Shown here one piece after another: positions 1-64,000 of a stretch of DNA of 64,000 nucleotides (positions are counted from its first letter, which is position 1; each line of letters begins with the position of its first letter). The notes beneath the pieces are model-generated. The model saw nothing but the letters and a program-made list of their open reading frames with translations. It did not search any database and had not been told where the DNA came from. The translations under genes were made by a program, and so were the position numbers. Origin of the DNA: a virus (taxonomy: Duplodnaviria; Heunggongvirae; Uroviricota; Caudoviricetes); the IMG/VR virus record IMGVR_UViG_3300028422_000701; one strand, given 5' to 3'.

Positions 1-4
1 ACAC

Positions 5-33
5 TTGTTTTTCGTACATATTAATGGTATAAT
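5..33 (+). promoter_or_regulatory. sigma-70-like early promoter TTGTTT-N17-TATAAT with TG extension
   Basis: ttgttt at 5-10, 17-nt spacer, tggtataat at 25-33; the same architecture recurs on the + strand. Confidence 0.5.
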
Positions 34-59
34 GTATTTAATAAAGGAGGGATTTAAAC

Positions 60-350
60 ATGGGAGAAAAAAATGTATGTGATATTATACTAGAATCACA
101 AAAAGTATTTAATAGTACTATAAATGATTTAATGTCATTACCACAAAGTGTTAAACGTGACACTGTTATTGGTTACACTCATTTTGTATGTGGTGCAATA
201 TTAATGGCAAATGAACGTAACTTACTTGGTGGTAGTACACGTGTTGTTGATGAGGATGACCCATATACTAGATATAATTACAACGAAGATGAAGAACCTT
301 ATTATGACGATGATGACGACACTTGTTTTTACAGCGGAGACGAAGATTAA
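60..350 (+). CDS. hypothetical protein with strongly acidic C-terminus
   Basis: ORF with RBS aaggagg upstream; C-terminal D/E-rich tail. Confidence 0.4.
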   Translation: MGEKNVCDIILESQKVFNSTINDLMSLPQSVKRDTVIGYTHFVCGAILMANERNLLGGSTRVVDEDDPYTRYNYNEDEEPYYDDDDDTCFYSGDED

Positions 351-1174
351 TAGTTTTGGAGGGAAATAAAATGGATAACTATGAAATTACAGGCAAAGAC
401 GTGTTAAAGATTACAGGAATTATATTAGGTATTGTTATATTCTTTATATTCCTATTTGGAAGTTTTAGAAGTATTAATGCTGGTGAAGTTGGCGTTAAGA
501 CAAGATTTGGTAAAGTTATAGGAACACAGTTAAATGAAGGTTTAAACTTTAAATTACCCATTGTAGAAAAGATTACTAAGATAAATGTTAAAGTTAATAA
601 ATATGAAATTACAGGTTCAGGAGCAAGTAAAGATTTACAGGATGTATCAATTGCAGTCGCAGTAAATTATAATGTTAATGCAGATAAAGCAACTGACCTA
701 TTTAAAAATGTAGGTACTAATTATGAAGTAACTATTATTGCACCTGCAGTACAAGAAGCAATTAAATCAGTTGTGTCATCTTACACTGCCGAAGAGCTTA
801 TTACTAAAAGAGCAGAAGTATCTTTAAAAATAAGTGAAGTACTTGAAAGTAAAACAGGTGACTACGGTCTAAACATTCAAACAATAAATATAACTAACTT
901 TAATTTTAGTGCTACTTACACGGCGGCTATTGAAGCAAAACAAGTTGCTGAAATGGAAGTTGCTACTGCTAAAAATAATTTAGAAAAAGCTAAAGTAGAA
1001 GCTGAAACAAAAGTTGTTGAAGCACAAGGAACTGCTGATGCTAATAAATTACTAGAAACAAGTTTAACACAGGAAATTATACAAAAAAGTTTTATTGAAA
1101 AATGGGATGGAAAGTTACCTACTGTATATGGTAGTAGCAACAGTATTCTTGATATCTCAGGATTAATTAAATAA
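323..1174 (+). CDS. SPFH/band-7 (prohibitin/HflKC-like) membrane protein
   Basis: N-terminal TM helix followed by GEVGVKTRFGKV band-7 core and a coiled-coil C-terminus. Confidence 0.6.
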   Translation: MFLQRRRRLIVLEGNKMDNYEITGKDVLKITGIILGIVIFFIFLFGSFRSINAGEVGVKTRFGKVIGTQLNEGLNFKLPIVEKITKINVKVNKYEITGSGASKDLQDVSIAVAVNYNVNADKATDLFKNVGTNYEVTIIAPAVQEAIKSVVSSYTAEELITKRAEVSLKISEVLESKTGDYGLNIQTINITNFNFSATYTAAIEAKQVAEMEVATAKNNLEKAKVEAETKVVEAQGTADANKLLETSLTQEIIQKSFIEKWDGKLPTVYGSSNSILDISGLIK

Positions 1175-1326
1175 GGAGGACAATATGGAACAAAATGAAA
1201 ACGAAAAGATTTTAAACATTTTACATAAGGCGTATAATGAAATACAAGCTTTAGGTAAAGACTTGCTTAATGGGTCAGATGAATATAAAGTACACCACGA
1301 TATGTTAGAGACAATGCAACTATTAA

Positions 1327-1704
1327 TTGATGCAGCAACTAACAGTCTTAATAAATAAGGAGGAAATTATGACTATTGAACAAATAAAAAAACTATGTTC
1401 TTTACAACATAAAGACATTTGTTATAAGGTAGTATTAAGTAATATGCCTTTTGCTTACACTGATTTGGACATTGGTAAATTAGAAAAGGATATGAAATTA
1501 AGGGAAGCTGCATTAAGCAATGAAGCTGAATTAGAAAAAATGGTAGACGAAATTGGTTTTGACACAATTGAAAAAACATTTACAGATAAAGAACTAATGG
1601 CAAACACAAAGTTTACTTACGAAGACCAACGTCAAGCATCTAAAGAAGCAATAGGGGAAGAATTAACCCTAGAAGAAGTTTTTAAAAAATATAATTTACT
1701 ATAA
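1327..1704 (+). CDS. hypothetical protein
   Basis: ORF with RBS aaggagg. Confidence 0.35.
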   Translation: MMQQLTVLINKEEIMTIEQIKKLCSLQHKDICYKVVLSNMPFAYTDLDIGKLEKDMKLREAALSNEAELEKMVDEIGFDTIEKTFTDKELMANTKFTYEDQRQASKEAIGEELTLEEVFKKYNLL

Positions 1705-1705
1705 A

Positions 1706-1730
1706 GAAAAGGTAAAACTTTTCTTTTTTT
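1706..1730 (+). terminator. rho-independent terminator
   Basis: gaaaag-gtaaaa-cttttc hairpin followed by T7 run. Confidence 0.5.
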
Positions 1731-1734
1731 AATA

Positions 1735-1763
1735 TTGTTTTATAACCCCATTTATGGTATAAT
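1735..1763 (+). promoter_or_regulatory. early promoter TTGTTT-N17-TATAAT
   Basis: ttgttt 1735-1740, tataat 1758-1763, TGG extension. Confidence 0.5.
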
Positions 1764-1845
1764 TATATTAATAAAGGAGGTAGGTTATAGGTGGTAAAAA
1801 TAACCACAAAAGATAATTTAAAACTAATATTAAAAGGAGAGAAAG

Positions 1846-3042
1846 ATGAAAAATAAAGAATTAGAAGAATTACTTACAAAAGTTAAACAGTATGCTAAGG
1901 ACAGGGGAGACCTTGTTGCTTCAACACCTCATGTATTTGCTGTAATATTAAAAGAAAATAAAAAGTATTGTAATATGTTGGATATAGACTTTAGTGAATA
2001 TGAAACTATATTTAAGCTTGAATATCCAGTAACTGACGTTAATACTAAGAATGCAGTTGTAATTGATGATACATTACAAACTTATATAGAACTTAGTACC
2101 ACAGTAGCTGATTTACTTTATACCTTAATGACAGAACGTAATGATGGTATGGATTTACTATTATGTATAACATCTTCAAATCGTTGTATTAGGTTAACTG
2201 ACTCATTGTCAAAACAACAATCAACATTAAGAAATATGCCAAAATATTTAACTAACTTGAATACAAAAAAATATGTTACTAATCCAGCTATTGGAAGAGA
2301 AGTACTTTTGGAGGAAATTGAAAAAACATTACTTAAAATGAATAAACCAAATGTGTTATTAGTTGGTGAAGCAGGTGTAGGTAAAACTGCAGTTGTTGAA
2401 GGACTTGTGTATAGAATACAAAATGGAGAGGTTAGTAATAGGTTAAAAGATGCAATAGTGTTTGGTGTAGCAACTTCTACATTAGTAGCAGGAACTAAAT
2501 ACCGTGGTGAGTTCGAAGAAAGAGTGGATAATTTATGTAAATTCTTGTCAACAGTACCTAATTCAATTTTATTTGTAGACGAAATGCACACAACATTAAA
2601 TGCTGGTAAATCAGACGGTGCAATTGATATGGCTAATATACTTAAACCATATTTAGCTAGAGGTGAAATAAGAATGATAGGGGCTACTACTTTAACTGAA
2701 TCAGAAATAATTAAAAGTGACAGTGCTTATACTAGACGTTTTACAACTATGTTAGTAAAAGAACCACTACAACAAACAAGCTTGAAAATACTTGTACAAA
2801 GTTTACCTAAGTTTGAAAAATTCTTTGGGATTAAAATAGACGAGAACTTAATGCCTTACTTGGTAAAAGAAAGCAACAAACTTAATGGTAAGTTTCCAGA
2901 CGTATGTATAGATTTACTTGAAAACGTATGTGCTGATACTATATGGAATGAGGACAAGGACTTTAACAAAAAGGATATTGACCGTGTAGTAGAAAGACTT
3001 CTAGAAAAACAAGATATGTTAATAAAGGCAGGTGAAAAATAA
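1846..3042 (+). CDS. Clp ATPase-like protein (ClpA/B/C N-domain plus first AAA+ module only)
   Basis: LLVGEAGVGKTAVVEGLVYRIQNGEV Walker A and flanking ClpABC D1 signature; ends after D1. Confidence 0.6.
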   Translation: MKNKELEELLTKVKQYAKDRGDLVASTPHVFAVILKENKKYCNMLDIDFSEYETIFKLEYPVTDVNTKNAVVIDDTLQTYIELSTTVADLLYTLMTERNDGMDLLLCITSSNRCIRLTDSLSKQQSTLRNMPKYLTNLNTKKYVTNPAIGREVLLEEIEKTLLKMNKPNVLLVGEAGVGKTAVVEGLVYRIQNGEVSNRLKDAIVFGVATSTLVAGTKYRGEFEERVDNLCKFLSTVPNSILFVDEMHTTLNAGKSDGAIDMANILKPYLARGEIRMIGATTLTESEIIKSDSAYTRRFTTMLVKEPLQQTSLKILVQSLPKFEKFFGIKIDENLMPYLVKESNKLNGKFPDVCIDLLENVCADTIWNEDKDFNKKDIDRVVERLLEKQDMLIKAGEK

Positions 3043-3361
3043 AATGTGTAGATATTGTACTTCTAACCTTAAACGAAGAAAACCAATACAAAAAGATAAA
3101 ACTAGATATATAAGGGTTATGCCTTCTAATAATGCAATACAAACTAATATATATTGGGATAATAATGACTATGGAGCACAGTTCTATATTAAGTATTGTC
3201 CAATGTGTGGTAGACAATTAGTAGGTAAACCAAGAAGTTTTAAACTAGTAAGACCTGTTAAATACACGGACCTAGCACAAGGATTGATTATGTGTAATAT
3301 AATAGTGTATGCTATGGTAATGTATGCAATATTATTGACTATATTTTTTGGAGGTAAATAA
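3032..3361 (+). CDS. zinc-ribbon protein with C-terminal TM segment
   Basis: CRYC...CPMC pairs; hydrophobic C-terminus. Confidence 0.35.
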   Translation: MKNKMCRYCTSNLKRRKPIQKDKTRYIRVMPSNNAIQTNIYWDNNDYGAQFYIKYCPMCGRQLVGKPRSFKLVRPVKYTDLAQGLIMCNIIVYAMVMYAILLTIFFGGK

Positions 3362-4092
3362 TGGAAAATAATGAATTAGAACCAAAAGTATTTTTTGACT
3401 ATTTAAAAAGTAAAAAACAAGGTATAACTGACGAAGACTTAACTAAGTTTTATGACGGTTGTTTACAACTTGTACATAAACATGAAATAACTGGACAAAA
3501 GAAAATAATTAATAAACTTGCATTTTTAGTTAATTGTGTAGACAGGGAAAGAGAGATAGTTAAACTAGGTATTAACACATTCGTATACAAGGACGATATT
3601 GAAGAGTATATTGACAATGTATCTAAAAACACTGTTAAAATAATAGAACTAGAAAACTACCCTAGAGAAATACCTGACGAGATTGTAAGTGTTATTGAAA
3701 AAACTAAAACTATATTTGATAAAATGTATGTAGTATTTACTGACTATACGGGTAGAGTTGAAAAACAAGTAGCTAAAGAACGTAGAGATAAAGACCCTAT
3801 ACTATTTGGAACATTTCAAAAGGAACTAAAAGGTGTACAAGGTCGTAACGTACAATATATTGTTAATGATAGGTTTTACTTTTTAGGAGATTGGGAAGAC
3901 GAATATTGTGATTTAACTATGGATAAGTTTTTAAATGAAGCTGGTAAAGAAAAATTAAAAACAATAGGTACACCAACTAATCCTGATTCAATTAAAGCTG
4001 AACTTAATAGACTTGACGCTGGTTTAAATATTACTACTCCTGAACCAAAACAAACTTGGTTTAAGAACATAACAAGTGTATTTAAAAAATGA
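3361..4092 (+). CDS. hypothetical protein
   Basis: ORF, ATGA overlap with the next gene. Confidence 0.4.
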   Translation: MENNELEPKVFFDYLKSKKQGITDEDLTKFYDGCLQLVHKHEITGQKKIINKLAFLVNCVDREREIVKLGINTFVYKDDIEEYIDNVSKNTVKIIELENYPREIPDEIVSVIEKTKTIFDKMYVVFTDYTGRVEKQVAKERRDKDPILFGTFQKELKGVQGRNVQYIVNDRFYFLGDWEDEYCDLTMDKFLNEAGKEKLKTIGTPTNPDSIKAELNRLDAGLNITTPEPKQTWFKNITSVFKK

Positions 4093-4385
4093 GAACAAAT
4101 GTAGACTTAACTGAAAATAGAATGTTTACTGCCCCCTTTGGTTCAACATTTAATCTTAGGGGTGTGGTAATTCATATGGAAGAACTAAAAGATACAGGAG
4201 CTATTGCACAAGGTAGTGGGTATGAAAGACTAAGTAAAAAGTTATGTGAACAAGCTGATAGTAATGAAATATGTATTGCTTGTGGACGTCCTATACACCC
4301 TTATGAACATAATGATTTGTGTAAAAAGTGTGATGAACACATAACTGACAACTCTTTTAAAAATATAATAGGAGAAACTATATGA
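4089..4385 (+). CDS. hypothetical Cys-rich protein
   Basis: CIACGRP...CKKCDEH. Confidence 0.35.
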   Translation: MRTNVDLTENRMFTAPFGSTFNLRGVVIHMEELKDTGAIAQGSGYERLSKKLCEQADSNEICIACGRPIHPYEHNDLCKKCDEHITDNSFKNIIGETI

Positions 4386-4735
4386 TAGTAAAATTAACTG
4401 TTAATGACAACGACTTTAGCCAATTATTAGAACAATTTATTACCTACGTTTTTAAAGGAAAAATGAGATGTGGGGATATTGAGAAAGATTATAATTTTAT
4501 AACTTTAGGATTAAGATCAGATGAAAAGGAAAATAAAAAAATCATACTTAATTATTTAAAAGAAGTTTTTCCAATTTATCTAAAAAATTATCTATATGAT
4601 GATGTAGAACATACTACAGCTTACTTATTGTCAAATTTTAAAGTATCAATAGTAAATATATTTAATGATAATTTGGATGAAAATGGTGAATGTGTTTACT
4701 ATTTTGTACACCATAATATCTTTATAACTAAATAA
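4382..4735 (+). CDS. hypothetical protein
   Basis: ORF overlapping the upstream stop. Confidence 0.35.
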   Translation: MIVKLTVNDNDFSQLLEQFITYVFKGKMRCGDIEKDYNFITLGLRSDEKENKKIILNYLKEVFPIYLKNYLYDDVEHTTAYLLSNFKVSIVNIFNDNLDENGECVYYFVHHNIFITK

Positions 4736-4763
4736 AATAATCAGAAATGTTAGTTAAAATACT

Positions 4764-4791
4764 TGTATTTTTCACGTATTTGTGGTATACT
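4764..4791 (+). promoter_or_regulatory. promoter TTGTAT-N16-TATACT
   Basis: ttgtat 4764-4769, tgtggtatact extended -10. Confidence 0.4.
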
Positions 4792-4945
4792 ATAAATACG
4801 GGGGTACATAAAATATATTAGGTAGGATGGTGTTTATGGCAAGAATAAGAAGAATTAAAAAATACAAAACTAGATTAGGTTGGTTATTACCAGCTGCAAT
4901 CGTTTGGGGTTTTGGGGGTACAAAAAAGAAATCGAGGTAGGAAAA

Positions 4946-6583
4946 ATGGAATGTACTAAAAACTATATTAGGGATTATAATAAGAAAAAGGAAGAAATTA
5001 ATTTTGTTGATGTAATAAAACTAAATTCCGAGAGTATAACTAACATTGGAATTATTGAAAATAATATAAAAAATCTTCAAAAGGAAATTGTTAATCAAAA
5101 TAATTTATTAAGTGTATTTAATGAAAAAATGTATGAGAAGGATTATACTAAGTTAACTACCCCAACATATATTCATTATAATAATTCGAATTATTATAGT
5201 AACTATTATTATAATAAAGACACAGGGTTAAATGAAAATTCAGATAACATTGTACAAAATGAAGTTAATATTTATAACGTGGAAAAGAAAACTGGATTTA
5301 TAGAAATGGTTGAAGGATATTATTTTGACTTAGGTTGTGTAGTAACTAAAAAATATAAATATCAAATATCCGTAGATTGTTCAACTATTAAACTTACAAT
5401 GACCCACGGCGGTATTTATTCCATTTTTGAAAATAAATTCGCAAGAGTGGATATTAAAACTGGAGAGACTACTGGAGCAGATGAACTAAGGTACTACAAT
5501 GGGAATGCATTAAATATTAAATCAAAAGAATTTATTGACGAACTTTTTGGAGTTGATTACAAAGGTAACCTTACACTTAGTCAACATTTTGATTATTATA
5601 AAAGTAATAAAAGTTATGAAATAATTATTAAAACAGCTCCTAATGAAATAATGGATATATTAATAAAACATAAATATCAAAAAAGTGAACCTATACATAA
5701 ATTATTAGGTATTGAACCAAAAACATATAATAAACTAGTTGAAAATAATTTATTAAGTTTATTTATGGAGTGTAGTGACTTAGTTACCAACCAACAAGTT
5801 AAAGATATTTTAAGTAGACAATGTAATTTAAACATTACAGAAACTGAATGGTTAGATATATTACAAGAGTTTGACAACATGATTAAAGATTTTGAATTCT
5901 TTAATGTAGAGCCTGGATACAATACTTATTCATCTCGTGGTATTTTTGGATATAGAGATGGAATAGAAATAAATAATAAGTTTGTTGCAGAAACAATAGG
6001 TACTTACATAAATGATGACATACATAAATATTATGGTTTAAGAAAATTTATTGAATATGCTAAAAATTCGGTTATAGACCAAGGGTATACTAACCTTCAT
6101 TCATTTCTACACACATTGTCAGATTACCATAGAATGTGTAAAGAAATACAATACAAACCAATCACTTTTAGTAGTTACTTACAACAAACACATGATGTTA
6201 CTTCACGTAACTACCACATTGTAATTGAAGAAAAACAAGAAGAATGGTTTAATGAAAAATATCAAGATGTTAAACAATACAATGGTAATGACAAAGACGA
6301 ATATTTAATTACTTTCCCTAAGTGTAGTGGGGACTTAAAAGAAGAAGGAAGTAAATTAAATCACTGTGTAGCAAGTTATATTAAACGTGTTATAGACGGT
6401 CAATGTTTAATTATGTTTCTAAGGGATAAAAAGAATCCTAATGAAAGTTTAGTTACATTTGAAGTTAGGGATAACAATATTGTTCAAGTAAAAGGTATGC
6501 ATAATAGGAAGCCATTTGAAAACGAAATTAAGTTTTTAACTAAGTATGCAGAAGCAAAGGGTCTTGGGTTACAATTCAATTAA
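4946..6583 (+). CDS. large protein with PcfJ-like C-terminal domain
   Basis: ATG at 4946 preceded by ggtaggaaaa RBS; C-terminal SKLNHCVASYIKRVIDGQCLIMFLRDKKNP resembles the PcfJ-family core. Confidence 0.4.
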   Translation: MECTKNYIRDYNKKKEEINFVDVIKLNSESITNIGIIENNIKNLQKEIVNQNNLLSVFNEKMYEKDYTKLTTPTYIHYNNSNYYSNYYYNKDTGLNENSDNIVQNEVNIYNVEKKTGFIEMVEGYYFDLGCVVTKKYKYQISVDCSTIKLTMTHGGIYSIFENKFARVDIKTGETTGADELRYYNGNALNIKSKEFIDELFGVDYKGNLTLSQHFDYYKSNKSYEIIIKTAPNEIMDILIKHKYQKSEPIHKLLGIEPKTYNKLVENNLLSLFMECSDLVTNQQVKDILSRQCNLNITETEWLDILQEFDNMIKDFEFFNVEPGYNTYSSRGIFGYRDGIEINNKFVAETIGTYINDDIHKYYGLRKFIEYAKNSVIDQGYTNLHSFLHTLSDYHRMCKEIQYKPITFSSYLQQTHDVTSRNYHIVIEEKQEEWFNEKYQDVKQYNGNDKDEYLITFPKCSGDLKEEGSKLNHCVASYIKRVIDGQCLIMFLRDKKNPNESLVTFEVRDNNIVQVKGMHNRKPFENEIKFLTKYAEAKGLGLQFN

Positions 6584-6814
6584 CCCAACCTTTTCTTATA
6601 TATAGATCACATAAGAATTTTTAATTTTTGTGGTGTAAAATTAAACGAAACATACTGGGTGGTATATTTATGTACCCCCAATACAAAAGTAGTTTAAAAG
6701 CGCTTTAAATAAGGTAAAAAAGGGGGTGTTATTATTAATTTTTATAACAATATTAAGGGTAGTAAAAACTATTTCCAAACAAAACAATACTTCAATGTTT
6801 GGTATAAGTTCGAC

Positions 6815-7357
6815 GTGCCTTACAAAGATGGTAGTGGTAAAACGTTCTTACGAATATATAAAGATGGAACTATAAAAACTAAAGAAGGAAGAGTTTTAAA
6901 ACGCCGTAGACAAAAAGATGGTAATGGTAAATATTTCATTTTTGTAAAAATAAAACACAAAGGTGTTGAATATAATTTTGAATATGACAGGGTAATTTAT
7001 AAAGCTACACATCCTGAATGGGATTACAAAAGTAAGGAACGTGTACTACATAAAGACGACAATTTATTTAATTCGAGACCAAGTAACTTATATTTAGCTC
7101 CACCATATAAGAAACCTAAGAAGTATACAGTGGAAACGAAAAAACTTATGAGGTACTTATATAGGTACACTGAATTAAGTTTACGTGAGATAGGTGAAAT
7201 GCATGGGTGTACAAAACAATTAGTTTGGAAATTTGTGCATGAGGTCGAGGATGAAATTGGAAAAGATAAACTTAATCCTGAGAACTATCATGAAAAGTTT
7301 AAAACACAGCTCAAGTTTGACAAAGTAACGGGAAAATTTATTTCTAGAAATTCATAA
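6815..7357 (+). CDS. HNH (HNH_3-type) homing endonuclease with C-terminal HTH
   Basis: VLHKDDNLFNSRPSNLYLA HNH_3-like motif; sigma-70 region-4-like HTH LSLREIGEMHGCTKQLVWKFV. Confidence 0.5.
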   Translation: MPYKDGSGKTFLRIYKDGTIKTKEGRVLKRRRQKDGNGKYFIFVKIKHKGVEYNFEYDRVIYKATHPEWDYKSKERVLHKDDNLFNSRPSNLYLAPPYKKPKKYTVETKKLMRYLYRYTELSLREIGEMHGCTKQLVWKFVHEVEDEIGKDKLNPENYHEKFKTQLKFDKVTGKFISRNS

Positions 7358-7364
7358 TTTACTA

Positions 7365-7393
7365 TTTACAATCTGATATTAATATGTTATAAT
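7365..7393 (+). promoter_or_regulatory. promoter TTTACA-N17-TATAAT
   Basis: tttaca 7365-7370, tgttataat 7385-7393. Confidence 0.5.
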
Positions 7394-7621
7394 GTAAATA
7401 TCACTGAGGAATCAAACCGATTTTCTTAAGGAGGTATTTATGGAGATATTAAAAAGTCTTTATGAACTAGAACTTCTTATTGGATTAGTATCAACTATTA
7501 TTTTTATTTTGTTATTTAATAAATTATCAGAACTTAATAAAAAGTTAATAGTTAAATCAATAAGGGTATTATTAAATAAAGAATAATAATATTTAACCTA
7601 TTAATAGTGAGGAGGAATAAT

Positions 7622-8566
7622 ATGAATAAATATTTAAGTTTAGTACGTTACCCAAAAGATTTAGCAATAGATGCATTAAGTAGTTTTGACGAAATTACTG
7701 TTACTGAAAAAGTAGATGGGTCTAATGCAAGTTTTAAATTGAACAAAGATGGAGAAATTAAATGCTATAGTAGAACTATGGAATTAAAAGGTGAAAACGG
7801 ATTAAATGGTTTCAAACAGTGGGTGTTAAGTAATGTTAAAAAGGAAGATTTAATTCCTAATATTATTTATTTTGGTGAGTGGTTAACAAGACACAAGGTA
7901 GTTTATCCTGAGGAATGTTATAATAAGTTTTACTTATTTGACTTATATGATGAGGTAAGAAACATTTATATAAATCCTTTTAGCGTAACTAGTGTTATTA
8001 ACTTGGTACAACAAACAGAAGGAATGAAGTTTGCTCCTTGTTTATATGCAGGAAAGAACCAACCAATTAGTTTCCTTAAAGAGTTATTAAGTGAAAGTAA
8101 ATTAAGGGAAGGTATACCTGAAGGAATAGTTATTAAGGATTACGACTATAGAAATATTCATAAAGAACTAGTAATAGTTAAGTGGCTTAATGAAGAGTTT
8201 CAAGAGTTTACACCACAAAAACAACCAAAAGTAATAAAAGAATTAACAACTGAAGAGGATATAATGAACGTTTGGTGTTTAAGCACTGTCACACAAAATA
8301 GAGTTGATAAATCAATTTTAAAATTACAGGATGACAATATACTTGAACCAAAGTTGATTATAGACCACATGAAAGACTATATTAATTTAGTAAATAAATA
8401 TGTTTATGAAGATGTAGTTAAGGAAGAATTAGAAGGATTTTTAAGTGAAAACAAAACTATTATCACTGAAGAAGAAGTTCTAAAGTGGTTAGGTAAGTTT
8501 GTAAGTTCACACGTACCAAGAATGATTAAATATTATATTGGTACATTAAACAAAGAAGGAGAATAA
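7622..8566 (+). CDS. ATP-dependent RNA ligase, Rnl2-like
   Basis: nucleotidyltransferase motif I TEKVDGSN; motif IV EGIVIKDYD; RBS gaggagg before ATG 7622. Confidence 0.6.
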   Translation: MNKYLSLVRYPKDLAIDALSSFDEITVTEKVDGSNASFKLNKDGEIKCYSRTMELKGENGLNGFKQWVLSNVKKEDLIPNIIYFGEWLTRHKVVYPEECYNKFYLFDLYDEVRNIYINPFSVTSVINLVQQTEGMKFAPCLYAGKNQPISFLKELLSESKLREGIPEGIVIKDYDYRNIHKELVIVKWLNEEFQEFTPQKQPKVIKELTTEEDIMNVWCLSTVTQNRVDKSILKLQDDNILEPKLIIDHMKDYINLVNKYVYEDVVKEELEGFLSENKTIITEEEVLKWLGKFVSSHVPRMIKYYIGTLNKEGE

Positions 8567-8567
8567 T

Positions 8568-8996
8568 ATGAAAAAAGTTAAGTTAATTTATAATTGGAAA
8601 CATAATAATACAGTATACAAGGCATGGGATAAGATATATATTAGTTTAGAAGGTATTTTAAAGGATATGAATCTTGAAGATGAAAAAGTCGCTGACCTTT
8701 ACATAGCCTTATTAAAAGGTGAAGGTAAATGTACTTTTGAAGGAGTAAATATTGAAAAAATAATTGATACTACTAAAACAAGTACAAGTTCAGATACTAC
8801 GGTAAACCTTTTTAATAGTTTCCAAGATGCAGTTAAATTTATGACAAGTTTTAAAAAACAATATGGAGATAACTTTTTGTATACAAACTTTACTGATATT
8901 AAATATGATAAGGCATATCGTTTAGAAAATAAAAATAAGGATGCTGTTGAATCATTAGTATTACAAGATGTAACAGTTGCTTGTTTAAAAAAATAA
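8568..8996 (+). CDS. hypothetical protein
   Basis: ORF with RBS. Confidence 0.4.
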   Translation: MKKVKLIYNWKHNNTVYKAWDKIYISLEGILKDMNLEDEKVADLYIALLKGEGKCTFEGVNIEKIIDTTKTSTSSDTTVNLFNSFQDAVKFMTSFKKQYGDNFLYTNFTDIKYDKAYRLENKNKDAVESLVLQDVTVACLKK

Positions 8997-8997
8997 G

Positions 8998-10149
8998 ATG
9001 AATAAATATCGTAAACAATTTTTAAACGAAGTACATAATGATTTTAAAGGGGTTTATAAACATTTATGTGAATTAGAAAAGGATGGGTATATTAATATAA
9101 AACAACATGATACCTATCCTAATCTTAAACTTTTTAATTATACCGACCTATGTACATTTGAAAGGAAATGGGACTACTATACACTTAATTGTAGGGGTTT
9201 AGTACTTGACACAGACAAACAAGAAATTGTAGCCCTACCTTTTTTAAAATTCTTTAATTATAATGAATTTGATTCAGAACTTTGTAAACCACAAAATGAC
9301 AATTATGAAGTTTATGAAAAAGTTGATGGTAGTTTAGGTATTGGTTTTTGGTATAATGATAAGGTAATGTGGGCAACACGTGGTAGTTTCACAAGTACCC
9401 AAGCAATCAAAGCACAAGAAATGTGGGACAAAGAAGAACGTGATTACTGTGGTTACGGCTCTACTTTACTTGCAGAAATTGTATACCCTGAGAATAGAAT
9501 TATTATTGACTATGGTAAGTACGAGGGTTTAAAACTATTACAACAAATAGATAATAAAACAGGAAATGAATGCAGTTACGAAAGGTTATTAGAACTTAGA
9601 GATTATACTAACATTGACATAGCTAACAAAGAAGAAATAAACAGTATTGAACAACTTATTGAAAATATAAATAAATATAAAGGTACTGAAAGGGAAGGTT
9701 ATGTTTTAAAGTTTAAAGATTGTACTAGGTTAAAAATAAAGAACAAAGAATACTTAAATATTAATAGATTGGTATTTGGTATTAGTGATAGAAGTTTAAC
9801 CGAAAACTGGAGAGATGGTAAAGCTGAAGACTATTTAAGCTTAATACCTGAAGAGTTTACCGAGAGTATAAAAGAAAAGTTTCAGTTACTTGACAGTGCC
9901 TTATTATATTGGAAACTAGAAGTAGCAAGTGCAGTTAGGTTTATAAATCACTTTCATATTGAAAGAAAAAATGTACAAAAAGAATTAAGGACAATGTTTG
10001 ACCCAATAACTATTAATTGTGTGTTTGAACATTTTAAATGGCAAGAAACTTGTAATACAGTTTACACATATCCCTTACAAGATGCAGTTAACAAACTGTT
10101 AAGGGAACATATATATCGTAACTATAGAGAATATATTAAGGGGGAATAA
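8998..10149 (+). CDS. ATP-dependent RNA ligase, T4 Rnl1-like
   Basis: motif I EKVDGSLG (T4 RnlA has KEDGSL); motif IV EGYVLKF; motif V LKIKNKEY. Confidence 0.55.
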   Translation: MNKYRKQFLNEVHNDFKGVYKHLCELEKDGYINIKQHDTYPNLKLFNYTDLCTFERKWDYYTLNCRGLVLDTDKQEIVALPFLKFFNYNEFDSELCKPQNDNYEVYEKVDGSLGIGFWYNDKVMWATRGSFTSTQAIKAQEMWDKEERDYCGYGSTLLAEIVYPENRIIIDYGKYEGLKLLQQIDNKTGNECSYERLLELRDYTNIDIANKEEINSIEQLIENINKYKGTEREGYVLKFKDCTRLKIKNKEYLNINRLVFGISDRSLTENWRDGKAEDYLSLIPEEFTESIKEKFQLLDSALLYWKLEVASAVRFINHFHIERKNVQKELRTMFDPITINCVFEHFKWQETCNTVYTYPLQDAVNKLLREHIYRNYREYIKGE

Positions 10150-10151
10150 TT

Positions 10152-10406
10152 ATGTTTACGTTTTATTTAATTGGTTTTTATCTTTTCTTATTTGTAATGT
10201 TTATTGTAAATATTGCTTTAATAAAAGACATTAAATCATTAATTAATAACATATGTAACACAACAAGTTCACTTAATAACCAAGCTTCAAAATTAATGAT
10301 AGGGGTAATAATTTTTACAGGGTTATTATCCTTTGACATTATTTTTAGTGCTATGTGGTTCTTAGTTATAACTCTTTTGTTAATTATAACTATGAACAAT
10401 AAGTAA
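10152..10406 (+). CDS. small membrane protein
   Basis: three hydrophobic segments. Confidence 0.35.
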   Translation: MFTFYLIGFYLFLFVMFIVNIALIKDIKSLINNICNTTSSLNNQASKLMIGVIIFTGLLSFDIIFSAMWFLVITLLLIITMNNK

Positions 10407-10473
10407 TAATTGTACTACTATAAATGATTAAATACAATTATAAAATAACATACTATTTGTAGGAGGAAAGAAA

Positions 10474-12519
10474 ATGAGAAATATAGAGGAATCACAAAAG
10501 GATTTCCAAGATAGATACACCAATATTGTAAAAGATATTGAAAGTATAGCATTAAACGATGCTAAAAATGAAGACAAAAAAAGAGAAAATGGAAACATAA
10601 ATGGTGACAGTGCTATGGGTACTATGTTACAATTTGGAAGTACAGTTGGAAGGGAATTTACTAAAAGTTATTTAATGAATCCCTTGTATAGTAAACTACA
10701 TGATGAAGGTTTAATACATATTCATGATATGGATTTTTATCCTGAGGGTACAACAACTTGTATGCAAATAGATCTTGAAAAATTATTTAAGGAAGGTTTC
10801 AATACAGGGCATGGTTATTTAAGAACACCTAACGACATTATGTCTTATGGTGCTTTAACTGCTATTGCAATACAGGCTAATCAAAATGACCAACACGGAG
10901 GACAAAGTATACCATTTTTAGATTACTATTTAGCTCCTGGCGTATTGAAAACATTTAAAAAACAATATAAACAAACGTATGTTGATATGGCGGATGCTTT
11001 AGGGATTAATGAAGATGAAATTCATAGTGTTATAACATACATAAATAGTTTAAATAGTTTAAAAGAAGCTAAAGAAAATAGTGTTAAATTAACTGATAAT
11101 ATCTTAGTTATGGCTTATGATAAAGCGTTACAAAAAACGGAACGCATTACCTACCAAGCAATGGAAGCGTTAGTTCATAACTTAAATACTTTACACAGTA
11201 GAGCAGGTGCACAAGTACCGTTTAGCAGTGTTAATTTTGGTACAGACATAAGTGATGAGGGAAGAATGGTAGTAAGATCTTTCTTACTGGCAACTGATAA
11301 AGGTTTAGGTAAAGGTGAAACACCTATATTCCCAATATCAATATTTAGGGTAAAAGAAGGAGTTAACTATAATCCAACTGATCCTAATTATGATTTATTT
11401 AAACTAGCTTGTAAAGTTTCAGCTAAAAGGTTATTTCCAAACTTTGTGTTTCAAGATGCTCCATTTAATATGCAATATTATAACCCTAATGACTATAGAA
11501 CAGAAATTGCTACTATGGGATGTCGTACAAGAGTTATGGGGAATGTATGTGGTGAAAGTACAACTCCGGGACGTGGTAATTTAAGTTTTACAACAATTAA
11601 CTTAGTACGTCTAGGAATAGAACACGGTCTAGTTTCAGGTACTGTACAGAAACCTGATTTAGAAGGATTTTATAAAGACTTATTTACTTTAATGGATATA
11701 GTTAAAGAACAACTACTTGAACGTTATAGATGGCAATGTCAAAAACATAAATACAATTTTCCATTTTTAATTAATGAAGGTGTGTGGTATGGTGGGGAAA
11801 GATTAAATAACGATGACCAACTTGATAATGTATTAAAAACAGGAACATTAAGTATTGGATTTATTGGACTTGCTGAATGTTTAGTAGCATTAACTGGTTA
11901 CCACCACGGAGAAAATAATGAAAGTTATAAACTAGGTTATGACATAGTTAAAGAAATGCGTGTTAGATGTGACTATTATTGTAAACAATATGGTCTTAAT
12001 TTTAGTTTACTTGCAACACCAGCAGAAGGTTTAAGTGGTAGATTTACACGTATTGATGCTAAAAAGTATGGTAAAATCATAGGTGTAACTGATAGGGATT
12101 ATTACACAAATAGTTTCCACATTCCAGTTTACTATAATATTTCAGTAACTGACAAAATTCAGTTAGAGGCTCCATTTCATGAACTAACAAATGCTGGTCA
12201 TATTACTTATATAGAACTTGATGGGGATACTTGTAAAAATGTGGATGCATTTGAGAGTGTTATACGTACTATGAAGGAAGCAGGTATTGGTTATGGTGCC
12301 ATAAACCATCCAGTTGATAGAGATCCAGTTTGTGGGTTTAACGGTATTATAGATGATGTTTGTCCACAATGTGGTAGGTCAGAAGGTTCACATAAATTTG
12401 AGCGTATAAGACGTATTACTGGATATTTAGTTGGGACACTTGATCGTTTTAACGATGGTAAACGTGCTGAAGAACACGATAGAGTTAAACATAATTTAAA
12501 AGATAAAGAGGAGAATTAA
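10474..12519 (+). CDS. nrdD: anaerobic ribonucleoside-triphosphate reductase (class III)
   Basis: 681 aa; C-terminal glycyl-radical motif RIRRITGYL and CPQCG zinc ribbon. Confidence 0.85.
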   Translation: MRNIEESQKDFQDRYTNIVKDIESIALNDAKNEDKKRENGNINGDSAMGTMLQFGSTVGREFTKSYLMNPLYSKLHDEGLIHIHDMDFYPEGTTTCMQIDLEKLFKEGFNTGHGYLRTPNDIMSYGALTAIAIQANQNDQHGGQSIPFLDYYLAPGVLKTFKKQYKQTYVDMADALGINEDEIHSVITYINSLNSLKEAKENSVKLTDNILVMAYDKALQKTERITYQAMEALVHNLNTLHSRAGAQVPFSSVNFGTDISDEGRMVVRSFLLATDKGLGKGETPIFPISIFRVKEGVNYNPTDPNYDLFKLACKVSAKRLFPNFVFQDAPFNMQYYNPNDYRTEIATMGCRTRVMGNVCGESTTPGRGNLSFTTINLVRLGIEHGLVSGTVQKPDLEGFYKDLFTLMDIVKEQLLERYRWQCQKHKYNFPFLINEGVWYGGERLNNDDQLDNVLKTGTLSIGFIGLAECLVALTGYHHGENNESYKLGYDIVKEMRVRCDYYCKQYGLNFSLLATPAEGLSGRFTRIDAKKYGKIIGVTDRDYYTNSFHIPVYYNISVTDKIQLEAPFHELTNAGHITYIELDGDTCKNVDAFESVIRTMKEAGIGYGAINHPVDRDPVCGFNGIIDDVCPQCGRSEGSHKFERIRRITGYLVGTLDRFNDGKRAEEHDRVKHNLKDKEEN

Positions 12520-12520
12520 T

Positions 12521-12931
12521 ATGAATAAAAATACACAAATGCACGAAGATATAACTACTAATTTACATAAAATATATGTAGCTAAGAATCATGATTATGG
12601 TAATAGTGTACATGATACATATGAAAAATACGGTTTAGTTTCATTTTTAGTAAGAATGGAAGATAAAATAAGTAGAGCAAGAACTTTAGACCAAAAGAAG
12701 GAACAATATGTTTCAGACGAAAAGTTGGAGGATACTTTACTTGACTTAGCTAATTATGCTATAATGGCAGTAATGGAATTAAGATTGGCTAAAGAACAAC
12801 TAACACAAGAGGATTGTGTTGAAGAAAATACCAGTTATTTTGTAGAAGGTTACACTGTTAAGGATAATCAAATTGTAAGTGTAAAAGATAATAAGGTTGT
12901 GGAAATAGATGAAACTAAAATTAGCTGGTAA
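12521..12931 (+). CDS. hypothetical protein, possibly MazG-like all-alpha NTP pyrophosphohydrolase
   Basis: E/D-rich helical pattern RMEDKISRAR...LEDTLLDLANYA; position between nrdD and nrdG. Confidence 0.3.
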   Translation: MNKNTQMHEDITTNLHKIYVAKNHDYGNSVHDTYEKYGLVSFLVRMEDKISRARTLDQKKEQYVSDEKLEDTLLDLANYAIMAVMELRLAKEQLTQEDCVEENTSYFVEGYTVKDNQIVSVKDNKVVEIDETKISW

Positions 12932-13442
12932 TATAGTTTATGATAGTATAGTTGATGGTCCCGGACTACGTGCTACAATTTTTGTACAGGGTTGTACACA
13001 TAATTGTCCGGGTTGTCATAACCCTAGTACACACGACTTAAATGGTGGTACTGAGGTAGACATTAACGATATTATTAATGACTTAGAAAAGCATAAAAAA
13101 CAATTTAGTGGTGTTACTTTAAGTGGTGGGGAACCACTATTACAACAAGATAAATTAATACCTATTTGCTTGTGGTGTATAAATAATCATAAAGATATTT
13201 GGTTATACACAGGCTTTACATACGAAAAAGTAAATACATTAGAAATAATGGATTATATAGATATTGTAGTAGATGGACAGTTTATAGAAAAATACAAGTC
13301 ATATAATTGTTTATTTAAAGGAAGTACTAACCAACGTATAATAGACGTTAAACAAAGTAAAAAATTAAATGAAACATTTTTAAGTATTTACAATGATCAA
13401 CCTACAACTAGTGTAAAGAATAAAAACAATATTTTCATATAA
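12909..13442 (+). CDS. nrdG: anaerobic RNR activating protein (radical SAM)
   Basis: CTHNCPGCHN CxxxCxxC cluster. Confidence 0.8.
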   Translation: MKLKLAGNIVYDSIVDGPGLRATIFVQGCTHNCPGCHNPSTHDLNGGTEVDINDIINDLEKHKKQFSGVTLSGGEPLLQQDKLIPICLWCINNHKDIWLYTGFTYEKVNTLEIMDYIDIVVDGQFIEKYKSYNCLFKGSTNQRIIDVKQSKKLNETFLSIYNDQPTTSVKNKNNIFI

Positions 13443-13447
13443 TAATA

Positions 13448-13476
13448 TTGTTTTTCTCTTACCCTTATGTTATAAT
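13448..13476 (+). promoter_or_regulatory. promoter TTGTTT-N17-TATAAT
   Basis: ttgttt 13448-13453, tgttataat 13468-13476. Confidence 0.5.
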
Positions 13477-13499
13477 GGTATTGTAAAGGAGGGAAGGTC

Positions 13500-13919
13500 A
13501 TGAGTAGTAAACAAAAAACCCCTAAGCAAATAATGAAAACATTATGTAGTGAATTACATAAAAGAGGTTTTATAGTACAATACTATGAAGCTTATAGTAC
13601 GTGTAGTTGTTATATTAAATTAGATTACGGTGCCTGTTATAGTATAAGGGTAAGTGATCACGATGGTTTTAGCCATTTAAAATACCGTTATAATGTTATG
13701 AATGATATAGTAAATAATTACACCGTTTTAGACGAAGGTAAAGAAAGAAAATATTATGGATTTACAGAATTAAATGAATTAGTTAATGATATAGTAAACT
13801 GTAGAGAAAATTTAAAAATTATGATGGGTGAGACGGGGTATAAAGACTATATTAAATCTTATAAATTAAGTGCACAATGTAGTACTGGATTTTGGTCTCA
13901 GTGTCATTTATATAAGTAA
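13500..13919 (+). CDS. hypothetical protein
   Basis: ORF with RBS aaggaggg. Confidence 0.4.
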   Translation: MSSKQKTPKQIMKTLCSELHKRGFIVQYYEAYSTCSCYIKLDYGACYSIRVSDHDGFSHLKYRYNVMNDIVNNYTVLDEGKERKYYGFTELNELVNDIVNCRENLKIMMGETGYKDYIKSYKLSAQCSTGFWSQCHLYK

Positions 13920-13931
13920 AAGGAGAATAAA

Positions 13932-14882
13932 ATGAGTAAAGTAATAATGATGGTAGGGTTGCCTGGAAGTGGCAAAACAACATTTGCAAAAAATGTTTTA
14001 ATGAAAAAAGATAATTATATATATTTAAGTAGTGATGATTTACGTGTAGAATTATTTGGGTTTGAATACCAAACACGTAATGATGAATTATTTAAGGAAT
14101 TAGGTAGAAGATTAAAAGCTGCTATCGTTAATAAGCAAAATGTAATATATGATGCCACTAATATAAATAGAAAAAGAAGAATGGGGTTAATAAGAAATAT
14201 AAAACAATTAGATCCTAATGGTGAAGTTGAAGCATATTGTTTATGTATACCTTATGAATTTATACTTAATAGAAATTTAGTTAGAGAAGAACGTCATATA
14301 CCTGAAGATAAATTAGAACAAATGTATAGAGGTTTTAATGTACCTATAATGTCAGAGGGATTTAGTGATATTACGTTGTTAACTGTTACTGATACAATAA
14401 CTGCAAATGTGTTTAAAGGTTTTGTAGCGGAAACACAAGAAGGACGTTTACATTTAGACTTATTACCTTATTACAATGAATTAAAGGATTATGATCAAAA
14501 GAGTATTTATCATGATTTTACACTAGACAAACATATTGAAAATGTGTTTAATAGAACGTGTGAAATTAAAAATGTAAACGGTGCTTTATGTTTAGCAGCT
14601 GCTTTACATGATATTGGTAAACCTGACTGTTGCACTGTAAAGGAAGATGGTATACACCACGGTTTTGCAGGACATGAAAATGTAAGTGGGTATAAAGCAG
14701 CTATGTTATTAGGTAGATGCGATATATTAAGTAAAGAAACTAAAGATTTAGTTTTAACTATAATTAATTTACATATGATGATTAAAAATAGTGAAATTTC
14801 AGATGACACATTACTTGAATATTGTGGTAGTGAGGAATACCTAAACTATTTAAAAATGTTTAATAATTGTGACCAAAATTAA
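13932..14882 (+). CDS. P-loop polynucleotide kinase-like N-domain fused to HD phosphohydrolase domain (RNA-repair Pnkp-like)
   Basis: Walker A MVGLPGSGKTTFAKN; HD motif AALHDIGKP...HHGFAGHE. Confidence 0.55.
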   Translation: MSKVIMMVGLPGSGKTTFAKNVLMKKDNYIYLSSDDLRVELFGFEYQTRNDELFKELGRRLKAAIVNKQNVIYDATNINRKRRMGLIRNIKQLDPNGEVEAYCLCIPYEFILNRNLVREERHIPEDKLEQMYRGFNVPIMSEGFSDITLLTVTDTITANVFKGFVAETQEGRLHLDLLPYYNELKDYDQKSIYHDFTLDKHIENVFNRTCEIKNVNGALCLAAALHDIGKPDCCTVKEDGIHHGFAGHENVSGYKAAMLLGRCDILSKETKDLVLTIINLHMMIKNSEISDDTLLEYCGSEEYLNYLKMFNNCDQN

Positions 14883-14909
14883 AAAAGTTTAAAAATTTCA
14901 CAAAAAAGT

Positions 14910-14938
14910 ATTTACAAATCAGATCTTATATGTTATAA
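14910..14938 (+). promoter_or_regulatory. strong promoter TTTACA-N17-TATAAT (TG-extended) at the head of the 1-kb ORF-free region
   Basis: tttaca 14910-14915; tgttataat 14930-14938. Confidence 0.55.
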
Positions 14939-14944
14939 TATATA

Positions 14945-15855
14945 CATAAAGTTAATTAAGAGGAAAAAATGTATAAGCAAGCATTTATTAACTTTATACT
15001 GTATAAGCGCAAAAAGACCCCTGTTTTATAAACGTTACCTTTACAGGTAGCGCAAGAAATATAATTATTTTGATAATAATCGTATTTCTTGCAGTACTTG
15101 TAAAAGTACTATTTAGGTACAACCAGCAACAACATAGTAATTAACGATGGTTAATATTTGTCTTTATATCTTTACGATATCAGGACATATCGACACTGTG
15201 TAAAAGTAATTTTACACTTGTCAAAAGCATAAAGAGACTACGGTTTCTTTGTACATTTAAAACGTACCTAGCTATACATATACAAAACTTTAGATACATA
15301 CAGCAATTAAAAATAAAAAAAGAAAATGCCGAAATTTTTCAAAAATGTATCTAGTTAAGTTTAGTTTACTCAAATGTTGATTAGGGTCGATATGGGATTA
15401 AATGCTAGACTTAAAGACAACACTACCTTCGAATGAACTTAATACAAAGGCAAAGTTAATTCTTTGCTTCATGGGCATAATGTCTACTTAACTTGTAAAA
15501 ATGTACCCCAGCACCAGAGCCAAGTAATTGCGGTACATAGGTAGATTAACGAAGTATACATTAGTTAATGATAACAATAGTAATTTGAATTTTCCGGGAA
15601 TTCGAAAGTTTGGGAAACGGTTATTGTTTAAAGTTATACCCATGAAGGAAAGAATTAATTTCCAAAATTAGATACTTACAGCAACTTAAAAATTAGGTCG
15701 CCAAAACACGTATTTGACTAAATACACGTATCTAGATAGTTAAAAAGTATATAATTAGATTCTCACAGCAAACCAAAATAAAGGAAGAATTTGTAAATCT
15801 TAACCAAAAGAATCTAGCATTATATAAATAACTACCTACGGGTAGTTTTCTTTTC
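14945..15855 (+). ncRNA. candidate structured non-coding RNA locus (possible Y-RNA-like partner of the downstream Ro60-like gene)
   Basis: no ORF of 60 aa or more in about 1 kb; promoter at 5' end, hairpin plus T-run at 15831-15855; two perfect 7-bp hairpins with GTAA loops at 15093-15110 and 15199-15216. Confidence 0.3.
15831..15855 (+). terminator. rho-independent terminator
   Basis: aactacc-tacg-ggtagtt hairpin followed by ttcttttc. Confidence 0.5.
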
Positions 15856-15876
15856 AAATAAAAGGAGGAATAAATT

Positions 15877-17412
15877 ATGAATTTTGACAAAGCATTACAA
15901 GAAGAAACAAACGTAGCATTCACTGAAAATGGTGGAGCTAGTAACCTAAGTACGCTTGACAAATGTTTAGACCTGTTTGCACGTTGTGGTAGTATGAGAT
16001 CTGCAAAAGAACAAGATATTATTGAACTTGTAGATAGAGCATATGGTCAAAACAAACAACTTACTTTACTAATTTTATTTTACAACTGTGATATTAAAGA
16101 AGGTTTAGGTGAAAGACGTTTTACACAGATAGCACTTAAATACCTTGCAAACAAAGACCCTAATACGCTTACAAAAGTAGCTAGTTTACTACCTACATAT
16201 AACCGTTGGGACTTAATGTATTGTTTCGTTGGTACACAATTACAAAAAACAGTATTTGGTATAATGAAAGAACAATATGTTTCAGATTTGGACGCTTTAC
16301 AAAAAGATTCTGAAGCCAACATAAGTTTGATTGGTAAGTGGTTAAAAAGTGAAAATACTGAAAGTAAAATATCTCGTAAACTTGCACGTTTAACTATAGA
16401 AGAATTTGGGGTAACTGAAAGACAATATAGAAAAGCATTAGTAACTTTACGTAAAAGAATTAAGATTGTAGAACACAACTTAGTTAATAAAGAATACGCA
16501 AGTATTGATTATGATAAAATACCAGCCAAGGCTCTTATGAAGTATATTAAGGCATTTTATCGTAACGACGAAGCTAAGATAAAGGCTTACTTTGATAGTA
16601 TTGAACGTGGAGAAAAAGAAATTAAAGTTACAGGTATTTACCCACATGATATTTTATATCAAGCAACAGGTGGTGTAACTTGTGGAAATAGTTATTTAAA
16701 ACCTAGAAAAAGTGTTCCAAACCAAAACTACTATAATGAATTATGGAAAAACCAAAAAGATTATATGAAAGAAGATGATCTTACTATGGTTGTAGCTGAC
16801 ACTAGTGCCAGCATGACATCTCCAATTAGTATTAATTCGAATGTTTCAGCATTAGATGTTGCTATGGCATTGGGTATTTATTGTAGTGAAAGATTAAAAG
16901 GACAATACACTAACAAAATGATTACGTTTAGTTCAAGACCTAGTTATGTAACACTAACAGGTGAAGATTTACTAAGTAAACTTAGATGTGTTCCTAGTAT
17001 TGTAGATAACACTAATCTTGTAGCTGTATTTAAACTTTTACTTGACACTGCTAAAAGTTATAACATAGACGAAAAGGAATTTCCTAAAAAGTTACTTATT
17101 ATAAGTGACATGGAATTTGATGCGTCTACCGAAACACGTTATGGTAATAAAAGAACTACTGTGTTTAGAGACATAAAAAATATGTTTGATGGTACAGGGT
17201 ACAAAATGCCACAAATAGTGTTCTGGAATGTTAATAGTAGAAATACACAATTTCCTATAACTGTAAATGACGAAGGGGCAGTACTTATAAGTGGGTATAG
17301 TCCAGTAGCATTAAAGGCAGTATATGAAAGTGAAATATTTACTCCTGTTGATGTTATGATAAAAGCAGTTACAGCACCACGTTACTACCAAGTAATAGAA
17401 AAGTTAAAGTAA
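15877..17412 (+). CDS. Ro60-like protein (TROVE-like N-region plus C-terminal vWA domain with MIDAS)
   Basis: 511 aa; C-terminal vWA with DTSASM (DxSxS) MIDAS motif; N-terminal helical repeat region. Confidence 0.5.
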   Translation: MNFDKALQEETNVAFTENGGASNLSTLDKCLDLFARCGSMRSAKEQDIIELVDRAYGQNKQLTLLILFYNCDIKEGLGERRFTQIALKYLANKDPNTLTKVASLLPTYNRWDLMYCFVGTQLQKTVFGIMKEQYVSDLDALQKDSEANISLIGKWLKSENTESKISRKLARLTIEEFGVTERQYRKALVTLRKRIKIVEHNLVNKEYASIDYDKIPAKALMKYIKAFYRNDEAKIKAYFDSIERGEKEIKVTGIYPHDILYQATGGVTCGNSYLKPRKSVPNQNYYNELWKNQKDYMKEDDLTMVVADTSASMTSPISINSNVSALDVAMALGIYCSERLKGQYTNKMITFSSRPSYVTLTGEDLLSKLRCVPSIVDNTNLVAVFKLLLDTAKSYNIDEKEFPKKLLIISDMEFDASTETRYGNKRTTVFRDIKNMFDGTGYKMPQIVFWNVNSRNTQFPITVNDEGAVLISGYSPVALKAVYESEIFTPVDVMIKAVTAPRYYQVIEKLK

Positions 17413-17417
17413 ATAAA

Positions 17418-17441
17418 ACTCACATAATGTGAGTTTTTTTG
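17418..17441 (+). terminator. rho-independent terminator
   Basis: actcacat/atgtgagt hairpin followed by T7. Confidence 0.6.
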
Positions 17442-17491
17442 TTTACTTTTAAGTAAAAATATGGTATAATATATACATAAGGAGAGTTAAT

Positions 17492-17917
17492 ATGGAAAAT
17501 AATGTAATAGACTCATTTAGTGGTGAGTATGAATTTTTAAGTAATTTTTATGTTAGAGAAATGACCTTTAGAGGTTTAAAATGTACAAGTTCAGAATCGG
17601 CATTTCAGGCTATGAAAACAACCAACTTAGAACAAAGGAAAGAAATTGCTGCTGCTTTACCTTCAAGATCTAAAAGACTTGGTAGAAAAGTACAACTAAG
17701 AAATGATTGGGATTATATAAAAACAAATGTTATGTATGAAATAGTTTTGGCTAAGTTTACACAACATCCTGATTTAAAACAAAAGTTATTAGACACAGGT
17801 GATGCTAAGTTAGTTGAAGGTAATACTTGGGGAGACCAATTTTGGGGTGTTTGCGACGGTGTAGGACAAAATGAACTCGGTAAAATATTAATGTGGGTGA
17901 GGTTTGAATTATCATGA
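17492..17917 (+). CDS. NADAR (YbiA/DUF1768) domain protein
   Basis: FLSNFY...SSESAFQAMK signature of the NADAR fold. Confidence 0.6.
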   Translation: MENNVIDSFSGEYEFLSNFYVREMTFRGLKCTSSESAFQAMKTTNLEQRKEIAAALPSRSKRLGRKVQLRNDWDYIKTNVMYEIVLAKFTQHPDLKQKLLDTGDAKLVEGNTWGDQFWGVCDGVGQNELGKILMWVRFELS

Positions 17918-18714
17918 TAGGACAAAAATCATTAATTAATTATATAGATAATATGAAAGAACTGCCTAAGTGTATTTTATTACAAGGTATTAGGGGTTCT
18001 GACACACATAGTGTGGCTAATTATATTAAAGATAAATACCCTAACCATCAACTTGGTATTATAGACACGTTAGATGTTGAAACATTTAAGTTAATAAATA
18101 TCGAAGCAGAACAAACAATAACACCATTAATAATTTATATTGATAACTTAGATTTAAGTAGTGTACAATGTCAAAATATTGTTTTAAAAGAACTTGAAAC
18201 AGAAAACAATTTAGTTCATTTTATACTTGGTTGTTCAAATAAGGAAAACATAATTAGCACAATAGTTACTAGAAGTGTTACTTTAAAAATGTTACCTTAT
18301 ACTAAACAAGATATGGAACTATACAAAATTAAATACCATATTAAAAATAATATTGATTTAAGTATTATTGAGACACCAAAAGAATTACAGTATTGTGATA
18401 CTATTTACGATAAAATGGAAACAGTTATAAATACAGCTAATGCTTTAGTTTCAAAGTTACCAATAGTAAATACAAGTAACGCTTTAAAAGTTACTAAAAT
18501 TATACTTGACTTAGACACTAACCCAATGTTAATTACTATCTTTACTCACATATTACAAAAAGAAATTATGGGTAGTGATTACTTTTCAACAGGTCAAAAA
18601 ATAAAAATGGAATATATGTTGGAACGTACATTACAGGAGTTAAATAATAATATAATAACACCTAGTAGTGCTTTAGACACCCTTATAATTAATTTAACAT
18701 ATACCATTATGTAA
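17914..18714 (+). CDS. hypothetical protein, possibly degenerate clamp-loader (delta-prime-like) subunit
   Basis: weak AAA-like pattern LLQGIRG and NIVLKELE sensor-like segment. Confidence 0.3.
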   Translation: MIGQKSLINYIDNMKELPKCILLQGIRGSDTHSVANYIKDKYPNHQLGIIDTLDVETFKLINIEAEQTITPLIIYIDNLDLSSVQCQNIVLKELETENNLVHFILGCSNKENIISTIVTRSVTLKMLPYTKQDMELYKIKYHIKNNIDLSIIETPKELQYCDTIYDKMETVINTANALVSKLPIVNTSNALKVTKIILDLDTNPMLITIFTHILQKEIMGSDYFSTGQKIKMEYMLERTLQELNNNIITPSSALDTLIINLTYTIM

Positions 18715-18726
18715 AGGAGGATATTT

Positions 18727-19521
18727 ATGTTATATATAGGAGACAAATCATATTTTAAAAGTAAATATCCTAATTTACAGGAAGTAACTAGTTGTATACA
18801 AATAACAACTAATCAATTAAACTTGTTTAGTACTAACAATAATGAACTTTTATATTGTGGTGATGACATACTTAATGTTGAACCACAAGAAATAAAAGGT
18901 AGTATATGTTTGTTAACAATTGATAAAAGAAGTAAACTATATAAATATTTTAGTAAATTAAATAAAGTAGAATGCGAACCTGAAGTAACTGACCAATTAG
19001 TTAACAACATCTTTCCGGGGGCTAATACTAATTTATTTAAAGGTATTTCATATAGTAGTTTATTAAAAATTAAAACACAATACGATTTAATAAATAACCC
19101 AACAGTAAATGATTTAAAATGGTTAGTAAGTAACACAAACACTGACTGTATATTTGAATGTATTGAACAATTGCTTAATAAGAATGTAGGATTTTTTACA
19201 TTATACAATTATTTAATTGGTTGTGGTGAAAGTAAGTTTAAAATACTTGTAATGGTTAAAAAACGTGTACAACAATTAATACAGGTTTATAACTACAAAA
19301 ATGCGGATATAAACGAGATTGTTAGTAAAACAGGTATAAACTACTATGGGGTTAAGAACTCCCTTGTATTGGTGTTTAAATACAATTTAGTAGAGCTTAT
19401 TACTATATATAATAAGTGTAACAATGTAGAAGTTGGAATTAAGGAAGGTTTATATAGTGAACTAATAGATATAGACAACTTATTTATTAGTATCTTCCAT
19501 AAGGAAAATATATATGAATAG
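18727..19521 (+). CDS. hypothetical protein
   Basis: ORF with RBS aaggagg. Confidence 0.35.
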   Translation: MLYIGDKSYFKSKYPNLQEVTSCIQITTNQLNLFSTNNNELLYCGDDILNVEPQEIKGSICLLTIDKRSKLYKYFSKLNKVECEPEVTDQLVNNIFPGANTNLFKGISYSSLLKIKTQYDLINNPTVNDLKWLVSNTNTDCIFECIEQLLNKNVGFFTLYNYLIGCGESKFKILVMVKKRVQQLIQVYNYKNADINEIVSKTGINYYGVKNSLVLVFKYNLVELITIYNKCNNVEVGIKEGLYSELIDIDNLFISIFHKENIYE

Positions 19522-19541
19522 AAAGAATAAAGGTGGTAAAA

Positions 19542-20711
19542 ATGAATGATGCAATAAGTGTAATTACCAAATTAAAAGAAAAAGGTTTTGAAGCCTATTT
19601 AGTAGGTGGGTGTGTAAGAGATTACATACTTGATAAAGTCCCAAATGATTATGATATTTGTACTAATGCTTCACCTAGTGACATGATGCGAATATTTAAT
19701 TATGAACTTACAAATGGAATTGAATATGGTTGTGTAACAATACTTGAAGGTAGTTCTAAAATACAGGTTACTACATACAGAACTGAACAATACAATGGTG
19801 TTAATAGGTCACCTAGTGTTAGGTATAGTAGAGATGTTAAAGAAGATGTAATTCGTCGTGACTTTACAATTAATGGTTTGTTACAAGATGAAAACTTAAA
19901 TATTATAGACTATGTAGGTGGTGTACACGATTTAGTGTATGAAACAATTAAGTTTGTAGGTGACCCAAGAGAAAGAATTATGGAAGATCCTTTAAGAATA
20001 CTACGAGCAATAAGATTTAGTTGTACCCTTAATTTCACTATCGATCCAGACCATTTTATCATAATGAAAGAATTAAGAAATGAATTAAGTAGAGTAAGTG
20101 CTGAAAGGATACAATATGAATTAAATAAGATGTTTAGTTGTAACAATGTTAAACGTGCTATTTATTTATTAAAGGTACTTGGTTATGATTTTTATGGTTT
20201 ACCTATAAAGGACTGTTTTAACTATGTTACTAATGGAGATTACTTAATGCAACTTGCACATATAAATCATAGTTATTTATATAAAGTAAGTGACGTACTA
20301 AATAGTTTGAAATATACAAAAAGTGAAATTGCTATTGTAATTATGTACATTATGTGTTATAATAATATTGTTAATTCCAGTAACTTGGATGTAACCATAA
20401 AGGAAATAATTAATGAATATGGGGAAACTAATTTTTTAAAGGTTTGCGAATATATACGTAATTGTAATCAACCATTATATATAAATGTTTACTTTAGATA
20501 CAAAAATATTTTAAACAGAAAAGAAGCTTGTACTATTAAGGATTTAAAAATAAATGGGGAAGATTTAATTAAGCTTGATGTACCTGAACACAAACGTGCT
20601 AGGGTATTAAATTATTGTTTAGAAACAATACACGAGTTTCCAGTATTAAATACAAAACCAATGTTAAAAAGTATTATAAAAGACTTTTTACAAGAAGATT
20701 ATTTTGAATAA
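19542..20711 (+). CDS. cca: tRNA nucleotidyltransferase (CCA-adding enzyme)
   Basis: LVGGCVRDYIL and DYDICT head-domain motifs; ATG 19542 after aaggtgg RBS. Confidence 0.7.
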   Translation: MNDAISVITKLKEKGFEAYLVGGCVRDYILDKVPNDYDICTNASPSDMMRIFNYELTNGIEYGCVTILEGSSKIQVTTYRTEQYNGVNRSPSVRYSRDVKEDVIRRDFTINGLLQDENLNIIDYVGGVHDLVYETIKFVGDPRERIMEDPLRILRAIRFSCTLNFTIDPDHFIIMKELRNELSRVSAERIQYELNKMFSCNNVKRAIYLLKVLGYDFYGLPIKDCFNYVTNGDYLMQLAHINHSYLYKVSDVLNSLKYTKSEIAIVIMYIMCYNNIVNSSNLDVTIKEIINEYGETNFLKVCEYIRNCNQPLYINVYFRYKNILNRKEACTIKDLKINGEDLIKLDVPEHKRARVLNYCLETIHEFPVLNTKPMLKSIIKDFLQEDYFE

Positions 20712-20727
20712 TAAAGGTGGAGATTAA

Positions 20728-21528
20728 ATGAAATACTTTGTAGTAAGTGACATACACGGACATTTTAAGGAATTAAAGTATTACTTATACAAGGCAGGGT
20801 ATAGATACAAAAACCCTAAACATAAGATTATTGTATGTGGTGATATATTTGATAGGGGTAATGAGTCTTTAGAAGTACTTACCTATGTTAGAAGGTTACA
20901 ACGTAAAGATAAACTTATACTTGTAAGAGGTAACCACGAAAATTATTTTCAAATGTTCTTAGAAGGTGCAAGCATTGCATGGCATTGGTTTAATAATGGT
21001 TTTTACAAAACAGTTAATAGTTTAACAGGTTATGCAGACCATTTTAAGAGTACTATGGAATTATGGGAAAATAACCAAAGTGTTGAAGCTAATAATGTAA
21101 CTTACGATACTTACTTGAAGTATGAAAATTGGGTACGCGGTGATTTAACATCATACTACCATTGGTTATTACCTTGGTTACAACAATTACCTGATTATTA
21201 CGAAACAGAACACTATATATTTACCCACGCAGGTATTGACACAAATACTTATGATTATAGAACTCCAACTAGTAAAAGTTGGTTTGAATTACAACAAGAT
21301 GATGGAAGTTTCTTTAATAAAAGTATTTGTAATACTGAAAAAACTGTTGTTATTGGACATTTTGCAACAGACAGGTTACGTGATATGTATAATATACCTT
21401 TAACTAACACCACTAATGACATATTAGTTAGGGAAGATAAAAAGGTAATTGCTATTGATACCTGTACAATATTAACAAAAAGAATAAATGTTTTAATTAT
21501 AGAAGAAGAAGGAGAAGACAAACAATGA
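20728..21528 (+). CDS. Ser/Thr protein phosphatase-family metallophosphoesterase
   Basis: SDIHGH, GDIFDRG, GNHE motifs. Confidence 0.65.
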   Translation: MKYFVVSDIHGHFKELKYYLYKAGYRYKNPKHKIIVCGDIFDRGNESLEVLTYVRRLQRKDKLILVRGNHENYFQMFLEGASIAWHWFNNGFYKTVNSLTGYADHFKSTMELWENNQSVEANNVTYDTYLKYENWVRGDLTSYYHWLLPWLQQLPDYYETEHYIFTHAGIDTNTYDYRTPTSKSWFELQQDDGSFFNKSICNTEKTVVIGHFATDRLRDMYNIPLTNTTNDILVREDKKVIAIDTCTILTKRINVLIIEEEGEDKQ

Positions 21529-22046
21529 AACAATTATGGAACGAAAATTTAATACCCTACATAACTGACAAACAGTTAAATTATTTATGGGGATATGTAA
21601 ACAGTTTATTACAAAAAATAAGTGATGGCGAAACAGTTGACACTTATGCTTGTACTAGCAAGGAAAGGTTATGGGCATACACTTTACTAGTTGAATACGA
21701 ACTTATTAGACGTGGATTAGATGTAGACTTTGGTTTACTAGAAGGTGAGGTTCACTTTTACAACCTACATAGTTTACACTATAATATGATTATTAACTAT
21801 AATAATGTAGTAGGTTATATTAAACAAGGTAGATGTTATGTCGACCACCATGATGCACAACTATGCGAACAAATAGTTAAGTTAAATGCTAAAAATGTAA
21901 CACCAAGAAACTTTGAAGGTACTTGGGATAATTGGTACACTAGTTATGAAGAAGGAACATTACCTGTACGTAATATACATAAAACATTAGCAAAATTTAT
22001 TATAGACGATATTGAATATAGAATTAAAAAAACTGAAGAGGAGTGA
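21525..22046 (+). CDS. hypothetical protein
   Basis: ORF overlapping the upstream stop. Confidence 0.4.
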   Translation: MKQLWNENLIPYITDKQLNYLWGYVNSLLQKISDGETVDTYACTSKERLWAYTLLVEYELIRRGLDVDFGLLEGEVHFYNLHSLHYNMIINYNNVVGYIKQGRCYVDHHDAQLCEQIVKLNAKNVTPRNFEGTWDNWYTSYEEGTLPVRNIHKTLAKFIIDDIEYRIKKTEEE

Positions 22047-22050
22047 TAAT

Positions 22051-23088
22051 ATGTTAGCTGTAAAATATAGACCAAGGTTATTTACAGAAGTGATAGGACA
22101 GAGTGTTATAATTCAAATATTACAAAACCAAATTGAACAAGGTAAAGTAGTAAGCAGTTATTTATTCAACGGGGGTAGTGGTACTGGAAAGACCACTATT
22201 GCCCGTATTTTTGCTAATACACTAGATAGTGAAGTAGTAGAAATAGATGCTGCAAGTAATAATGGTGTGGATAGTATTAGACAAATAAATGACAATGTTA
22301 AATACCAACCACTTAATCATAAGTATAAAATATTTATAATAGATGAGTGTCATATGTTAAGTACAGGCGCTTGGAACGCTTTACTAAAAACACTTGAAGA
22401 GCCACCATCATATGTAATATTTATTTTATGTACAACTGACCCACAAAAAATACCTGAAACTATTATTAGTAGGGTACAAAGGTACAACTTCCAACAACCA
22501 TCACAAGAAGAAATAAAAAATAATTTAGTAGACATTTATACAAAAGAAGGTTATGAACTTGAAGAATATAGTATGGAAGCACTTAATTATATAAGCAAAC
22601 TATGTAATGGTGGGGTTAGATTAAGTATTAGTATGTTAGAAACTTGTTTACATAGTGGGCAATTACTTAGTGTAGACGTGGTTAATAGTGTACTAGGTAG
22701 GGTTGACACACTTAATTACATTACAATGTTACAACGTATTGTAGATAAGGATTATAGTAACCTTATAGACGAACTTGAAATTACAAAAGAACAAGGTATG
22801 AATTTTAAACAATATATACAAGAATACTTAGTATTTATAGTTGACCTAAAAAGATATATAATTACACGTGATTTAAGTACCTGTTTAGTTAGTGAAACAT
22901 ACTTAGAGGATATTAAAGGATTGTTAAATAACATAGTGGATATGTATGGTGGGGATATTAATAAATTAAACACCTTATTAAACACCATTTACAGCTCTTT
23001 ACAACAACTTTTAAGGGACTCCCAATACCTAAACAACCCTTACTATATTTTACTTGGTAATATGTTAAAAATAGGGGAGGAATTGTAA
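22051..23088 (+). CDS. dnaX: clamp-loader AAA+ ATPase (DNA polymerase III gamma/tau-like)
   Basis: NGGSGTGKTT Walker A; IIDECHML Walker B; SRVQRY sensor; ATG 22051 after gaggag RBS. Confidence 0.7.
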   Translation: MLAVKYRPRLFTEVIGQSVIIQILQNQIEQGKVVSSYLFNGGSGTGKTTIARIFANTLDSEVVEIDAASNNGVDSIRQINDNVKYQPLNHKYKIFIIDECHMLSTGAWNALLKTLEEPPSYVIFILCTTDPQKIPETIISRVQRYNFQQPSQEEIKNNLVDIYTKEGYELEEYSMEALNYISKLCNGGVRLSISMLETCLHSGQLLSVDVVNSVLGRVDTLNYITMLQRIVDKDYSNLIDELEITKEQGMNFKQYIQEYLVFIVDLKRYIITRDLSTCLVSETYLEDIKGLLNNIVDMYGGDINKLNTLLNTIYSSLQQLLRDSQYLNNPYYILLGNMLKIGEEL

Positions 23089-23324
23089 TGAGACTATATG
23101 CAATTAAAGATATTAAAAATGGGGGATTAATAAAAGTTAGTTGTGAACAAAATTCCCCTTTTTACCTTTCATATGATGGGTGTAATAAAGCTTTGAATTA
23201 TTATTGTAGACCTTATGAAAGATATAGTAGAACTAAAGAAGAAAATGAAAAAATATTTAATGAAAAGTTAGCTAATTATAAAGTAGTTAAATTTGAGGTA
23301 ACCGAAATAAATGAAAACATATAG
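23088..23324 (+). CDS. hypothetical protein
   Basis: ORF. Confidence 0.35.
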   Translation: MRLYAIKDIKNGGLIKVSCEQNSPFYLSYDGCNKALNYYCRPYERYSRTKEENEKIFNEKLANYKVVKFEVTEINENI

Positions 23325-23503
23325 AATAAATGTATGGGTTAGTGACGGTATATACCCACAACACGAAAAAGAAATATTAATTAATTTAAACCAAGATGAA
23401 CTTAATTGTGTTGAAAAAATAATAAGTGCTTTGTTTAATAATACTAACTTTTATAGGTACAGTATTACCGAGGTAACTATATTATAAAAAAGGAGGAAAT
23501 AGA

Positions 23504-23803
23504 ATGGAAATAAACGAAGAATTATTAAAAACATATGATGTGTATTTATACACTAGTATGAATCCTATTACTAAAACAGCACAGGGTGTATACTATAGAC
23601 GTTTAAACGAATTTCAATTTAGTAAAATACTAATGAGGGTTAAATGGTACAAAGAATTAAGAGGTACACCTACATATAGTAATGCTAAACAGTTGATGAC
23701 TGTACACGAAGTAATAAGAGAAATTAATGAAACTAAGTATTTAGAAATAGGTACTAGAGTACAGTATTGTGATTTATCCCAAGACATAATAAAAAAGGCT
23801 TAA
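23504..23803 (+). CDS. hypothetical protein
   Basis: ORF with RBS aaggagg. Confidence 0.4.
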   Translation: MEINEELLKTYDVYLYTSMNPITKTAQGVYYRRLNEFQFSKILMRVKWYKELRGTPTYSNAKQLMTVHEVIREINETKYLEIGTRVQYCDLSQDIIKKA

Positions 23804-23818
23804 CGCCTTTTTTTTTGT
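23791..23818. terminator. bidirectional rho-independent terminator between convergent gene blocks
   Basis: aaaaaa-aggc-ttaac-gcct-ttttttttt. Confidence 0.6.
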
Positions 23819-25062
23819 TATAGTGTTATTTGGTAAGTAGTAATAGGACCTTTTAATTCTTTGTTATATAGGAATGCTTGCATTGTTTTATAACTAGTTG
23901 TGTAACCTTTTTTATAGTGCCAGTTATCATCACCTGCAAGTGTACCAACAGTACGTTTAACAACACCACTTTTTTCCTTAACTTCCATATGATGTGTATG
24001 TCCTACAAACCATTCACTATACTCTGTAACACCCCATAGTGTTCTTTGTTCACTTTGCATAAGTTCAAATAGTCTATCTCCTTCATCGTCACCGTGGGTA
24101 AACCCAAGTAAGTTAATTCCAATTTGTCTGTATTGTCTACTCTTTGCACTACTGTCTACTGTAACTCTTCCATTATTACTGTACTGAGCTCTAAGTACTT
24201 CTAATGCAAAAAATGACATTTTAGTATCGTGATTGCCGGGTACATAAAATACATCAATATTACAATGGTTACTAAGTTCATCAATAATACTTTCTAACCA
24301 TTCTACCCCTTCCCTAAATACTTGTCTAAGTGTAGTTTGGGTGTCTTGTCTAGTACCATTAGTAGTAGTAACTTCTATATTATCGTAATGAAAAAAATCA
24401 CTACCTATTGGAAATAATATATTGTCAATAGTGTCTAAGTTTACACGATTTAATAATTCATACAAAGCATATTCATATCGACATTTTGTACTAAATATAT
24501 CTACATTATCGTCTACTTCTCCCTCCCAACTATACTTTCCAAAGTGTACGTCGTATAGTGGTAAAACAAGTGTATTATTATTAACCTCTTTAAACCTTAT
24601 TTTAGGCTCTTTTAACGGTGAGTCTGTTAACCTAGTAACAATATACTGTAACTCCTCTTTCCCGTTAAATACCCAGTTATTTATAGGCTTAAACGTAGCC
24701 TTAACATTATAGTTTGTTATAACCATTGGCTCCATTTGTTTGTTCTTCATTGTAACGTTGTGTGCACCACATTTGTACCCTGTACACTCCCATTTATCCC
24801 CGTCAATATCAAACAATGATCTAAGTTGATCTAATGTTAAATTGGCAGGGTTAGTATTTAATATTTTAGTGGCACTTAGCGTACCATTGTTGTAAATAAC
24901 TTCCCCATCCTGTAAATTAGGTTCAACTCCAGTTTGATCATTATTTTTTAATAAATCATTTATCTTTTGGTAAGTGGTTGGGTACTTATTAGGGTTCTTT
25001 TTGGCTCTACATATTGTACTTACACTTACTTTAAGTGTCTTTGCCAGTTGTTTGTTTGTCAT
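23818..25062 (-). CDS. HTH domain fused to calcineurin-like metallophosphoesterase
   Basis: N-terminal HTH LAKTLKVSVSTICRAKK; YVPGNHD and GHTHH motifs. Confidence 0.55.
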   Translation of the reverse strand: MTNKQLAKTLKVSVSTICRAKKNPNKYPTTYQKINDLLKNNDQTGVEPNLQDGEVIYNNGTLSATKILNTNPANLTLDQLRSLFDIDGDKWECTGYKCGAHNVTMKNKQMEPMVITNYNVKATFKPINNWVFNGKEELQYIVTRLTDSPLKEPKIRFKEVNNNTLVLPLYDVHFGKYSWEGEVDDNVDIFSTKCRYEYALYELLNRVNLDTIDNILFPIGSDFFHYDNIEVTTTNGTRQDTQTTLRQVFREGVEWLESIIDELSNHCNIDVFYVPGNHDTKMSFFALEVLRAQYSNNGRVTVDSSAKSRQYRQIGINLLGFTHGDDEGDRLFELMQSEQRTLWGVTEYSEWFVGHTHHMEVKEKSGVVKRTVGTLAGDDNWHYKKGYTTSYKTMQAFLYNKELKGPITTYQITL

Positions 25063-25417
25063 TTAGTTCCTCCTTCATTTGTAATAGTTCTAGTTTATCT
25101 TTGTATTGTAAATAACCTTTACGTAGCATATATTGATATATTTGTTTTCTAAGACTAGTTTCTTTTTCATGACAGTACTTACATAGTGTAATTAAGTTTT
25201 CGGGCAACCCTTTACCGCCGTGGCTACGACGCTCTATATGGTGAGTTTCTAAACAAACTATACCACCACATAGGGCGCATTTATTATGGTCACGGTGTCT
25301 AACAAACTCGAAAACTTCGTTACTTATCTGTAGACTTTGTTTTCTTTCCTGTTTGTTTTTTTGTCGTTGTCTTTTTTGTTTTAGTTGTTGTTCTTTTTGG
25401 TACATTAACTTCCTCAT
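25031..25417 (-). CDS. HNH endonuclease
   Basis: CALCGG...HHIERRSHGG...CKYCHE; start codon uncertain (overlaps neighbour). Confidence 0.55.
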   Translation of the reverse strand: MRKLMYQKEQQLKQKRQRQKNKQERKQSLQISNEVFEFVRHRDHNKCALCGGIVCLETHHIERRSHGGKGLPENLITLCKYCHEKETSLRKQIYQYMLRKGYLQYKDKLELLQMKEELNDKQTTGKDT

Positions 25418-26003
25418 AAGAACTAAGCACTGTTGTTTGGGAAGGCATTGTTATTTTTTGTTCCACCATTTCGTGTGTAACTATTCCTAACTGTTTAGCT
25501 TCTTCGTAATTTAAAAACCACTCACGTTTACCTTTGTCTATTACCTCTAATTGTTTATCCGTAATACGTGTATACTTAGTAATAAGTTTATGCATACAGT
25601 TGGTTAAATCCTGTTTAAATTCCACTTCATTTTCGTGGTCAACACGTTTACCATACATACCATAACTTAAATCATGGTACATTAAATGGGCATTATTACT
25701 CATTGTTCTAACTCTTGCTGAACACAAAATTAAAAACCCAGCACTGTAAGCATAGCCGTCTACGTGTACATTAACATTGTACTCTTGTATAATGTCTATT
25801 AAGGCAAAAGTATCATGTAGTGAACCACCACACGTTTTAACACGTAAGGTTTTGTTTTTATTTACGTTATCAAATATCTCTTTTATACATTTATTAACAC
25901 TAAATTCGTTAACCTCATCGTATAAAAATATAATAGCATCGGTCTCGGTTACGTGAGGCATTGGGCTCTTACATAACACTTTCATCATTTCTTTTTCATC
26001 CAT
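25320..26003 (-). CDS. ClpP-like serine protease
   Basis: GYAYSAGFLI resembles the ClpP GxAASMG active-site segment; K/T-rich C-terminal tail. Confidence 0.55.
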   Translation of the reverse strand: MDEKEMMKVLCKSPMPHVTETDAIIFLYDEVNEFSVNKCIKEIFDNVNKNKTLRVKTCGGSLHDTFALIDIIQEYNVNVHVDGYAYSAGFLILCSARVRTMSNNAHLMYHDLSYGMYGKRVDHENEVEFKQDLTNCMHKLITKYTRITDKQLEVIDKGKREWFLNYEEAKQLGIVTHEMVEQKITMPSQTTVLSSYEEVNVPKRTTTKTKKTTTKKQTGKKTKSTDK

Positions 26004-26119
26004 AGTTGGACCTCCCTTTTTCTACTACCTACAAAATATAACAACGCGTTATTTTAGTAGTAATTAAATTATAACATACTTTTATTTAAAAATAAACATT
26101 TAATTACTACTTTTTATAA

Positions 26120-27103
26120 CTAATCGGTATTTCTTATAGCTTCAATAGTTAGTTGTTTTATTTCGTTGTATAAGTCTTCATTATCATGTAAAAATTCTAC
26201 AACTTTTGGTTTGCCCTGTCCTATTTTTGTTTCATTATAAGAGAACCATGAACCACCTTTGGTAATAACACCCAAGTCACTTGCTACATCGGCAAGTTCA
26301 CTATAAGGGTCTAATCCTTTACCAAATTCAATGGTAACATCTGTTTTCTTAAATGGTGCTGCTACTTTATTTTTAACTACCTTTACAGTTGCAGTTGTAC
26401 TTTCTTCAGTGTTGTTGGCAGTTGCACCTTTTCTTATTTCAATACGTTGTGATGCAGCAAACTTTAATGCTTGACCACCTGGAGTAGTTTCAGGATTTCC
26501 ATACATAACACCAATTTTCATACGTATTTGATTAATAAATACTATTGTAGTGTTTGTCTTTTGGGCAACGGCTACAAGTTTACGCATTGCTTGTGACATT
26601 AACCTTGCAAGTAAGCCAATATGTGTGTCTCCCATTTCTCCTTCAATTTCTGCTTGTGGTGTAAGTGCGGCAACACTGTCAATTACTATTAAACTTATTT
26701 GCCCAGTACGTGCAAGGGCTTCACAAACTTCAAGTGCTTGCTCACCATTGTCAGGCTGGTTAAAAATCAACTTATTAAAATCTACCCCTAAGTTACCTGC
26801 ATAATAAGTATCTACTGCGTGTTCAGCATCTATATAGGCACATACTTTATCAGGAAACTTTTTTTGTGCTTCTGCTACTGCGTGTAAAGCAAGTGTAGTT
26901 TTACCACTACTCTCAGGTCCATATATTTCTATAATTCTACCCTGTGGATAACCACCACCTAAAATGTGGTCTATTTTTAAACTACCACTACTTATAGTAG
27001 GTACTTTTTTAATAGTTTCCTCAGTTAAAATCATAACACTTTCATCACCAAATTGTTTTCTTAATACTTTAAGTGTGTCTACTATGTCTTGATTTAATTC
27101 CAT
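26120..27103 (-). CDS. recA: RecA-family recombinase
   Basis: GPESSGKTTLALH Walker A, 327 aa, RecA core order. Confidence 0.85.
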   Translation of the reverse strand: MELNQDIVDTLKVLRKQFGDESVMILTEETIKKVPTISSGSLKIDHILGGGYPQGRIIEIYGPESSGKTTLALHAVAEAQKKFPDKVCAYIDAEHAVDTYYAGNLGVDFNKLIFNQPDNGEQALEVCEALARTGQISLIVIDSVAALTPQAEIEGEMGDTHIGLLARLMSQAMRKLVAVAQKTNTTIVFINQIRMKIGVMYGNPETTPGGQALKFAASQRIEIRKGATANNTEESTTATVKVVKNKVAAPFKKTDVTIEFGKGLDPYSELADVASDLGVITKGGSWFSYNETKIGQGKPKVVEFLHDNEDLYNEIKQLTIEAIRNTD

Positions 27104-27290
27104 ATTGTTCTTCCTTCCTTATGTTATTGTATAATTAGTTACACTAACTATACTATATTCTATTAGTATTACAGGTACAACTATGCCTTCATCATTACAA
27201 GAAGGAAAATTCCATACATTTGTTATATGGTAGTTTCCTTTAATAAAATCTTGTAGTTCTTTTACGTTATATACTATTTTATAAAACATA

Positions 27291-27758
27291 TTACCACTTA
27301 AAATTATTTAATTGTTCTTGTAATTTCTTTAAAGCATTTATTTTAGTTTCGTAGTTGTTATAAAATTTCTTAAACCTTGTTAGGTTAAGTTTAATTTCAT
27401 TTAAACTAGTCCATTCTTCAATAGTGTCCTGTAATGCTAATGTGTCAAAATATTCATTGGCTGGAAACTTATTACTATTATGTTCTGTTTCCCATTGATC
27501 TCTATGTTTCTTAACCGCTAAAGCGTGGTCTTTATCACATAGTAATTTTTTGTTTTCGTATTCTTTTTCATACCTAGCAAGTATCTCTCCAGCTACCATT
27601 TGTAAGTCACTTAATATAACTGTTTTTTCTGCTATACTACTTGCGTCAGTGTTAGGTAGTACCTCTACCTTTTTACTTAAATCATTAATAATATATACAA
27701 GTTGGTCTTGTGTATATGTTATTAAACTAAAAGGGTCTAAGTTATAATTGTTTTCCAT
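27291..27758 (-). CDS. hypothetical protein
   Basis: ORF. Confidence 0.35.
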   Translation of the reverse strand: MENNYNLDPFSLITYTQDQLVYIINDLSKKVEVLPNTDASSIAEKTVILSDLQMVAGEILARYEKEYENKKLLCDKDHALAVKKHRDQWETEHNSNKFPANEYFDTLALQDTIEEWTSLNEIKLNLTRFKKFYNNYETKINALKKLQEQLNNFKW

Positions 27759-28239
27759 ATTTTATAATTAACCTCCTTAATAAGTCTTCAACATCGTATA
27801 CGTAGGTTACAATTTTCTTAGTTCCATACATCGGTGTCGCTTCAATGTCTCCATTTTTTATATGGTTACGACTTATACTTTTAGCTCCAGTTTTTGCTAA
27901 CCTATTTAATTCATTTATGTGAACAAAATAATGTTCATCAAACTTACTGTATTTAATTAGTACACCCGGAATAACACCATCATATTTAGTTTTATTAGTT
28001 AACCCATCTTTTTGGTTTTTACTAATATGATTTAACGGTAATGTGCCCGTAGCCGTACTTTTTAACTCCATATAAAAGATGTTTGGGTATAGGTAGTTAA
28101 TATAGTCGCAAATGTTAGAAACGGCTGTAAAACCACCCATAGTATCGTATAAGCGTGTGATACATAAATTTTGTACCTCACAACTTATGTTAAAGTCTTC
28201 TTCAAAACGTTTACCACTATTCTTCGCCATCTTCATCAT
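27742..28239 (-). CDS. RecU-like Holliday junction resolvase
   Basis: SGKRFEEDF...FYMELKSTATGTLPL...HYFVHINEL parallels RecU catalytic segments. Confidence 0.45.
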   Translation of the reverse strand: MMKMAKNSGKRFEEDFNISCEVQNLCITRLYDTMGGFTAVSNICDYINYLYPNIFYMELKSTATGTLPLNHISKNQKDGLTNKTKYDGVIPGVLIKYSKFDEHYFVHINELNRLAKTGAKSISRNHIKNGDIEATPMYGTKKIVTYVYDVEDLLRRLIIKYGKQL

Positions 28240-29086
28240 CTCCTGCTACTGTAAAATCTACTTTAGTAAGGTCTGGTGTAAAACCATCATTACCACAACG
28301 ATTTTTATAATGACAGTATTTACATTTTGATATTTTAATAGTACGTGGTGGTAGTTGTTCTAATTTTTGGTAAGTTTTAACATTTTCTATTTCTCCTATT
28401 ACATCTTGTTTAACTTGTCCGTCAACAAAAAATTCAATAGGTAGTAACTTTAAGTTGTCCCTGTTTTCGTACACATAAAGTATATTATCAATACCTAAGG
28501 CAATACTATATGCCCCACCCTGTCTTTGGTGTTCTTCATAAGGTACACGTTCAACTTCTTTGTACTTAACTGTCCATTTATAGTTACCCATAGTTTTAAT
28601 TTCTATAATATAATAAACACCTTTTATTTTTACAATACCATCACATAAAAATCTAGCACTTATTATATCATTATAAAGTTTAACTTCATTACCTTGTCTT
28701 TCAATTACTTGGGTTTGTAGTTCAGGGTGTTCCTCTAAGTATTGAATAGGGTCTACCCATTCTATGTCAAACCCATTTTCTTTCATTTTCATAACAATTT
28801 GTTGTATACGTTCATGTCGGTCTGTACCAGTTTGTAACATACTTAGGTTAGGTCCAGCCTCACTTGGAGGTCTGTTATCGGGTTCTTCTTCTATACCTTG
28901 TACCTTGTAATATAACTGTCTAGCACAACCACCAAGACTACTTGGACTAAACATATCTTTTTTTGGCATTCTTGGTGGGTTCATTTTTTGTTGTGTACAG
29001 TAAAAAGCATATTCAAATTGTTCAGCAATAGACTTAGGTTTAGTTGCTTCACGTATTAATTTAGCAAGTATATTACCACTACTCAT
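28217..29086 (-). CDS. Cas4/RecB-like PD-(D/E)xK exonuclease with Cys cluster
   Basis: N-terminal GGCARQ Cys plus C-terminal CKYCHYKNRC; central D/E/K nuclease core. Confidence 0.55.
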   Translation of the reverse strand: MSSGNILAKLIREATKPKSIAEQFEYAFYCTQQKMNPPRMPKKDMFSPSSLGGCARQLYYKVQGIEEEPDNRPPSEAGPNLSMLQTGTDRHERIQQIVMKMKENGFDIEWVDPIQYLEEHPELQTQVIERQGNEVKLYNDIISARFLCDGIVKIKGVYYIIEIKTMGNYKWTVKYKEVERVPYEEHQRQGGAYSIALGIDNILYVYENRDNLKLLPIEFFVDGQVKQDVIGEIENVKTYQKLEQLPPRTIKISKCKYCHYKNRCGNDGFTPDLTKVDFTVAGDDEDGEE

Positions 29087-30161
29087 TAGTATTACCTTCT
29101 GTTAATGGGGCAAGTATTTGTACTAAATTAGGGGTTTTAATAAATATAGGGCTATAACCTTCACAGTAACCAATAGTTATATTAGTTTTTTGTTTATTTA
29201 TTAAATCGCTTAGTGCTTGTACGTCAAGTAACACATTTAAACTTATAGGTATTTCAGCAACGTCAGTTGTTAAAACTTCTTGTGTACCTTTAGTGTCTTG
29301 TAAACAAAGTTTATCATCAACTGTTTTTAAATAAATAGTATTGTTTGAAAGTATTTTAACTCTGTCAATAATATTTTGTATGTTACTTAATGTGTCAGTT
29401 AATAATAATGTTTGTGTAAGTTCAAATTCTTTAAAATTTAGGTAGTTAGGGTAATCTCCCTTACCTGGCTGTTCACCACCATATATAGTGTAGTTATCAC
29501 TAACTATCATTACTACACCATCTTGTTGGTATAAATTAATATCTACTGTACCATCTATTGTAAGTAATAATTCTACCATTCTTTGTGTTAAGTAAAATGG
29601 TGTTGTGAAACTGTTGGCTAACCCTGTTGCAATACTTAATTTAATACCGTCTGTTGTAACAATATCTTTATCATTCAAGTAATAACCCATTAACATAGGG
29701 TTAACAATTAATTTACCCAAAGCGGCACTTGCAGTATCAAAAAGTAATAAATCTTTTATATTAAGTTTACCACTTACTACTTCTTCACTTGTAACATCAA
29801 GTAACGCAGGTTCAGGTACTATGTCAGTTAATATATCCATCTTATAAACACCATTACCTATTATTTCAAGTAATGTATTATTGTGTTTAAGTGTTATTGT
29901 TTCCGTTGTAATTTTTTGTACTAATTTAATAAACTGCTCCCCCATAATACTATAAGTATCTTCTTGTTCACAATCTACATTTAAACTAATTAAATACGTG
30001 TTGTTACCATCACTTGTATAAAATGTAAGTTGTTTGTCTTTTAGTTTAATAGTAATATAGTTAGTATATGGTACTATTTTATTACTGCCAAGACCTTTTA
30101 ACAATTTACGGGTTACATTTTGTAGTAATATCGTATTTAATGTTATCTTTTCATATTCCAT
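29079..30161 (-). CDS. dnaN: bacterial-type DNA polymerase III beta sliding clamp-like protein
   Basis: about 360 aa, three-repeat architecture, N-terminus MEYEKITLNTILLQNV; ATG 30161 after aggagg RBS. Confidence 0.5.
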   Translation of the reverse strand: MEYEKITLNTILLQNVTRKLLKGLGSNKIVPYTNYITIKLKDKQLTFYTSDGNNTYLISLNVDCEQEDTYSIMGEQFIKLVQKITTETITLKHNNTLLEIIGNGVYKMDILTDIVPEPALLDVTSEEVVSGKLNIKDLLLFDTASAALGKLIVNPMLMGYYLNDKDIVTTDGIKLSIATGLANSFTTPFYLTQRMVELLLTIDGTVDINLYQQDGVVMIVSDNYTIYGGEQPGKGDYPNYLNFKEFELTQTLLLTDTLSNIQNIIDRVKILSNNTIYLKTVDDKLCLQDTKGTQEVLTTDVAEIPISLNVLLDVQALSDLINKQKTNITIGYCEGYSPIFIKTPNLVQILAPLTEGNTNE

Positions 30162-30171
30162 TTTGTTCCTC

Positions 30172-31103
30172 CTAAAATAATGTATTTTGTTTTGGTTTTG
30201 TACCATAAGTACAAACGTTATCTTTTGCTTTTTGTTCTAAGTACTTTATGTTAAATAAAGTTCTCTTCTTGTAGTCTTCACTAAGTTCCTCAATGGTATA
30301 ACCAAACTTATTTACATAACTAGTTATTGCCTTTTGTACTGGTAATGATTGGTTAACAAAGTGTTGTTTTTTGTTGGTACTTTTGTCACTTAATAGTATG
30401 GCACCAAAGTCTGACATTACACCACCATTAGCACTTTGCATAATCCAACTACTTGCGTCTGCACTGTATAATGGAAATTGTGCTATTAAATCAAAGTCTT
30501 GTACCCCTAAGGCATGAACCTTAATATCAGGATTTTTGCTATGTTTAATAATTTCAAATATCTTATGCAACTTAGCAACCTTTTCTGCCTTTGTTTTACC
30601 TACTATATTTCCAATAGCAACTAAATCTACTTTAGGTTCAAAGTTAAGTATATTCTCTAAATACATAGTATTACTACCAGCATGAAATACAGGAACAAGT
30701 TTTTGTGGACTTTTTACTTTACCATACATATATAAAAAGTTTTCCCACGTTTTCTTATTAGCTTCTAAACGTTCCTGACTTGTAGCATTTTTACCCAATC
30801 TGCCTGGTATTGAATCTACTTCCATAAAGTAACGTAAACCATCGTCCCATTTATTAACGTAAGCAATGTATTCATCTATGTCTACACTAACACCACGTGT
30901 CCAAGCAGTGAATGCACCACTATCTAAAAAAGTTAATTTACCTGCTGCACAACGTTTCTCAAATGGTCTTTTATCGTTCCAGTAACTTAATAACCTGTGT
31001 AGGTCTTGTTGGTCTATATACTCGTCAGCTTCAGGACACTGAACCGGACGCCAGCAAAATAAATATTAAAAGGTTTTTTATCTTTTAAATTGTTGCTGTT
31101 CAT
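30172..31103 (-). CDS. dpdA: DpdA-like (TGT-family) 7-deazaguanine DNA transglycosylase, 5' end disrupted by a +1/-1 frameshift
   Basis: ATG 31103 opens a 29-codon frame ending at 31014; the overlapping frame 31065 to 30172 contains FLDSGAF (TGT DSG motif) and VHALGV. Confidence 0.55.
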
Positions 31104-31108
31104 AATCA

Positions 31109-31819
31109 TCACTCTCCTTTATATTTCCAAATATAACCCAAACCTGTCTTGTTTACACCTTGTAAACACTTACCAATAGTATCAACACAACAATTATTAT
31201 CTTTTGCCGCTTGTACTATACTTGGATAACTATTTAAAAATTTTCCTTCTTTACTATATTGTTCTATTTCTTTACCCATAATTAATTTACAGTTTTTATG
31301 TGCTAGTATTTCTGGTAACAAATAAACCTCGTGTTCATATAACCATACATACCCCTTACATAATATTTTATTACGACAAGCATAATTAATACTATTATAA
31401 TGAACCTTCATTTGTTTGGCAGCTATACCACTACTTTCAAAAATGTTTATTTGGTTACCATTTAAATCGTATTGTAAAACTGTTTTACTTCTTTTGTTGT
31501 CCTTACCACTATTAACAGGACAAGCATCCCCACCTATTGTTGAATTAAAACCTTTATTATAACTATTATATAAATCAACATAGTAAATTTCTTTTTGTTT
31601 TAACTCTTTCATTGTGTTTGCATTATCTATAACTTCCCACGTAAAGTAATCTTTTGGATATTTACTTAGAGCCTTTTGGAATTTGTGGTTCTTTTTAAGG
31701 TCGTAATAATGTTTTTTAATACGTTCTTTTAAGGTATGGGTAGTTATTCCAATATAAACTCTTCCATCTTTATGTGTGCATTTGTAAACAATGCCTTCCA
31801 TATTATTCTCCTTTCTCAT
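31109..31819 (-). CDS. GIY-YIG homing endonuclease
   Basis: GIVYKCTHKDGRVYIGITT GIY-YIG motif. Confidence 0.65.
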   Translation of the reverse strand: MRKENNMEGIVYKCTHKDGRVYIGITTHTLKERIKKHYYDLKKNHKFQKALSKYPKDYFTWEVIDNANTMKELKQKEIYYVDLYNSYNKGFNSTIGGDACPVNSGKDNKRSKTVLQYDLNGNQINIFESSGIAAKQMKVHYNSINYACRNKILCKGYVWLYEHEVYLLPEILAHKNCKLIMGKEIEQYSKEGKFLNSYPSIVQAAKDNNCCVDTIGKCLQGVNKTGLGYIWKYKGE

Positions 31820-31889
31820 TACTTAAATTATACCATATCTGTGGTGAAATGTCAAGTAATATAAATAAAAAAAGTTGGTTGTTCACCAA

Positions 31890-32174
31890 CTATTTTTTAA
31901 GTAGTTTTACATTTACTCTGTCACGGTAACTACCATTATTTATCCATAATCTATATTCTTGATGTATTTCAAAACAGTGTGGATAGTTAATGTCTTCGTT
32001 GTAACATATAGACATCTCTTCATCAATTATGGGTATAGTAACATATTTGTGGTCTTTACTTAAAACTACACCACATTTGTATTCTCCATTAAAGTATTCG
32101 TTTTCTATAAGTATGTAATAATCTTCATAGGGTATATTTTCCTGTTTAAGGACCTTTATAACCTCGTTTAACAT
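31890..32174 (-). CDS. hypothetical protein
   Basis: ORF. Confidence 0.35.
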   Translation of the reverse strand: MLNEVIKVLKQENIPYEDYYILIENEYFNGEYKCGVVLSKDHKYVTIPIIDEEMSICYNEDINYPHCFEIHQEYRLWINNGSYRDRVNVKLLKK

Positions 32175-32395
32175 TACTTAATAAATAGGTAACCAAACAC
32201 TTTTAAAGCCGTGTACATACCCATTATACCCATAATACCACTAAAACTAATAGGGTGGGTAGCAAACCTGTATAACCCACTTGTTTCACTTGGTACACCA
32301 AATATGCGTGTACAAATAAATAGTACCATAAAACTAACTACAAATCCTATTATAAATAATATAGGGGTATCCCAACTAAATATTTCTTTTAGCAT
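32174..32395 (-). CDS. small membrane protein
   Basis: two TM segments. Confidence 0.35.
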   Translation of the reverse strand: MLKEIFSWDTPILFIIGFVVSFMVLFICTRIFGVPSETSGLYRFATHPISFSGIMGIMGMYTALKVFGYLFIK

Positions 32396-32868
32396 TTAGC
32401 ACCTCCAAAGTAAATTAAAAATCTCCAATTACTATTATCAATACGTTTCATTTTTAAGTCTTTAACCTGTTGTTTGTTATCATAATACATTGTTAACTGT
32501 TTGTTAACTAAGTCACTTGCCTTTAAGTCAGGGTATAAAGCAACTAATGTAGCAAGATCAACATTGTTAAGGTTGGTATAAGTTTGTTGTTCATAATTCA
32601 TATAATTACCAACTATTTTAGTGATACCAACTTCTATATCAGCATTTTCTACTTCTAGCATTTCTATTTTTTGGTTTATTGTAGTATTGTCAAGTAGTTT
32701 AAAACTAACGGAGAATAATAAACCTACCATTACAAAAAATGCTACCACAAACAGTGTGCCACCAATACCCAAAAATGTTTCTTGGGTATTATTATCATAC
32801 TTAGCATTGTCCCCCTTTGCTACAATAAACACACCACAAATCATTATTAGTAAACATATAATTACCAT
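32389..32868 (-). CDS. membrane protein
   Basis: two TM segments. Confidence 0.35.
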   Translation of the reverse strand: MVIICLLIMICGVFIVAKGDNAKYDNNTQETFLGIGGTLFVVAFFVMVGLLFSVSFKLLDNTTINQKIEMLEVENADIEVGITKIVGNYMNYEQQTYTNLNNVDLATLVALYPDLKASDLVNKQLTMYYDNKQQVKDLKMKRIDNSNWRFLIYFGGAKC

Positions 32869-32880
32869 ATTATTTCCTCC

Positions 32881-33648
32881 TTATAATATTATATTACCTT
32901 CACTTGGTTTAATGTCTCTTTGTAATAAGTAAAGGTATGCATCTTTAATATCATTTTCTTCTTTAGCACCACGACCATATGTACCGTTGTCAATTTGTGT
33001 CATAACAAGTTTTAAGTAAGCCATAACGTCACTTAATACATCGTCACTAAATTTCATACCATTTAGCATAAATGCAATAACTTTTCTAACACATGGTTTA
33101 CATTTAAAACAAGGTTTTCCATCGTGTGGGAAGTAACAACTAAAACTGCCGTTCCATGCTTCTTCTAGTGTACCACCTTTGTCTAAATACATTTTAAGTA
33201 ATTCACGTTTAGTGTATTCTTTAAAGTCTACATTAATACGTATATTACGTTCTTCAGTCCAGTGTTGTTTTTGGTACAAGAAACTAAATAGTTCTCCTGC
33301 CTTTTGTGCGAACTCAGGACTCTTATCTAAAACTCTGTCCCCGTAAGTTGCACCCAAACATATTTCATCGCCATAGTTAGTTGCTATAGCAGTAAAATAT
33401 AAGTTACGTAAAGGAATTATTTTATCTTCCCTTTCAATACTATGTAGGTTAAGTACATCTTTTAGTACAATAACATCACTATCTAGTTTACTTATTTCTT
33501 CTTTACTATAGCTACTATTAATATCTATGTATAGTTTTACATCAGGTTCCCATATTTTACTTATTAACCAACTATCCATACCACCACTATAAAGTAGTAC
33601 TTTTTTACTTTTTGGGTTAAAGTCTGTCATAACCATTACCCCTTTCAT
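32881..33648 (-). CDS. queC: 7-cyano-7-deazaguanine (preQ0) synthase
   Basis: PP-loop LLYSGGMDS; C-terminal zinc cluster CYFPHDGKPCFKCKPC. Confidence 0.65.
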   Translation of the reverse strand: MKGVMVMTDFNPKSKKVLLYSGGMDSWLISKIWEPDVKLYIDINSSYSKEEISKLDSDVIVLKDVLNLHSIEREDKIIPLRNLYFTAIATNYGDEICLGATYGDRVLDKSPEFAQKAGELFSFLYQKQHWTEERNIRINVDFKEYTKRELLKMYLDKGGTLEEAWNGSFSCYFPHDGKPCFKCKPCVRKVIAFMLNGMKFSDDVLSDVMAYLKLVMTQIDNGTYGRGAKEENDIKDAYLYLLQRDIKPSEGNIIL

Positions 33649-33904
33649 TATCGGCTTTTATTTTACCTTTAATATTTTTTAATCTTTGTTCAATACGTTT
33701 TATAATAACATTTTGTGCTTCCTCCATTGTGGCATACATAAAGTTTTCGTTAGTGTGTGTTGTACCGTTAGACACAATTTCATAACAAAGATTATTGTCT
33801 CTATCAATAGCCATACCCGTAACAGTATATTTATAAATGTTATCTTTATACCATAATTCATCGATTACGTATACATCTTGTCCTAGTTTAAATTTTGGTT
33901 CCAT
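33617..33904 (-). CDS. hypothetical protein
   Basis: ORF. Confidence 0.35.
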   Translation of the reverse strand: MEPKFKLGQDVYVIDELWYKDNIYKYTVTGMAIDRDNNLCYEIVSNGTTHTNENFMYATMEEAQNVIIKRIEQRLKNIKGKIKADNERGNGYDRL

Positions 33905-33905
33905 A

Positions 33906-34136
33906 TTATCTTTCTCCTTTTAAAATTAAATATTCATCTACAGCTCTAATAGATTCTACTACTTTATCAAGTAGTTCTATTAGTTTCTTTTCTTGGTTAA
34001 TATCTAAGTTGTTGTGTTGTATACCCATAACATTAACTTCATTATCAACCATATAATCTACTTTTTTATGGTCAGTAATAAATGTTGTATTACCCCACAA
34101 TCTAATATCGTAATCAGTTACACTTCTTTTTTCCAT
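33906..34136 (-). CDS. hypothetical protein
   Basis: ORF. Confidence 0.35.
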   Translation of the reverse strand: MEKRSVTDYDIRLWGNTTFITDHKKVDYMVDNEVNVMGIQHNNLDINQEKKLIELLDKVVESIRAVDEYLILKGER

Positions 34137-34147
34137 ATTAATCCTCC

Positions 34148-34567
34148 TTATTTAAAGTATGCTTTATTATGGTAGTCAACTAATTCATACTGTGTTAAAT
34201 CAGTACCAATTAATTCTTCAGGTGTTTTAGTAGGGTTACTTACAATACATTTAACAACGGCGTGTAAACCGTAATGTAATTGTAAACCTATTGTTTTACT
34301 TGTAATGCCTGTAATGTCACGTATGTCTTCCCATACTTCTTCATTACCGTAAGGTCTTTTACCGTCCATTTCCATAGCACCAAACTCACACCCATTATTA
34401 CTTATAAAGTATGCACGTCTTAAAAGTAATAAATGATAGTTAGTTAATACGTGTGTATTTATTTTTTCTTCATTTTTGTTAATAAGGTTAAGTTCTTTTA
34501 AAACCTCATCTCCATATTCATCTTGTATTAAAGCAATTGCCCTTTTGGCTTCTTTACTTAATTCCAT
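34148..34567 (-). CDS. hypothetical protein
   Basis: ORF. Confidence 0.4.
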   Translation of the reverse strand: MELSKEAKRAIALIQDEYGDEVLKELNLINKNEEKINTHVLTNYHLLLLRRAYFISNNGCEFGAMEMDGKRPYGNEEVWEDIRDITGITSKTIGLQLHYGLHAVVKCIVSNPTKTPEELIGTDLTQYELVDYHNKAYFK

Positions 34568-34624
34568 ATTACCCTCCTTTATATTACTATTATACCATAT
34601 TAATTATAGAAAGTAAAGGACTTA

Positions 34625-35071
34625 TTAAATAAGCCCTTGTTTTTCAAGTTTTTCTAGTACTTCGTTACGTTTATTGGTATTCCATACCATATTCATATGT
34701 CTATTACCAACTTCATTACGTACTTGATTTCTTGCAATTTTTCTATTATAAACAGTAAATTGTTTATTTTTACCACTACCAACAACTTCAACACCTAGTT
34801 TTGTTTTAAGTTGTTTACCATTTTTATCCCTGTTAAAAGGGTATATAAGTGTGTTCTTACCTAGTGTTTTACAAACATTTAAAGCATGGTTTAACTTTAG
34901 TTGTCTAATGGTATATTTAACTAGTTCCTTAAGGTTGTTAACTACTGTGTCTTCATTAGTAGTTGCATCTTTAATACTAACTGGTTCAATACCTTCCTTC
35001 GTTAGTTGTTCTTTAATTTCGTCAAGATCTGCATAAACATATCCAGCTGTTCTTAATTTTTTGTCGTCCAT
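34625..35071 (-). CDS. hypothetical protein
   Basis: ORF. Confidence 0.4.
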   Translation of the reverse strand: MDDKKLRTAGYVYADLDEIKEQLTKEGIEPVSIKDATTNEDTVVNNLKELVKYTIRQLKLNHALNVCKTLGKNTLIYPFNRDKNGKQLKTKLGVEVVGSGKNKQFTVYNRKIARNQVRNEVGNRHMNMVWNTNKRNEVLEKLEKQGLI

Positions 35072-35072
35072 A

Positions 35073-35615
35073 TTAATTCTCCTCTTTTATCATAATGTGA
35101 TTTAAGTTACGTTTTAAACCATTATCATCTAAACCATAACCATATACAAATAAGTCATCTATTACATATAACTTCCAATCAGGTATATATACTTTTTTAC
35201 TAGGGTCTATTGCTTTATCTAAAAGTACACACGTATTAATACTTACAGGATTCATTTTCATAAGTTCTTCAGTAACTGCTTTTAACGTAACCCCAGTATC
35301 ACAAATGTCGTCCATTATAATAACATGACAACCACCCACATCAGGTAATTTAGTTTCTATCTTTAATTTACCTTGTTTGTTGTCAGTGTAGCTTTTTACC
35401 TTTATAAATTCAAGTGTATGATCAGTAGTTAACTTACGTGTTAAGTCACTTACAAAGTGCACACTACCGTTTAAAATACCAATAATAACAACTTTATTTT
35501 CTTCGCTTGCTTGTATTTTTAATTTTAAATACTCGTCAATATCTATAGCTAAATATTTTAAATCGTATTGTAGTTCCTTACTATTTATTAAAACATTTTT
35601 ATTCTTTTTAAACAT
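35073..35615 (-). CDS. hpt: hypoxanthine-guanine-type phosphoribosyltransferase
   Basis: PRPP-binding motif VIIMDDICDTGVTL; ATG 35615 after aggagg RBS. Confidence 0.65.
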   Translation of the reverse strand: MFKKNKNVLINSKELQYDLKYLAIDIDEYLKLKIQASEENKVVIIGILNGSVHFVSDLTRKLTTDHTLEFIKVKSYTDNKQGKLKIETKLPDVGGCHVIIMDDICDTGVTLKAVTEELMKMNPVSINTCVLLDKAIDPSKKVYIPDWKLYVIDDLFVYGYGLDDNGLKRNLNHIMIKEEN

Positions 35616-35625
35616 TTTGTTCCTC

Positions 35626-35910
35626 CTAGTACCTACGTACATCTTTTATTCTTATATAGTCTCCACTACATTTTTGTAGTGTAATAATTTCACGTAAAAT
35701 AAGTTCTCCAAATGTAATTATAAGATACCAACTTGTTTCGTTTATTGGCAAGTTGGTAACCTTATACCCTACATTTTTGGTGTTAAGTATTAAACTATTA
35801 TATTCGTCTACTGTTAATATTTTATTTACTTTTGGATACCATAAATCTTTAGCTTTATAACTCATCTTGTATGTCTTCTCCATACCAACGTTCGTTAATT
35901 TCACCATCAC
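35626..35910 (-). CDS. hypothetical protein
   Basis: ORF overlapping the polymerase start. Confidence 0.3.
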   Translation of the reverse strand: MMVKLTNVGMEKTYKMSYKAKDLWYPKVNKILTVDEYNSLILNTKNVGYKVTNLPINETSWYLIITFGELILREIITLQKCSGDYIRIKDVRRY

Positions 35911-38125
35911 ATTTAATAGGCATCTTTAGTTTAATATTAGCAGCGTCTTTCATTATTTGTACCATTATACTTAACGCCTCCTTAGCATTTTCTTTTGGTA
36001 CTTCCCCAATTACTTCATCATGTATTGTAAGTAATGTCTTGTACCCAAGTTCACGTAATCTTTCATTTCTGTATAACATAAGTATTGCTACTTTAGTTAT
36101 ATCAGCACTACTACCTTGTATTGCACTATTTAGTATTTGTCTTTGTGCCTGTGCTATAGCTGTACCATTATCAATAATTTTAACTCTAAAATGTTGGGCT
36201 ATTTCAGGCATTCTTTTTCTAGCCTCCCATTTGTTAAATTGGTTTAACATATTACGGGCACTTTCACATAATGTAGGATCTTGTCCAGTAATACTAAATT
36301 GTGGTAAGTTATAATCAGGTAGTCTTCTTTTTCTTCCCCATATAGTTTTAACAAAACCTTTTTGTCTAACTAATTCTTGAAGTTGTTGTTCAAAAACTTT
36401 AATTGAAGGATAAGTTTCGTAGAAACGGTTAATAATATCCTTAGCTTCATCAACAGACGTTTTTATTTGTTCTGCAATACTTGCAGCCCCACGCCCATAT
36501 AAAATACCAAGTAAAACACTTTTAACATAACCTCTACGTTGTTTAGCTTCAGGACTAAATTTTTCTAAACATTCTTCATAAGGTAGGTTGTATATTTTAC
36601 TAGCCATGTCACTATATAAATCTTTACCTGTTGTATAGGCTTCAATCATATGTGGGTCTTGGGCTAGAAATGCAGTAAGTCTTGGTTCAATTTGGCTATA
36701 GTCAGCTCCTATAAAATAATAACCTTCTTTTGGTATAAACATTTTACGTATGTCTGTATTATGGGAAGGTATATTTTGTAAGTTAGGGTCACTACTACTA
36801 AATCTACCTGTATCAGCTCCATATTGGTTAAACTTACCGTGTACACGTCCAGTATTAGGACTAATACTTTTATTAGGTAGTTTATCAATATAAGTTCCAA
36901 GTAATTTTTTTAATCCTCTATATTCAAGTAACTTAGTTATCATTTGGTTAAGTTCAGGGTATGCCTTACCAACTTTTGCCAATTCTTTTTTACCAACACT
37001 TTCCTTTTTAAGTCCTACTTTTAAATAATCTACTTTTAATATTTTAAATAATAAAATATTAAATTGTGTAGGACTATCTAGGTTAACAGGGTCATTAAGT
37101 TTACTATATAACTCAGGTTGTTCCTGTTTAAATTGTGGTAAATAAGGGTTTATTAAGTTACTAACAAGTTCATTTAATTCTATAAAACAAGCATCTATTT
37201 GTTCAGTATACTTAACACTTAACTCATGTGCATATTCTATATCAATACTAACACCAGTATCCTCCATACTTGCTACTGCCTCAGTAAGTGGGGCTTCTAT
37301 TTGGGTAAATAAATAACCAGTATCTACTAAATCTTGTTCTATACAAGGCTCACTAACACCATCTAAAAATGGTAATTGGAATTTGTATAGTTCGTATGTA
37401 GCCCACGCATCAAATGCTGCATAGTAATACACACGGTTAGGGTCTAGTATGTCAAAGGTTAAATGTCCAAATAGTTTTTTATAATTATCAGGGTCTATTG
37501 TTTTCTCAGGTGTACCTAAACAATATTTTTCCCATAACCATTTTAAGGCATGAGAACTGTCGTTTTCGTTTAAAAACTTACCTGCAATAAGACAGTCCCA
37601 ATAAGGTCTTATGTATTCATTTCCTTTGTAGGCATTGTTTATGTATCTAAGGTCAAAGGTAGCATTGGCAAATAATACTTTTAATTTACCATTTCTACTT
37701 AAATCTATAATACTTTTTATAAAGTTAGTTGCGTCTATATTAGGGTAGTTTAAATGTCCAACAGGTACATACAAACTTGTCTCCCCCTCAGTGTATAAAC
37801 ACAAACCAACTAGTTTGTCGTCAATTGGGTTTAAGCCAGTTCCTTCTGTATCTAAAGATAAAACGCCTGTTTGAATTATCTTTTGTAAGTAATCATTCAG
37901 GCGTTGTTCATCTTTACATAATTCCAATACCACGTCAGGTCTTTTATGTTGTAGCCTTGTTACGTACTCGTCCATACGTTTATAACATTCTTCAACATCT
38001 TGTACCCTTGTTCTAACTACACGTACTTGTTTAGGCTTTTTAGCTTTATCAATTACTTCTTTAGCAGTTAGTTTTGGTGTTGGTTGTTTAACGGCAATGC
38101 CAGCAAATAAACTATTTTGGTTCAC
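35855..38125 (-). CDS. family A DNA polymerase (Pol I-like) with 3'-5' exonuclease domain
   Basis: Exo I LSLDTEGTGL; motif A DYSQIEPR; motif B RRGYVKSVLLGILYG; motif C TIHDEV. Confidence 0.85.
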   Translation of the reverse strand: MNQNSLFAGIAVKQPTPKLTAKEVIDKAKKPKQVRVVRTRVQDVEECYKRMDEYVTRLQHKRPDVVLELCKDEQRLNDYLQKIIQTGVLSLDTEGTGLNPIDDKLVGLCLYTEGETSLYVPVGHLNYPNIDATNFIKSIIDLSRNGKLKVLFANATFDLRYINNAYKGNEYIRPYWDCLIAGKFLNENDSSHALKWLWEKYCLGTPEKTIDPDNYKKLFGHLTFDILDPNRVYYYAAFDAWATYELYKFQLPFLDGVSEPCIEQDLVDTGYLFTQIEAPLTEAVASMEDTGVSIDIEYAHELSVKYTEQIDACFIELNELVSNLINPYLPQFKQEQPELYSKLNDPVNLDSPTQFNILLFKILKVDYLKVGLKKESVGKKELAKVGKAYPELNQMITKLLEYRGLKKLLGTYIDKLPNKSISPNTGRVHGKFNQYGADTGRFSSSDPNLQNIPSHNTDIRKMFIPKEGYYFIGADYSQIEPRLTAFLAQDPHMIEAYTTGKDLYSDMASKIYNLPYEECLEKFSPEAKQRRGYVKSVLLGILYGRGAASIAEQIKTSVDEAKDIINRFYETYPSIKVFEQQLQELVRQKGFVKTIWGRKRRLPDYNLPQFSITGQDPTLCESARNMLNQFNKWEARKRMPEIAQHFRVKIIDNGTAIAQAQRQILNSAIQGSSADITKVAILMLYRNERLRELGYKTLLTIHDEVIGEVPKENAKEALSIMVQIMKDAANIKLKMPIKCDGEINERWYGEDIQDEL

Positions 38126-38835
38126 TAGAACATTTTAGCTGGTGAATTTGTATTGTTTGTTTGTGTAGGTGTTGTAGGCATAACAATATTAGGGTTAACA
38201 TTAAATTGTGTTGTTTGTGGTTGAACATGTTGTGAATATGCATTCATTATATTAGTACTTGTTTGGTTGGTGTTTAGGTTTAATGTACCTTGTGCTGCTT
38301 GAATCATTTCTTCTTCAGTTAACTCAAGTACAAAACCTTTGTGTCCATCAACTATTTTTTTACGTTCAGGTAAGTTAGGTACTGCACTATTAATAGCTGA
38401 TACCACAGGTGATATAAAGTATTTAGTGTCCTTACTACCTCTATTACCTTGTCTTGTAATGCTATATGGAATCTTATTTAAAGCTCCATTTTGGTTCATA
38501 AATACTATTAATTGTTCAATATGGTTTTTACCTCTATCCCAAATTAATACTTCTTCTGTACCTTCTTTTACAAGTTGAATCATAGCTCTTAACATTGGTT
38601 TATAACCAGAACGTGCTAATGCGTCGTTGTCACTGTTTTGTTTTACATATCTTTCCTTGTCTCCAATTTTAATTTTGTAAACAATAAACCAGTCCAATTC
38701 GTTAGGGTTATCCCCATATAAGAATCTAACCACGGCACTGTCACCGTTGTTTTGTAGGTTAAAGAAACTTGTACCTCCATTGTTACCATATTTTTTTAAT
38801 GCATCTTCAAGTGATAAGTTTGTGTTGTTGTTCAT
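38125..38835 (-). CDS. hypothetical protein with Q/N/T-rich C-terminal tail (possible ssDNA-binding protein)
   Basis: position beside the polymerase; low-complexity tail ending in F. Confidence 0.3.
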   Translation of the reverse strand: MNNNTNLSLEDALKKYGNNGGTSFFNLQNNGDSAVVRFLYGDNPNELDWFIVYKIKIGDKERYVKQNSDNDALARSGYKPMLRAMIQLVKEGTEEVLIWDRGKNHIEQLIVFMNQNGALNKIPYSITRQGNRGSKDTKYFISPVVSAINSAVPNLPERKKIVDGHKGFVLELTEEEMIQAAQGTLNLNTNQTSTNIMNAYSQHVQPQTTQFNVNPNIVMPTTPTQTNNTNSPAKMF

Positions 38836-38840
38836 ATTTT

Positions 38841-39275
38841 CTAATCCTCCTCTGTGTAAGTTGCGAAACTTGTTGGTGTTTCGTATAATTTAATTTCTGT
38901 TACCTTCATACCTACTGGCAATGCCTCATTTATATCTTTAAACATAATACGACTCATGTTTTCACAAGTAGTTCTACAACCTATTACTTTATTTTTGTAA
39001 CCAAGTTCTTGGATATATTTTAAAATAGGTTCGTCACCACAAGCAATAAATGCGTGGTCATATTTTGATAAGATAGCTTCTTCTACGATAGATTTTAAGT
39101 TTTTAAAATCTATTATCATACCCTCTTTAGGGTGGGCTGTAATACTTTCAACTACTGGACCTGTTAAGGTTACAAATAGTTTATAAGTATGTCCATGAAT
39201 ATTTTTACATAAACCATCATGATTTAGTAATTGGTGAGAACAGTCAAAACTGTACTCTTTTGTTACGGTTAACAT
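38841..39275 (-). CDS. queD: 6-carboxy-5,6,7,8-tetrahydropterin synthase
   Basis: CSHQLLNHDGLCKNIHGHTYKL (Cx..HGH zinc motif). Confidence 0.7.
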   Translation of the reverse strand: MLTVTKEYSFDCSHQLLNHDGLCKNIHGHTYKLFVTLTGPVVESITAHPKEGMIIDFKNLKSIVEEAILSKYDHAFIACGDEPILKYIQELGYKNKVIGCRTTCENMSRIMFKDINEALPVGMKVTEIKLYETPTSFATYTEED

Positions 39276-39557
39276 ATTATTCCTCCCTTTAATAAGTTGT
39301 AGCCCCCCACCAAACTACATAATACTGTACCCATTATTAATGGTTAACTAACCACCATGTCAACAGTATCCCAATAAATTAATTATACCACAATCTTGTT
39401 AGAATGTAAATACTTTTTAACAACTTATGAGTTGTTTATATAAATCATAAGCCACACTCCAACCAAGAAATGCAGCAAGTGTTGTAATAAGGGCTATGAC
39501 AATAGCAGCTACCATTACGGCAAACATTTTTTCATCTTCGCTCATATGTAATCCTCC

Positions 39558-40244
39558 TTATTTAATTGCTTGTAAAAATCTTTCTTCTAAGTGTTTATCA
39601 GTTCTAAATACACCTCTTGTACTTATAGTAACTGTACTACTATCAAATGGTGCTTCAACTCCTCTGGCTGTCATACAAGTATGTGTTTCTTCTAAACAAA
39701 CAATTACACCTTGTGCGTCCATTTCTTCCATTAAAGCATTTGCTATTTGATCACTTAGTCTTTCTTGTAGTTGGAAACGTTTAGCGTAACCTTCTACCAT
39801 TCTAGGTATTTTACTTAAACCAACTACTTTTTTATTAGGTAAATAACCAATACTTACATAACCATAAACAGGTAATACGTGATGTTCACAAACACTACGG
39901 CATTCAATACGTTTAACAATTACAATATCGTCATTACCACTATCTTTAAAGTTATAATCTAGGTCATCGTCATCTAAGTTAAATTGTACTTCTAAGTAGT
40001 CTTTAGGATTTTCACAATAACCTCTTGTCATTTCAAGCCAAGCTTTAACTACTCTAAAAGGTGTGTTTTTCATACCATTACTTTCACTATCACCACCACA
40101 AATGTCAATAAGTTTAGCAATACTAGGCATGATTTCGTTTTCTATACTTTCCATTATATCGTTATGGTCACCACTGCCTTTAATAATAACTCTATTTATG
40201 AGTAGTTTATTTATTTTTTCACGTTGTTTTTCATTTAATTCCAT
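39558..40244 (-). CDS. folE: GTP cyclohydrolase I
   Basis: CEHHVLP zinc-binding motif plus a D/N-rich insertion. Confidence 0.75.
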   Translation of the reverse strand: MELNEKQREKINKLLINRVIIKGSGDHNDIMESIENEIMPSIAKLIDICGGDSESNGMKNTPFRVVKAWLEMTRGYCENPKDYLEVQFNLDDDDLDYNFKDSGNDDIVIVKRIECRSVCEHHVLPVYGYVSIGYLPNKKVVGLSKIPRMVEGYAKRFQLQERLSDQIANALMEEMDAQGVIVCLEETHTCMTARGVEAPFDSSTVTISTRGVFRTDKHLEERFLQAIK

Positions 40245-40253
40245 ATTTCCTCC

Positions 40254-41021
40254 TTACACGCCCTGCCTATTACCCCATACCAAAGTATGAAGTTGTAACA
40301 TAACATAAACGTCTTCCATATCACTTTCTAAAACCTTGGTAACAAGTTTTTCATAATCTTGTATTACCCTGTTTCGTACATTTAATATATCTTGTTCCCC
40401 AACGTCAGTGTTACCAACATTTAAGTACAATTTTATACCAGTTCTATTTGTACGTAGTTTAATATCTTGTATTAAGTTATAGTATCTACGAGCAAATTCA
40501 AAATCCTCGTCGTTAAATACTGGTATTTTAATTGTAACAGGTAAATTAAAACGTACTTTAGGATTATACATTAACCAATTACCTACGTTATCAATTACAT
40601 CAGGTTGTCCACTAGATGGTGCTTTTGGGCTAATAACCACATTGTCTACCTTGTCTAGCCAATCAGGTAATTTACTACCTTGTGTTTCAACATCCACTTT
40701 AATGTCAGCTTCATGTAATGCATTAATAACTTTACTAAAGTCATATAAACAAGGGTTACCACCTGTTAGTACAACATTTTTTGTATTTGTGTCTTGACAT
40801 TTAATTATTAATTCAAATAGTAGTTCATCTTCAGTATACACTTTTGTGTCATTATTTCTCTTCCAAGCAAACTTACTATCACACCAACTACAATTAAAAT
40901 CACACCCTACAACTCTAACAAATAAAGTTTTTTTACCTGTGTTAGGACCTTCTCCTTGTATTGTAGGACCTCAACCGAACACTTCGGCAACAGGTATTCT
41001 TACTGTTCTTTCGGTATTCAT
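40254..41021 (-). CDS. queE: 7-carboxy-7-deazaguanine synthase (radical SAM) interrupted by an in-frame TGA
   Basis: ATG 41021 gives MNTERTVRIPVAEVFG, then TGA (plus-strand tca 40971-40973), then GPTIQGEGPNTGKKTLFVRVVGCDFNCSWCDS continuing into the annotated ORF. Confidence 0.7.
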
Positions 41022-41587
41022 ATGTTATCACTCTCCTTTATATGTTTCCACGAACGGTTGTTATAAATATCCCATATAGTAGCATATTTTATATTAGGAT
41101 ACTTTTTACAAACGTCTTTTAAACATATCTTTTTATATTTCATATTTTTAATGTCTTGTACTATATTAACATTAAGTAAACAGGCTGGGTTGTCTACCCC
41201 TAACCGATTACGTAAATGAGTTCGTATAGCGTGTTGTGTATTTTCTTTAGCGGTTACCCATTCTAAGTTGTTAACAAAACAATTATTTTTGTTGCCATCA
41301 ATATGGTTAACCTGTGGTAAATTATCAGGATTTGGTATAAAAGTTTGGGCTACCAATATGTGAACTAAATGTTGTTGTTCCTTACCATCTTTACATAAGG
41401 AAACAACGGGGTATCCGTTAGGTTTAAATGTATTTTTCTTTATAACACCTTTAAACGTACGAAGTCTACCCATACTATCTGTGTAAGTTCTATCAAGACT
41501 TCTTACTGTTCCATAATTAGATATCTCATACCAACCTTCATAGTTAGGAATCGGTTTAAATATTTCTGCTACTGGTATTTTAACCAT
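41018..41587 (-). CDS. HNH homing endonuclease with AP2-like DNA-binding domain
   Basis: GWYEISNYGTVRS AP2-like; NHIDGNKNNCFVNNLEWVTAKEN HNH_3. Confidence 0.6.
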   Translation of the reverse strand: MVKIPVAEIFKPIPNYEGWYEISNYGTVRSLDRTYTDSMGRLRTFKGVIKKNTFKPNGYPVVSLCKDGKEQQHLVHILVAQTFIPNPDNLPQVNHIDGNKNNCFVNNLEWVTAKENTQHAIRTHLRNRLGVDNPACLLNVNIVQDIKNMKYKKICLKDVCKKYPNIKYATIWDIYNNRSWKHIKESDNI

Positions 41588-41647
41588 TTTTACTCCTCCT
41601 TAACTATAAATAAATTATACCATATTAACTTCTGAAAGTAAATATCT

Positions 41648-42631
41648 TTAATTAAATAACATACTATTTTCACAAGTTAATAATTGTGCAGGTGTTAAAT
41701 CATTAATATCCTTACACCCTTTTGGAAATATAAATCTTGTTACAAGTTTATATTTTATTTTTTGGTTTAACATATTGGCTCCAATTTTACCTGCCTTATC
41801 ATTATCAGTTGCCACTATTATGTGGTTAACAGGTAAATTTTTTATTAAGTCTAATTGTTGTGGTGTAGGAACAGCTTGCATCATTGCTACAGCAAGTTTA
41901 CCATAACTCCATAAATATAAAGCATCAATTATACTTTCAACTACATACACACATGATGTGTCCATAAGACTTAATTGTGGATTGTTTAAATGTTCATTTA
42001 CTTTATCAATAGCATATAAGGTAGTTCCTTTACGTCCATCGTTATCATTTATAAACATTTTAATTTTGGTACATCTTTTTTGTACCATAATACATTTAGA
42101 ATCTATATTATAAACTGGAAAACATACAACCTCGTTAATGTGGTCATAACTAATTTTAAAATATTCTAGTATAGCCGCATTTAACCCCCTATTAAGTAAA
42201 TACCAGTTATTATTAACATTATAATCAGTGTCCGTAGGTAAGTCACAATAAGTTATAGGTAAGTCCGGTTTATTTTCTTTAAGTATATTTATAACTGGGC
42301 GTTCCTCTTGGGTAAACATAAAATGTTTACTTAACCATATCATGCCATAATGACCTTTATCGTCGTAACCAAACACATAGCTAATTAATTCAGTTAAATC
42401 AACTGTTTTGTTACAAGTAAAACAGTGACACACACCTGCATCTTGTTTACCTTTACTATCTAGTAATATACCCATACTTGGATGTTGTTCCATACCATTA
42501 CCATGATAAGGACAACTAAACATAATGTTATCCCCTGTTTTTTTAATCTTTGTTAAAAAGGTAGATTTATAAAAGTGTAATTCTTGTAATAAAGTGTCAA
42601 ACACTTCTTCTATATTTAAGTACTCTAACAT
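41648..42631 (-). CDS. DnaG-like DNA primase
   Basis: zinc ribbon CPYHGNGMEQHPS...CHCFTC; TOPRIM-like IVATDNDKAG. Confidence 0.6.
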   Translation of the reverse strand: MLEYLNIEEVFDTLLQELHFYKSTFLTKIKKTGDNIMFSCPYHGNGMEQHPSMGILLDSKGKQDAGVCHCFTCNKTVDLTELISYVFGYDDKGHYGMIWLSKHFMFTQEERPVINILKENKPDLPITYCDLPTDTDYNVNNNWYLLNRGLNAAILEYFKISYDHINEVVCFPVYNIDSKCIMVQKRCTKIKMFINDNDGRKGTTLYAIDKVNEHLNNPQLSLMDTSCVYVVESIIDALYLWSYGKLAVAMMQAVPTPQQLDLIKNLPVNHIIVATDNDKAGKIGANMLNQKIKYKLVTRFIFPKGCKDINDLTPAQLLTCENSMLFN

Positions 42632-43945
42632 TTAAAACACCTCACTACTACTAATATGTGTAGCCACTACTGGTGTATCCTCAACACTTGGGTCTACAAA
42701 ATCTTGAAATATACCATAGTTAATATTCCACAACATTTTAAACCCAACTTCCTTGTCCCCATTAGTGTTCTTACGTACTATTACATTAAGTACATCCTTG
42801 TTAACGGCAAATGTAATTACCTTAGTACTGTTATGAGCCACACCGTCGCTCTCGCTAAGGTCTTCTAACTTAGGGGGATCCAATATACCCGACTCGGTTA
42901 ATCCCGCGCTATTCCTGTTAGTTTGGCTATTTACAAGTATAGGTATATTAATTGTTTCTACAAGTAAACGTAAGTCTTCCATTATGTGGCTATATTTAAG
43001 TCTTTCACTATCGTTACGCTTACCTCTATAGTCCTCCATTAAACTTAATTGGTCAAGTACTACAACGTCAGGCTTATATTTTTCAATTAACATTTTTAAC
43101 CTATTTACGTCAAGTCTATTACCACCTAAGTGTTTTGGTGTTACAACAATAAAAGGTATATCATTAGTACTTAGGTCAGCTACATATTTAAAATAAGTTT
43201 CTTTATTAACGTCTGTGTTGTCTCCAAGTTGTTCTTCACCATATAGTAAACCCTTATTACTAAAATTCTTATTTAAGGTGTCAAATCTAAAACCCATAAT
43301 AGTTTCATTCATTTCTCCACTATAATACAAAATACTTTTACCACTTTTCCACATATTGTTTGCTATTTTTAAACTTAAGAAACTTTTACCTTGATTAGTT
43401 CTTGCTGCAAGTACAACTAAGTCGTTCTGTAAAAAACCACATATAATGTTGTCTAATTGTATAATGCCAGTTGGAACTCCAAGTGCTCCTTTGTTATTAA
43501 TAGCTTGTTGATATGCATTAGCACGGCTAACATCTTTTATAATATTAACCCCTAAAGGTTGTTTACTTTGTATATTACGTATTTGTTCTACGTGTGAAGC
43601 AAGCACGTTAAATGCTTTTATACTGTCCTTACCACTTAGTTCGGTTCCCCATATTTTTGCAGTGTCAAGTTGTAACCTATAAATTAAATCTTCGGCAAAC
43701 TTACTAACTAAGTAACTATCCGTTTCATCTACTTGTATAATGTCAAAGTCATTAAACTCATTTAAAAATGTAAGGGTATCAGGAACCTTACCATAAGTTT
43801 GGTAGTGGTTTAATATAAATTGTAGTTCCTGTTTATACGTGTCACTAAAATCATTAATATTTATATTATTGTTATATAGTATTGACACATCTTTAGTACT
43901 TAATATTTTATTTATTATTTGTACTTCTATCATTAGTTCCACCAC
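42632..43945 (-). CDS. DnaB-like replicative helicase
   Basis: Walker A AARTNQGKSFLSL; RecA-fold C-domain; 437 aa. Confidence 0.7.
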   Translation of the reverse strand: MVELMIEVQIINKILSTKDVSILYNNNININDFSDTYKQELQFILNHYQTYGKVPDTLTFLNEFNDFDIIQVDETDSYLVSKFAEDLIYRLQLDTAKIWGTELSGKDSIKAFNVLASHVEQIRNIQSKQPLGVNIIKDVSRANAYQQAINNKGALGVPTGIIQLDNIICGFLQNDLVVLAARTNQGKSFLSLKIANNMWKSGKSILYYSGEMNETIMGFRFDTLNKNFSNKGLLYGEEQLGDNTDVNKETYFKYVADLSTNDIPFIVVTPKHLGGNRLDVNRLKMLIEKYKPDVVVLDQLSLMEDYRGKRNDSERLKYSHIMEDLRLLVETINIPILVNSQTNRNSAGLTESGILDPPKLEDLSESDGVAHNSTKVITFAVNKDVLNVIVRKNTNGDKEVGFKMLWNINYGIFQDFVDPSVEDTPVVATHISSSEVF

Positions 43946-44640
43946 CTTTTTTCGTTACGTCTACCTACACCCACAAATTGTATAGGTCTACATTTTTCAC
44001 TTATTCTGTCTGCTATTCTATCGTCAAGTCTAGCGGCTAATTGTTGTATATTATAATTACTAGTAAATATCATACTTTTATTTAACATATATCTTTCATT
44101 AATATACATATAAAGTTTGTTCTTTACCCAAGTTGTAGGTGCTTCTACACCAATATCATCAAATATTACAAGCGATGCTCCAAGTATATTCTTTTCTATG
44201 TTACTTATATAATCCTTATTATCCATATTAGATCTAAGTTCTTCAAATAAAGTAACAACATTTACATAATATACAGGTAGTTCATCCTTTGTAACATACT
44301 TCCAACCATTATTTATAATTTGTTCAAAAGATATTTTTAATGCCCAACTTGTTTTCCCTGTACCACTTTTTTCACTATATATGTACAACCCGTGTCCATT
44401 TTGTATATGGTTAACAAGGTTAGTTTTATATTCGTTACATATAGTAAATGATTCGAGGTCACACGTTTCAGGTATTAAAGTAATATCTTGTAAACTAAGT
44501 TTAGGAAGATTACTATCTAAAATAGAATTAACCATTCCCGTATAATGTATACACCCAAGTTTACAGTTATTTTTAAACTTACAGTTTTTTACATTAGGAC
44601 AAGGGTTAATATTGTAATCTTCCCACCAAAATTTTTCCAC
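43933..44640 (-). CDS. DnaC/DnaI-like helicase loader ATPase
   Basis: Walker A SGTGKTS; Walker B FDDIGVE; N-terminal Cys cluster. Confidence 0.55.
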   Translation of the reverse strand: MEKFWWEDYNINPCPNVKNCKFKNNCKLGCIHYTGMVNSILDSNLPKLSLQDITLIPETCDLESFTICNEYKTNLVNHIQNGHGLYIYSEKSGTGKTSWALKISFEQIINNGWKYVTKDELPVYYVNVVTLFEELRSNMDNKDYISNIEKNILGASLVIFDDIGVEAPTTWVKNKLYMYINERYMLNKSMIFTSNYNIQQLAARLDDRIADRISEKCRPIQFVGVGRRNEKRWWN

Positions 44641-45290
44641 TAAAATATATTATTACTTAATTGAATATTGCCTATTGAAGGAGTATTAATACTAATTTCA
44701 GTAAACATTTGTTCGTTAAGATATTTTTCAAAGTTTCCGGGTCTAAATAAAGTTGTTGGACATAAATATTTAGGGTTGTTAATAAAAAATATGTCTTTAC
44801 ATTTATTATCAATTACCCTCTTAAAGTCACTTACCTTATACCCCTCTTTTAACCTTGATGAAATAAACTTAACTGTGTCACTTCCTGATGCAGTAAAACG
44901 TTTACCAGTTTTAGTATTTAAGTATTCAATTATTTCCTTTATTTCTTTAGTGTAGGTTGGAACTTGTTCAAAAGCAGCTATTGGTTGTTTAGGTGGGTTA
45001 TTATTTTCATTACCACCTTTTTCTAATAATGTAATAAATAAATCGTTCTCCTTAACAACATAAATATATTCTAATTCTGCTAAGTGCTGTAACCATAACA
45101 TAAGTGTTTTTTCATTTGGTTGTTCGTCATTACGTACAAAATATTTACCCAAATTACTACACTTTATTTTTAACTTACCATCCTTATCTATTAAAGAAGT
45201 TATTATGGCATACAATAACTTCTCATTAGATGTAAGTTTTCCGTTTAAAATAATATGTGATGGCACTACACAATAATAGGACATATTCAT
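44640..45290 (-). CDS. replisome organizer-like protein (DnaD-like N-region plus conserved phage C-domain)
   Basis: C-terminal TKTGKRF...RLKEGY...FRPGNFEKY resembles the conserved phage replisome-organizer C-domain. Confidence 0.4.
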   Translation of the reverse strand: MNMSYYCVVPSHIILNGKLTSNEKLLYAIITSLIDKDGKLKIKCSNLGKYFVRNDEQPNEKTLMLWLQHLAELEYIYVVKENDLFITLLEKGGNENNNPPKQPIAAFEQVPTYTKEIKEIIEYLNTKTGKRFTASGSDTVKFISSRLKEGYKVSDFKRVIDNKCKDIFFINNPKYLCPTTLFRPGNFEKYLNEQMFTEISINTPSIGNIQLSNNIF

Positions 45291-45291
45291 A

Positions 45292-45495
45292 TTATATCTC
45301 GTCGAATGTTTTAATTGTTTCGGCTACACGTTTATCTAATTCTGTATTAACTGTTGCCCAACCCATTTCTTTAACTTCTTCAGTTACGTCATTTTCGTCA
45401 AGTTCTACAGTTATACCATAACTAACACTAATACTATTATAATTATGTGATATTTTAACTTCTTTTTTAAACTCCATTTGTTTTACTTTTGCCAT
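45292..45495 (-). CDS. hypothetical protein
   Basis: ORF with RBS aggagg. Confidence 0.35.
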   Translation of the reverse strand: MAKVKQMEFKKEVKISHNYNSISVSYGITVELDENDVTEEVKEMGWATVNTELDKRVAETIKTFDEI

Positions 45496-45496
45496 A

Positions 45497-45715
45497 TTAT
45501 TTTTCCTCCTTTATTTCCATATCATTTAAGTCTGCGTCACCATAGTCATCAATTTCGTAATCATCTACTACTAAATCTAAATAATCTCTTATTTCATCAT
45601 AATCCATATTTTTAATGTCTTCTACAGAATCTGCTTCAATAACACCCTCTAAGTGTCCATAGCGTAAATGTCCCATTACATAATCAACTGGGATTGTAAC
45701 TTTATATCTTGCCAT
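45497..45715 (-). CDS. hypothetical highly acidic protein
   Basis: 72 aa, D/E/Y-rich. Confidence 0.4.
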   Translation of the reverse strand: MARYKVTIPVDYVMGHLRYGHLEGVIEADSVEDIKNMDYDEIRDYLDLVVDDYEIDDYGDADLNDMEIKEEK

Positions 45716-46137
45716 TATTTCTTGGCTCCTTTCTTTTTGTCTGTTATTTTAGTAACATATAAACTACCTGTAACAGATGTTTCAATACAATCTTGTAGTA
45801 ATACAGGGTCTAATTCCCCAAATGCTACGGCATTGTCTAATGCCATTTCATCAACGTATTCAACTACTTTTGTTTTAACCAATGAATCTTGTCCAATAAG
45901 TTTTAAAGTACTAATAAGTTTTTCTTGGTTCATAACATTTGTTTCTTTTTTACGATAATCTACTTTTATTTTTAAATCCTCGTAAGTAAGAGTATCCCCA
46001 ATTTGTAAATCTGATAAAATAATTTCCTTAGGGGATTTTAATTTCTTTTCAGCATCCTTTTTAATTTCGTTATAAGTATAGTAATCCAATACTGCCTGTT
46101 TATAACTTTTATCCTTGACTTCCTTTTGTGATAACAT
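45715..46137 (-). CDS. hypothetical protein
   Basis: ORF. Confidence 0.35.
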   Translation of the reverse strand: MLSQKEVKDKSYKQAVLDYYTYNEIKKDAEKKLKSPKEIILSDLQIGDTLTYEDLKIKVDYRKKETNVMNQEKLISTLKLIGQDSLVKTKVVEYVDEMALDNAVAFGELDPVLLQDCIETSVTGSLYVTKITDKKKGAKK

Positions 46138-46283
46138 ACGTAAACACTCCTTTCACTATTATTCGTACACTCATATATATTACAATCAGCCACGAAATAA
46201 TGTCTAAATTAAGTACACCACATAAATACAAAATTGTACATATTAAAATTAAAATTTCATGAATGTTTTCATTAATTATTAAT

Positions 46284-48017
46284 TTAATCATTATAATCCT
46301 CCTGTAAACTTAAAATACCAAGTAATTGTAAAACATCTTTCTTTTGTGTTTTTAATTGTCCATCAACAATATAATCACTTAGGTCACGTTTACCTTCTAT
46401 CATTTTTTCTATTTCTTCATCTATAGTATCCTTTGCTACTAAGGTAACAACATTTACAGTTCCAGCTGTACCTATTCTATGTGCTCTATCCTCGGCTTGA
46501 GCTTTATTTGCATCATTCCAAGGACTGTCCATAAATATAACATAACTAGCCTTATTTAAAGTATAACCAGTACCCATAGCTCCAATAGTACCAACAATAA
46601 CGTTATTATCTTTTGTTTCCTGGAATAATCGTATGTTATACATACGTTGTTCATCCTTAACATCACCTGTAATAGTAAGTGGGTTATATTGGTTTAAACG
46701 GTTTGTTATAGCCGCAACCATTTGTTCCCAATTACTAAAAATTATAACTTTGTTACCCCTACTAACGATCTCGTCTACTAGTTCTTCTAACCTGTCCATT
46801 TTTGGGTCATCCTTAATATCAGGGGCTAGTAATTGTGGGTGTCCAGTAATCTGTCTTAATCTAATTAATTTAGCAAGTGGATTTGGGCTTATCATAATTT
46901 CATCTATTTGGGTAATTAATTCATCCCTTATATCATTATATAAGTTTTGTTGTTCTTTACCCAATTCAATATAGTCTATTGATCTTATTTTAGGTGGTAA
47001 ATCTAAAACATCCTCTTTTTTACGTCTTAATTGGGCTGTACTAAGTAACTCTTGTAATTTATCTAGGTTTTTATACCCTAGTATTTCTCTACCCCCAAAA
47101 CCACCCATAATACAATATTTTAACTTAAACCTAGTTAAACTATCTCTATCGTAACCTAACCAATATAAAACATTGTATAAGTCAATAGCATTATTCATTA
47201 ATGGTGTACCAGTTAGTGCAATTTTATAATAACTCTGTAGTTTATGTATTGCCTTACCTGCCTGACTTTGGGAATTTTTTAATTTATGAAATTCGTCAAT
47301 AATTATCATTCCTATCTCTCCGCAATTAACTAACATTTGTAGTTTAAGTACGATATCTTTATTACGTAAACTTTCTTGGTTGGTTATTATAAAAAAGTCA
47401 TTTGGTAAGTTATCTAAATCTTCTAGTTTTCGTTTAGTATCCCCTTGTACAAGTTTATTCTTCTTGTTGGTATAAGTACCAATTATATGGGCTGTTTCAT
47501 AAGTATGTTGGTTTATTTCACTTAACCAATTCCATTTTAAACCATTAACCCCACAAATGATTAAACAATGTTTAAAACTATTTTTTCTACTTGCAGCAAT
47601 AACACTACTACTTAGTGTCTTACCTAAACCTTGGTCATCCGCAAGTAGAAAACAGTTATGTGTTTTTGCAAATTCAATTGCCTCTACTTGGTGTTTAAAT
47701 AATTTAGTTTTACATTCTATTTCTTCATTAACTGATTTATTTTTACCTTTTGTTTCCCTGTACTGTGATACCTTAGAAATTATTTCCGTACAATCGTTAT
47801 AAGAACCAATACCGTAGTCTTCAAATTTTTGCATTAATAAATCAAAGTCTTCTATAGGTACTTCCCATTCCTTACTGGTGGATAAAAAATAAGCCCTTGG
47901 TAATTCATGTAACCTTCTAACAGTTTCCATATTATAGGGAAACCATATGAAGATGGCTTTCTTTCTTTTATCCGTAAGTATTGCATGACGTACATCTAAG
48001 TATATAACATTAACCAT
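46284..48017 (-). CDS. SNF2-family helicase
   Basis: LLADDQGLGKT, DEFHKLKN, QAEDRAHRIGT motifs. Confidence 0.75.
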   Translation of the reverse strand: MVNVIYLDVRHAILTDKRKKAIFIWFPYNMETVRRLHELPRAYFLSTSKEWEVPIEDFDLLMQKFEDYGIGSYNDCTEIISKVSQYRETKGKNKSVNEEIECKTKLFKHQVEAIEFAKTHNCFLLADDQGLGKTLSSSVIAASRKNSFKHCLIICGVNGLKWNWLSEINQHTYETAHIIGTYTNKKNKLVQGDTKRKLEDLDNLPNDFFIITNQESLRNKDIVLKLQMLVNCGEIGMIIIDEFHKLKNSQSQAGKAIHKLQSYYKIALTGTPLMNNAIDLYNVLYWLGYDRDSLTRFKLKYCIMGGFGGREILGYKNLDKLQELLSTAQLRRKKEDVLDLPPKIRSIDYIELGKEQQNLYNDIRDELITQIDEIMISPNPLAKLIRLRQITGHPQLLAPDIKDDPKMDRLEELVDEIVSRGNKVIIFSNWEQMVAAITNRLNQYNPLTITGDVKDEQRMYNIRLFQETKDNNVIVGTIGAMGTGYTLNKASYVIFMDSPWNDANKAQAEDRAHRIGTAGTVNVVTLVAKDTIDEEIEKMIEGKRDLSDYIVDGQLKTQKKDVLQLLGILSLQEDYND

Positions 48018-48040
48018 ACCTCATCTCCTTCATATATTAA

Positions 48041-48069
48041 ATTATACTACATCTTACGTGAAATGTCAA
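48041..48069 (-). promoter_or_regulatory. promoter TTGACA-N17-TATAAT (minus strand) for the SNF2 block
   Basis: minus-strand TTGACA (plus 48064-48069) and TATAAT (plus 48041-48046), 17-nt spacer; aaagtgtgaaaa motif upstream. Confidence 0.55.
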
Positions 48070-48114
48070 TAGAAAATAAAAACAAAGTGTGAAAACTTTG
48101 TTTATTTTATTTTA

Positions 48115-48191
48115 TGGTGCTCCCGATAGGACTCGAACCTACAAGACCTTGTTTCTAAGACAAGGATGTTTACCAGTTTCATCACAGGAGC
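48115..48191 (-). tRNA. tRNA with anticodon UAG (Leu anticodon) but class-I (short variable arm) shape
   Basis: acceptor GCTCCTG/CGGGAGC plus A plus CCA; anticodon arm CCTTGT-CTTAGAA-ACAAGG; T-arm GTAGG-TTCGAGT-CCTAT. Confidence 0.55.
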
Positions 48192-48196
48192 ATATT

Positions 48197-48276
48197 TGGA
48201 GACCTAAGTAGGATTCGAACCTACGACATATACCAGATTTGCAGTCTGGCGCCTTAAACCACTTGGCTATTAAGTC
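48197..48276 (-). tRNA. tRNA-Cys(GCA)
   Basis: acceptor GACTTAA/TTAGGTC; anticodon loop CTGCAAA; CCA encoded. Confidence 0.7.
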
Positions 48277-48281
48277 ATATA

Positions 48282-48373
48282 TGGCGTCGAGTACTAGATT
48301 CGAACTAGTGGATCCCCTAAAGGATCGACGGTTTAGCAAACCGTTGGTTTAAGCCATGCTCACCCAACTCGAC
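48282..48373 (-). tRNA. tRNA-Ser(GCU)
   Basis: acceptor GTCGAGT/ACTCGAC; loop TTGCTAA; long variable arm. Confidence 0.7.
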
Positions 48374-48474
48374 ATGAAGTGTAAGGTACGTACTTTTGAA
48401 AGGTTGTTTCCCTATGTCTTAGGTAGAGCCTTACGTACACTAAGACGTATATGTAGATAATAAGTATACAATTT

Positions 48475-48550
48475 TGGTTGTCCCTGAAGGATTCGAACCT
48501 CCACATTACGGGTTCAAGGCCCGCTATCTTACCAATTTGATCAAGGGACA
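48475..48550 (-). tRNA. tRNA-Gln(UUG)
   Basis: acceptor TGTCCCT/AGGGACA; loop CCTTGAA. Confidence 0.7.
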
Positions 48551-48556
48551 ATACTA

Positions 48557-48631
48557 TGGTGTTCCCGATAGGATTCGGACCTATGTAATACGCTTTAGAA
48601 GAGCGTTGCCTATCCACTAGACTACGAGAAC
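48557..48631 (-). tRNA. tRNA-Arg(UCU)
   Basis: acceptor GTTCTCG/CGGGAAC; loop CTTCTAA. Confidence 0.7.
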
Positions 48632-48869
48632 ATAATGGCGCACGATTTCTACACTGGAATACGTGCCTAAGTGTTCGTATCAACTGCTTACCTATAAAAC
48701 TTCGAATTAATACAGGTGCCTTCAACGTAGTATAACTGGTACTAACCCTTGAGGCTTATACAACCCAATCTATATTTGCGTAGTATAGAAACGACTTCCT
48801 ATGGTTCACCGGAAGTTAGGTTACTCTATTTCATACTAAATATACCACTATTTAGTAAAATATTTTTAA

Positions 48870-48946
48870 TGGCGGTTCGTACGGGAGTCGAACCCGTTTG
48901 CTAACTCGCTGACAACGAGGTGTCCTAACCATTAGACCTACGAACC
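48870..48946 (-). tRNA. tRNA-Asp(GUC)
   Basis: acceptor GGTTCGT/ACGAACC; loop TTGTCAG. Confidence 0.7.
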
Positions 48947-49343
48947 ATTAAAGGGCTGGAAGATGAGGAATCGAACCCCAAGCAAATCTTTATTATACTA
49001 TATATTTACTGCAGTACTATATAGTTTTTATTATATTCAAACACTTTCTAAAGCTGACGCTATCCATTTGTCTTATCTTCCAATATAAAAATGGTGAGGG
49101 GTATAAAGGAGTCGAACCTTTATTTACACCGTACATAGCCAACCCGTCAGTTGGAATTGTTACCACAAGGCAACAACCTTCCCCGTCAACCCCATATAAG
49201 TGGCACACAGTGTAAGAATCGAACTTACCCAGTCGGTTTTGGAGACCAACTCGCCATCCTTGGAACATTCCCATGCATATAAATATATCGTAACCCCGTG
49301 TTTTAATTGCTTTCTGCACACGATACTGACCAGCAATAATAAA

Positions 49344-49431
49344 TGGTGCTCCCCGCGAGACTCGAACTCGCACGCCCACAACGGGCATAGGATTTTAAGT
49401 CCTACGTGTCTACCAATTCCACCAGGAGAGC
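49344..49431 (-). tRNA. tRNA-Leu(UAA)
   Basis: acceptor GCTCTCC/GGGGAGC; loop CTTAAAA; long variable arm. Confidence 0.7.
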
Positions 49432-49604
49432 ATGAAGACTTTTTTACACTACTAGGTAAAGTCAAACCCCGTATGTTTTGGATCCACGACCTGCTTATGT
49501 AAACATACAAACAATATTAACTTGCTGGCGAACTTTTACTAGTTAACAAATAAAAGCTGGTTCAGAACTTTTAGTACGGTATTTTCTCACCGTTAATTTT
49601 TATA

Positions 49605-49680
<76 letters not shown>

Positions 49681-49691
49681 AAGTTAGGTAA

Positions 49692-49982
49692 TTACTTACC
49701 TAAGTGTTGATCAAGTTTGTTTGCTATTTCTTGTAATTTTGGCATTATTTTTAAATATTTACGTGCATTAAATGTTGCAAATACATAAATACCTTTATCT
49801 ATTAAATTACAATAATATACGTTACCCATATTTACCATATCAGACATACTTGAAGTGTCATATAAATCATATCTGTCTATAACTCCACGTTCAACTTTCG
49901 ATATTAGGAACATTGCATCCATATATTGTTTAGCATCGGGCATATTATCAAACCTTTTAATTAAGGTTAACCATTTTGCCAT
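49692..49982 (-). CDS. hypothetical protein embedded in the tRNA array
   Basis: 96-aa ORF with RBS aggagg. Confidence 0.4.
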   Translation of the reverse strand: MAKWLTLIKRFDNMPDAKQYMDAMFLISKVERGVIDRYDLYDTSSMSDMVNMGNVYYCNLIDKGIYVFATFNARKYLKIMPKLQEIANKLDQHLGK

Positions 49983-50055
49983 AAATACCTCCTTATTACC
50001 CCTATTAAGAAACTACGGTAGGTTAGTTTCTTAATACGAGTAACAAAATAATAAA

Positions 50056-50131
50056 TGGTGGACAGACTTGGTATCGAACCAAGATCCGAGGATTTTCAGT
50101 CCCCTGCATAGACCATCTTTGCTATCTGTCC
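50056..50131 (-). tRNA. tRNA-Phe(GAA)
   Basis: acceptor GGACAGA/TCTGTCC; loop CTGAAAA. Confidence 0.7.
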
Positions 50132-50205
50132 AAATATAAGTTGTTTAATTAACTTATACATATATTATAACATACAACGTACTAAAAGTAAATATTAAAG
50201 TATGA

Positions 50206-50742
50206 TTATTTATGTTTATTCTTTATATAACATTTACCACAAGCTGGAACATATTCATTATTACCAACTAATACCTTACCTTTTATATCATTACCTCTGT
50301 AAAGGGTAAATTTGGCAGGTTTATTACAGTAATAACAAGTTGCGTCATAAAACGTTATCTCGTCGGCTACTGCCATAATATTAGGCATTATACCAAATGG
50401 TTCTAATTCACTTGTCATTGCTAAACCTGAAATATAAAAGTCTTTGTCTTCATATAAAGACATATCAGTAATACTTTTTACATCCCCAGTTAAAAATTGA
50501 AACTCATCAATAAATATAGTTGTAACATTAGGTTTAAGTGTTTCTTTTAATTCTTTTAAATCCTCTATTAAAGTAGCTCTTAGTTCAGTAGTATTATTTC
50601 TACTTTTAATAATACCATAATCCCTATTGTCAACTTTTGGTTTATAACATTGTATAATATCTTTATTCCACATATTGTTATATACGTTAAGTAAACCGTT
50701 AGTTTTACCACTAAACATAGGTCCTGTGTAAACTCGTATCAT
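50206..50742 (-). CDS. tdk: thymidine kinase
   Basis: GPMFSGKT Walker A, C-terminal zinc ribbon CYYC...CGKC. Confidence 0.8.
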   Translation of the reverse strand: MIRVYTGPMFSGKTNGLLNVYNNMWNKDIIQCYKPKVDNRDYGIIKSRNNTTELRATLIEDLKELKETLKPNVTTIFIDEFQFLTGDVKSITDMSLYEDKDFYISGLAMTSELEPFGIMPNIMAVADEITFYDATCYYCNKPAKFTLYRGNDIKGKVLVGNNEYVPACGKCYIKNKHK

Positions 50743-50764
50743 GTATTTCCTCCTAATATATAAA

Positions 50765-50850
50765 TGGTGCCGCCTCTAGGTAACGATCCTAGCGAGCCTC
50801 ACGACAACTGCTTTACAGGCAGCCCCCTCTCCTTATGGGAATACGACGGC
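50765..50850 (-). tRNA. tRNA-Tyr(GUA)
   Basis: loop CTGTAAA, long variable arm, non-canonical T-loop ATCGTTA. Confidence 0.55.
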
Positions 50851-50858
50851 AAATATAA

Positions 50859-50934
50859 TGGCGCCTGATACAGGACTCGAACCTGTGACAATCCGGTTAA
50901 CAGCCGGGCGCTCTACCAACTGAGCTAATCAGGC
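50859..50934 (-). tRNA. tRNA-Asn(GUU)
   Basis: acceptor GCCTGAT/ATCAGGC; loop CTGTTAA. Confidence 0.7.
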
Positions 50935-50936
50935 AT

Positions 50937-51012
50937 TGGTACTCCGTGCGGGATTTGAACCCGCAATTACCACCTTGAAAGGGTGGTGGCTTAACCGTTC
51001 GCCTAACGGAGC
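50937..51012 (-). tRNA. tRNA-Glu(UUC)
   Basis: acceptor GCTCCGT/ACGGAGT; loop CTTTCAA. Confidence 0.7.
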
Positions 51013-51017
51013 AATTA

Positions 51018-51094
51018 TGGTACACCCTGTAAGACTCGAACTTACGACCTTCTGCTTGTAGAACAGATGCGCTAACCAACTGTGCTAAGGGTGC
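51018..51094 (-). tRNA. tRNA-Val(UAC) with unusual C33
   Basis: acceptor GCACCCT/AGGGTGT; loop TCTACAA. Confidence 0.5.
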
Positions 51095-51205
51095 ATGACG
51101 TGGCTTCTTTATTTGTGTACCTTTATTACAGGGTATTCGATGTACCCACCTGAAGCCGATCCCCACTTCATCTAGTTTATGTACGGGGGATTTATTTTTA
51201 ATTTA

Positions 51206-51282
51206 TGGTGTATCTGAAGGGACTCGAACCCATAATCTTTTGGTTCGTAGCCAAGTGCTTTATCCAGTTAAGCTACAGATAC
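51206..51282 (-). tRNA. tRNA-Arg(ACG)
   Basis: acceptor GTATCTG/CAGATAC; loop CTACGAA. Confidence 0.6.
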
Positions 51283-51285
51283 ATA

Positions 51286-51399
51286 TTAACCACGTTTTTT
51301 CTTTTTATTAGTTTTACCTTTACTAGTAGTAGTTGCTATTTTAGCAAAGTGTGCACTAAACTTTTCTTGTTTGTGTTTACTACCTTTTCCTTTTGCCAT
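51286..51399 (-). CDS. 37-aa lysine-rich small protein
   Basis: MAKGKGSKHKQEKFSAHFAKIATTTSKGKTNKKKKRG; RBS aaggagtga 9 nt upstream. Confidence 0.3.
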   Translation of the reverse strand: MAKGKGSKHKQEKFSAHFAKIATTTSKGKTNKKKKRG

Positions 51400-51423
51400 A
51401 TTAATCACTCCTTAATTATATAA

Positions 51424-51500
51424 TGGTGCGCCACCGAAGACTCGAACTTCGGACCTCTCACGTATCAGGCGAGTACTCTAACCAACTGAGTTAATGGCGC
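51424..51500 (-). tRNA. tRNA-Ile(GAU)
   Basis: acceptor GCGCCAT/GTGGCGC; loop CTGATAC. Confidence 0.7.
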
Positions 51501-51503
51501 AAG

Positions 51504-51578
51504 TGGTGCATCCAGAAAGATTCGAACTTTCAACCTCTACATTAAAAGTGTATTATTCTACCATTGAATTATGGATGC
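51504..51578 (-). tRNA. tRNA-Lys(UUU)
   Basis: acceptor GCATCCA/TGGATGC; loop CTTTTAA. Confidence 0.6.
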
Positions 51579-51579
51579 G

Positions 51580-51747
51580 TTATGTATCTTGTGCACCCTT
51601 ATACTTTCGTTTTCTAGGTATTAGATACTTTAATGACTTATGTACTTTACCACCCTTCATGACTTGTTCTTGATGCCATAAATTGGGTAACTTAGCATAA
51701 TCTATTTTGTTTGTAGGTAATTTTATAACTTGTTTTTTCTTACTCAT
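51580..51747 (-). CDS. 55-aa basic small protein
   Basis: MSKKKQVIKLPTNKIDYAKLPNLWHQEQVMKGGKVHKSLKYLIPRKRKYKGAQDT; RBS agaggtga; ends 2 nt before tRNA-Lys. Confidence 0.3.
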   Translation of the reverse strand: MSKKKQVIKLPTNKIDYAKLPNLWHQEQVMKGGKVHKSLKYLIPRKRKYKGAQDT

Positions 51748-51770
51748 TTTAATCACCTCTTATATATTTA

Positions 51771-51846
51771 TGGTGGAGAATAAGGGACTCGAACCCTTGA
51801 CCTACTGCGTGCAAGGCAGTTGTTCTACCAGCTGAACTAATTCCCC
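51771..51846 (-). tRNA. tRNA-Ala(UGC)
   Basis: acceptor GGGGAAT/ATTCTCC; loop CTTGCAC. Confidence 0.7.
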
Positions 51847-51850
51847 ATAA

Positions 51851-51928
51851 TGGTCGGGATAGAGGGATTCGAACCCCCAACGCCTCCGCTCCAAACGGAG
51901 AGTTCTACCAAATTGAATCTACATCCCG
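51851..51928 (-). tRNA. tRNA-Pro(UGG)
   Basis: acceptor CGGGATG/TATCCCG; loop TTTGGAG. Confidence 0.7.
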
Positions 51929-51952
51929 ATATAGTTAGTTAAATAAAATATG

Positions 51953-52234
51953 CTATCTTATTCTTTCTATTGTTTGACCTTGGTTGTTTAATAAAAATAC
52001 TCCTGCATACAAACTTGGTCTACTTTCTTTGTCTAATATTTTAAGTTCTACTTCTTCATCAGTTGGTATTCTATTTAATGGTAATGTATATAATAATTCC
52101 TTACTTCTATACATATTTATAAAATCCCTATTTGACGCATCTGTAAATGTGTTTACATTATCTATATCGGCATATATGTGCTTATGTCCATCTATAGACA
52201 ATCCTTTACTATATTCAACTAATTCTACTATCAT
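51953..52234 (-). CDS. hypothetical protein embedded in the tRNA array
   Basis: 93-aa ORF. Confidence 0.35.
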   Translation of the reverse strand: MIVELVEYSKGLSIDGHKHIYADIDNVNTFTDASNRDFINMYRSKELLYTLPLNRIPTDEEVELKILDKESRPSLYAGVFLLNNQGQTIERIR

Positions 52235-52280
52235 TCTATCTTATCTCTTTTCTATCTAACTATCTATCTAACTAACTATT

Positions 52281-52357
52281 TGGTGCCAGTAACAGGACTT
52301 GAACCTATAATCCCACGGGTATGAACCGTGTGCATTAACCATTTGTGCTATACTGGC
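52281..52357 (-). tRNA. tRNA-Met(CAU) elongator-type (or Ile2 if lysidinylated)
   Basis: acceptor GCCAGTA/TACTGGC; arm CACGG-TTCATAC-CCGTG. Confidence 0.65.
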
Positions 52358-52360
52358 ATT

Positions 52361-52434
52361 TGGTTGCAGTTGCTAGGATTCCAACCTAGTATCTTCCTAT
52401 AACGAGGCGTGCGTGCATCACACTCTCAACTACA
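52361..52434 (-). tRNA. tRNA-like gene, anticodon unresolved
   Basis: T-arm CTAGG-TTGGAAT-CCTAG and acceptor TGTAGTT/AACTGCA plus CCA; anticodon arm pairs poorly. Confidence 0.35.
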
Positions 52435-52438
52435 TATA

Positions 52439-52514
<76 letters not shown>

Positions 52515-52521
52515 ATATAAT

Positions 52522-52598
52522 TGGTACTCGTTGATGGACTTGAACCACCGACCGCTCGCGTATAAGGCGTTTACTCTAACCAACTGAGCTAAACGAGC
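52522..52598 (-). tRNA. tRNA with anticodon UAU (Ile-AUA reader?), weak anticodon stem
   Basis: acceptor GCTCGTT/AACGAGT plus CCA; loop CTTATAC. Confidence 0.4.
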
Positions 52599-52671
52599 AA
52601 TTAGCGTACCACTTTGATATAAGGTCCAAAATGTTTCCAACTGTAAACTCCCTATGGGTTACCATAATTTT

Positions 52672-52752
52672 TGAACTGGGGAGGACTCGAACCTCCATAC
52701 CCAAACTTGTTGTGTTGTACGTACAACGCTTTTCCAATTAAGCTACCTGTTC
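52672..52752 (-). tRNA. degenerate tRNA-like element (no encoded CCA)
   Basis: T-arm GGAGG-TTCGAGT-CCTCC, acceptor GAACAGG/CCAGTTC with one mismatch; 12-nt palindrome TTGTACGTACAA replaces a normal anticodon arm. Confidence 0.3.
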
Positions 52753-52759
52753 ATATAAT

Positions 52760-52832
52760 TGGTGGAGTCATTAGGATTCTAACCTAAATTGAAGGCAACG
52801 CGTGACTTACTTCTAGTAACATACTTTTCCCC
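52760..52832 (-). tRNA. degenerate tRNA-like element
   Basis: T-arm TTAGG-TTAGAAT-CCTAA and TGACTCC-A-CCA 3' end, but the 5' acceptor matches 5 of 7. Confidence 0.3.
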
Positions 52833-52840
52833 ATATAAAT

Positions 52841-52941
52841 TGGTGCGGACGGGAGGGATCGAACCTCCAAACTTGTGTACTTAAAGCCTGCCTTAAAAGT
52901 CATGAACAATTAAGGGTGTATACCCATTTCACCACGACCGC
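52841..52941 (-). tRNA. long (about 100 nt) tRNA-like element
   Basis: T-arm GGAGG-TTCGATC-CCTCC, acceptor GCGGTCG/CGTCCGC (1 mismatch), CCA encoded; anticodon region does not resolve. Confidence 0.3.
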
Positions 52942-53394
52942 ATTTTGTGTTACCTCACTTGTTTTTTAAAAGGTTATAGAGTAACTATTTACTGTTATTT
53001 CCCTTTAGTACCTTATAGGCACTGTACTAAATAATACATTAAAGTTTTAAATTAATCATTACGCTTAGATTAATTCTTTGCGTTATGGCAGGTATCTCCA
53101 TTTGTATTTATCAGCTTAACAAATAAAATAAAAATAACTTTTACCCGCTGTATTTTTATATTTTATTTAGTACACTAACTACAAGAGTTAATGTGTATAG
53201 TAATGCCTCGGACTCATTACTAAATTTCCTACACTAAGGTATTACCTTAGACCGAGTAGCATATTGTAGAGTTATTAACTCCTTTGTAAGATGTAAACAT
53301 ATTGCAATGTTTTATGTTTTTAGTCAGCTGTTTTACAAATATTAAACATAAACTCATACATCTTACAAAGCAAAGAACAATTTTATTTGCTCTT

Positions 53395-53454
53395 GGCGGG
53401 GCAGTAGGATTTTACCTACCGTTAGTATTACTACTAACACCTTTGTCCCCCGCC
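53395..53454. ncRNA. 60-nt three-helix tRNA-like structured element
   Basis: GGCGGGG ... CCCCGCC outer helix enclosing GTAGG-ATTTTA-CCTAC and GTTAGTA-TTAC-TACTAAC hairpins. Confidence 0.3.
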
Positions 53455-53587
53455 AGCAACAAACAAATGTTGCCCCTAGTTTACAGGTTATACGCTTCCT
53501 CTGTTGTAGCTCATTCTGCGTTAACCATAATTTCGGTCGATACTTTGCTACAAGGGTTTACCAGCATCTTTCCCTTAATTTTTAATA

Positions 53588-53677
53588 TGGCGCCAGGAGA
53601 GGGATTCGAACCCGCAGTACGCTTTCACGTACACTGGTTTTCAAGACCAGCTCTTTCACCAATTCAGACATCCTGGC
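53588..53677 (-). tRNA. tRNA-Ser(UGA)
   Basis: acceptor GCCAGGA/TCCTGGC; loop CTTGAAA; long variable arm. Confidence 0.7.
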
Positions 53678-53841
53678 ATCTCTTCGCCAAGGAACCTTTG
53701 TAAGTCACGTTTTTGTCTTGTTCTTACATAGCCACTTCCCATATTACGCTCACGTTTTCTATTTTTTGTATTTCTTCCGTGACCAAAGGCTGAGTAACAA
53801 CCAAGTACTTTTTTAACGTAACTATTTTTTGTTTTCATGTA
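53656..53841 (-). CDS. 61-aa basic small protein
   Basis: MKTKNSYVKKVLGCYSAFGHGRNTKNRKRERNMGSGYVRTRQKRD...; perfect RBS aaaggagg; 3' end overlaps tRNA-Ser by 22 nt. Confidence 0.3.
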   Translation of the reverse strand, partial: YMKTKNSYVKKVLGCYSAFGHGRNTKNRKRERNMGSGYVRTRQKRDLQRFLGEEMPGCLNW

Positions 53842-53880
53842 AATTACCTCCTTTAGAAGATAATCACACCCTTTCGTTAT

Positions 53881-53955
53881 TGGTTGGAAAGGTGGGAATC
53901 GAACCCACATGCTTAGATTCACAATCTAATACGTTAACCATTACGTCACTAACCA
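53881..53955 (-). tRNA. tRNA with GUG anticodon (His?) and imperfect acceptor stem
   Basis: arm TTAGA-TTGTGAA-TCTAA; T-arm GTGGG-TTCGATT-CCCAC; acceptor TGGTTAG/CTTTCCA has two U-U mismatches; no G-1:C73. Confidence 0.4.
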
Positions 53956-54121
53956 CATATTGGAGTCAGGTTTATTTCTGCACTTGGAAAACCCTTCACG
54001 AAAACCATCCAAAAATTTTTACATAAAGCTCAACGCCCTATATTGCGATTTAACCGAATCGACATCAGTACTTTATAATTTATTAAATCTTTGTATCTTC
54101 AATGGAATAATGAGTTCCACT

Positions 54122-54197
54122 TGTTGTTAATTGGAGAAAGTGATGGGATTCGAACCCACGTAATCTGCTTGGAAGGCAGATAGACTAGACCACTGTC
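54122..54197 (-). tRNA. tRNA-Gly(UCC)
   Basis: acceptor GAGAGTG/CACTTTC; loop CTTCCAA. Confidence 0.7.
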
Positions 54198-54289
54198 CTA
54201 CACTCTCAAGTTACCTTATACATACAGGTCGGTATATATAAGGTTGTATTCCTATGGAATTTCGTTTGTTAATTTAACTTAACAAATTA

Positions 54290-54318
54290 ATTATAACACA
54301 TTCTATTATGAATGTCAA
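54290..54318 (-). promoter_or_regulatory. promoter TTGACA-N17-TGnTATAAT (minus strand) driving the tRNA array
   Basis: minus-strand TTGACA (plus 54313-54318), TATAAT (plus 54290-54295), 17-nt spacer, TG extension; aaagtgtgaaaa motif upstream as at 48090. Confidence 0.55.
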
Positions 54319-54426
54319 TAGTAAAGTGTGAAAAAGTTTAATTTGTGGGTTTAAACTTTTTCAATGAGGGAGTAATAATATGGTGTACGACTTTTTTGGT
54401 AAGGTCATTCGTCAGGACCGTGTATA

Positions 54427-57400
54427 TTATAATAAGGATGTAACGCTAGCGTTTTTAAGTTTATACTTAATTCCGTCGTATACAGTATAATTTAATGTTC
54501 CTAAGGTTAATTGTACAGTACCACTATTACTAGGGAAATAACGTTCAGTAATTTGTATAACTCTATAATTAGCAATTACACCTATTTCTTCTAATTTAAC
54601 CGTTATAATGTCACCTAAATAAAATGTTTTGTCTACCATACTTTCTAACTTAGAAGCTGGAACTGTAACTTCAATTGAAGTAGTTTGGTTTAAACTTTCA
54701 ATTTCTGCTTCGGTTGTTGAAATAACAGAATTAAGTGAAGATTGGTTACGACAATCTTTATAACCTAATTTACTGTTTACCCCGTAAGCATTTTTATTTC
54801 CACCAAAATAAATAGTTCTAGCTGATCCTTGTCCTTGACCTGCACTTATTAATTGATTAATTGTACTTAAAGTGTCTTCTGTATTTGTAACCCCAGTAAT
54901 ATCACCTGTACTAAAATTAAGTACAACAGGGTTATTAATTTGTTGGTTTAAACTTCTATTTACCCCTTTTACAATCATACAAGTATTTGGCATAATAGTA
55001 CGTGTATTATAAATGTTAATACCTTTTTTTAAATTATAAACATCGGTGTATAATAACCAACTATAATCAGTTCCTGAACATAATTCAAATAGTGAAGTAC
55101 TTAATACTTTAAATCTAAAACTATTACTTACTAGTGGTCCTTCCCAAGATGTTGAATCAAATAAAGTACCAAAGTTTACATTACCCATACTCCAAGACAT
55201 AGGTATATTTTGTTGTGGGATAATTTGGTTGTTTGATCTAGTTTTATATATTAAATCAAATATAGCATAAGTTACTGGAACATTTGTATAAATAATTGAA
55301 GAATCACTTGTACCATCTGTGTCTCCAGTTATTGTTGTGTCTAACACATAATTGTATGCTGGAACAAAAGTACCGTTATTGGCTAAATAATTATCCATAT
55401 AAGTAATGTAACGTTGTAAATCAACACAAGCCGCATCAACTAATGTTTGGGTAGTGTCGTCTGGTGTATCTAACATTGTTGTTTGATATAATAATAATTT
55501 GGTTCTTAAAGTAGTTAAGTTAGTTGTAAAATCAGTTGTTGGTGAGTTACTTATTTTAGCATACTTTATACCATCTTTAAATTTTGTTTGTAAGTCTTCA
55601 AAATCAGTATAAGGGTAAGTTATTTGTCCTGTACTTAATAATGTTCCTCCCGGAGGCACAATAGTAGAAAAACTAAATAAACCTTTAACTTCTATACCCC
55701 TAACACACATATTGTAAACAATATTATCTTCATCTTTTTGTACCTGTAACCTCTTGTATAAGATTATATATTGACGATAATATTTACCCCATGTGTCATT
55801 AATTATAATATCATTTTCGGTATCACCATATATAAAGTTAGTTGTTTTTTGTTCTAACTCTGGTAATAGTATATAATCACCTATGTTTATATTAGATACG
55901 TCTGTTAATTTAGGGTTAAGATTTAATGTCACTGTTCCTATGTCACTCCAAGCTCTACTTAAAGTTATATCAGTGTAATTACGTATAGTTTGTTTTTGAA
56001 CAAAGTCAACTGGAACACCAAGGGAAACAAAAGTACATTTAATAGAATCTTGATTTTTAAACACCCCTCTATTTTCCATAACGAAAGAACTATCATAAGC
56101 TGATTCCCAAGTAGTAAAATGAGGTACGTGATATAAAATAGAACAATTATCTTTGTTTAAAATACTATTATCTTTAATATAAGATACAGCTTCTTGTGCA
56201 ACTTCTTTACATTCAAGTTTAGTTAAATAAGTTAGCCCTATGGCTAAAGTAAATAAAGACCAATCACATAAAGAATCAAATTCAACTGAATTGAATATAA
56301 TAACATTAGGTTTACCATTCCAAGGTGGTAAATAACTACTGTTAGAATAGGTTTCATACCCCGTATATTCTATTTCTCGTTCATTTTGGTCATAAGCAAT
56401 ATAGGTTCCAGGATTTTCAAGTAATGTTTCTTCATCTGTGTTAGGAACCCACGTAAAGGCAAGGGTGTTAACTTCACCAGTTTTAAACCTAGTTTTAAAT
56501 ATGTGAGAAAATTCATAATTTGTACTATAAGAAGAAGTGGAAATATAGTAAAACTGTAAGTCATATATAAATTCACCATCTTGTTGTTGGGTAATGTTTA
56601 TAACTTTAAGGTTATAATTTCCAAAACTACCTATTATAGCTCCTTCAGTTAATTCTTTTTTATTAACCATAAATTTTAAATACATACTATACATATAATG
56701 AGTAAATCCAGACATAGAAATTTGAACTATGTTTACAGTACTTAATTTATTATTAGAACAAGCGTCATTACTGTAAACGTAACCACTATAATCAATATAG
56801 TTTACGTTACTGTTTGTAAGTTGTGATTTACCTATATTGGAATCTAGTTCATAAAATCCTTCCTGTGGTTGTATAGTGTTGTAATAATAACCTTTTAACG
56901 TCATATCGGATAAAATTATACCATCGCTGCTATACGCCAATCTATGTACAATTAAGCTATCAGTAATGTCAGATAAATCTATATCCGTTCCTATTATTGT
57001 TTCAATACCATTTATTACAATGGATAGTTGAACATCTCCATATTTTAATAAAGTCTTTTTAAATTTTATATTATAACCACTCATATATTCTGGCGCATAT
57101 AAACTACTTGATTCTACATAATTATTAAAATATGGTAAAGGTATTAAATGTTGTGTTGTATTGTCTAAGTAGTTACTTTGGTATAATAAGTAAAACTTAT
57201 TATTTGTATATATAATATTAGCAAATTGCGTACCTTGTTGAAATAAGTTAGTATTATAACAATAGTTATGTGTACAATCATAATTTACAATGGTTGTATA
57301 GTCACTTGTATTTTCATTATAACCTAATATTTTAAATGAGCTTAGTACACCACTTAAATAGGTTTTTGTATCACTATTTAATGTACCTATATAATTATAT

Positions 57401-59673
57401 AAACGTGTAACATTATAGTTAAAAGATCCACAATCTCCCCAATCAGTACCCCCAGTATTATAGAAAGTAATTGATTTTGTTTGATTTAATGTTCCATCAA
57501 TATATAACTTAATAGTAAATATACCACCAGTATGTACACCACTAGATTGAACTAATTCTAATACGTATGTGTGTTCAGTTGTTAAGGTTAAACCAGTAAA
57601 ATCAACTGTTTTTGTGCCTAATGTACCTGTCATAGCTAATCGTAAAGTATTAGTTGAAGCAGTAGGTGTATATAATTTTATATTATCTGTATTATTTATA
57701 TTACCCAAATCAAATATATAACCATTTGTTATAATTGAGTTTAATTTTAACTTAAATTCAATTTTATTAGTAAAATGTAATGGTTTAATATACGTACCCT
57801 TGATATAAGAAGTTGTACCATTAAGTACCACAGTGTTATCACTATGAGTACAATTATATAATCTCGCAGAACCATAATTACCACTAATGTCCATTAATGT
57901 ATTATAACCAACTACTAGTCTGTCTGCACTATAAGATAATTCAGGAGTTATAAAATTAAAAGTATGTTCTGGAACCACATTTGGTGTGTAACTGTTGTAA
58001 AATCTTATACAAGCAGGTTCAGTATCAGTAGACCTAAAGAATCCTTTTTCAAATTCATGTTCTATTGATGTTCTTGTTATAGGAGAAGCAATTTTAGTAT
58101 AATAATATTGACCTGTTTCTGTATCATAGTAAGTAAATTTAACTCCAGTAGTAGCTGTTAATATATAACACATAGGAGCAGTACTATCAAGTTTTGTTTT
58201 ATTAATAAGACCTATAAATTTACTATTAGCAAGTGTTTCAAAAAAAGGGTTACCTAAAGTTGCGTGTGTTTTATCATAAGTGTAGTAATACAATTTACCG
58301 TTATCATATTTGTCATTTGTTATAATTCCATTTACAATATTTGCACCAATAAAAGAAATTGCAAGAATGTTATTTTTAATTGTTAACCCACTAGACATAT
58401 ATAAATTTCCACTGTTATTATAAGCATCATTAACTGTAAATAACCAGTGTGCATTATAAGGTGTAGGTTGTGTTGTTATTTGTCCATATTCATTCATTGT
58501 GTATTGGTAACAAACTAAATAGTATGTTATCGGTACACTTACAGTTTTACTATCATCTGTGGATAATGTGTTATGGTATAAATAAATATCGCTTACATTA
58601 GTATAATCAAAAAATGTCATATAGTATGCGGTTGCTGGTGTAGTAAGAACTTGCGATCCATTAAATGTATTAAAAACTTGACTACTGATAAATTGTTTGC
58701 TTTGGTTCATATACATTATACTTAGTTGTCTTGTTTCAGTATTGTTAGGTGTTGTATAAGTATAATGATCATTACTTGGGTTTAAATAAGGTAATGGTAT
58801 AATACCGTAAGGACTAGTAGTTGGTACTCCTTCTACAAGTTCTGTATGATAATAATCACTTGGTAGTAGGTTCCATTTAGCACCGTCATATGTTTTGCCT
58901 TCAGGAAAAGTTATAGTAAATATATCAGTATCTGTACAATAAACTCCCCTAACTAGTGTGTTGTCTACATTACCGTGCACTAATGTTGTACTACCCGTAG
59001 TTGTGTTTATTTGATAAATACAAAAAGGACTTTCAACAAAATGGTAACCATCAGTCGTACTATCTGCACTACAAAAAATGCTTATATTAACTAAATTGAT
59101 ATTTTCATTTGTTACAATATCTTTTTTTACATAAGGATATAAGTTTAAATCCCTAGTGGTAATCTCGGTATTATCATAATCTCTAACTATGTAGTTAGCC
59201 AAAGAAGTACAACTTTTTATATTAGTTGTTGTATTGTCTATTACATATAAATAAACATTAAGATTAAGTTGGTATAAGTCATAACCTTTACCTACAACGT
59301 AAGTATTATATTCATCACTAATCATTTTATAAACGTGAATATTGTATTCTTTATCATAATTAGTTTCGTTTATGTTAGTTACTGTATAACAATATAATTT
59401 ATTATCTCTACTAACAAAAAATTTTGGGGAAGTTAAAGAAATGGCTAAAAATCCTGTTGGGTTTAGAGCGGTTAGATCATAAGAGGTAACATCTCTTGAG
59501 TCATCTATTATGTTAACTGTACCATTATCTTCTATTACATTAATAAAGTCAGCAGATACGGAAGCAGAATTAAGATTATATGTGTTAAAACTAACTGCAT
59601 AATCATCATACTGTTCTATTTTTGCTATTTTAACTTCTGGTGCTTCTCTTAATGTTGGTGATATATTAGCCAT
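54427..59673 (-). CDS. giant tail fibre / receptor-binding protein (1748 aa)
   Basis: N/T/Y/S-rich beta-rich composition typical of phage fibres; located beside the lysin and collar-fibre genes. Confidence 0.55.
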   Translation of the reverse strand: MANISPTLREAPEVKIAKIEQYDDYAVSFNTYNLNSASVSADFINVIEDNGTVNIIDDSRDVTSYDLTALNPTGFLAISLTSPKFFVSRDNKLYCYTVTNINETNYDKEYNIHVYKMISDEYNTYVVGKGYDLYQLNLNVYLYVIDNTTTNIKSCTSLANYIVRDYDNTEITTRDLNLYPYVKKDIVTNENINLVNISIFCSADSTTDGYHFVESPFCIYQINTTTGSTTLVHGNVDNTLVRGVYCTDTDIFTITFPEGKTYDGAKWNLLPSDYYHTELVEGVPTTSPYGIIPLPYLNPSNDHYTYTTPNNTETRQLSIMYMNQSKQFISSQVFNTFNGSQVLTTPATAYYMTFFDYTNVSDIYLYHNTLSTDDSKTVSVPITYYLVCYQYTMNEYGQITTQPTPYNAHWLFTVNDAYNNSGNLYMSSGLTIKNNILAISFIGANIVNGIITNDKYDNGKLYYYTYDKTHATLGNPFFETLANSKFIGLINKTKLDSTAPMCYILTATTGVKFTYYDTETGQYYYTKIASPITRTSIEHEFEKGFFRSTDTEPACIRFYNSYTPNVVPEHTFNFITPELSYSADRLVVGYNTLMDISGNYGSARLYNCTHSDNTVVLNGTTSYIKGTYIKPLHFTNKIEFKLKLNSIITNGYIFDLGNINNTDNIKLYTPTASTNTLRLAMTGTLGTKTVDFTGLTLTTEHTYVLELVQSSGVHTGGIFTIKLYIDGTLNQTKSITFYNTGGTDWGDCGSFNYNVTRLYNYIGTLNSDTKTYLSGVLSSFKILGYNENTSDYTTIVNYDCTHNYCYNTNLFQQGTQFANIIYTNNKFYLLYQSNYLDNTTQHLIPLPYFNNYVESSSLYAPEYMSGYNIKFKKTLLKYGDVQLSIVINGIETIIGTDIDLSDITDSLIVHRLAYSSDGIILSDMTLKGYYYNTIQPQEGFYELDSNIGKSQLTNSNVNYIDYSGYVYSNDACSNNKLSTVNIVQISMSGFTHYMYSMYLKFMVNKKELTEGAIIGSFGNYNLKVINITQQQDGEFIYDLQFYYISTSSYSTNYEFSHIFKTRFKTGEVNTLAFTWVPNTDEETLLENPGTYIAYDQNEREIEYTGYETYSNSSYLPPWNGKPNVIIFNSVEFDSLCDWSLFTLAIGLTYLTKLECKEVAQEAVSYIKDNSILNKDNCSILYHVPHFTTWESAYDSSFVMENRGVFKNQDSIKCTFVSLGVPVDFVQKQTIRNYTDITLSRAWSDIGTVTLNLNPKLTDVSNINIGDYILLPELEQKTTNFIYGDTENDIIINDTWGKYYRQYIILYKRLQVQKDEDNIVYNMCVRGIEVKGLFSFSTIVPPGGTLLSTGQITYPYTDFEDLQTKFKDGIKYAKISNSPTTDFTTNLTTLRTKLLLYQTTMLDTPDDTTQTLVDAACVDLQRYITYMDNYLANNGTFVPAYNYVLDTTITGDTDGTSDSSIIYTNVPVTYAIFDLIYKTRSNNQIIPQQNIPMSWSMGNVNFGTLFDSTSWEGPLVSNSFRFKVLSTSLFELCSGTDYSWLLYTDVYNLKKGINIYNTRTIMPNTCMIVKGVNRSLNQQINNPVVLNFSTGDITGVTNTEDTLSTINQLISAGQGQGSARTIYFGGNKNAYGVNSKLGYKDCRNQSSLNSVISTTEAEIESLNQTTSIEVTVPASKLESMVDKTFYLGDIITVKLEEIGVIANYRVIQITERYFPSNSGTVQLTLGTLNYTVYDGIKYKLKNASVTSLL

Positions 59674-59684
59674 TTACATCTCTC

Positions 59685-60614
59685 CTATCTTTGTTTAACT
59701 AGTTTTTTGTTTCCAAATGTTTCTAGTGTTTGTGTTGTTTGTATTGGTTCACCATTTTTGTTATAATTTATGTCAACCCACCAAGCTCCTTTTAAATTAA
59801 CCATTCCTTGTTGTCTTGCAAAAGGTGTTTGGTCTAAAATAGCTGGTACTTGAAAACAAGTAACGTCTTGGTATTTCATAAAAAATGCATCGTGGTAATG
59901 TCCCATACATACAATATGTGGTTTTTCATCTTGTGGAATTGACTCTACATATTTTTGTAGTTTATAACTTTTTGCATAAGCCCTTCCACTAGCTCCGTGA
60001 AATAAACGTATTTTTAATTTACCAATTTTTACATCAGCCACGTCACTACCTAAATAAATTAGGTCTTCACGTTGTTTACCTATTGATTTACCAATGTCAT
60101 ACCCATCGTTTCTAATATGGGTAAAATCATGGTTACCTGCAATAAATAAAGTTTTAATTCCGTCTTCATGTGGATAATTTTGTACAACATAATCTGTTTG
60201 TTGGTCAGCTCCATGAGCTTTCAATTCATATATATGATTTGCTCTATTAGGGTAATAACCATCAGTTATGTCTCCACTATGTAAAACAGTTGTTATACCT
60301 TTTTCTTTTGCTTCCTTGTATAAATATCTTAGTATATCTAACCTATCATATTTACTTGCAAGGTGTGTATCACTAATTAACAAAAGAGATTGTTGATTTA
60401 AAGAATCCAAAGTGTAAATATCATTTACGTTCTTTGGTTTCAATAACTTAACAATTTCTCCGTTAACAATATCATACATTTCTCCGTTGTTTTTTAATTC
60501 TTGTACTATACCATAAACTTCATAAGTTTCAATACCTAGGTCTTTACTTATTTCAGCTACAGTTTTTTTCTTGTTGATATAATATTTTATTTTATTTATT
60601 TGTTCTTCATTCAT
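59685..60614 (-). CDS. HTH domain fused to calcineurin-like metallophosphoesterase (paralogue of 23818-25062)
   Basis: N-terminal HTH TVAEISKDLGIETYEVYGIV; ISDTHL, SGDITDG, AGNHD, GHYHD motifs. Confidence 0.55.
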   Translation of the reverse strand: MNEEQINKIKYYINKKKTVAEISKDLGIETYEVYGIVQELKNNGEMYDIVNGEIVKLLKPKNVNDIYTLDSLNQQSLLLISDTHLASKYDRLDILRYLYKEAKEKGITTVLHSGDITDGYYPNRANHIYELKAHGADQQTDYVVQNYPHEDGIKTLFIAGNHDFTHIRNDGYDIGKSIGKQREDLIYLGSDVADVKIGKLKIRLFHGASGRAYAKSYKLQKYVESIPQDEKPHIVCMGHYHDAFFMKYQDVTCFQVPAILDQTPFARQQGMVNLKGAWWVDINYNKNGEPIQTTQTLETFGNKKLVKQR

Positions 60615-60645
60615 AGTTAACCCCCATTAACAATCAATTTATATA

Positions 60646-61536
60646 TTATATTTTTTGGATTGATGATTCGTTAAAGAACCCAGTTGTACCTTGGTCGTTT
60701 CCAACTTGGTATGGATATGGTCTTAAAGTTTTACCGTCATTTTCATACCATATATTAAGAATACGTCTTGTCCAACCTATGGCTACTGTATAACCAGCAG
60801 ATGTAGATTCTGAACTAGCTGCATAATGTCCTATTATTTTAACATTGTCCCCAATATTAAAACTTGGTTTTGTAACAACAGGTTCTACATAAGGTGTTAA
60901 TTCTCCTTCTGCAACCCAACCTAAGCCATTATCAATATTGTAAGGTTTAGTTGTTCCTGCTTTATTGTATGTTTTACTAATTGTACATACAAGGTTTTGT
61001 CTAGTTTGTCCTGCCTTTTCTCCTTTAGCATTTCCGAATAAAGTACCAGTAAATACCATTTTTTGTCCTACACTATATTTTAAAGTAATAGGGTCGTTAT
61101 TTACGGGTTGTACAGGTGTAACTACATTATAAATACTTGGTCTAAATGAACCAGCAATACCACTATAAGTAATATTTAAGTATCTTGTGGCGCCTGGATT
61201 TTGGGTTAAGAATAATCCTGTTCCATTACCATTATCTTTAACAAACATTGCAATGTGTGATAAATTAGTAACTGCACAAGGACCTATCCAAATAGCCCAG
61301 TCTCCTGGCTGCATAGCACCAGTGTTTGCTATAAAATGGTTTAATACACCATTATTAGCACGTTTTTCCCATATCGATCTTACATATCCAGTAGGAGCAC
61401 ATCCGATTGTTGGTATTCCAGTCATTTTACAAAACTTAGCAAATAAATCCCAACATTGTCCTCCATAATAACCATCAACATCAATAACTTGGTTAATAGT
61501 AGCGTTTATAAAATCTTGAATTTTAATATAATTCAT
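60646..61536 (-). CDS. CHAP-domain peptidoglycan hydrolase (endolysin or tail lysin) with C-terminal binding domain
   Basis: GGQCWDL catalytic Cys and downstream His; SH3-like C-terminal region. Confidence 0.6.
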   Translation of the reverse strand: MNYIKIQDFINATINQVIDVDGYYGGQCWDLFAKFCKMTGIPTIGCAPTGYVRSIWEKRANNGVLNHFIANTGAMQPGDWAIWIGPCAVTNLSHIAMFVKDNGNGTGLFLTQNPGATRYLNITYSGIAGSFRPSIYNVVTPVQPVNNDPITLKYSVGQKMVFTGTLFGNAKGEKAGQTRQNLVCTISKTYNKAGTTKPYNIDNGLGWVAEGELTPYVEPVVTKPSFNIGDNVKIIGHYAASSESTSAGYTVAIGWTRRILNIWYENDGKTLRPYPYQVGNDQGTTGFFNESSIQKI

Positions 61537-61706
61537 TATTATTCACCTTCTTTTGTTTCTGTAGATTTTTTAGGTACTTCAGGGTTAGCATATTCTTCAG
61601 CTGCTAAACCTTCTGTTCTTTGTACTTCGTCAGGTAATAATCCTTCTAATGTTTCAATAACAGTACCTTCTTCAATTATAATTTCTTCCATTTTTATTTT
61701 CCTCCC

Positions 61707-61994
61707 TTATTTATAGTCCAAAGCTTCTTTAACTAAGTTAAATACATTTTGAACAAAATTTGTCATAGCTTTCTTTGTAATAAATATGCGTAATGATTTT
61801 GGTAACATTTCGTATATAGTATTAACTACATAAGCTAATTTTTCTTGTCCGGCATTACTACCTAATTCTTCTTCAGCTTTTACAATTAAGCTAACAATAG
61901 TTGGGCGTAAACCTTCTTTTTTTATTTTACAAATTATTCCCACAATAAATAGTAAAACAATAAGTACGGCAAGTATAATAAATAGTGTGTTCAT
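61707..61994 (-). CDS. holin (LL-H-like: N-terminal TM plus hydrophilic C-region)
   Basis: N-terminal TM FIILAVLIVLLFIVGIICKI; adjacent to the lysin. Confidence 0.45.
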   Translation of the reverse strand: MNTLFIILAVLIVLLFIVGIICKIKKEGLRPTIVSLIVKAEEELGSNAGQEKLAYVVNTIYEMLPKSLRIFITKKAMTNFVQNVFNLVKEALDYK

Positions 61995-62073
61995 ATAGTA
62001 ACCTCCTTTTATTTATATATAATTAGTATAACACAAATTGAATAAAAAGTCAAGTGTTTTATAAGTATATTTA

Positions 62074-62745
62074 TTAATTTTCAAGATTTAGTAAGTTACT
62101 AATAATTGCTGCCTTTTCATATATTTCACTTTTAATGGTGTCATCCATTTCTTTTGGAGTATATAAGTATTCTACACATATAAACCCAATAACTGTGTCG
62201 TTTTTAGATTTTAAAGCAACACCATATTTAGATTTTACACTTCTTGATGATAAAAATTCATACATTGCAATGTCTTTATTTTTTATTAATCCAATACGAG
62301 GTAAAAAACAATAACCAGTTTCATCAAGTTGTTGACACCAATAAGACATTAAAGCTCTAAATTGATTTTGAAATTCTGTGATTAAAGGTTTAATGGATGT
62401 GTTTACAACTTCATTAGTCATACTCATTTTTAAAAATGAATTACCAGCCATATCCACCCCACCATTATGATATCTTACTACTGATACTCTTGATGCTTTA
62501 GTATTTTTTAATAACAGATTTATATTGTCCTTTATTGCAGATTCAACCTCTGTAAATTTTTTATTTTCATCACTTGATAATACGTGTGGTTTATTGATTC
62601 CATTATCAATTGTAAATTGTAATAGTTTGTCATAATTTTTTTGATTATTTTTGTTGTTCATTATATATTGTAAAATAAGTACCCCAGCACAAACTAAAGG
62701 GGTTCCTACTTCACCTATAAGTTTTAATATTTCTGTTAATGTCAT
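62074..62745 (-). CDS. hypothetical protein with N-terminal TM
   Basis: ORF in the lysis/tail region. Confidence 0.35.
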   Translation of the reverse strand: MTLTEILKLIGEVGTPLVCAGVLILQYIMNNKNNQKNYDKLLQFTIDNGINKPHVLSSDENKKFTEVESAIKDNINLLLKNTKASRVSVVRYHNGGVDMAGNSFLKMSMTNEVVNTSIKPLITEFQNQFRALMSYWCQQLDETGYCFLPRIGLIKNKDIAMYEFLSSRSVKSKYGVALKSKNDTVIGFICVEYLYTPKEMDDTIKSEIYEKAAIISNLLNLEN

Positions 62746-62769
62746 ATTTGTATCTCCTGTCTTAACCTG

Positions 62770-63900
62770 TTATGCTATTCTAAGCCATAAATATATTTCT
62801 TGTACTGGTATTGTAGCACCTGGAATACCACCACTATAGTTTACTTTTTGTCCTATACAATACCACCAACCTGCATTACTACCATCTAAAAGTGCTTCGG
62901 CACTACTACTCTTAGCAATACCACCGTACCAACCATTTGAGTTCATTTGAATTGTAATAGCACTATAACCTGTTACTGTTTCTGCTGCAGCTAATAATGG
63001 ATTTGAAGATTGTCTCCAACGATTATATTTATTACCTTCTCCTGGTATTTCCATCATAAATTCAAAACCACCAAATGAAGTATTTCTAAATTTTTCTATT
63101 AGACCTAAGATAGACCACTTGTAACTTTGAAATGATTGACCTAATTCTGCTAAATCTGTCCACAATACTGTACCATTCATACTATTAGTATAGTAAACTT
63201 TCATCCAAGTAGCACCACCAAATGTTTTTGTTTCAAAATTAAACATATTTGCCATTAAAGTGTTAATTGATAGTATTCTATTATCTAAATCGGTAGCATT
63301 AGCTGCACTACTTGCATCTACTGTGCTTGTACTACCATAACCATCAATAATTTGTCCAGTTACAGGTAAAACACCCTCTGTATTTTTTGCTTTAATAATC
63401 CAGTTATCAATTTCAGTTGGCTGAATGTTATTGTGTGCTTCATTGTTACCTATTTGATTCATTGTTAAACTGTGGGAGTGATCATATGAATAAATTGTTA
63501 CTCCGCCACCATCTGAATATCCACTACCATTATTATGAATTGAAAATCCTGATGAACCCCAAGGTGTATCGTGGTCAGTTCCTATTGGAACTCTTGAATT
63601 GTTAGCTGAACCTGATGGAGTAAATTTTGGTAGTTGACCAACAGTTAAAGCAACTGTTTCACTACCTAGTTTATTACCTAACGTACCAAAAGTGGCATCT
63701 CCTTCTTTATACCCTGCAGAAACCCTACCTCTTTTATCAGGTACATTAAATGTTGTACTACCATCACCACTACCATAGGTTGTACCAACTGCAGCAAATA
63801 AATCTGCATATATTGTTCTTGAAACAGCTTGTCCTCTGCACCATAAAAAGTTAGTAGGTAAAACTGTTCCAGCAAAAGGTATTTGACCACCTATTGGCAT
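62770..63900 (-). CDS. tail fibre protein with phage tail-collar domain
   Basis: IYADLFAAVGTTYGSGDGSTTFNVPDKRGR matches the collar-domain motif. Confidence 0.6.
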   Translation of the reverse strand: MPIGGQIPFAGTVLPTNFLWCRGQAVSRTIYADLFAAVGTTYGSGDGSTTFNVPDKRGRVSAGYKEGDATFGTLGNKLGSETVALTVGQLPKFTPSGSANNSRVPIGTDHDTPWGSSGFSIHNNGSGYSDGGGVTIYSYDHSHSLTMNQIGNNEAHNNIQPTEIDNWIIKAKNTEGVLPVTGQIIDGYGSTSTVDASSAANATDLDNRILSINTLMANMFNFETKTFGGATWMKVYYTNSMNGTVLWTDLAELGQSFQSYKWSILGLIEKFRNTSFGGFEFMMEIPGEGNKYNRWRQSSNPLLAAAETVTGYSAITIQMNSNGWYGGIAKSSSAEALLDGSNAGWWYCIGQKVNYSGGIPGATIPVQEIYLWLRIA

Positions 63901-64000
63901 ACTCTCTAATACAGTATTACTAGTAATTTCAAGATTTCCTGAACCAGTTATATCTTGTCCATTTATAGTTTTTATATTAGAACCACTAACAAGTTTATCT
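63901..64000 (-). CDS. 3' end of a further tail-related ORF that continues beyond the window
   Basis: open minus-strand frame through the window edge. Confidence 0.3.

What the first reader, a model, noticed from the sequence alone, without database searches (positions are those of the whole stretch)
17492..17917. NADAR (YbiA/DUF1768) domain protein
The FLSNFY...ESAFQAMK signature is characteristic of NADAR. Recent literature reports NADAR reversing guanine ADP-ribosylation of DNA by DarT-type toxins, so a phage copy is a plausible counter-defence gene. It sits directly after the Ro60-like gene terminator with its own TGGTATAAT -10 element.
Basis: partly seen in the sequence, partly recalled or inferred. 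Interest (0 to 1): 0.5.

Follow-up and report, generated by a model that had tools for sequence, protein, structure and literature searches.

The report
Phage NADAR ADP-ribose-removing enzyme (AdfN-like)
This is a real, intact phage gene for a small NADAR enzyme, about half identical to a T5-like phage protein shown to strip ADP-ribose off guanine in DNA and defeat the bacterial DarTG1 defence, so it is a new example of a known anti-defence gene, not a new kind of thing.

Summary
The ORF at 17492-17917 (+) encodes a 141-aa protein that matches Pfam NADAR (100 bits against a 35-bit cut-off). Its AlphaFold2 model (pLDDT 95.9) superposes on E. coli YbiA and on ADP-ribose-bound Phytophthora NADAR, and on nothing else in the PDB. 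The residues that contact ADP-ribose or are needed for catalysis in studied NADARs are almost all present: E35, K42, K61, R65, W73, E109, D115, W118.

The counter-defence idea is already published. Phage orphan NADARs ("AdfN") neutralise DarTG1. This protein is 49% identical over its full length to AdfN-Bas32, one of the validated cases. It also carries the Lys (K61) found in every NADAR that neutralises DarT1 without other phage factors. That Lys is missing in YbiA and T4 gp30.3, which do not.

It belongs to a large phage clade (530 phage records, at least 587 viral contigs) with no partner gene present in most of them. The window contains no detectable ADP-ribosyltransferase.

Verdict: interpretation supported, and a new member of a known kind. 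The substrate was not tested; guanine-ADP-ribose on DNA is most likely. RNA guanine-ADP-ribose and small NAD-derived molecules remain possible. Interest is low to moderate.

The parts
17415..17444 (+). Intrinsic terminator of the upstream DUF2828/vWA gene: hairpin 17415-17437 followed by a T-run.
   Evidence: Terminator scan. RNA fold -16.4 kcal/mol, z=-5.7.
17442..17470 (+). Sigma-70-type promoter: TTTACT (17442-17447), 17-nt spacer, extended -10 TGGTATAAT (17462-17470).
   Evidence: Best-scoring promoter-like site in 15.5-21 kb, 10 of 12 matches with TG. The TGNTATAAT motif is enriched 30 against 11.7 expected and follows gene strand over most of the window. Function is inferred, not shown.
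17480..17484 (+). Shine-Dalgarno AGGAG, 7 nt upstream of the start codon.
   Evidence: Read directly from the sequence.
17492..17917 (+). NADAR (YbiA-like, AdfN-Bas32-like) coding sequence, 141 aa, stop TGA at 17915-17917.
   Evidence: ORF. Pfam NADAR 100.2 bits. AlphaFold2 pLDDT 95.9. Foldseek TM 0.88 to YbiA and 0.85 to PnNADAR-ADPr. 49% identity to AdfN-Bas32.
17534..17551 (+). FLSNFY motif (residues 15-20).
   Evidence: L16, S17, N18 and F19 are invariant; F15 and Y20 are at least 90% conserved in 76 homologues. S17 and F19 are invariant across ours, AdfN-Bas32, AdfN-Bas60, YbiA and T4 AdfN.
17594..17617 (+). ESAFQAMK motif (residues 35-42), holding catalytic Glu E35 and phosphate-binding Lys K42.
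   Evidence: Aligned to Phytophthora NADAR E43/K50 (chain numbering is paper +2) and to T4 AdfN E36/K43. The mutational importance of these residues is from PMC11543638 and PMC11825919.
17672..17686 (+). KRLGR (residues 61-65). K61 equals Phytophthora K75 / E. coli C7 K115. G64 and R65 contact ADP-ribose.
   Evidence: K61 is invariant in 76 homologues. C7 K115 is needed in vivo against DarT1 but not for catalysis. Lys is present in AdfN-Bas32 and AdfN-Bas60; Ala is found in YbiA and T4 gp30.3.
17816..17845 (+). EGNTWGDQFW (residues 109-118). E109 is the YbiA-subfamily Glu (Phytophthora E125); D115 equals D130; W118 equals W133.
   Evidence: Alignment to 8bau. D115 and W118 are invariant and E109 is at least 90% conserved in homologues. 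Subfamily rule from PMC11543638.
17914..17917 (+). ATGA overlap of the NADAR stop with the start of the next gene (clamp-loader-like, 17914-18714), suggesting co-transcription and translational coupling.
   Evidence: Sequence. ORF list. Downstream gene matches phrog_5846 clamp loader at E=1.9e-10.

Best explanation
**What it is.** The gene encodes a stand-alone, catalytically competent NADAR N-glycohydrolase of the YbiA-like phage clade that includes AdfN-Bas32.

**How it most likely works.**
- It is transcribed by host RNA polymerase from its own extended -10 promoter. It is the first gene of an operon that continues into clamp-loader and CCA-enzyme genes (inferred).
- The enzyme binds the ADP-ribose moiety in the conserved pocket formed by K42, G64/R65, W73, K77, D115 and W118.
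- Using E35 and E109 on either side of the distal ribose, it hydrolyses the N-glycosidic bond between ADP-ribose and the exocyclic amino group of guanine. This releases free ADP-ribose and restores the base.
- The likely physiological substrate is phage DNA ADP-ribosylated on guanine by a host DarT1-type (or other guanine-specific) ADP-ribosyltransferase. Removing the adduct lets replication continue, so the gene would be an anti-defence factor of the published AdfN kind.

**Shown here:** family membership, fold, conserved active site, close homology to a validated AdfN, orphan status, and the expression signals.

**Inferred:** enzymatic activity, the substrate being DNA, and the defence system countered.
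For: - **HMM, structure and fold:**
- **ADP-ribose contact residues.** Of the 13 contact or catalytic residues described for the Phytophthora NADAR-ADPr crystal structure (PMC11543638), 11 are identical here. These are E35, K42, K61, G64, R65, V67, D72, W73, E109, D115 and W118. One is conservative (R93 to K77) and one differs (Y84 to R70, itself invariant in the clade).
- **Nearest characterised relative.** AdfN-Bas32 is 49% identical over the full length and is the sole NADAR in Bas32. It neutralises DarT1 on its own, rescues RB69, T5 and Bas25 on DarTG1, and is inactive against thymine-specific DarTG2.
- **General NADAR activity.** Every NADAR tested so far, including YbiA and T4 gp30.3, hydrolyses guanine-ADPr in vitro. 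T4 adfN is conditionally essential on DarTG1.
- **The in-vivo Lys.** K61 matches the Lys needed in vivo against DarT1. That Lys is present in all NADARs that neutralise DarT1 unaided and absent in YbiA and T4 gp30.3, which do not.
- **Accessory-gene behaviour.** The gene has its own terminator-flanked promoter. Its neighbourhoods differ among homologues. It is present in Bas32 and absent at the same site in the related Bas28.
- **Macrodomain neighbour.** In 29 of 80 related viral loci a macrodomain gene lies beside the NADAR. This parallels T4's macrodomain AdfM plus AdfN pair against DarTG2 and DarTG1.
Against: - No activity, host or defence system was tested.
- 49% identity does not guarantee the same in-vivo specificity. 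YbiA and T4 gp30.3 have the same in-vitro activity but do not neutralise DarT1 when expressed alone.
- The protein lacks the basic N-terminal extension proposed to bind ssDNA in DarT1-linked NADARs. AdfN-Bas32 lacks it too.
- The local neighbourhood is as rich in RNA-repair genes as in replication genes.
- 31 of 80 related viral loci place the NADAR within 5 kb of NAD+ salvage genes. That also fits a small-molecule role.
- The K61 correlation rests on five proteins and on sequence alignment only.
Confidence: 0.6

Rival explanations
1. RNA de-ADP-ribosylase within a phage RNA-repair or tRNA-maintenance module. The enzyme would remove ADP-ribose from guanine (or cytosine) bases of tRNA, rRNA or mRNA modified by host or competitor ART toxins. 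It would work alongside the neighbouring RNA ligases, kinase, phosphoesterase, CCA-adding enzyme and DUF2828/vWA RNA-binding-type protein.
For: - NADARs reverse guanosine-ADPr on RNA (PMC11833690).
- YbiA-type NADARs also reverse cytidine-ADPr (PMC12945103).
- The window carries Rnl2-like and Rnl1-like ligases, an AAA_33 kinase, a metallophosphoesterase, a CCA enzyme, a DUF2828 protein and 25 tRNA genes. The CCA enzyme and metallophosphoesterase lie in the same apparent operon as the NADAR.
- An association of NADAR with RNA repair has been proposed before (PMC9503650).
Against: - The adjacency is not conserved. Among 80 related viral loci, each RNA-repair gene appears within 5 kb in only 1-2 loci, and DUF2828 in none.
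- NADARs are inactive on phosphate-end ADP-ribosylated RNA, the product type linked to RNA repair chemistry.
- The validated close homologue acts on DNA damage in vivo.
Confidence: 0.12
2. Hydrolase of soluble NAD+-derived molecules. Substrates could be cyclic or linear ADP-ribose derivatives used as immune signals or toxins, or by-products to be recycled. The enzyme would support phage NAD+ homeostasis rather than repair nucleic acids.
For: - 31 of 80 closest viral loci have NadV-type phosphoribosyltransferase and NAD synthase within 5 kb of the NADAR. 29 also have a weak-Macro protein and 23 a Prs-like protein.
- This was predicted by Iyer et al. 2022 (PMC9503650).
Against: - The window itself shows no NadV, NadE, Macro, Nudix or Sir2 gene among more than 60 ORFs scanned.
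- The window protein does not fall in the NAD-linked subclades of the tree.
- The Macro plus NADAR plus NAD-salvage grouping can equally be read as an island against ADP-ribosylating and NAD-depleting defences.
Confidence: 0.15
3. Metabolite damage-control N-glycosidase like E. coli YbiA in riboflavin biosynthesis. It might here clear reactive ring-opened GTP-cyclohydrolase products that arise from the phage's own 7-deazaguanine pathway.
For: - The protein passes the NCBIfam equivalog-domain cut-off for 'riboflavin biosynthesis intermediates N-glycosidase' (84.1 against 73.7 bits).
- It has the YbiA-subfamily Glu E109.
- The window encodes GTP cyclohydrolase I, QueD, QueC and a weak radical-SAM match, possibly QueE.
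Against: - There are no riboflavin genes in the window.
- The score is half that of YbiA itself (169.5). Uncharacterised phage NADARs of SPbeta and AR9 pass the same cut-off, so the model is not discriminating.
- FolE and QueD homologues are never found near the NADAR in 80 related loci.
- T5-like and SPbeta-like carriers have no such pathway near the gene in the regions examined.
Confidence: 0.05
4. Self-immunity partner (antitoxin) for an ADP-ribosyltransferase encoded by the phage itself, analogous to DarT-NADAR or YarT-YbiA pairs.
For: NADARs serve as antitoxins next to ARTs in bacteria. T4-like phages express NADAR early along with ARTs.
Against: - No ART-like Pfam match appears among the ORFs scanned in this 64-kb window.
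- The adjacent genes are a DUF2828/vWA protein and a clamp-loader subunit.
- The remainder of the phage genome is not available.
Confidence: 0.03

Closest known systems
AdfN-Bas32 (bas32_0066 of Escherichia phage IrisVonRoten, T5-like; Johannesman et al. 2025)
   Same: Orphan phage NADAR of about 145 aa, core fold only. 49% identical over the full length. Shares E, K, KR.GR and the EGNTWGD..WGVC.G.G.N.LG motifs. Sits among early replication and nucleotide-metabolism genes.
   Different: Different phage lineage and host: an E. coli siphovirus against an uncultured ~29% GC phage whose DNA polymerase is nearest to Bacillus and Clostridium phages. Different neighbours. Activity is shown for Bas32 and only inferred here.
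NADARs of Bacillus phages SPbeta-like (SPbetaL3) and AR9/PBS1
   Same: Closest annotated relatives at 58% and 56% identity. Same length and motifs. Firmicute phages.
   Different: Functionally uncharacterised as far as the searched literature shows. Contexts differ: near Gad1 in SPbetaL3, next to an SbcC ATPase gene in AR9.
E. coli YbiA (PDB 2b3w)
   Same: Same subfamily signature (Glu at the Phytophthora E125 position). TM 0.88, 37-39% identity. Hydrolyses G-ADPr in vitro.
   Different: YbiA is a chromosomal, LexA-operon gene with riboflavin-intermediate N-glycosidase activity. It lacks the K61-equivalent Lys (Ala) and does not rescue DarT1 toxicity.
T4 gp30.3 (AdfN-T4; Pfam Phage_30_3)
   Same: Phage orphan NADAR with the same catalytic Glu/Lys pair spaced 7 residues apart. 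Anti-DarTG1.
   Different: Only about 23-26% identity over a short stretch. The Phage_30_3 score is below cut-off (28.1 against 36). The literature reports His rather than Glu at the second acidic position. It needs the T-even context to work.
DarG1 / DarT1-associated NADAR (BC4488 family; E. coli C7, Geobacter lovleyi)
   Same: Same superfamily and chemistry. Shares the in-vivo-critical Lys (C7 K115 equals K61).
   Different: DarG1 has Asp instead of Glu at the second acidic site and an N-terminal basic extension, and is encoded next to DarT1. A profile of this clade does not detect the solved G. lovleyi NADAR even at E<=1. No DarT lies nearby here.
Phytophthora nicotianae NADAR (PDB 8bau, ADP-ribose complex)
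   Same: TM 0.85. Nearly all ADP-ribose contact residues are conserved.
   Different: Eukaryotic, 27% identity, with extra N-terminal and inserted elements absent here.

Membership tests
NADAR superfamily (Pfam PF08719 / DUF1768) | Profile HMM score above the curated gathering threshold over the whole domain. | tested here: met
   100.2 bits against 35.1, profile positions 9-162 of 163.
NADAR superfamily (Pfam PF08719 / DUF1768) | NADAR alpha+beta fold: helical core flanked by small beta-hairpins. | tested here: met
   AlphaFold2 pLDDT 95.9. Foldseek finds only YbiA (TMq 0.88) and PnNADAR (TMq 0.85) with E<=0.001.
NADAR superfamily (Pfam PF08719 / DUF1768) | Catalytic Glu and phosphate-binding Lys (Pn E43/K50; C7 E88/K95; T4 E36/K43). 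| tested here: met
   E35 and K42 are invariant in alignments A1, A2 and A5.
YbiA subfamily of NADAR (de Souza & Aravind classification as cited in PMC11543638) | Glu at the position of Phytophthora E125 (Asp in BC4488/DarG1 type, His in T4-type phage NADARs). | tested here: met
   E109 aligns to 8bau E125 and is at least 90% conserved in the clade.
DarG1 / BC4488-type DarT1-associated NADAR antitoxin | Encoded adjacent to a DarT1 (BC4486-like ART) gene. | tested here: not met
   The neighbours are a DUF2828/vWA protein and a clamp-loader subunit. No ART match was found in the window ORFs scanned.
DarG1 / BC4488-type DarT1-associated NADAR antitoxin | [quoted passage not shown] | tested here: not met
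   The 141-aa protein begins about 10 residues before the FLSNFY motif. It has Glu, not Asp. A profile of the clade does not reach the solved G. lovleyi NADAR.
AdfN (anti-DarT factor NADAR; functional class of phage orphan NADARs) | Phage-encoded NADAR without a cognate toxin. | tested here: met
   The phage context includes tail proteins, DNA polymerase, primase, helicase and 25 tRNAs. It is the single NADAR in the window. No ART was found.
AdfN (anti-DarT factor NADAR; functional class of phage orphan NADARs) | Clear homology to an experimentally validated AdfN. | tested here: met
   49% identity, E=5e-44, full length, to AdfN-Bas32. 32% over 85 aa to AdfN-Bas60.
AdfN (anti-DarT factor NADAR; functional class of phage orphan NADARs) | Removes guanine-linked ADP-ribose from DNA and restores phage growth on DarTG1 hosts. 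| not testable with these tools
   Requires enzyme assays and plaque assays.
TIGR02464 riboflavin-intermediate N-glycosidase (equivalog domain) | Score above the curated cut-off. | tested here: met
   84.1 against 73.7 bits. YbiA scores 169.5, SPbeta and AR9 phage NADARs also pass, and AdfN-Bas32 scores 66.3. The cut-off therefore does not separate functions.
TIGR02464 riboflavin-intermediate N-glycosidase (equivalog domain) | Fusion to, or linkage with, riboflavin biosynthesis genes (ribA/ribD). | tested here: not met
   No riboflavin gene family was matched in the window ORFs scanned.
DS-32 NADAR anti-phage protein (NCBIfam NF053876) / PADLOC PDC-M42C | Score above the equivalog cut-off. | tested here: not met
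   50.9 bits against a 240-bit cut-off. The PADLOC PDC-M42C hit (E=5.5e-15) reflects the shared domain only.

The most novel reading that the evidence does not exclude
In this phage the NADAR may be an RNA-directed enzyme. It would be co-expressed with a CCA-adding enzyme and a metallophosphoesterase. It sits beside a DUF2828/vWA (Ro60-type) protein that is preceded by a highly structured ~1-kb non-coding stretch. It would strip ADP-ribose from guanine or cytosine bases of tRNA or other RNAs, adding base de-ADP-ribosylation to the phage RNA-repair toolkit against RNA-targeting ART toxins.
Probability: 0.12. Interest if true: 0.6.

Novelty: new member of a known kind. Interest (0 to 1): 0.25.

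Why it matters
If the inference holds, it extends the AdfN anti-DarTG1 strategy to an uncultured, AT-rich phage that probably infects a Firmicute. So far the strategy has been shown only in E. coli phages.

The result also gives a testable rule of thumb. NADARs with the K61-type Lys in the KR.GR motif should neutralise guanine-specific DNA ADP-ribosylation on their own, and those with Ala there should not.

The clade is very common in phages (530 of 50,697 phage records, at least 587 viral contigs). A correct functional label would therefore improve the annotation of many "hypothetical", "swarming motility" or "riboflavin biosynthesis" phage genes.

It does not open a new biological question.

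Tried and rejected
- **Nucleotide identification of the phage.** Megablast of 15-21 kb against 50,697 phage records found no match, so the phage cannot be identified at nucleotide level.
- **Syntenic relatives.** Searching viral contigs with the upstream DUF2828 protein found none.
- **'Ro60-like' label.** A PDB sequence search with the DUF2828 protein gave no hit. A literature search for DUF2828 was uninformative. The label stays untested.
- **Known RNA family in the gap.** Rfam gave nothing in 14.8-17.6 kb apart from a chance miRNA hit below threshold.
- **DarG1-type membership.** Rejected: no DarT, no N-terminal extension, Glu rather than Asp, and a clade profile does not reach the G. lovleyi NADAR structure.
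- **T4-type (Phage_30_3) membership.** Rejected: 28.1 bits against a 36-bit cut-off and about 26% identity over 57 aa.
- **DS-32 defence protein.** Rejected: 50.9 bits against 240.
- **Conserved partner gene.** Rejected for this gene. None of the window's neighbours recurs near the NADAR in 80 viral loci, except an SPFH/Band-7 protein in 16 loci.
- **Net charge as a proxy for DNA binding.** Uninformative: pI 6.6 here, 7.9 for Bas32, 5.9 for Bas60, 9.4 for YbiA.

Full report
**Observation**

The ORF at 17492-17917 (+) is real: 141 aa, ATG start, TGA stop. It contains FLSNFY (residues 15-20) and ESAFQAMK (residues 35-42).

- It matches Pfam NADAR at E=1.9e-28 (100.2 bits, cut-off 35.1) over almost the whole profile.
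- It matches NCBIfam TIGR02464 at 84.1 bits (cut-off 73.7) and phrog_1017 at E=5e-47.
- By sequence it hits only two solved structures: E. coli YbiA (2b3w, E=2.4e-17) and Phytophthora nicotianae NADAR (8bau, E=1.4e-8).
- An AlphaFold2 model built on 76 homologues is very confident (pLDDT 95.9, pTM 0.89).
- Foldseek against the PDB returns the same two structures (TM 0.88 and 0.85) and nothing else below E=1.

- A 10-bp hairpin with a T-run lies at 17415-17444 (fold z=-5.7).
- A TTTACT-17-TGGTATAAT promoter lies at 17442-17470. AGGAG sits 7 nt before the ATG.
- TGNTATAAT occurs 30 times in the window against 11.7 expected. On the first 54 kb it lies on the strand of the local genes, so it is probably the phage's host-RNA-polymerase promoter type.
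- The NADAR stop overlaps the next gene's start (ATGA, 17914-17917).

**Active site**

I used the HMMER alignment to 8bau (chain numbering is paper numbering +2, checked on ten residues). I compared it with the residue list of Schuller et al. 2023 (PMC11543638).

| Phytophthora NADAR | This protein |
|---|---|
| E43 | E35 |
| K50 | K42 |
| K75 | K61 |
| G78 / R79 | G64 / R65 |
| V81 | V67 |
| D86 | D72 |
| W89 | W73 |
| R93 | K77 |
| E125 | E109 |
| D130 | D115 |
| W133 | W118 |
| Y84 | R70 (the only real difference) |

- E35, K42, K61, G64, R70, W73, D115 and W118 are invariant in 76 homologues. E109 is at least 90% conserved.
- E35 and K42 correspond to T4 AdfN E36 and K43, whose mutation impairs counter-defence.
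- Glu at the E125 position places the protein in the YbiA subfamily. It is not the DarT1-linked BC4488 type (Asp) or the T4 type (His).

**What is known**

- Johannesman et al. 2025 (PMC11825919) showed that T4 gp30.3 and two unrelated NADARs from BASEL phages Bas32 (T5-like) and Bas60 (phi92-like) act as AdfN factors. They remove ADP-ribose from DarT1-modified DNA or neutralise DarT1, restore plating on DarTG1 hosts, and do nothing against thymine-specific DarTG2.
- A transposon screen confirmed that T4 adfN is conditionally essential on DarTG1. It also found a macrodomain, AdfM, that acts against DarTG2.
- Cihlova et al. 2024 (PMC11125620) showed that every NADAR type tested hydrolyses guanine-ADPr in vitro. 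YbiA and T4 gp30.3, however, cannot rescue DarT1 toxicity when expressed alone.
- NADARs also act on guanosine-ADPr in RNA but not on phosphate-end ADPr. Some, including YbiA-type enzymes, act on cytidine-ADPr.

**Relation to the validated proteins**

- I retrieved the Bas32 genome (IrisVonRoten, MZ501075). bas32_0066 is its only NADAR ORF. The related Bas28 lacks a gene at that site.
- The window protein is 49% identical to bas32_0066 over its full length (E=5e-44).
- It is 58% identical to the SPbeta-like NADAR and 56% to the AR9/PBS1 NADAR. It is 37% identical to YbiA, 32% over 85 aa to AdfN-Bas60, and about 26% over 57 aa to T4 gp30.3.
- A neighbour-joining tree places all these phage proteins, including AdfN-Bas32, in one clade with YbiA outside it.
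- A profile of the clade does not detect the solved Geobacter DarG1-type NADAR.

One residue is informative. E. coli C7 NADAR K115 (equivalent to Phytophthora K75) is dispensable for catalysis but essential in vivo against DarT1. The aligned residue is Lys in AdfN-Bas32, in AdfN-Bas60 and here (K61). It is Ala in YbiA and in T4 gp30.3. That split matches which proteins neutralise DarT1 unaided. This is a correlation across five proteins, not a test.

**Surroundings**

The window is phage DNA of about 29% GC.

- It carries tail genes, DNA polymerase, primase, helicase, a sliding-clamp-like factor and 25 tRNA genes.
- Its polymerase is nearest, at 36-39% identity, to those of Bacillus and Clostridium phages. 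No phage in the collection matches at nucleotide level.
- Upstream of the NADAR lie Rnl2-like and Rnl1-like RNA ligases, NrdD/NrdG, an AAA_33 kinase and the DUF2828/DUF7788/vWA gene.
- Downstream, in the same apparent operon, lie two clamp-loader subunits, a CCA-adding enzyme, a metallophosphoesterase and a DnaX-like clamp loader.
- More than 60 ORFs scanned gave no ADP-ribosyltransferase, macrodomain, Nudix or sirtuin match. There is only one NADAR in the window.

**Is the context conserved?**

No, at least not for the genes next to it in this window. The family is abundant:

- 2,481 proteins at E<1e-5.
- 530 phage records, led by Streptomyces, Vibrio, Salmonella, Escherichia and Bacillus phages.
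- At least 587 viral contigs.

In the 80 best viral loci, DUF2828 and clamp loaders never lie within 5 kb of the NADAR. Each RNA-repair gene does so in only 1-2 loci. Other contexts include an NAD-dependent DNA ligase with ThyX, an SbcC ATPase, RNase H with thymidylate synthase, and a site about 3.4 kb from the anti-Gabija gene Gad1.

The one recurrent neighbourhood, in 31 of 80 loci and several subclades, is an NAD+ salvage cluster: Prs-like, NadV-type phosphoribosyltransferase, weak-Macro protein, NADAR, NAD synthase. The window protein lies outside those subclades. That grouping fits either a small-molecule or NAD role, or an island directed against ADP-ribosylating and NAD-depleting defences (Macro/AdfM plus NADAR/AdfN plus NAD+ replenishment).

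**Conclusion**

The gene is an intact, almost certainly active, orphan phage NADAR of the AdfN-Bas32 and SPbeta clade.

- The best-supported mechanism is hydrolysis of guanine-linked ADP-ribose on phage DNA, to counter a DarT1-type toxin (confidence about 0.6).
- The chemistry itself, an ADP-ribosyl N-glycohydrolase, is more secure than the choice of physiological substrate.
- Rivals are RNA base de-ADP-ribosylation within the local RNA-repair set (0.12), processing of soluble NAD-derived molecules (0.15), metabolite damage control (0.05) and self-immunity to a phage ART (0.03).
- It is a new member of a known kind.

Noticed in passing
window 14883-15876 (+): A ~1-kb ORF-free gap lies just upstream of the DUF2828/vWA ('Ro60-like') gene. 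It is bounded by an extended -10 (TGTTATAAT, 14931-14939) and a terminator-like hairpin (15830-15847). It folds far better than shuffles (z=-7.8). It holds three copies of AGATNCNNACAGCAA (15292, 15670, 15757), found nowhere else in the window. It also has a 28-nt long-range inverted repeat (15453-15480 / 15634-15661) closing a ~210-nt element (z=-3.5). There is no Rfam match. It is a candidate non-coding RNA, conceivably a Y-RNA-like partner.
   Followed up: partly
window 32881-33648 (-), 38841-39275 (-), 39558-40244 (-), 40254-40841 (-), 12521-12931 (+): Genes of a 7-deazaguanine (preQ0-type) pathway: QueC-like, QueD/PTPS, GTP cyclohydrolase I, a weak radical-SAM match (possibly QueE), plus DUF1599 'nucleotide modification associated domain'. 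They suggest that guanine in phage DNA (or tRNA) is replaced by a deazaguanine derivative. No transglycosylase (DpdA/TGT) was identified.
   Followed up: partly
window 7607-10149, 13932-14882, 19533-21528 (+): A dispersed RNA-repair set interleaved with replication genes: Rnl2-like ligase, Rnl1-like ligase, AAA_33/KTI12-type kinase, CCA-adding enzyme and a calcineurin-like phosphoesterase.
   Followed up: partly
window 48115-54207 (-): An array of 25 tRNA genes covering most amino acids. It includes three tRNA-Met(cat), one of them 101 nt long at 52841-52941, and an Ile(tat).
   Followed up: no
loci L014, L018, L021-L025, L031, L037, L038, L043, L046, L055, L061-L065, L067, L068, L070-L075, L077, L078, L080-L082, L090 (about 2.5-6 kb in each): In 31 of 80 related viral contigs the NADAR lies within 5 kb of NAD+ salvage genes: Prs-like, NadV-type phosphoribosyltransferase, a weak-Macro protein and NAD synthase. 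In the largest groups the order is Prs, NadV, Macro, NADAR, NadE. This may be an AdfM-like plus AdfN-like pair joined to NAD+ replenishment.
   Followed up: partly
L009 (Bacillus phage SPbetaL3) 3998-4435 and 7799-8411: The closest annotated homologue (58% identity) lies about 3.4 kb from the anti-Gabija gene Gad1. It may therefore sit in an anti-defence region.
   Followed up: no
window 31109-31819 (-), 41018-41587 (-), 25031-25417 (-): Homing-endonuclease-type genes (GIY-YIG+NUMOD1 and HNH_3+NUMOD4) are inserted among the replication genes. An HNH Pfam match from the batch scan was not mapped to an ORF; 25031-25417 is a guess.
   Followed up: no
window 323-1174 (+): An SPFH/Band-7 family hit was found in the batch scan. 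The ORF 323-1174 was assigned to it by tblastn recurrence: homologues lie within 5 kb of the NADAR gene in 16 of 80 related viral contigs. In this window the ORF is 16 kb away from the NADAR.
   Followed up: no

What the first reader, a model, noticed from the sequence alone, without database searches (positions are those of the whole stretch)
30172..41021. 7-deazaguanine (preQ0-type) DNA hypermodification gene set dispersed through the replication module
folE (39558-40244), queD (38841-39275), queE (40254-41021), queC (32881-33648) and a TGT-family dpdA-like gene (30172-31103) are all present on the minus strand. They are interspersed with polymerase, clamp, recA and homing-endonuclease genes. 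No queF-like nitrile reductase and no amidotransferase-fused QueC were seen. By established pathway knowledge the encoded product would therefore be 2'-deoxy-preQ0 in DNA, unless an unrecognised tailoring enzyme is present among the many hypothetical ORFs (33617-35071).
Basis: partly seen in the sequence, partly recalled or inferred. Interest (0 to 1): 0.6.

Follow-up and report, generated by a model that had tools for sequence, protein, structure and literature searches.

The report
Deazaguanine genes interrupted by endonuclease cassettes
This phage does carry the gene set for replacing guanine in its DNA with a 7-deazaguanine base, but two key genes (queE and dpdA) are each broken a few codons in by a short "coding gap" at the edge of a homing-endonuclease cassette, so the pathway works only if ribosomes get across those gaps.

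Summary
The gene set is real. folE, queD, a divergent phage-type queC, queE and a DpdA1-like dpdA lie on the minus strand, in synteny with Bacillus phage Flasso. No QueF, Gat-QueC, ArcS or DpdL/M/N homologue was found in the window.

queE has an in-frame TGA inside a 6-nt insertion (GGT TGA GGT). dpdA has a 5-nt frameshifting insertion (GTC CG GTT). Two assemblies agree on both.

Each lesion lies at the 3' junction of a homing-endonuclease cassette that supplies a new ribosome-binding site, start codon and duplicated N-terminal codons. This is the architecture of the T4 mobA/gene 60 bypass cassette.

Homologous gaps occur at the same codons in other contigs. In one lineage the endonuclease has decayed while the gapped queE stays intact, with pN/pS about 0.1. 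The gaps therefore look like conserved, tolerated cassette features rather than random decay.

My favoured reading is that they protect against self-cleavage and are crossed by short ribosomal hops or read-through, which would yield dPreQ0 DNA. The main rival is that the pathway is silenced. Expression was not shown.

The parts
30172..31041 (-). dpdA body (QCPEADEY... to stop): DpdA1-like DNA-guanine transglycosylase, 289 codons open
   Evidence: tblastn against Flasso DpdA gives 44% identity over residues 11-298. PHROG 887 E 1e-46. Closest relatives are 62-68% identical. Only 6 of 112 invariant columns are changed, within the range of intact homologues. An intact homologue models as a TGT-fold barrel.
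31042..31046 (-). dpdA coding gap. In the zero frame the sequence reads GTC CGG TTC. The 5 extra nt (CG + GTT) lie between duplicated Val codons GTC and GTT.
   Evidence: Alignment to L057, L064, L066, L068 and Flasso shows 5 extra nt. CGG is the rarest sense codon in the window (4 of 16,937). L076 has a homologous gap at the same codon, GTT TGA C GTA.
31047..31103 (-). New dpdA 5' end: start codon, N-terminal extension (MNSNNLKDKK) and the segment PFNIYFAGV that encodes the first barrel strand
   Evidence: Relatives have only 4-8 residues before YFAG. Strand 1 is residues 5-9 in the model of P0002.
31109..31819 (-). GIY-YIG/NUMOD1 homing endonuclease gene. Its stop codon overlaps the upstream ATG of dpdA.
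   Evidence: Pfam GIY-YIG and NUMOD1; PHROG 314. A remnant of a homologous C-terminus sits upstream of the L076 gap.
31827..31891 (-). Terminator-like hairpin (31891-31873) followed by a 12/12 consensus extended -10 promoter (31855-31827) driving the GIY-YIG gene and dpdA
   Evidence: This is a consensus match only.
31108..31123 (-). 16-mer TATAAAGGAGAGTGAT (ribosome-binding-site module) at the 3' end of the GIY-YIG gene
   Evidence: There are exactly two exact copies in the window, the other at 41027-41042, against 0.06 expected. The two copies are read in different frames in the two endonucleases.
32881..33648 (-). Divergent phage-type QueC (PP-loop SGGMDS; Cys cluster C-x8-C-x2-C-x2-C)
   Evidence: Pfam QueC 42 bits; TIGR00364 24 bits against a cutoff of 150. 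A family profile hits only QueC structures (2PG3, E 5e-5). The gene is always adjacent to dpdA and is the only queC in about 50 dpdA-queC-queD-queE-folE clusters.
38841..39275 (-). queD (6-carboxytetrahydropterin synthase)
   Evidence: Pfam PTPS 111 bits; TIGR03367 83.1 bits (cutoff 89.25). It is the only PTPS-family ORF in the window.
39558..40244 (-). folE (GTP cyclohydrolase I)
   Evidence: Pfam 193.8 bits; NF006825 193.1 bits (cutoff 174).
40254..40967 (-). queE body (PTIQGEG... to stop), B. subtilis-type 7-carboxy-7-deazaguanine synthase
   Evidence: With the N-terminal segment joined, TIGR03365 scores 220.8 bits (cutoff 206.1). It is 55-66% identical to intact homologues. Only 4 of 94 invariant columns are changed.
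40968..40973 (-). queE coding gap: TGA GGT, inserted between GGT (Gly16) and CCT (Pro)
   Evidence: L073 and L077-L080 have a homologous 6-nt gap, TAA AGA, at the same place.
40974..41021 (-). New queE 5' end: start codon (ATGA overlap with the endonuclease stop), MNTERTV, and RIPVAEVFG, which duplicates the parental N-terminus
   Evidence: The parental copy MVKIPVAEIF lies at 41587-41558. All close QueE homologues begin M..IPVAEIFGPTIQGEG.
41018..41587 (-). HNH/NUMOD4 homing endonuclease ORF. Its first 10 codons (41587-41558) are the original queE start, and the insertion spans 41557-40971.
   Evidence: Pfam NUMOD4 and HNH_3. The N-terminus matches the QueE consensus. The same fusion is seen in P0242/L073 and P0367/L077.
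41027..41042 (-). Second copy of the 16-mer TATAAAGGAGAGTGAT, at the 3' end of the HNH gene
35073..35642 (-). Possible accessory gene: hypoxanthine/guanine phosphoribosyltransferase-like enzyme. It might salvage the guanine released by DpdA (inference only).
   Evidence: Pfam Pribosyltran 85 bits; TIGR01203 123.9 bits (cutoff 150). It is absent from relatives.

Best explanation
The region holds a phage 7-deazaguanine DNA-modification module of the Flasso/Dp-1 kind.
- FolE, QueD and QueE make CDG from GTP.
- A divergent phage QueC converts CDG, presumably to preQ0.
- A DpdA1-like transglycosylase swaps the base into DNA.
- No QueF or other tailoring enzyme was found, so the expected product is dPreQ0.

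In this genome, queE and dpdA have each been captured by a homing-endonuclease cassette built like the T4 mobA/gene 60 element.
- The cassette carries the endonuclease gene: an HNH gene fused to queE codons 1-10, and a GIY-YIG gene just upstream of dpdA.
- It supplies a shared ribosome-binding-site module and a new start codon.
- It supplies a short extension and, in queE, a copy of the conserved N-terminal codons; the dpdA 5' segment occupies the matching position, but no second copy was found.
- At the joint with the resident gene it leaves a 5-6 nt coding gap.

I infer two things about the gap. First, it breaks up the re-created endonuclease target and so protects the carrier genome. Second, ribosomes cross it.
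- At queE the route would be a +6 'stop-hop' (GGU-UGA-GGU) or UGA read-through.
- At dpdA the route would be a +5 hop of peptidyl-tRNA-Val from GUC to GUU while the A site waits on CGG, the rarest codon.

Both hops would give exactly the consensus proteins.

Shown: the gene identities, the lesions, the cassette architecture, its recurrence in other contigs, and purifying selection on a gapped queE elsewhere.
Inferred: the self-immunity role, the bypass itself and its efficiency, and the dPreQ0 product.
For: Gene set and synteny:
- Gene identities and synteny with Flasso are supported.

The lesions are real:
- Two assemblies are identical over both sites.
- They are 5- and 6-nt insertions, not homopolymer errors.

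Cassette architecture:
- The endonuclease N-terminus MVKIPVAEIF matches the QueE consensus start.
- The second copy, RIPVAEVFG, differs from it at synonymous sites.
- An identical 16-mer lies at both endonuclease 3' ends, read in different frames.
- The new start codons overlap the endonuclease stop codons.
- This matches the described MobA element: an HNH endonuclease, an N-terminal extension, a homologous region, and a gap containing stops or frameshifts that blocks self-nicking (bioRxiv 10.1101/2022.08.31.505936).

Hop-compatible design:
- Take-off and landing codons match at both window gaps and at the L076 gap (GTT TGA C GTA).
- The codon after take-off is a stop or the rarest codon CGG at all four gap types.
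- A random insertion gives a matched pair plus a slow codon with probability of about 0.004 per site.
- Synthetic +5 and +6 hops over slow codons are documented (PMC5009743).

Recurrence and selection:
- The same queE cassette and gap position occur with an endonuclease only 49% identical (L073).
- In L077-L080 the endonuclease has decayed by independent lesions while the gapped queE stays intact, in two cases with an intact intein.
- The extein parts of queE (intein excluded) in those three alleles show pN/pS of 0.09-0.16, with binomial P between 2e-4 and 6e-3.
- The window's queE and dpdA bodies are as conserved at invariant columns as intact homologues.
- Ordinary lesions in about 50 related clusters are of a different kind: one nonsense codon and one 1-nt deletion.
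Against: - No expression data exist, and natural short hops have never been demonstrated (PMC5009743).
- The L073/L077-L080 gap (GGT TAA AGA) has no matched landing codon, so a hop cannot be the general mechanism. UAA read-through is normally weak.
- The nascent peptides at take-off are only 16-19 residues long, with no resemblance to the gene 60 peptide signal.
- The predicted stem-loops are modest (z -1.5 and -2.0).
- Signs of decay exist in relatives. L073 has extra-C frameshifts in queD and at the queE 3' end. L076 has lost the ATG of its extension. L064/L065 carry a dpdA nonsense codon in two samples.
- L073 versus L077 shows that the cassette homes actively. An intact gene body can therefore simply mean a recent invasion.
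- Loss of dpdA function is a known escape route from anti-modification glycosylases (bioRxiv 10.1101/2025.10.29.685425).
- No second cassette with an intact GIY-YIG gene was found for dpdA.
Confidence: 0.5

Rival explanations
1. Endonuclease-driven silencing. The cassettes are selfish insertions that inactivated queE and dpdA. The module is dead or dying in this phage, its DNA carries ordinary guanine, and the intact gene bodies only reflect recent invasion. The loss may be tolerated, or even favoured, for example as escape from defences that recognise deazaguanine DNA.
For: - By standard decoding both products are truncated and lack catalytic motifs.
- Two lesions in one pathway fit relaxed selection.
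- Relatives show further lesions: L073 queD and the queE 3' end; an L064/L065 dpdA nonsense codon in two samples; L013 and L046.
- The cassette homes actively.
- dpdA loss-of-function mutants escape the Dag1 glycosylase.
- The L073-type gap has no workable hop.
Against: - The restoration apparatus (ribosome-binding site, ATG, in-frame copy of the N-terminal codons) is more conserved than the endonuclease itself: about 80% nt identity against 49% aa identity. In a dead gene it would be pointless baggage.
- The stop is retained as a stop (TGA versus TAA).
- Both queE gap variants are in frame.
- The duplicated Val codons are kept as Val through third-position changes in both dpdA gaps.
- The gapped queE is under purifying selection while its endonuclease decays.
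- None of the frameshifts lies in an A/T run.
Confidence: 0.33
2. One reading: five intact genes and an ordinary dPreQ0 pathway, with the two lesions being sequencing or assembly errors.
For: - The bodies are intact and well conserved.
- Both assemblies probably derive from the same reads.
Against: - Insertions of 5 and 6 nt outside homopolymers are not typical read errors.
- The JGI and Logan assemblies agree base for base.
- Homologous gaps occur at the same codons in independent samples: L073, L076 and L077-L080.
Confidence: 0.04
3. Alternative genetic code or suppression: TGA is read as Trp or Gly (code 4 or 25, as JGI's gene caller assumed), or by a phage suppressor tRNA, so queE is simply open.
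For: - JGI called QueE through the TGA as Trp.
- The genome has 30% GC and encodes 25 tRNAs.
Against: - TGA ends 10 of 80 long ORFs, and treating it as sense barely lengthens ORFs.
- There are 153 TGG codons and no other in-frame TGA.
- The TGA aligns with an insertion, not with a conserved Trp or Gly.
- No tRNA has anticodon UCA.
- This view cannot explain the dpdA frameshift or the TAA in L073.
Confidence: 0.03
4. The module serves tRNA rather than DNA: the TGT-like enzyme inserts preQ0 into the phage's own GUN-anticodon tRNAs (Asp, Asn and His are encoded).
For: - The phage encodes tRNA-Asp, tRNA-Asn and tRNA-His.
- The enzyme has the TGT fold.
Against: - The best matches are phage DpdA proteins of phages with chemically verified deazaguanine DNA (Dp-1, Iggy and others).
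- There is no Pfam TGT match.
- The protein is 300 aa, against 355-390 aa for the bacterial and eukaryotic TGT chains it matched; whether tRNA-binding or zinc subdomains are absent was not tested.
- In 9g, dpdA did not complement tgt (PMC6884629).
Confidence: 0.03

Closest known systems
Bacillus phage Flasso (MZ357961) replication/deazaguanine module; Streptococcus phage Dp-1
   Same: - Same gene order: helicase-primase...PolA...que genes...dpdA-clamp-Cas4...RecA.
- DpdA 44.7% identical to Flasso and 33% to Dp-1.
- FolE, QueD and QueE are present.
   Different: - Flasso and Dp-1 encode QueF, and Dp-1 DNA carries dPreQ1 at 1.7% of G (PMC6884629). The window has no QueF.
- The window's QueC belongs to a different, divergent subfamily.
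- The window's queE is closer to a Clostridia/phage clade (55-66%) than to Flasso's (37%).
- queE and dpdA are interrupted.
dPreQ0 phages (Escherichia phage CAjan, Pseudomonas phage Iggy, Mycobacterium phage Rosebush)
   Same: FolE/QueD/QueE/QueC plus DpdA without QueF, ArcS or Gat-QueC. This is the gene content that gives dPreQ0 (PMC6884629, PMC10484667). DpdA is about 30% identical.
   Different: - Different phage lineage and host range.
- Their QueC is canonical and their genes are intact.
- The modification has been measured there and not here.
T4-like mobA / gene 60 mobile cassette with 50-nt translational bypass
   Same: - An HNH homing endonuclease inserted in a conserved gene.
- A downstream part with a new start that overlaps the endonuclease ORF.
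- An N-terminal extension plus an element-borne copy of the displaced codons.
- A gap with a stop or frameshift right after a Gly take-off codon followed by a stop.
- The gap is retained after the endonuclease decays (searches compared with 50, 77, 122).
   Different: - The gap is 5-7 nt rather than 20-50 nt.
- There is no evident nascent-peptide signal or strong take-off hairpin.
- The target genes differ (queE, dpdA).
- One cassette uses a GIY-YIG enzyme.
- One variant lacks a matched landing codon.
- Bypass is unproven, and homology to MobA was not tested.
Synthetic 'stop-hops' and +5/+6 hops (Weiss et al. 1987, as reviewed in PMC5009743)
   Same: Matched codons flank a stop or slow codon, so that 9 nt specify one amino acid. 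GGT TGA GGT is exactly this layout, and GTC CG GTT is a +5 hop layout.
   Different: Those were engineered constructs, and the review calls non-programmed hopping low in efficiency. The review states that no natural case is known.

Membership tests
Phage DpdA (DpdA1-type DNA-guanine transglycosylase) | Full-length sequence similarity to DpdA of phages with verified deazaguanine DNA | tested here: met
   Flasso 44.7% over 96% of the length (E 2e-74); Dp-1 33% over 97% (E 3e-44); Iggy 31.6% (E 1e-26). PHROG 887 E 1e-46. The bacterial DpdA model NF041059 scores only 18.6 bits against a cutoff of 200, as expected for the phage subfamily.
Phage DpdA (DpdA1-type DNA-guanine transglycosylase) | TGT-type TIM barrel with the invariant aspartates (bDpdA D95/F99, D130, H181, D256) | tested here: met
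   The AlphaFold model of the 66%-identical intact homologue P0002 has pLDDT 93.9, and all top PDB hits are TGTs (probability 1.00). The motifs FLDSGAF, EVDS, FHAG and SADASSW are present in the window sequence (residue roles from PMC10164549). The motif-to-residue mapping was done by eye.
Phage DpdA (DpdA1-type DNA-guanine transglycosylase) | A single open reading frame encoding the whole enzyme | tested here: not met
   A 5-nt insertion at about 31046-31042 shifts the frame. The longest ORF (217 aa) lacks the first strand and the FLDSGAF Asp.
Phage DpdA (DpdA1-type DNA-guanine transglycosylase) | Exchange of guanine in DNA for a 7-deazaguanine base | not testable with these tools
   Needs an enzyme assay or nucleoside LC-MS/MS.
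QueE, B. subtilis type (TIGR03365) | Score above the curated cutoff, with the CxxxCxxC cluster and the QGEG motif | tested here: met
   220.8 bits against a cutoff of 206.1, but only after removing the 6-nt gap. GCDFNCSWC and PTIQGEG are present.
QueE, B. subtilis type (TIGR03365) | Uninterrupted ORF | tested here: not met
   In-frame TGA at 40973-40971. The 195-aa ORF lacks the iron-sulfur motif.
QueC (7-cyano-7-deazaguanine synthase, TIGR00364 / PF06508) | Equivalog-level score | tested here: not met
   24 bits against a cutoff of 150.3.
QueC (7-cyano-7-deazaguanine synthase, TIGR00364 / PF06508) | Family-level match, PP-loop SGGxDS and C-terminal Cys cluster | tested here: met
   PF06508 42 bits against a cutoff of 22. 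SGGMDS and C171/C180/C183/C186 are invariant in the subfamily alignment. The profile hits only QueC structures (2PG3, E 4.8e-5).
QueC (7-cyano-7-deazaguanine synthase, TIGR00364 / PF06508) | Converts CDG to preQ0 rather than stopping at ADG or doing something else | not testable with these tools
   Only genomic linkage is available. It is the sole QueC in about 50 dpdA-queC-queD-queE-folE clusters. It also occurs with a YhhQ-like transporter and without folE/queD/queE in L066.
FolE / QueD | Curated HMM scores | tested here: met
   FolE NF006825 193.1 bits against a cutoff of 174. QueD: Pfam PTPS 111 bits against a cutoff of 22.4; TIGR03367 83.1 bits against a cutoff of 89.25, just below.
Tailoring enzymes (QueF, Gat-QueC, ArcS, DpdL, DpdM/DUF3109, DpdN formyltransferase) | Any ORF of the window matching these families | tested here: not met
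   About 60 ORFs were scanned with Pfam and some with NCBIfam and PHROGs, with no match. tblastn with Flasso QueF gave no hit. There is only one PTPS-family ORF. Small hypothetical ORFs and the 44 kb outside the window remain open.
MobA/gene 60-type endonuclease cassette with coding gap | Endonuclease inserted in the target ORF; new start overlapping the endonuclease ORF; N-terminal extension plus an element-borne copy of the displaced codons | tested here: met
   queE: (a sharp identity boundary at the EIF fusion point). dpdA: there is an extension, a shared ribosome-binding-site 16-mer and an endonuclease remnant in L076, but no parental 5' copy was found.
MobA/gene 60-type endonuclease cassette with coding gap | Gap with matched take-off and landing codons and a slow A-site codon | tested here: inconclusive
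   Matched in 3 of 4 gap types: window queE, window dpdA and L076 dpdA, but not in L073/L077-80. A slow codon follows in 4 of 4 (TGA, CGG, TGA, TAA).
MobA/gene 60-type endonuclease cassette with coding gap | Take-off stem-loop and nascent-peptide signal | tested here: inconclusive
   dpdA: the GUC lies in the 5' arm of a -13.4 kcal/mol hairpin (z -2.0). queE: the GGU lies in the 3' arm of a 6-bp hairpin (z -1.5). The peptide signal was not assessable.
MobA/gene 60-type endonuclease cassette with coding gap | The gap blocks self-cleavage, and ribosomes bypass it | not testable with these tools
   Indirect support only: the gapped queE is under purifying selection while its endonuclease decays.

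The most novel reading that the evidence does not exclude
These may be the first natural short-range translational hops. Under this reading, homing-endonuclease cassettes of two unrelated nuclease families carry 5-7 nt 'mini coding gaps' that immunise their own genome against cleavage. Ribosomes would cross the gaps by +5/+6/+7 re-pairing at duplicated codons, triggered by a stop or a near-unassigned CGG codon. DNA hypermodification in these phages would then depend on recoding.
Probability: 0.35. Interest if true: 0.85.

Novelty: new variant of a known kind. Interest (0 to 1): 0.68.

Why it matters
The module itself adds one more phage lineage to the known deazaguanine modifiers. It has a divergent QueC subfamily that is widespread in gut phages.

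The unexpected part is the pair of endonuclease cassettes with conserved mini-gaps.
- If the gaps are crossed, gene 60-style bypassing is not a T4 oddity. It would be a general trick of mobile endonucleases, workable with only a few nucleotides, and natural 'stop-hops' would finally have examples.
- If the gaps are not crossed, this shows selfish endonucleases switching off an anti-restriction pathway in nature.

Either way, gene callers mis-annotate these loci (truncated ORFs, or a wrong genetic code). Predictions of DNA modification from gene content alone can therefore be wrong.

Tried and rejected
- **Group I intron around the HNH gene.** There is no Rfam hit in the window. The endonuclease ORF fills 97% of the insert. 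The insert boundaries cannot place a terminal G and still restore EIFGPT.
- **Code 4/25 or a suppressor tRNA.** Rejected on stop-codon usage, TGG counts and tRNA anticodons.
- **Assembly artefact.** The Logan and JGI sequences are identical.
- **Alternative in-frame starts.**
  - In dpdA there is none before Met94.
  - In queE only an AUA (the Ile of PTIQGEG), preceded by a GAGGU Shine-Dalgarno-like sequence, lies before the Cys motif. I kept this as a minor sub-option (termination-reinitiation).
- **Classical -1 slippage for dpdA.** The only candidate is a weak U UUU site, which would destroy the YFAG motif.
- **Closer relatives or further instances.**
  - No megablast hit in phages.
  - No exact pattern hits in the viral, metagenome or genome collections.
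  - No close GIY-YIG relatives.
  - The endonuclease homologue P0244 turned out to be in an unrelated context.
- **Endonucleases next to dpdA in L058/L059.** dpdA is intact there, so they are not informative.
- **Apparent dpdA stops in L002/L053.** These lay upstream of the true start and were discarded.
- **Single-sequence PDB searches for QueC-like and DpdA.** They found nothing useful.

Full report
**1. What the window is**

The window is about 30% GC phage DNA. No nucleotide-level relative exists among deposited phages. The minus-strand block from about 23.8 to 48 kb is a replication module syntenic at 25-45% protein identity with Bacillus phage Flasso: replication protein, DnaB, primase, SSB-like protein, PolA, clamp, Cas4-like nuclease, RecU and RecA. 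The window comes from a 108,396-nt JGI contig. A 65,196-nt Logan contig of run SRR7216773 is identical wherever I compared them.

**2. Checking the observation**

Three of the five genes are intact at the stated coordinates.
- folE (39558-40244) passes curated family thresholds.
- queD (38841-39275) passes the Pfam threshold and lies just below the NCBIfam equivalog cutoff (83.1 against 89.25 bits).
- queC (32881-33648) is an intact ORF but scores only 24 bits on the QueC equivalog model (cutoff 150). It scores 42 bits on Pfam QueC, over its C-terminal two thirds.

The queC product keeps the PP-loop and the four-Cys cluster. A profile of its subfamily finds only QueC structures. Proteins about 60% identical are the only QueC in roughly fifty viral contigs, apparently of human-microbiome origin (one search names human faecal samples for one), that carry dpdA-queC-queD-queE-folE in a row. 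I therefore accept it as the pathway's QueC. Its product remains unverified.

The other two coordinates do not hold.
- The span 40254-41021 contains TGA at 40973-40971.
- The span 30172-31103 changes frame near 31046.
- Against Flasso, the 66%-identical relative L057 and eleven close QueE homologues, the window has exactly six extra bases in queE (...TTC GGT TGA GGT CCT...) and five in dpdA (...GGC GTC CG GTT CAG...).

The longest ORFs that remain are 195 and 217 aa. The first lacks the radical-SAM cysteines. The second lacks the first barrel strand and the FLDSGAF aspartate, which in bacterial DpdA is the essential general acid/base (PMC10164549).

With the insertions removed, QueE passes its equivalog cutoff (220.8 against 206.1 bits). 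DpdA then aligns end to end with phage DpdA proteins.

No QueF, amidotransferase, DUF3109 (DpdM), formyltransferase (DpdN) or second PTPS paralogue (DpdL) was found. This covers about 60 scanned ORFs and a tblastn search with Flasso QueF.

**3. The lesions are not noise**

- They are multi-base insertions outside homopolymers, and two assemblers reproduce them.
- JGI's gene caller read the TGA as Trp, which is a code-4 choice.
- Code 4 is excluded: TGA terminates 10 of 80 long ORFs, there are 153 TGG codons and no other in-frame TGA, and no tRNA has anticodon UCA.
- Rfam finds no intron.

**4. Anatomy of the two sites**

Each lesion lies 50-60 nt into a gene that starts at the stop codon of a homing-endonuclease gene. 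An HNH/NUMOD4 gene (41018-41587) precedes queE. A GIY-YIG/NUMOD1 gene (31109-31819) precedes dpdA.

The queE site:
- The HNH ORF begins MVKIPVAEIF.
- All close QueE homologues begin M..IPVAEIFGPTIQGEG.
- The endonuclease is therefore fused to the original first ten codons of queE, and a 587-nt insert (41557-40971) separates them from GPTIQGEG.
- The insert ends with a Shine-Dalgarno sequence, an ATG overlapping the endonuclease stop, seven new codons, a second copy of the lost codons (RIPVAEVFG, differing from the first copy at synonymous sites), and then TGA.

The dpdA site:
- It has the same 16-mer TATAAAGGAGAGTGAT at the endonuclease 3' end. There are two exact copies in 64 kb against 0.06 expected, and they are read in different frames.
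- It has an N-terminal extension that relatives lack.
- It has the segment PFNIYFAGV and then the 5-nt gap.

This is the layout described for the MobA element of T4-like phages. [quoted passage not shown] There the cassette prevents self-nicking and is bypassed by ribosomes (bioRxiv 10.1101/2022.08.31.505936).

**5. The gaps have a hop-like form**

- In queE, GGT is followed by TGA and then GGT.
- In dpdA, GTC (Val) is followed by CGG in frame, and GTT (Val) sits five bases on.
- CGG is the rarest sense codon here (4 of 16,937). The phage supplies tRNA-Arg UCU and ACG but not CCG.
- In each case the next cognate codon downstream of the take-off codon is the proposed landing codon.
- Resuming there gives exactly the consensus proteins (EVFG-PTIQGEG; YFAGV-QCPEA).
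- Simulated random insertions show a matched pair with probability of about 0.03, and a matched pair plus a slow next codon with probability of about 0.004 per site.
- Such +5 and +6 hops and 'stop-hops' were made synthetically, but no natural case is known (PMC5009743).
- Local hairpins exist but are modest.

**6. Other instances**

(a) L073 has an HNH enzyme only 49% identical, again fused to MKIPVAEIF. It is followed by ATG AAT ACT..., by ...AEVFG and by GGT TAA AGA CCA. The gap has the same position and the same six bases in frame, and again begins with a stop, but the landing codon is not matched. The junction is about 80% identical in DNA, more conserved than the endonuclease.

(b) L077-L080 come from four samples and carry the L073-type cassette in a Vut_1-queF-queC-queD-queE-folE operon, with a different first exon (MANFNIAEIF).
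- Identity to L073 jumps from about 50% to 95-100% exactly at the fusion point, which is the signature of homing.
- In L079 and L080 the endonuclease has decayed by independent lesions.
- The gap and the whole queE remain intact. In L077 and L079 queE includes an intact 284-codon intein.
- Among the three alleles, the extein parts (intein excluded) show 6-8 synonymous against 3-4 non-synonymous differences. This gives pN/pS of 0.09-0.16, with P between 2e-4 and 6e-3.
- A gapped queE is therefore kept by selection.

(c) L076 carries GTT TGA C GTA at the very codon of the window's dpdA gap. This is again a duplicated Val codon with a stop after the first. Upstream, only the last 27 codons of a homologous GIY-YIG/NUMOD1 gene survive, together with 21 identical bases of the 3' module. 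A cluster mate at least 90% identical is intact.

The window's own queE and dpdA bodies deviate at invariant columns no more than intact homologues do.

Ordinary lesions seen in about fifty related clusters are a nonsense codon and a single-base deletion.

**7. Against function**

- The L073/L077-type gap cannot be hopped by codon re-pairing.
- L073 also has two single-C insertions, in queD and at the queE 3' end. Curiously, each creates an in-frame CGG.
- L076 has lost the ATG of its extension.
- L064/L065 carry a plain TAA in dpdA in two samples.
- Phages are known to abandon dPreQ0 through dpdA mutations in order to escape a glycosylase defence.
- Active homing means that intact gene bodies may be young.
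- Nothing here measures translation.

**8. Verdict**

The gene set is real and of a known kind: a DpdA1-type module whose expected product, by gene content, is dPreQ0. It is not a tRNA-directed system.

Its queE and dpdA are interrupted by endonuclease-cassette coding gaps that recur in other genomes. At least for queE, these gaps are compatible with continued selection on the gene.

- I favour cassette-borne self-immunity gaps crossed by hopping or read-through, with confidence about 0.5.
- I give endonuclease-driven silencing about 0.33.
- Artefact, alternative code and a tRNA role are each at or below 0.04.

The chemistry of the DNA, the efficiency of any bypass and the product of the divergent QueC all need experiments.

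Noticed in passing
window 35073-35642 (-): A hypoxanthine/guanine phosphoribosyltransferase-like gene sits between PolA and queC (TIGR01203 123.9 bits, cutoff 150). It is absent from all relatives examined. It could recycle the guanine released by DpdA, but this is speculation.
   Followed up: partly
window 12521-12931 (+): An ORF with DUF1599 ('nucleotide modification associated domain 1'; PHROG 1485) is wedged between anaerobic ribonucleotide reductase nrdD (10474-12519) and its activase nrdG (12909-13442).
   Followed up: no
window 48115-54207 (-): A cluster of 25 tRNA genes. It includes Asp, Asn and His (queuosine-type GUN anticodons), two Val(UAC), Gly(UCC), and Arg(UCU, ACG) but no Arg(CCG). 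Some are unusually long (Met 52841-52941, 101 nt; Val 52671-52753, 83 nt). A thymidine kinase gene (50206-50742) lies among them.
   Followed up: partly
window 7607-10149, 13932-14882, 17492-17917, 19533-20711 (+): A tRNA-repair-like set: two RNA ligases, a P-loop kinase (AAA_33/KTI12), a NADAR-domain protein and a CCA-adding enzyme.
   Followed up: no
window 39417-39545 (-) and 39382-39410: A 42-codon membrane mini-ORF between folE and queD, followed by a near-consensus extended -10 promoter in front of queD.
   Followed up: no
L073:1317 and L073:2948: Two single-C insertions, in queD (CAT C GGC TAT) and at the queE 3' end (TGG C GGA AAT). Each creates a zero-frame CGG where a +1 shift would restore the protein. 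With the window's dpdA, that makes three frameshift sites with CGG in the A site, and none lies in an A/T run.
   Followed up: partly
L066:8553-10900 (ENA ERZ27301260, 75.6-kb contig): A relative carries a Vut_1/YhhQ-like transporter, the divergent QueC and DpdA, but has no folE/queD/queE in the syntenic slot. This hints at precursor salvage, and perhaps at a role for this QueC downstream of an imported base.
   Followed up: partly
L064:1123-1125 and L065 (two samples): dpdA of a 68%-identical relative has a TAA at a conserved Tyr codon (DEYIE*VNKYDEG). This is an ordinary nonsense allele seen in two independent assemblies.
   Followed up: partly
L077:957-2510 and L079: queE in these contigs carries a 284-codon intein with an HNH-like motif, inserted right after CDFNCEW in the radical-SAM cysteine motif. 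L080 has the intein-less allele. queE is thus targeted by two different selfish elements.
   Followed up: partly
L057:4110-7365 and L068: In the closest syntenic relatives, the PolA gene is split into 475-aa and 275-aa ORFs by a GIY-YIG endonuclease gene.
   Followed up: no
window 40254-41021 versus L001/L057: The window's queE is 55-66% identical to a Clostridia/phage QueE clade but only 37-38% identical to the queE of its syntenic relatives. This suggests gene replacement, perhaps by co-conversion during homing.
   Followed up: partly
window 31890-32868 (-): Three small ORFs lie between queC and the GIY-YIG gene. These genes are adjacent to each other in relatives. The ORFs are of 159, 73 and 94 aa, and the first two are predicted to be hydrophobic. 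The 159-aa ORF matches PHROG 31463, of unknown function.
   Followed up: no

Follow-up and report, generated by a model that had tools for sequence, protein, structure and literature searches.

The dpdA gene of this tailed phage poses a question: how can the conserved body of its protein be made when that body has no start codon and the ATG upstream of it opens a different frame? A sequence-only reading of the window, the whole 64,000-nucleotide stretch analysed here, had raised the problem, and our own reading of the minus strand bears out its outline. The frame from ATG 31103 ends at 31014; the body, with its FLDSGAF motif, lies in another frame that runs open from 31065 until it terminates at 30174–30172 and whose earliest ATG, GTG or TTG, ATG 30825, comes only after the DSG motif; and the overlap of the two frames, about 50 nt, holds no homopolymer slip site (longest run T4, 31059–31056). 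Two details differ. The body is in the −1 (= +2) frame relative to the ATG frame rather than in +1, and the stop of the upstream GIY-YIG gene overlaps ATG 31109 (TGATG), the first in-frame ATG of dpdA, rather than ATG 31103; a GTG at 31112 is a further start in the same frame. Read to its terminator, the frame from ATG 31103 encodes MNSNNLKDKKPFNIYFAGVRFSVLKLTSI. The sequence-only reading had offered three explanations: a sequencing indel, recent pseudogenisation or an unusual translational event.

The dpdA insertion and the enzyme it interrupts

Alignment to DpdA homologs, which the same reading had suggested for locating an indel, shows that the split is real but is not a one-base frameshift. 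The window carries an exact 5-nt insertion, GTCCG, between GGC (G18) and GTT CAG (V Q), so that it reads GGC-GTCCG-GTT CAG where seven close homologs read GGN-GTN CAR. The insertion has no counterpart in L004, L174, L175, L177, L178, L011 and others, and none of about 165 distant dpdA homologs is broken at this codon. A first open reading frame (ORF1) supplies an 11-residue N-terminal extension, strand β1 (FNIYFAG) and a GTC codon (31049–31047), the proposed take-off codon; in this frame the insertion produces GTC CGG, with CGG at 31046–31044. After the GTT comes CAG TGT CCT GAA, or QCPE. The same five bases occur in a Logan contig (L010) that is identical to the window over 8654 nt and represents a different assembly, since its end falls about 20 kb short of the window's. 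The Logan assembly with GTCCG was seen in two runs.

The interrupted gene probably encodes a phage-type DpdA. Its body matches PHROG 887 ('queuine tRNA-ribosyltransferase', 1e-46) and, by tblastn, annotated phage DpdA/TGT genes. A Pfam scan of the body gave no match, and a score of 18.6 bits on the NCBIfam DpdA equivalog, against a cut-off of 200, places it in the phage clade rather than with the bacterial Dpd-island equivalog. In an AF2 model, the product joined by the proposed hop adopts a TGT-type (β/α)8 barrel (pLDDT 91.7) to which ORF1 contributes β1 at residues 13–17 (pLDDT about 95), and its best Foldseek matches are bacterial, human and archaeal TGT (prob 1.0, TM about 0.6). Across 16 sequences, residues D59, G61, A62, S212, D214 and W218 do not vary, and DSGAF lines up with GDCGAFT in the solved DpdA structure 7ui4; by this comparison, the Asp of DSG and the Asp of SAD..SW are the putative catalytic residues. 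The body is 32–44% identical to DpdA of Streptococcus phage Dp-1 (gp7), Bacillus phage Flasso and the E. coli phage 9g type. With these the window shares the synteny dpdA-dnaN-Cas4-like exonuclease-RecU, nearby preQ0 genes, a TGT-like fold and the DSG and SADxxSW motifs. In all of these, however, the gene is a single uninterrupted ORF, whereas that of the window is split.

The window also holds folE, queD, queE and a QueC-like gene, which together make up a complete preQ0 pathway predicted to feed DpdA. Beyond the gaps described here, the roughly 1150 codons of folE, queD, queE, queC and dpdA contain no lesion. Invariant columns are kept at 33 of 33 positions in DpdA and at 81 of 85 in QueE, the latter inside the family range.

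Table 1. Features of the dpdA and queE loci, the preQ0 genes and the tRNA cluster, in window coordinates
Feature	Position	Strand	Basis or remark
dpdA ORF1, codons 1–19, MNSNNLKDKKPFNIYFAGV	31047..31103	minus	sequence reading, homolog alignment
TAG closing the dpdA non-hop product, a 29-aa peptide	31014..31016	minus	
dpdA insertion GTCCG, 5-nt coding gap	31045..31049	minus	alignment to homologs
Proposed dpdA landing codon GTT (Val)	31042..31044	minus	no earlier GTN triplet after take-off
dpdA body, QCPEADEY...FLDSGAF...NTLF, then stop	30172..31041	minus	PHROG 887, tblastn, TGT fold
Junction module TATAAAGGAGAGTGAT: HEG end, Shine-Dalgarno, start region	31108..31123	minus	
GIY-YIG + NUMOD1 homing endonuclease gene, 236 aa	31109..31819	minus	Pfam GIY-YIG 4e-07, NUMOD1 1.6e-16; PHROG 314
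QueC-like gene	32881-33648		intact
queD (PTPS)	38841-39275	minus	intact
folE (GTP cyclohydrolase I)	39558-40244	minus	intact
queE body, PTIQGEG...WGNRQGV	40254..40967	minus	earliest start GTG 40841, past the radical-SAM cysteines
queE gap, 6-nt insertion: in-frame TGA (40973-40971) + landing GGT (40970-40968)	40968..40973	minus	
queE ORF1: N-terminal extension, conserved IPVAEVFG, take-off GGT (40976-40974)	40974..41021	minus	
NUMOD4 + HNH_3 homing endonuclease gene	41018..41587	minus	its TGA overlaps the queE ATG (ATGA)
Phage tRNA cluster	51018..54207	minus	
tRNA-Val(UAC)	51018-51094		candidate hopping tRNA
Aberrant Val(UAC)-like tRNA, G33 + long variable arm	52672-52752		candidate hopping tRNA
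tRNA-Gly(UCC)	54132-54207		candidate hopping tRNA

Two endonuclease cassettes, two lineages and one codon pattern

The sequence-only reading made no mention of a second gap in the same window, GGT TGA GGT in queE. The gene reads TTC GGT TGA GGT CCT within the invariant FGPTIQGEG motif, directly behind an HNH homing endonuclease gene (HEG), and is the sole gene in the window split by a single stop. Its 14 closest homologs and about 65 further ones are uninterrupted at this position. Joined across the gap, QueE scores 220.8 bits on TIGR03365 Bsubt_queE (cut-off 206.1). A degenerate search of IMG/VR for other queE stop-hops found none.

Both gaps lie behind HEGs. The dpdA insertion is about 60 nt downstream of the GIY-YIG gene, which the sequence-only reading had identified correctly while missing its link to the lesion. 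In a scan that took in about half of the window's large ORFs, both HEGs found adjoin, on the upstream side, the only two start-less genes found. The two cassettes also share the 16-nt junction module: an identical copy stands at 41027–41042 in the queE cassette, so that the window contains the module twice in exact form, and with up to 3 mismatches allowed, 100 shuffles yielded 4 matches at most. The GIY-YIG HEG protein has no close homolog through which further cassettes could be traced; an exact IMG/VR search for the dpdA junction and a megablast of the dpdA locus against the phage collection gave no match.

Several simpler readings of these loci were rejected. A genetic code in which TGA is sense (4/25) conflicts with the conserved Trp positions of dpdA and queE, all of which are TGG; TGA terminates six ORFs of 120 aa or more, a double stop TGA TGA closes the HEG, the window shows no other TGA-split gene and no tRNA with a UCA anticodon, and dpdA would stay unrepaired anyway. 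The JGI call P0038, with W in place of the TGA, reflects an artefact of the gene caller. Since the homologous N-terminus (FNIYFAG) is found on the downstream side of the HEG, a group I intron or a gene split around the HEG was discarded, as was a +2 hop at the end of ORF1 (ATA TAG to ATA GAC), because EADEYI homology extends upstream of that point in the body frame.

The gap codon of dpdA is interrupted in a second lineage as well. L013 and L244, from two samples, read GGT-GTTTGAC-GTA CAA, a 7-nt insertion at the same codon, and upstream of L013 dpdA an HEG survives as its final ~20 codons (..GYIWKYKEED, then stop), together with a similar N-terminal extension. L013 is not sister to the window; its nearest relatives, L178 and L177, have neither HEG nor gap. 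Across the close clade, the gap is present in both lineages with an HEG or HEG remnant and in 0 of 9 HEG-free lineages. The remnant shows only the former presence of an HEG of the GYIWKYK type; a 19-mer from the HEG 3' end matches 65 IMG/VR contigs, reflecting a common GYIWKYK C-terminus, none of them with the junction module. No co-conversion tract common to the window and L013 was found at the protein or nucleotide level, and the FEKRCA motif, a candidate for such a tract, was rejected on finding it in HEG-free L178 too.

The L013 copy of dpdA may be decaying or may carry another solution. Its ORF1 frame has lost both ATGs (ATC and ATT remain), and a TTG opens the body frame. Compared with L178, its body has a dN/dS of 0.056 (queC 0.086, dnaN 0.125), and two of the three SNPs between L013 and L244 dpdA are nonsynonymous; an apparent decay of queC and dnaN in L244 came down to scaffolding runs of N. 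Phages null for dpdA exist in this clade, since in the relative L011/L012 the gene is interrupted by a plain TAA nonsense mutation. Each gapped lineage is represented by near-identical contigs only; its insertion could therefore be of recent date, and the intactness of the body uninformative.

The three gaps, of 5, 6 and 7 nt, span all three phases and follow one rule. In each, codons of the same box flank a stop or CGG: GTC/GTT around CGG in the window dpdA, GTT/GTA and GGT/GGT around TGA in L013 dpdA and in queE. In 3 of 3 gaps, no other same-box triplet comes between take-off and the landing codon, and joining each pair restores the ancestral protein exactly. By exhaustive enumeration, the chance of the rule is P = 0.012–0.016 per gap and about 2e-6 jointly. 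CGG is the rarest codon of the genome (5 of 17008, or 0.29 per 1000) and is read by none of the phage tRNAs; GTC is the fifth rarest. RNA folds around the gaps fall within shuffle range (z = −1.1 and −0.4), with no take-off stem-loop, and the sequence 5' of the landing codons has no SD-like element, nor one of GAG/GGA type at gene 60 spacing. The GT or GGT microduplication could have been left behind by repair instead of being a codon match under selection.

Proposed short hops and the rival explanations

We think it probable, with considerable room for doubt, that the gaps are HEG-linked insertions in endonuclease target sites and that ribosomes decode them through short hops of the peptidyl-tRNA. 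A cassette would combine the HEG with the SD/start module common to both, an added N-terminal extension, a handful of native codons and, in dpdA, the 5-nt insertion, which sits in conserved DNA, most likely the stretch recognised or cut by the endonuclease in phages lacking the HEG. The insertion would shield the carrier genome from its own endonuclease and leave the invariant protein segment unaltered. Having made MNSNNLKDKKPFNIYFAGV, ribosomes would stall with their peptidyl-tRNA-Val on GUC, since the codon next to be read in the A site is CGG, the rarest one and without a phage tRNA to read it. The tRNA-Val would unpair from GUC and re-pair at the next GUN triplet, GUU, 5 nt downstream, and translation would restart at CAG to give YFAGVQCPEADEY, as in every uninterrupted homolog; the expected junction peptide is IYFAGVQCPEADEYIDQQDLHR. 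In queE, GGU-UGA-GGU behind the HNH HEG would be a stop-hop, and L013 dpdA would hop by the same logic at GUU-UGA-C-GUA.

What is observed are the insertions and their HEG link, codon pairs that match around a slow A-site codon, and the intactness of the rest of both genes and of the pathway; from these we infer the hopping, its efficiency and the immunity function of the gaps. The whole case comprises three gaps in two phage lineages. Of the explanations first offered, the unusual translational event is the best supported, as a valine-codon hop over a hungry codon and not as a frameshift. We hold it quite unlikely that a bolder version applies in full, in which these are the first natural programmed short hops, an in-frame stop-hop among them, HEGs are interchangeable partners of 5–7-nt immunity gaps, and the hops are promoted by the phage's own U34 four-box tRNAs (Val-UAC, Gly-UCC), notably the aberrant one.

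Recent pseudogenisation is still the main rival, in a form where the HEG-linked insertions are destructive: dpdA and queE would be inactivated, 7-deazaguanine DNA modification recently lost and hopping negligible, the insertions having arisen by imprecise repair at endonuclease target or cleavage sites or through selection for resistance to self-cleavage. On balance we judge this unlikely, though it is a serious contender that accounts equally well for the HEG association. Two lesions in one pathway fit relaxed selection, duplicated GT or GGT around filler bases could be a break-repair scar, and the null allele of L011/L012, the missing ATG of L013 ORF1, the mostly nonsynonymous L013–L244 SNPs and the lack of a stimulatory RNA structure all agree with it. 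What it leaves unexplained is the stop or rarest codon after each duplicated codon (about 0.1 each), the stop carried by an in-frame 6-nt queE insert, and a single scar type from unrelated nuclease families (GIY-YIG and HNH); the otherwise lesion-free pathway codons and the low dN/dS of the L013 body also speak against it. That ordinary, independent mutations unrelated to the HEGs struck these genes is extremely unlikely. Frameshifted genes are common in metagenomic phage contigs, but here one codon was hit in two non-sister lineages, both HEGs found among the window proteins scanned precede the only two broken genes, matched codons and slow codons would have to coincide at the joint probability given above, and the homologs examined (about 165 for dpdA, about 65 for queE) are unbroken at the gap sites. 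Least probable of all is a sequencing or assembly error in an intact gene. The source is a metagenome assembly, yet the sequencing indel first considered finds no support: the insertion is 5 nt long, lies outside any homopolymer and is identical in the window and the independent Logan assembly, truncated gene calls of 217 aa (dpdA) and 195 aa (queE) recur in JGI and Logan data, and the analogous 7-nt insertion was seen in two further samples.

Rescue by some other route is very unlikely, be it −1 or +1 frameshifting, transcriptional slippage, read-through of the queE UGA as Trp, a prfB-like +1 shift or TTG start in L013, or reinitiation. UGA read-through is known in Bacillus at a low level, L013 GUU UGA C resembles prfB CUU UGA C and would likewise lead into the body frame by a +1 shift, and the open body-frame TTG of L013 corresponds to gene call P0006. 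Against these routes, an X XXY YYZ heptamer is absent from the frame overlap of the window dpdA (31065–31014), as is any significant downstream structure, and tRNA re-pairing is impossible at −1 or +2 from GUC or CGG. Homopolymers reach T4 at most, a slip at that run would cost the conserved AG, and the A6 run at 31078–31073 lies upstream of body-frame stop codons, which tells against transcriptional slippage. The body frames are start-less before 30825 in dpdA and 40841 in queE, and read-through or a +1 shift would add two residues to motifs of invariant length across homologs. Three mechanisms would be required, where hopping covers all three gaps with one rule.

Relation to known bypassing and homing systems

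The proposed hops have precedents in the laboratory and in nature. Bonocora et al. (2011) are said to have described the translational bypass of T4 gene 60 with its MobA cassette, O'Connor et al. (1989) reportedly saw tRNA-Val hopping, and Weiss et al. (1987) reportedly found short hops in E. coli constructs to be usually inefficient, at about 1%. Synthetic stop-hops and hungry-codon bypassing in E. coli (Gallant & Lindsley and others) follow an identical sequence logic, with shifts of +5, +6 and +7 here; synthetic stop-hops use 9 nt for one amino acid, as queE GGU UGA GGU would. Those hops are laboratory constructs or low-level errors, whereas here the interrupted genes occur in nature and are conserved apart from their gaps. 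In synthetic constructs, matched codons around a slow A-site codon lead to hops, and no natural in-frame stop-hopping was known as of a 2016 review (PMC5009743).

T4 gene 60 offers the closest natural parallel. Its 50-nt gap and the MobA HEG form a mobile cassette with N-terminal extensions; the HEG is sometimes lost while the gap is kept, the stop can be swapped for hungry codons, and GIY-YIG replacements occur (bioRxiv 10.1101/2022.08.31.505936). The loci described here likewise have an HEG directly upstream, an N-terminal extension, native codons and a non-coding insert in a highly conserved segment, with a stop or rare hungry codon after take-off, HEG loss with the gap kept, and an exchangeable HEG family; the proposed role, protection of the target site with the protein unaltered, is also the same. 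They differ in gap length (5–7 nt versus 50 nt), in showing no detected take-off stem-loop or internal SD, in a nascent peptide of 16–19 residues, in their targets (dpdA and queE versus topoisomerase) and in an HEG that precedes the gene start instead of splitting the gene, and bypass is predicted here from sequence. Sequence homology to the MobA/gene 60 element was not found, and both HEG families and host genes differ. The likeness is one of proposed working, not of descent.

If ribosomes do hop at these gaps, HEG-linked bypassing is more general than T4 gene 60 and shields the carrier's target inside invariant motifs. The gaps would be natural minimal substrates for peptidyl-tRNA hopping, at 5–7 nt in three phases over a stop or hungry codon, and the first natural short hops of their kind, in-frame stop-hopping having so far been synthetic only. 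Genes read in this way would be called truncated or missing, as with the 217-aa dpdA and 195-aa queE calls, and their modification pathways mis-scored as defective. If the gaps instead kill the genes, homing endonucleases knock out an anti-restriction DNA-modification pathway, a cost imposed by a selfish element.

Other systems resemble the gaps in part. The mitochondrial byp elements of Magnusiomyces capitatus (Lang et al. 2014, via PMC5009743) occur several per genome and measure 27–55 nt. They too are short mobile inserts in conserved genes, made harmless through bypassing between matched codons, but they belong to a mitochondrial translation system and have no link to HEGs. Free-standing HEGs (T4 Seg/Mob, intronless homing) are likewise GIY-YIG or HNH genes between conserved genes, with targets in the conserved coding DNA of a neighbour at which carriers differ from non-carriers; those carriers, however, are protected by substitutions or by the long bypassed insert of gene 60, not by frame-breaking inserts of 5–7 nt. 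The prfB (RF2) shift differs from the dpdA gap of the window, which needs −1, +2 or +5 rather than +1 and whose product would gain two residues; moreover, tRNA-Val would mispair at position 1 after a +1 slip, and no SD stands upstream at prfB spacing. The GUU UGA C of L013 does share with the prfB CUU UGA C a P-site codon ending in UU and a UGA in the weakest context.

Reading frames of dpdA and the insertion between them

The gene for the TGT-like DNA-guanine transglycosylase, dpdA, is divided between two reading frames of the minus strand. The upstream frame (hereafter ORF1) encodes MNSNNLKDKKPFNIYFAGVRFSVLKLTSI, and ATG 31109 and GTG 31112 share it with ATG 31103. A different frame, whose first ATG, GTG or TTG comes well beyond the DSG motif, holds the TGT-like body (YLFCWRPVQCPEADEY...FLDSGAF...NTLF). 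When both frames were re-read on the minus strand, the coordinates of the sequence-only reading proved correct, as did its observations that the body frame offers no start ahead of the DSG motif and that the frame overlap holds no homopolymer slip site, the sole run being T4. Two of its details needed amending: the body frame is -1/+2 and not +1 relative to the ATG frame, and the codon overlapping the stop of the upstream gene is ATG 31109, not ATG 31103.

In Bacillus phage Flasso and in the Streptococcus phages Dp-1 and MS1 the annotated homologs start M.FNLYFAG(9 residues)LxxxxxxRL, which makes FNIYFAG (ATG frame) and EADEYIDQQDLHRLLSY (body frame) both homologous sequence. Closer relatives (62-68% identity) were gathered from IMG/VR, JGI, ENA and Logan assemblies. 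All uninterrupted genes among them read TAY TWY GCN GGN followed directly by GTN(ATA) CAR TGY CCN GAR; the window reads TAT TTT GCT GGC, then GTCCG, then GTT CAG TGT CCT GAA. Aligning both frames to homologues, as had been proposed, thus locates the indel at single-base resolution: the lesion is an exact 5-nt insertion at the G18/Val codon boundary. A sequencing indel, the first explanation offered for the break, is excluded for practical purposes. The lesion is not of homopolymer type, and a contig from the Logan assembly of SRR7216773 (reported in two runs) matches the window base for base across 8654 nt and ends ~20 kb short of the window's end, so two separate assemblies concur on the insertion. 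The 217-aa dpdA fragment gene call is recorded in both JGI and Logan.

Positions of the dpdA and queE cassettes and of other features in the window
Feature	Coordinates	Strand	Remarks
GIY-YIG + NUMOD1 HEG			236 aa; directly upstream of dpdA, its TGA overlapping the dpdA start
dpdA ATG frame (ORF1)	31103 to TAG 31016-31014	minus
dpdA body frame	31065 to stop 30174-30172	minus	first ATG/GTG/TTG is ATG 30825
dpdA 5-nt insertion	31049-31045	minus
NUMOD4 + HNH_3 HEG	41018-41587	minus	only other HEG among window proteins scanned
queE interruption with upstream ORF	40968-41021	minus	directly behind NUMOD4 + HNH_3 HEG; start ATG 41021, in-frame TGA 40973-40971
Junction 16-mers	31108-31123; 41027-41042	minus	HEG 3' end/target-gene start
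Gap 11-mers	31039-31049; 40970-40980	minus	dpdA; queE
tRNA-Val(UAC)	51018-51094		normal
Aberrant tRNA-like gene	52672-52752	minus	Infernal 44.5 bits
tRNA (ARAGORN: Met, CAT)	52844-52941	minus	101 nt
Open frame	6713-7357	plus	214 codons

Downstream of dpdA lie dnaN, a Cas4-like exonuclease gene and RecU, in a gene order matching Flasso, Dp-1 and MS1. The window also carries 25 tRNA genes and the entire preQ0 pathway feeding DpdA (folE, queD, queE and a queC-like gene). Reconstructed DpdA is predicted to form a TGT-type barrel (pLDDT 91.7), in which ORF1 supplies strand beta1 (residues 13-17) and the junction falls within the beta1-alpha1 loop. Foldseek matched this model to TGTs at probability 1.0, and the best PDB sequence match, a weak one, is the solved DNA-guanine transglycosylase 7ui4. 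All 33 of the 33 columns invariant in 15 homologs are retained. At distant dpdA loci (L024, L040, L111, L112, L120, L127; L049, L096, L085, L086, L089) the N-terminal modules are duplicated, as MDLYFAG...MDLYLVGPEKEN in one ORF or as a separate fragment ~400 nt upstream, and some of these loci hold two or three tandem dpdA paralogs.

A second cassette in queE and a gap in another phage

The second homing endonuclease gene (HEG) of the window precedes queE, whose ATG shares bases with the HEG stop (ATGA); no further HEG came up in Pfam scans of roughly half the large ORFs in the window. The queE upstream ORF comprises 16 residues, followed by an in-frame TGA, after which the body continues. The gap reads TTC GGT TGA GGT CCT, with identical Gly codons around the TGA, inside the invariant FGPTIQGEG motif; the 14 closest homologs show no variation at E13, F15, G16, P17, T18, I19, Q20, G21, E22, G23 or P24, which are contiguous in them. 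Among the fetched loci, ~65 more queE genes likewise show no interruption, and the only short product among the 120 best database matches is the window's own 195-aa call, a fragment without the radical-SAM cysteines. Given a single Gly for GGT TGA GGT, QueE scores 220.8 bits on TIGR03365 over its full length (cut-off 206.1) and retains 81 of 85 invariant columns, inside the range of other family members.

Like dpdA, queE carries an N-terminal extension. The junction 16-mer TATAAAGGAGAGTGAT is identical in the two cassettes despite their different HEG families (GIY-YIG, HNH). In a scan of the window for single-stop splits and for long 5' regions lacking a start, dpdA and queE were the only clear cases. 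Across the two gaps the sequences agree at 9/11 positions (GTCCGGTTCAG vs GTTCGGTTGAG), with the flanking matched codons at different positions in the two 11-mers, a likeness that may be chance (about 1%). Elsewhere in the window, the open frame at 6713 reaches its first ATG, GTG or TTG 34 codons from its beginning, immediately behind an SD-like GGAAAAAAGGAGG-type stretch, and may use a non-canonical start.

A third gap, a 7-nt insertion at the same dpdA position, occurs in L013, a locus of another phage (JGI 3300051636), which reads TAC TTT GCT GGT, then GTTTGAC, then GTA CAA TGT CCA GAA; L244, a 99.5% variant from a sister sample, gives the same reading. L013 lacks an HEG. Set against L178, a close relative that is HEG-free, it has ~95 nt extra between queC and dpdA, which contain the final ~20 HEG codons (..KTDAGYIWKYKEED*) together with a strong SD and with an N-terminal extension similar to that of the window (..ITGKEKNF-KFNTYFAG vs MNSNNLKDKKP-FNIYFAG). 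The C-terminus GYIWKYK is common among HEGs, so all that this remnant shows is the past presence of an HEG of such type. Relative to the clade, the window is the outgroup (DnaN 30-36% identical) and not the sister of L013, whose nearest relatives, L178 (88% DpdA identity) and L177, are HEG-free and gap-free. Within the clade, both lineages with an HEG or HEG remnant have a gap, as do 0 of 9 HEG-free lineages (L004, L174, L175/176, L177, L178, L011/012, L245-248, L249-251, L252), and at this site all of ~165 more distant dpdA loci are unbroken. The gap site lies ~27-50 nt from the HEG insertion point in HEG-free genomes. The family A DNA polymerase gene is also split in relatives (L178 4630-7204; L244 1-1763; L013 306-974), as a 678-aa ORF, ~280 nt and an 86-aa C-terminal ORF in L178 and with a GIY-YIG+NUMOD3 gene adjoining the polA fragment in L244, which suggests that HEGs or introns have been active elsewhere too in these phages.

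Gap anatomy, proposed ribosome hopping and competing explanations

The gaps in window dpdA, window queE and L013 dpdA measure 5, 6 and 7 nt, so that the downstream phase differs in each, and share a common rule. Codons of the same four-fold box flank every gap (GTC...GTT, GGT...GGT and GTT...GTA, respectively), and, reading 3' from the upstream codon, the landing-side codon is the first same-box triplet met. Immediately after the upstream codon comes TGA in two gaps and CGG in one. All three recover the exact ancestral protein, with residues neither gained nor lost, if the repeated codon is counted once. CGG is the rarest codon of the window (5/17008) and GTC the fifth rarest; the phage tRNA set includes Arg(UCU), Arg(ACG), Val(UAC) and Gly(UCC), and none that reads CGG. 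When all conceivable inserts with the gap's own length were enumerated at each site, a restoring codon pair had a probability of 0.12, and such a pair whose A site is also occupied by a stop or by any of the three rarest codons had 0.012-0.016 per gap. The joint chance for three gaps, ~2e-6, is an order-of-magnitude guide only, the definition of a slow codon having been set post hoc.

Matched codons around a slow A-site codon are the anatomy of peptidyl-tRNA hopping, which leads us to propose such a hop. Judged by sequence, two HEG cassettes in the window and a third in another phage have gaps of the kind that short ribosome hopping requires. A slowly decoded A-site codon would let the P-site tRNA unpair and re-pair with the next cognate triplet, where translation would resume, yielding full-length DpdA by a +5 hop, QueE by a +6 hop and L013 DpdA by a +7 hop. 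The dpdA and queE gaps would then be target-site immunity inserts of the two cassettes; we infer both this role and the hop itself, and the geometry is consistent with them. We consider functional hopping probable, so that the unusual translational event once suggested for dpdA is favoured as a short hop, not a frameshift. tRNA-Val is reportedly a known hopper, after O'Connor et al. in 1989.

Synthetic stop-hops, in which matching codons lie on either side of a stop and 9 nt specify one amino acid, have been described, and hungry-codon bypassing is established in E. coli (PMC5009743). The one well-studied natural bypass, T4 gene 60, forms part of a mobile cassette together with the MobA HEG; the gene 60 insert shields the carrier from cleavage with the conserved protein segment unaltered. 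In the gene 60 family N-terminal extensions are added, the HEG is lost while the gap is kept, a hungry codon takes the place of the stop, and GIY-YIG genes take that of MobA (bioRxiv 10.1101/2022.08.31.505936). Each of these family features has a counterpart in these phages, whose cassettes would be of the same HEG-plus-bypass kind, as a variant with 5-7-nt gaps. If confirmed, they would include the first natural in-frame stop-hop.

HEG-linked gene inactivation is the main rival, possible but less likely. Hops without stimulators are usually inefficient, and neither significant RNA structure nor an SD-like element serving as stimulator was found around the gaps. Two lesions in one pathway would also fit relaxed selection. 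In L013 the ATGs of ORF1 are lost, with ATC/ATT left behind the strong SD, and a TTG opens the body frame (311-aa gene call P0006); this may be a copy in decay or one with a new N-terminus. In a related HEG-free phage, represented by L011 (~1132-1134) and L012/L014 in two data sets (ENA ERZ27247962; JGI 3300018405), an in-frame TAA at a conserved Tyr position (EYIE*VNKYD) splits dpdA into 73-aa and 217-aa ORFs, so dpdA null alleles circulate. The GT/GGT duplication could be a repair scar, but a scar leaves unexplained the slow codons, the stop within an in-frame insert and the recurrence of one pattern behind two nuclease families that are unrelated. folE, queD and queC are intact in the window, and the dpdA body of L013 vs L178 (dN 0.067, dS 1.20) has a dN/dS of 0.056, below queC (0.086) and dnaN (0.125). 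Long-standing pseudogene status is ruled out for the gapped genes; of the pseudogenisation raised earlier, a recent inactivation is compatible with the data.

Routes other than hopping and inactivation share a small remaining probability. Conventional frameshifting at dpdA is not supported: a slippery heptamer is absent, re-pairing is impossible at -1 or +2, a shift on the T4 run would drop the conserved AG, and an A6 run lies upstream of body-frame stops. Reinitiation after a short ORF is unlikely because neither the dpdA nor the queE body has a start codon ahead of its essential motifs.

The JGI call P0038 reads the TGA codons of the window HEG as Trp (..KYKGEWWLWTATI) and thereby suggested a TGA-sense code. 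We rejected this code: all conserved Trp positions are TGG, ORFs end in TGA (including TGA TGA at the HEG end), no other TGA-split genes and no UCA tRNA were found, and dpdA would be unrepaired in any case. The JGI gene caller evidently applied a code-4 model to this contig, which has 30% G+C, so its other calls there may be wrong likewise.

Two tRNA genes of the window are unusual. The aberrant tRNA-like gene has the anticodon loop CGUACAA (anticodon UAC, Val), a variable region of ~13 nt and G33 in place of U33, which is near-universal in tRNAs; a link to Val hopping would be pure speculation. The tRNA called as Met has a 21-nt insertion in its anticodon loop region and may contain an intron or be degenerate.
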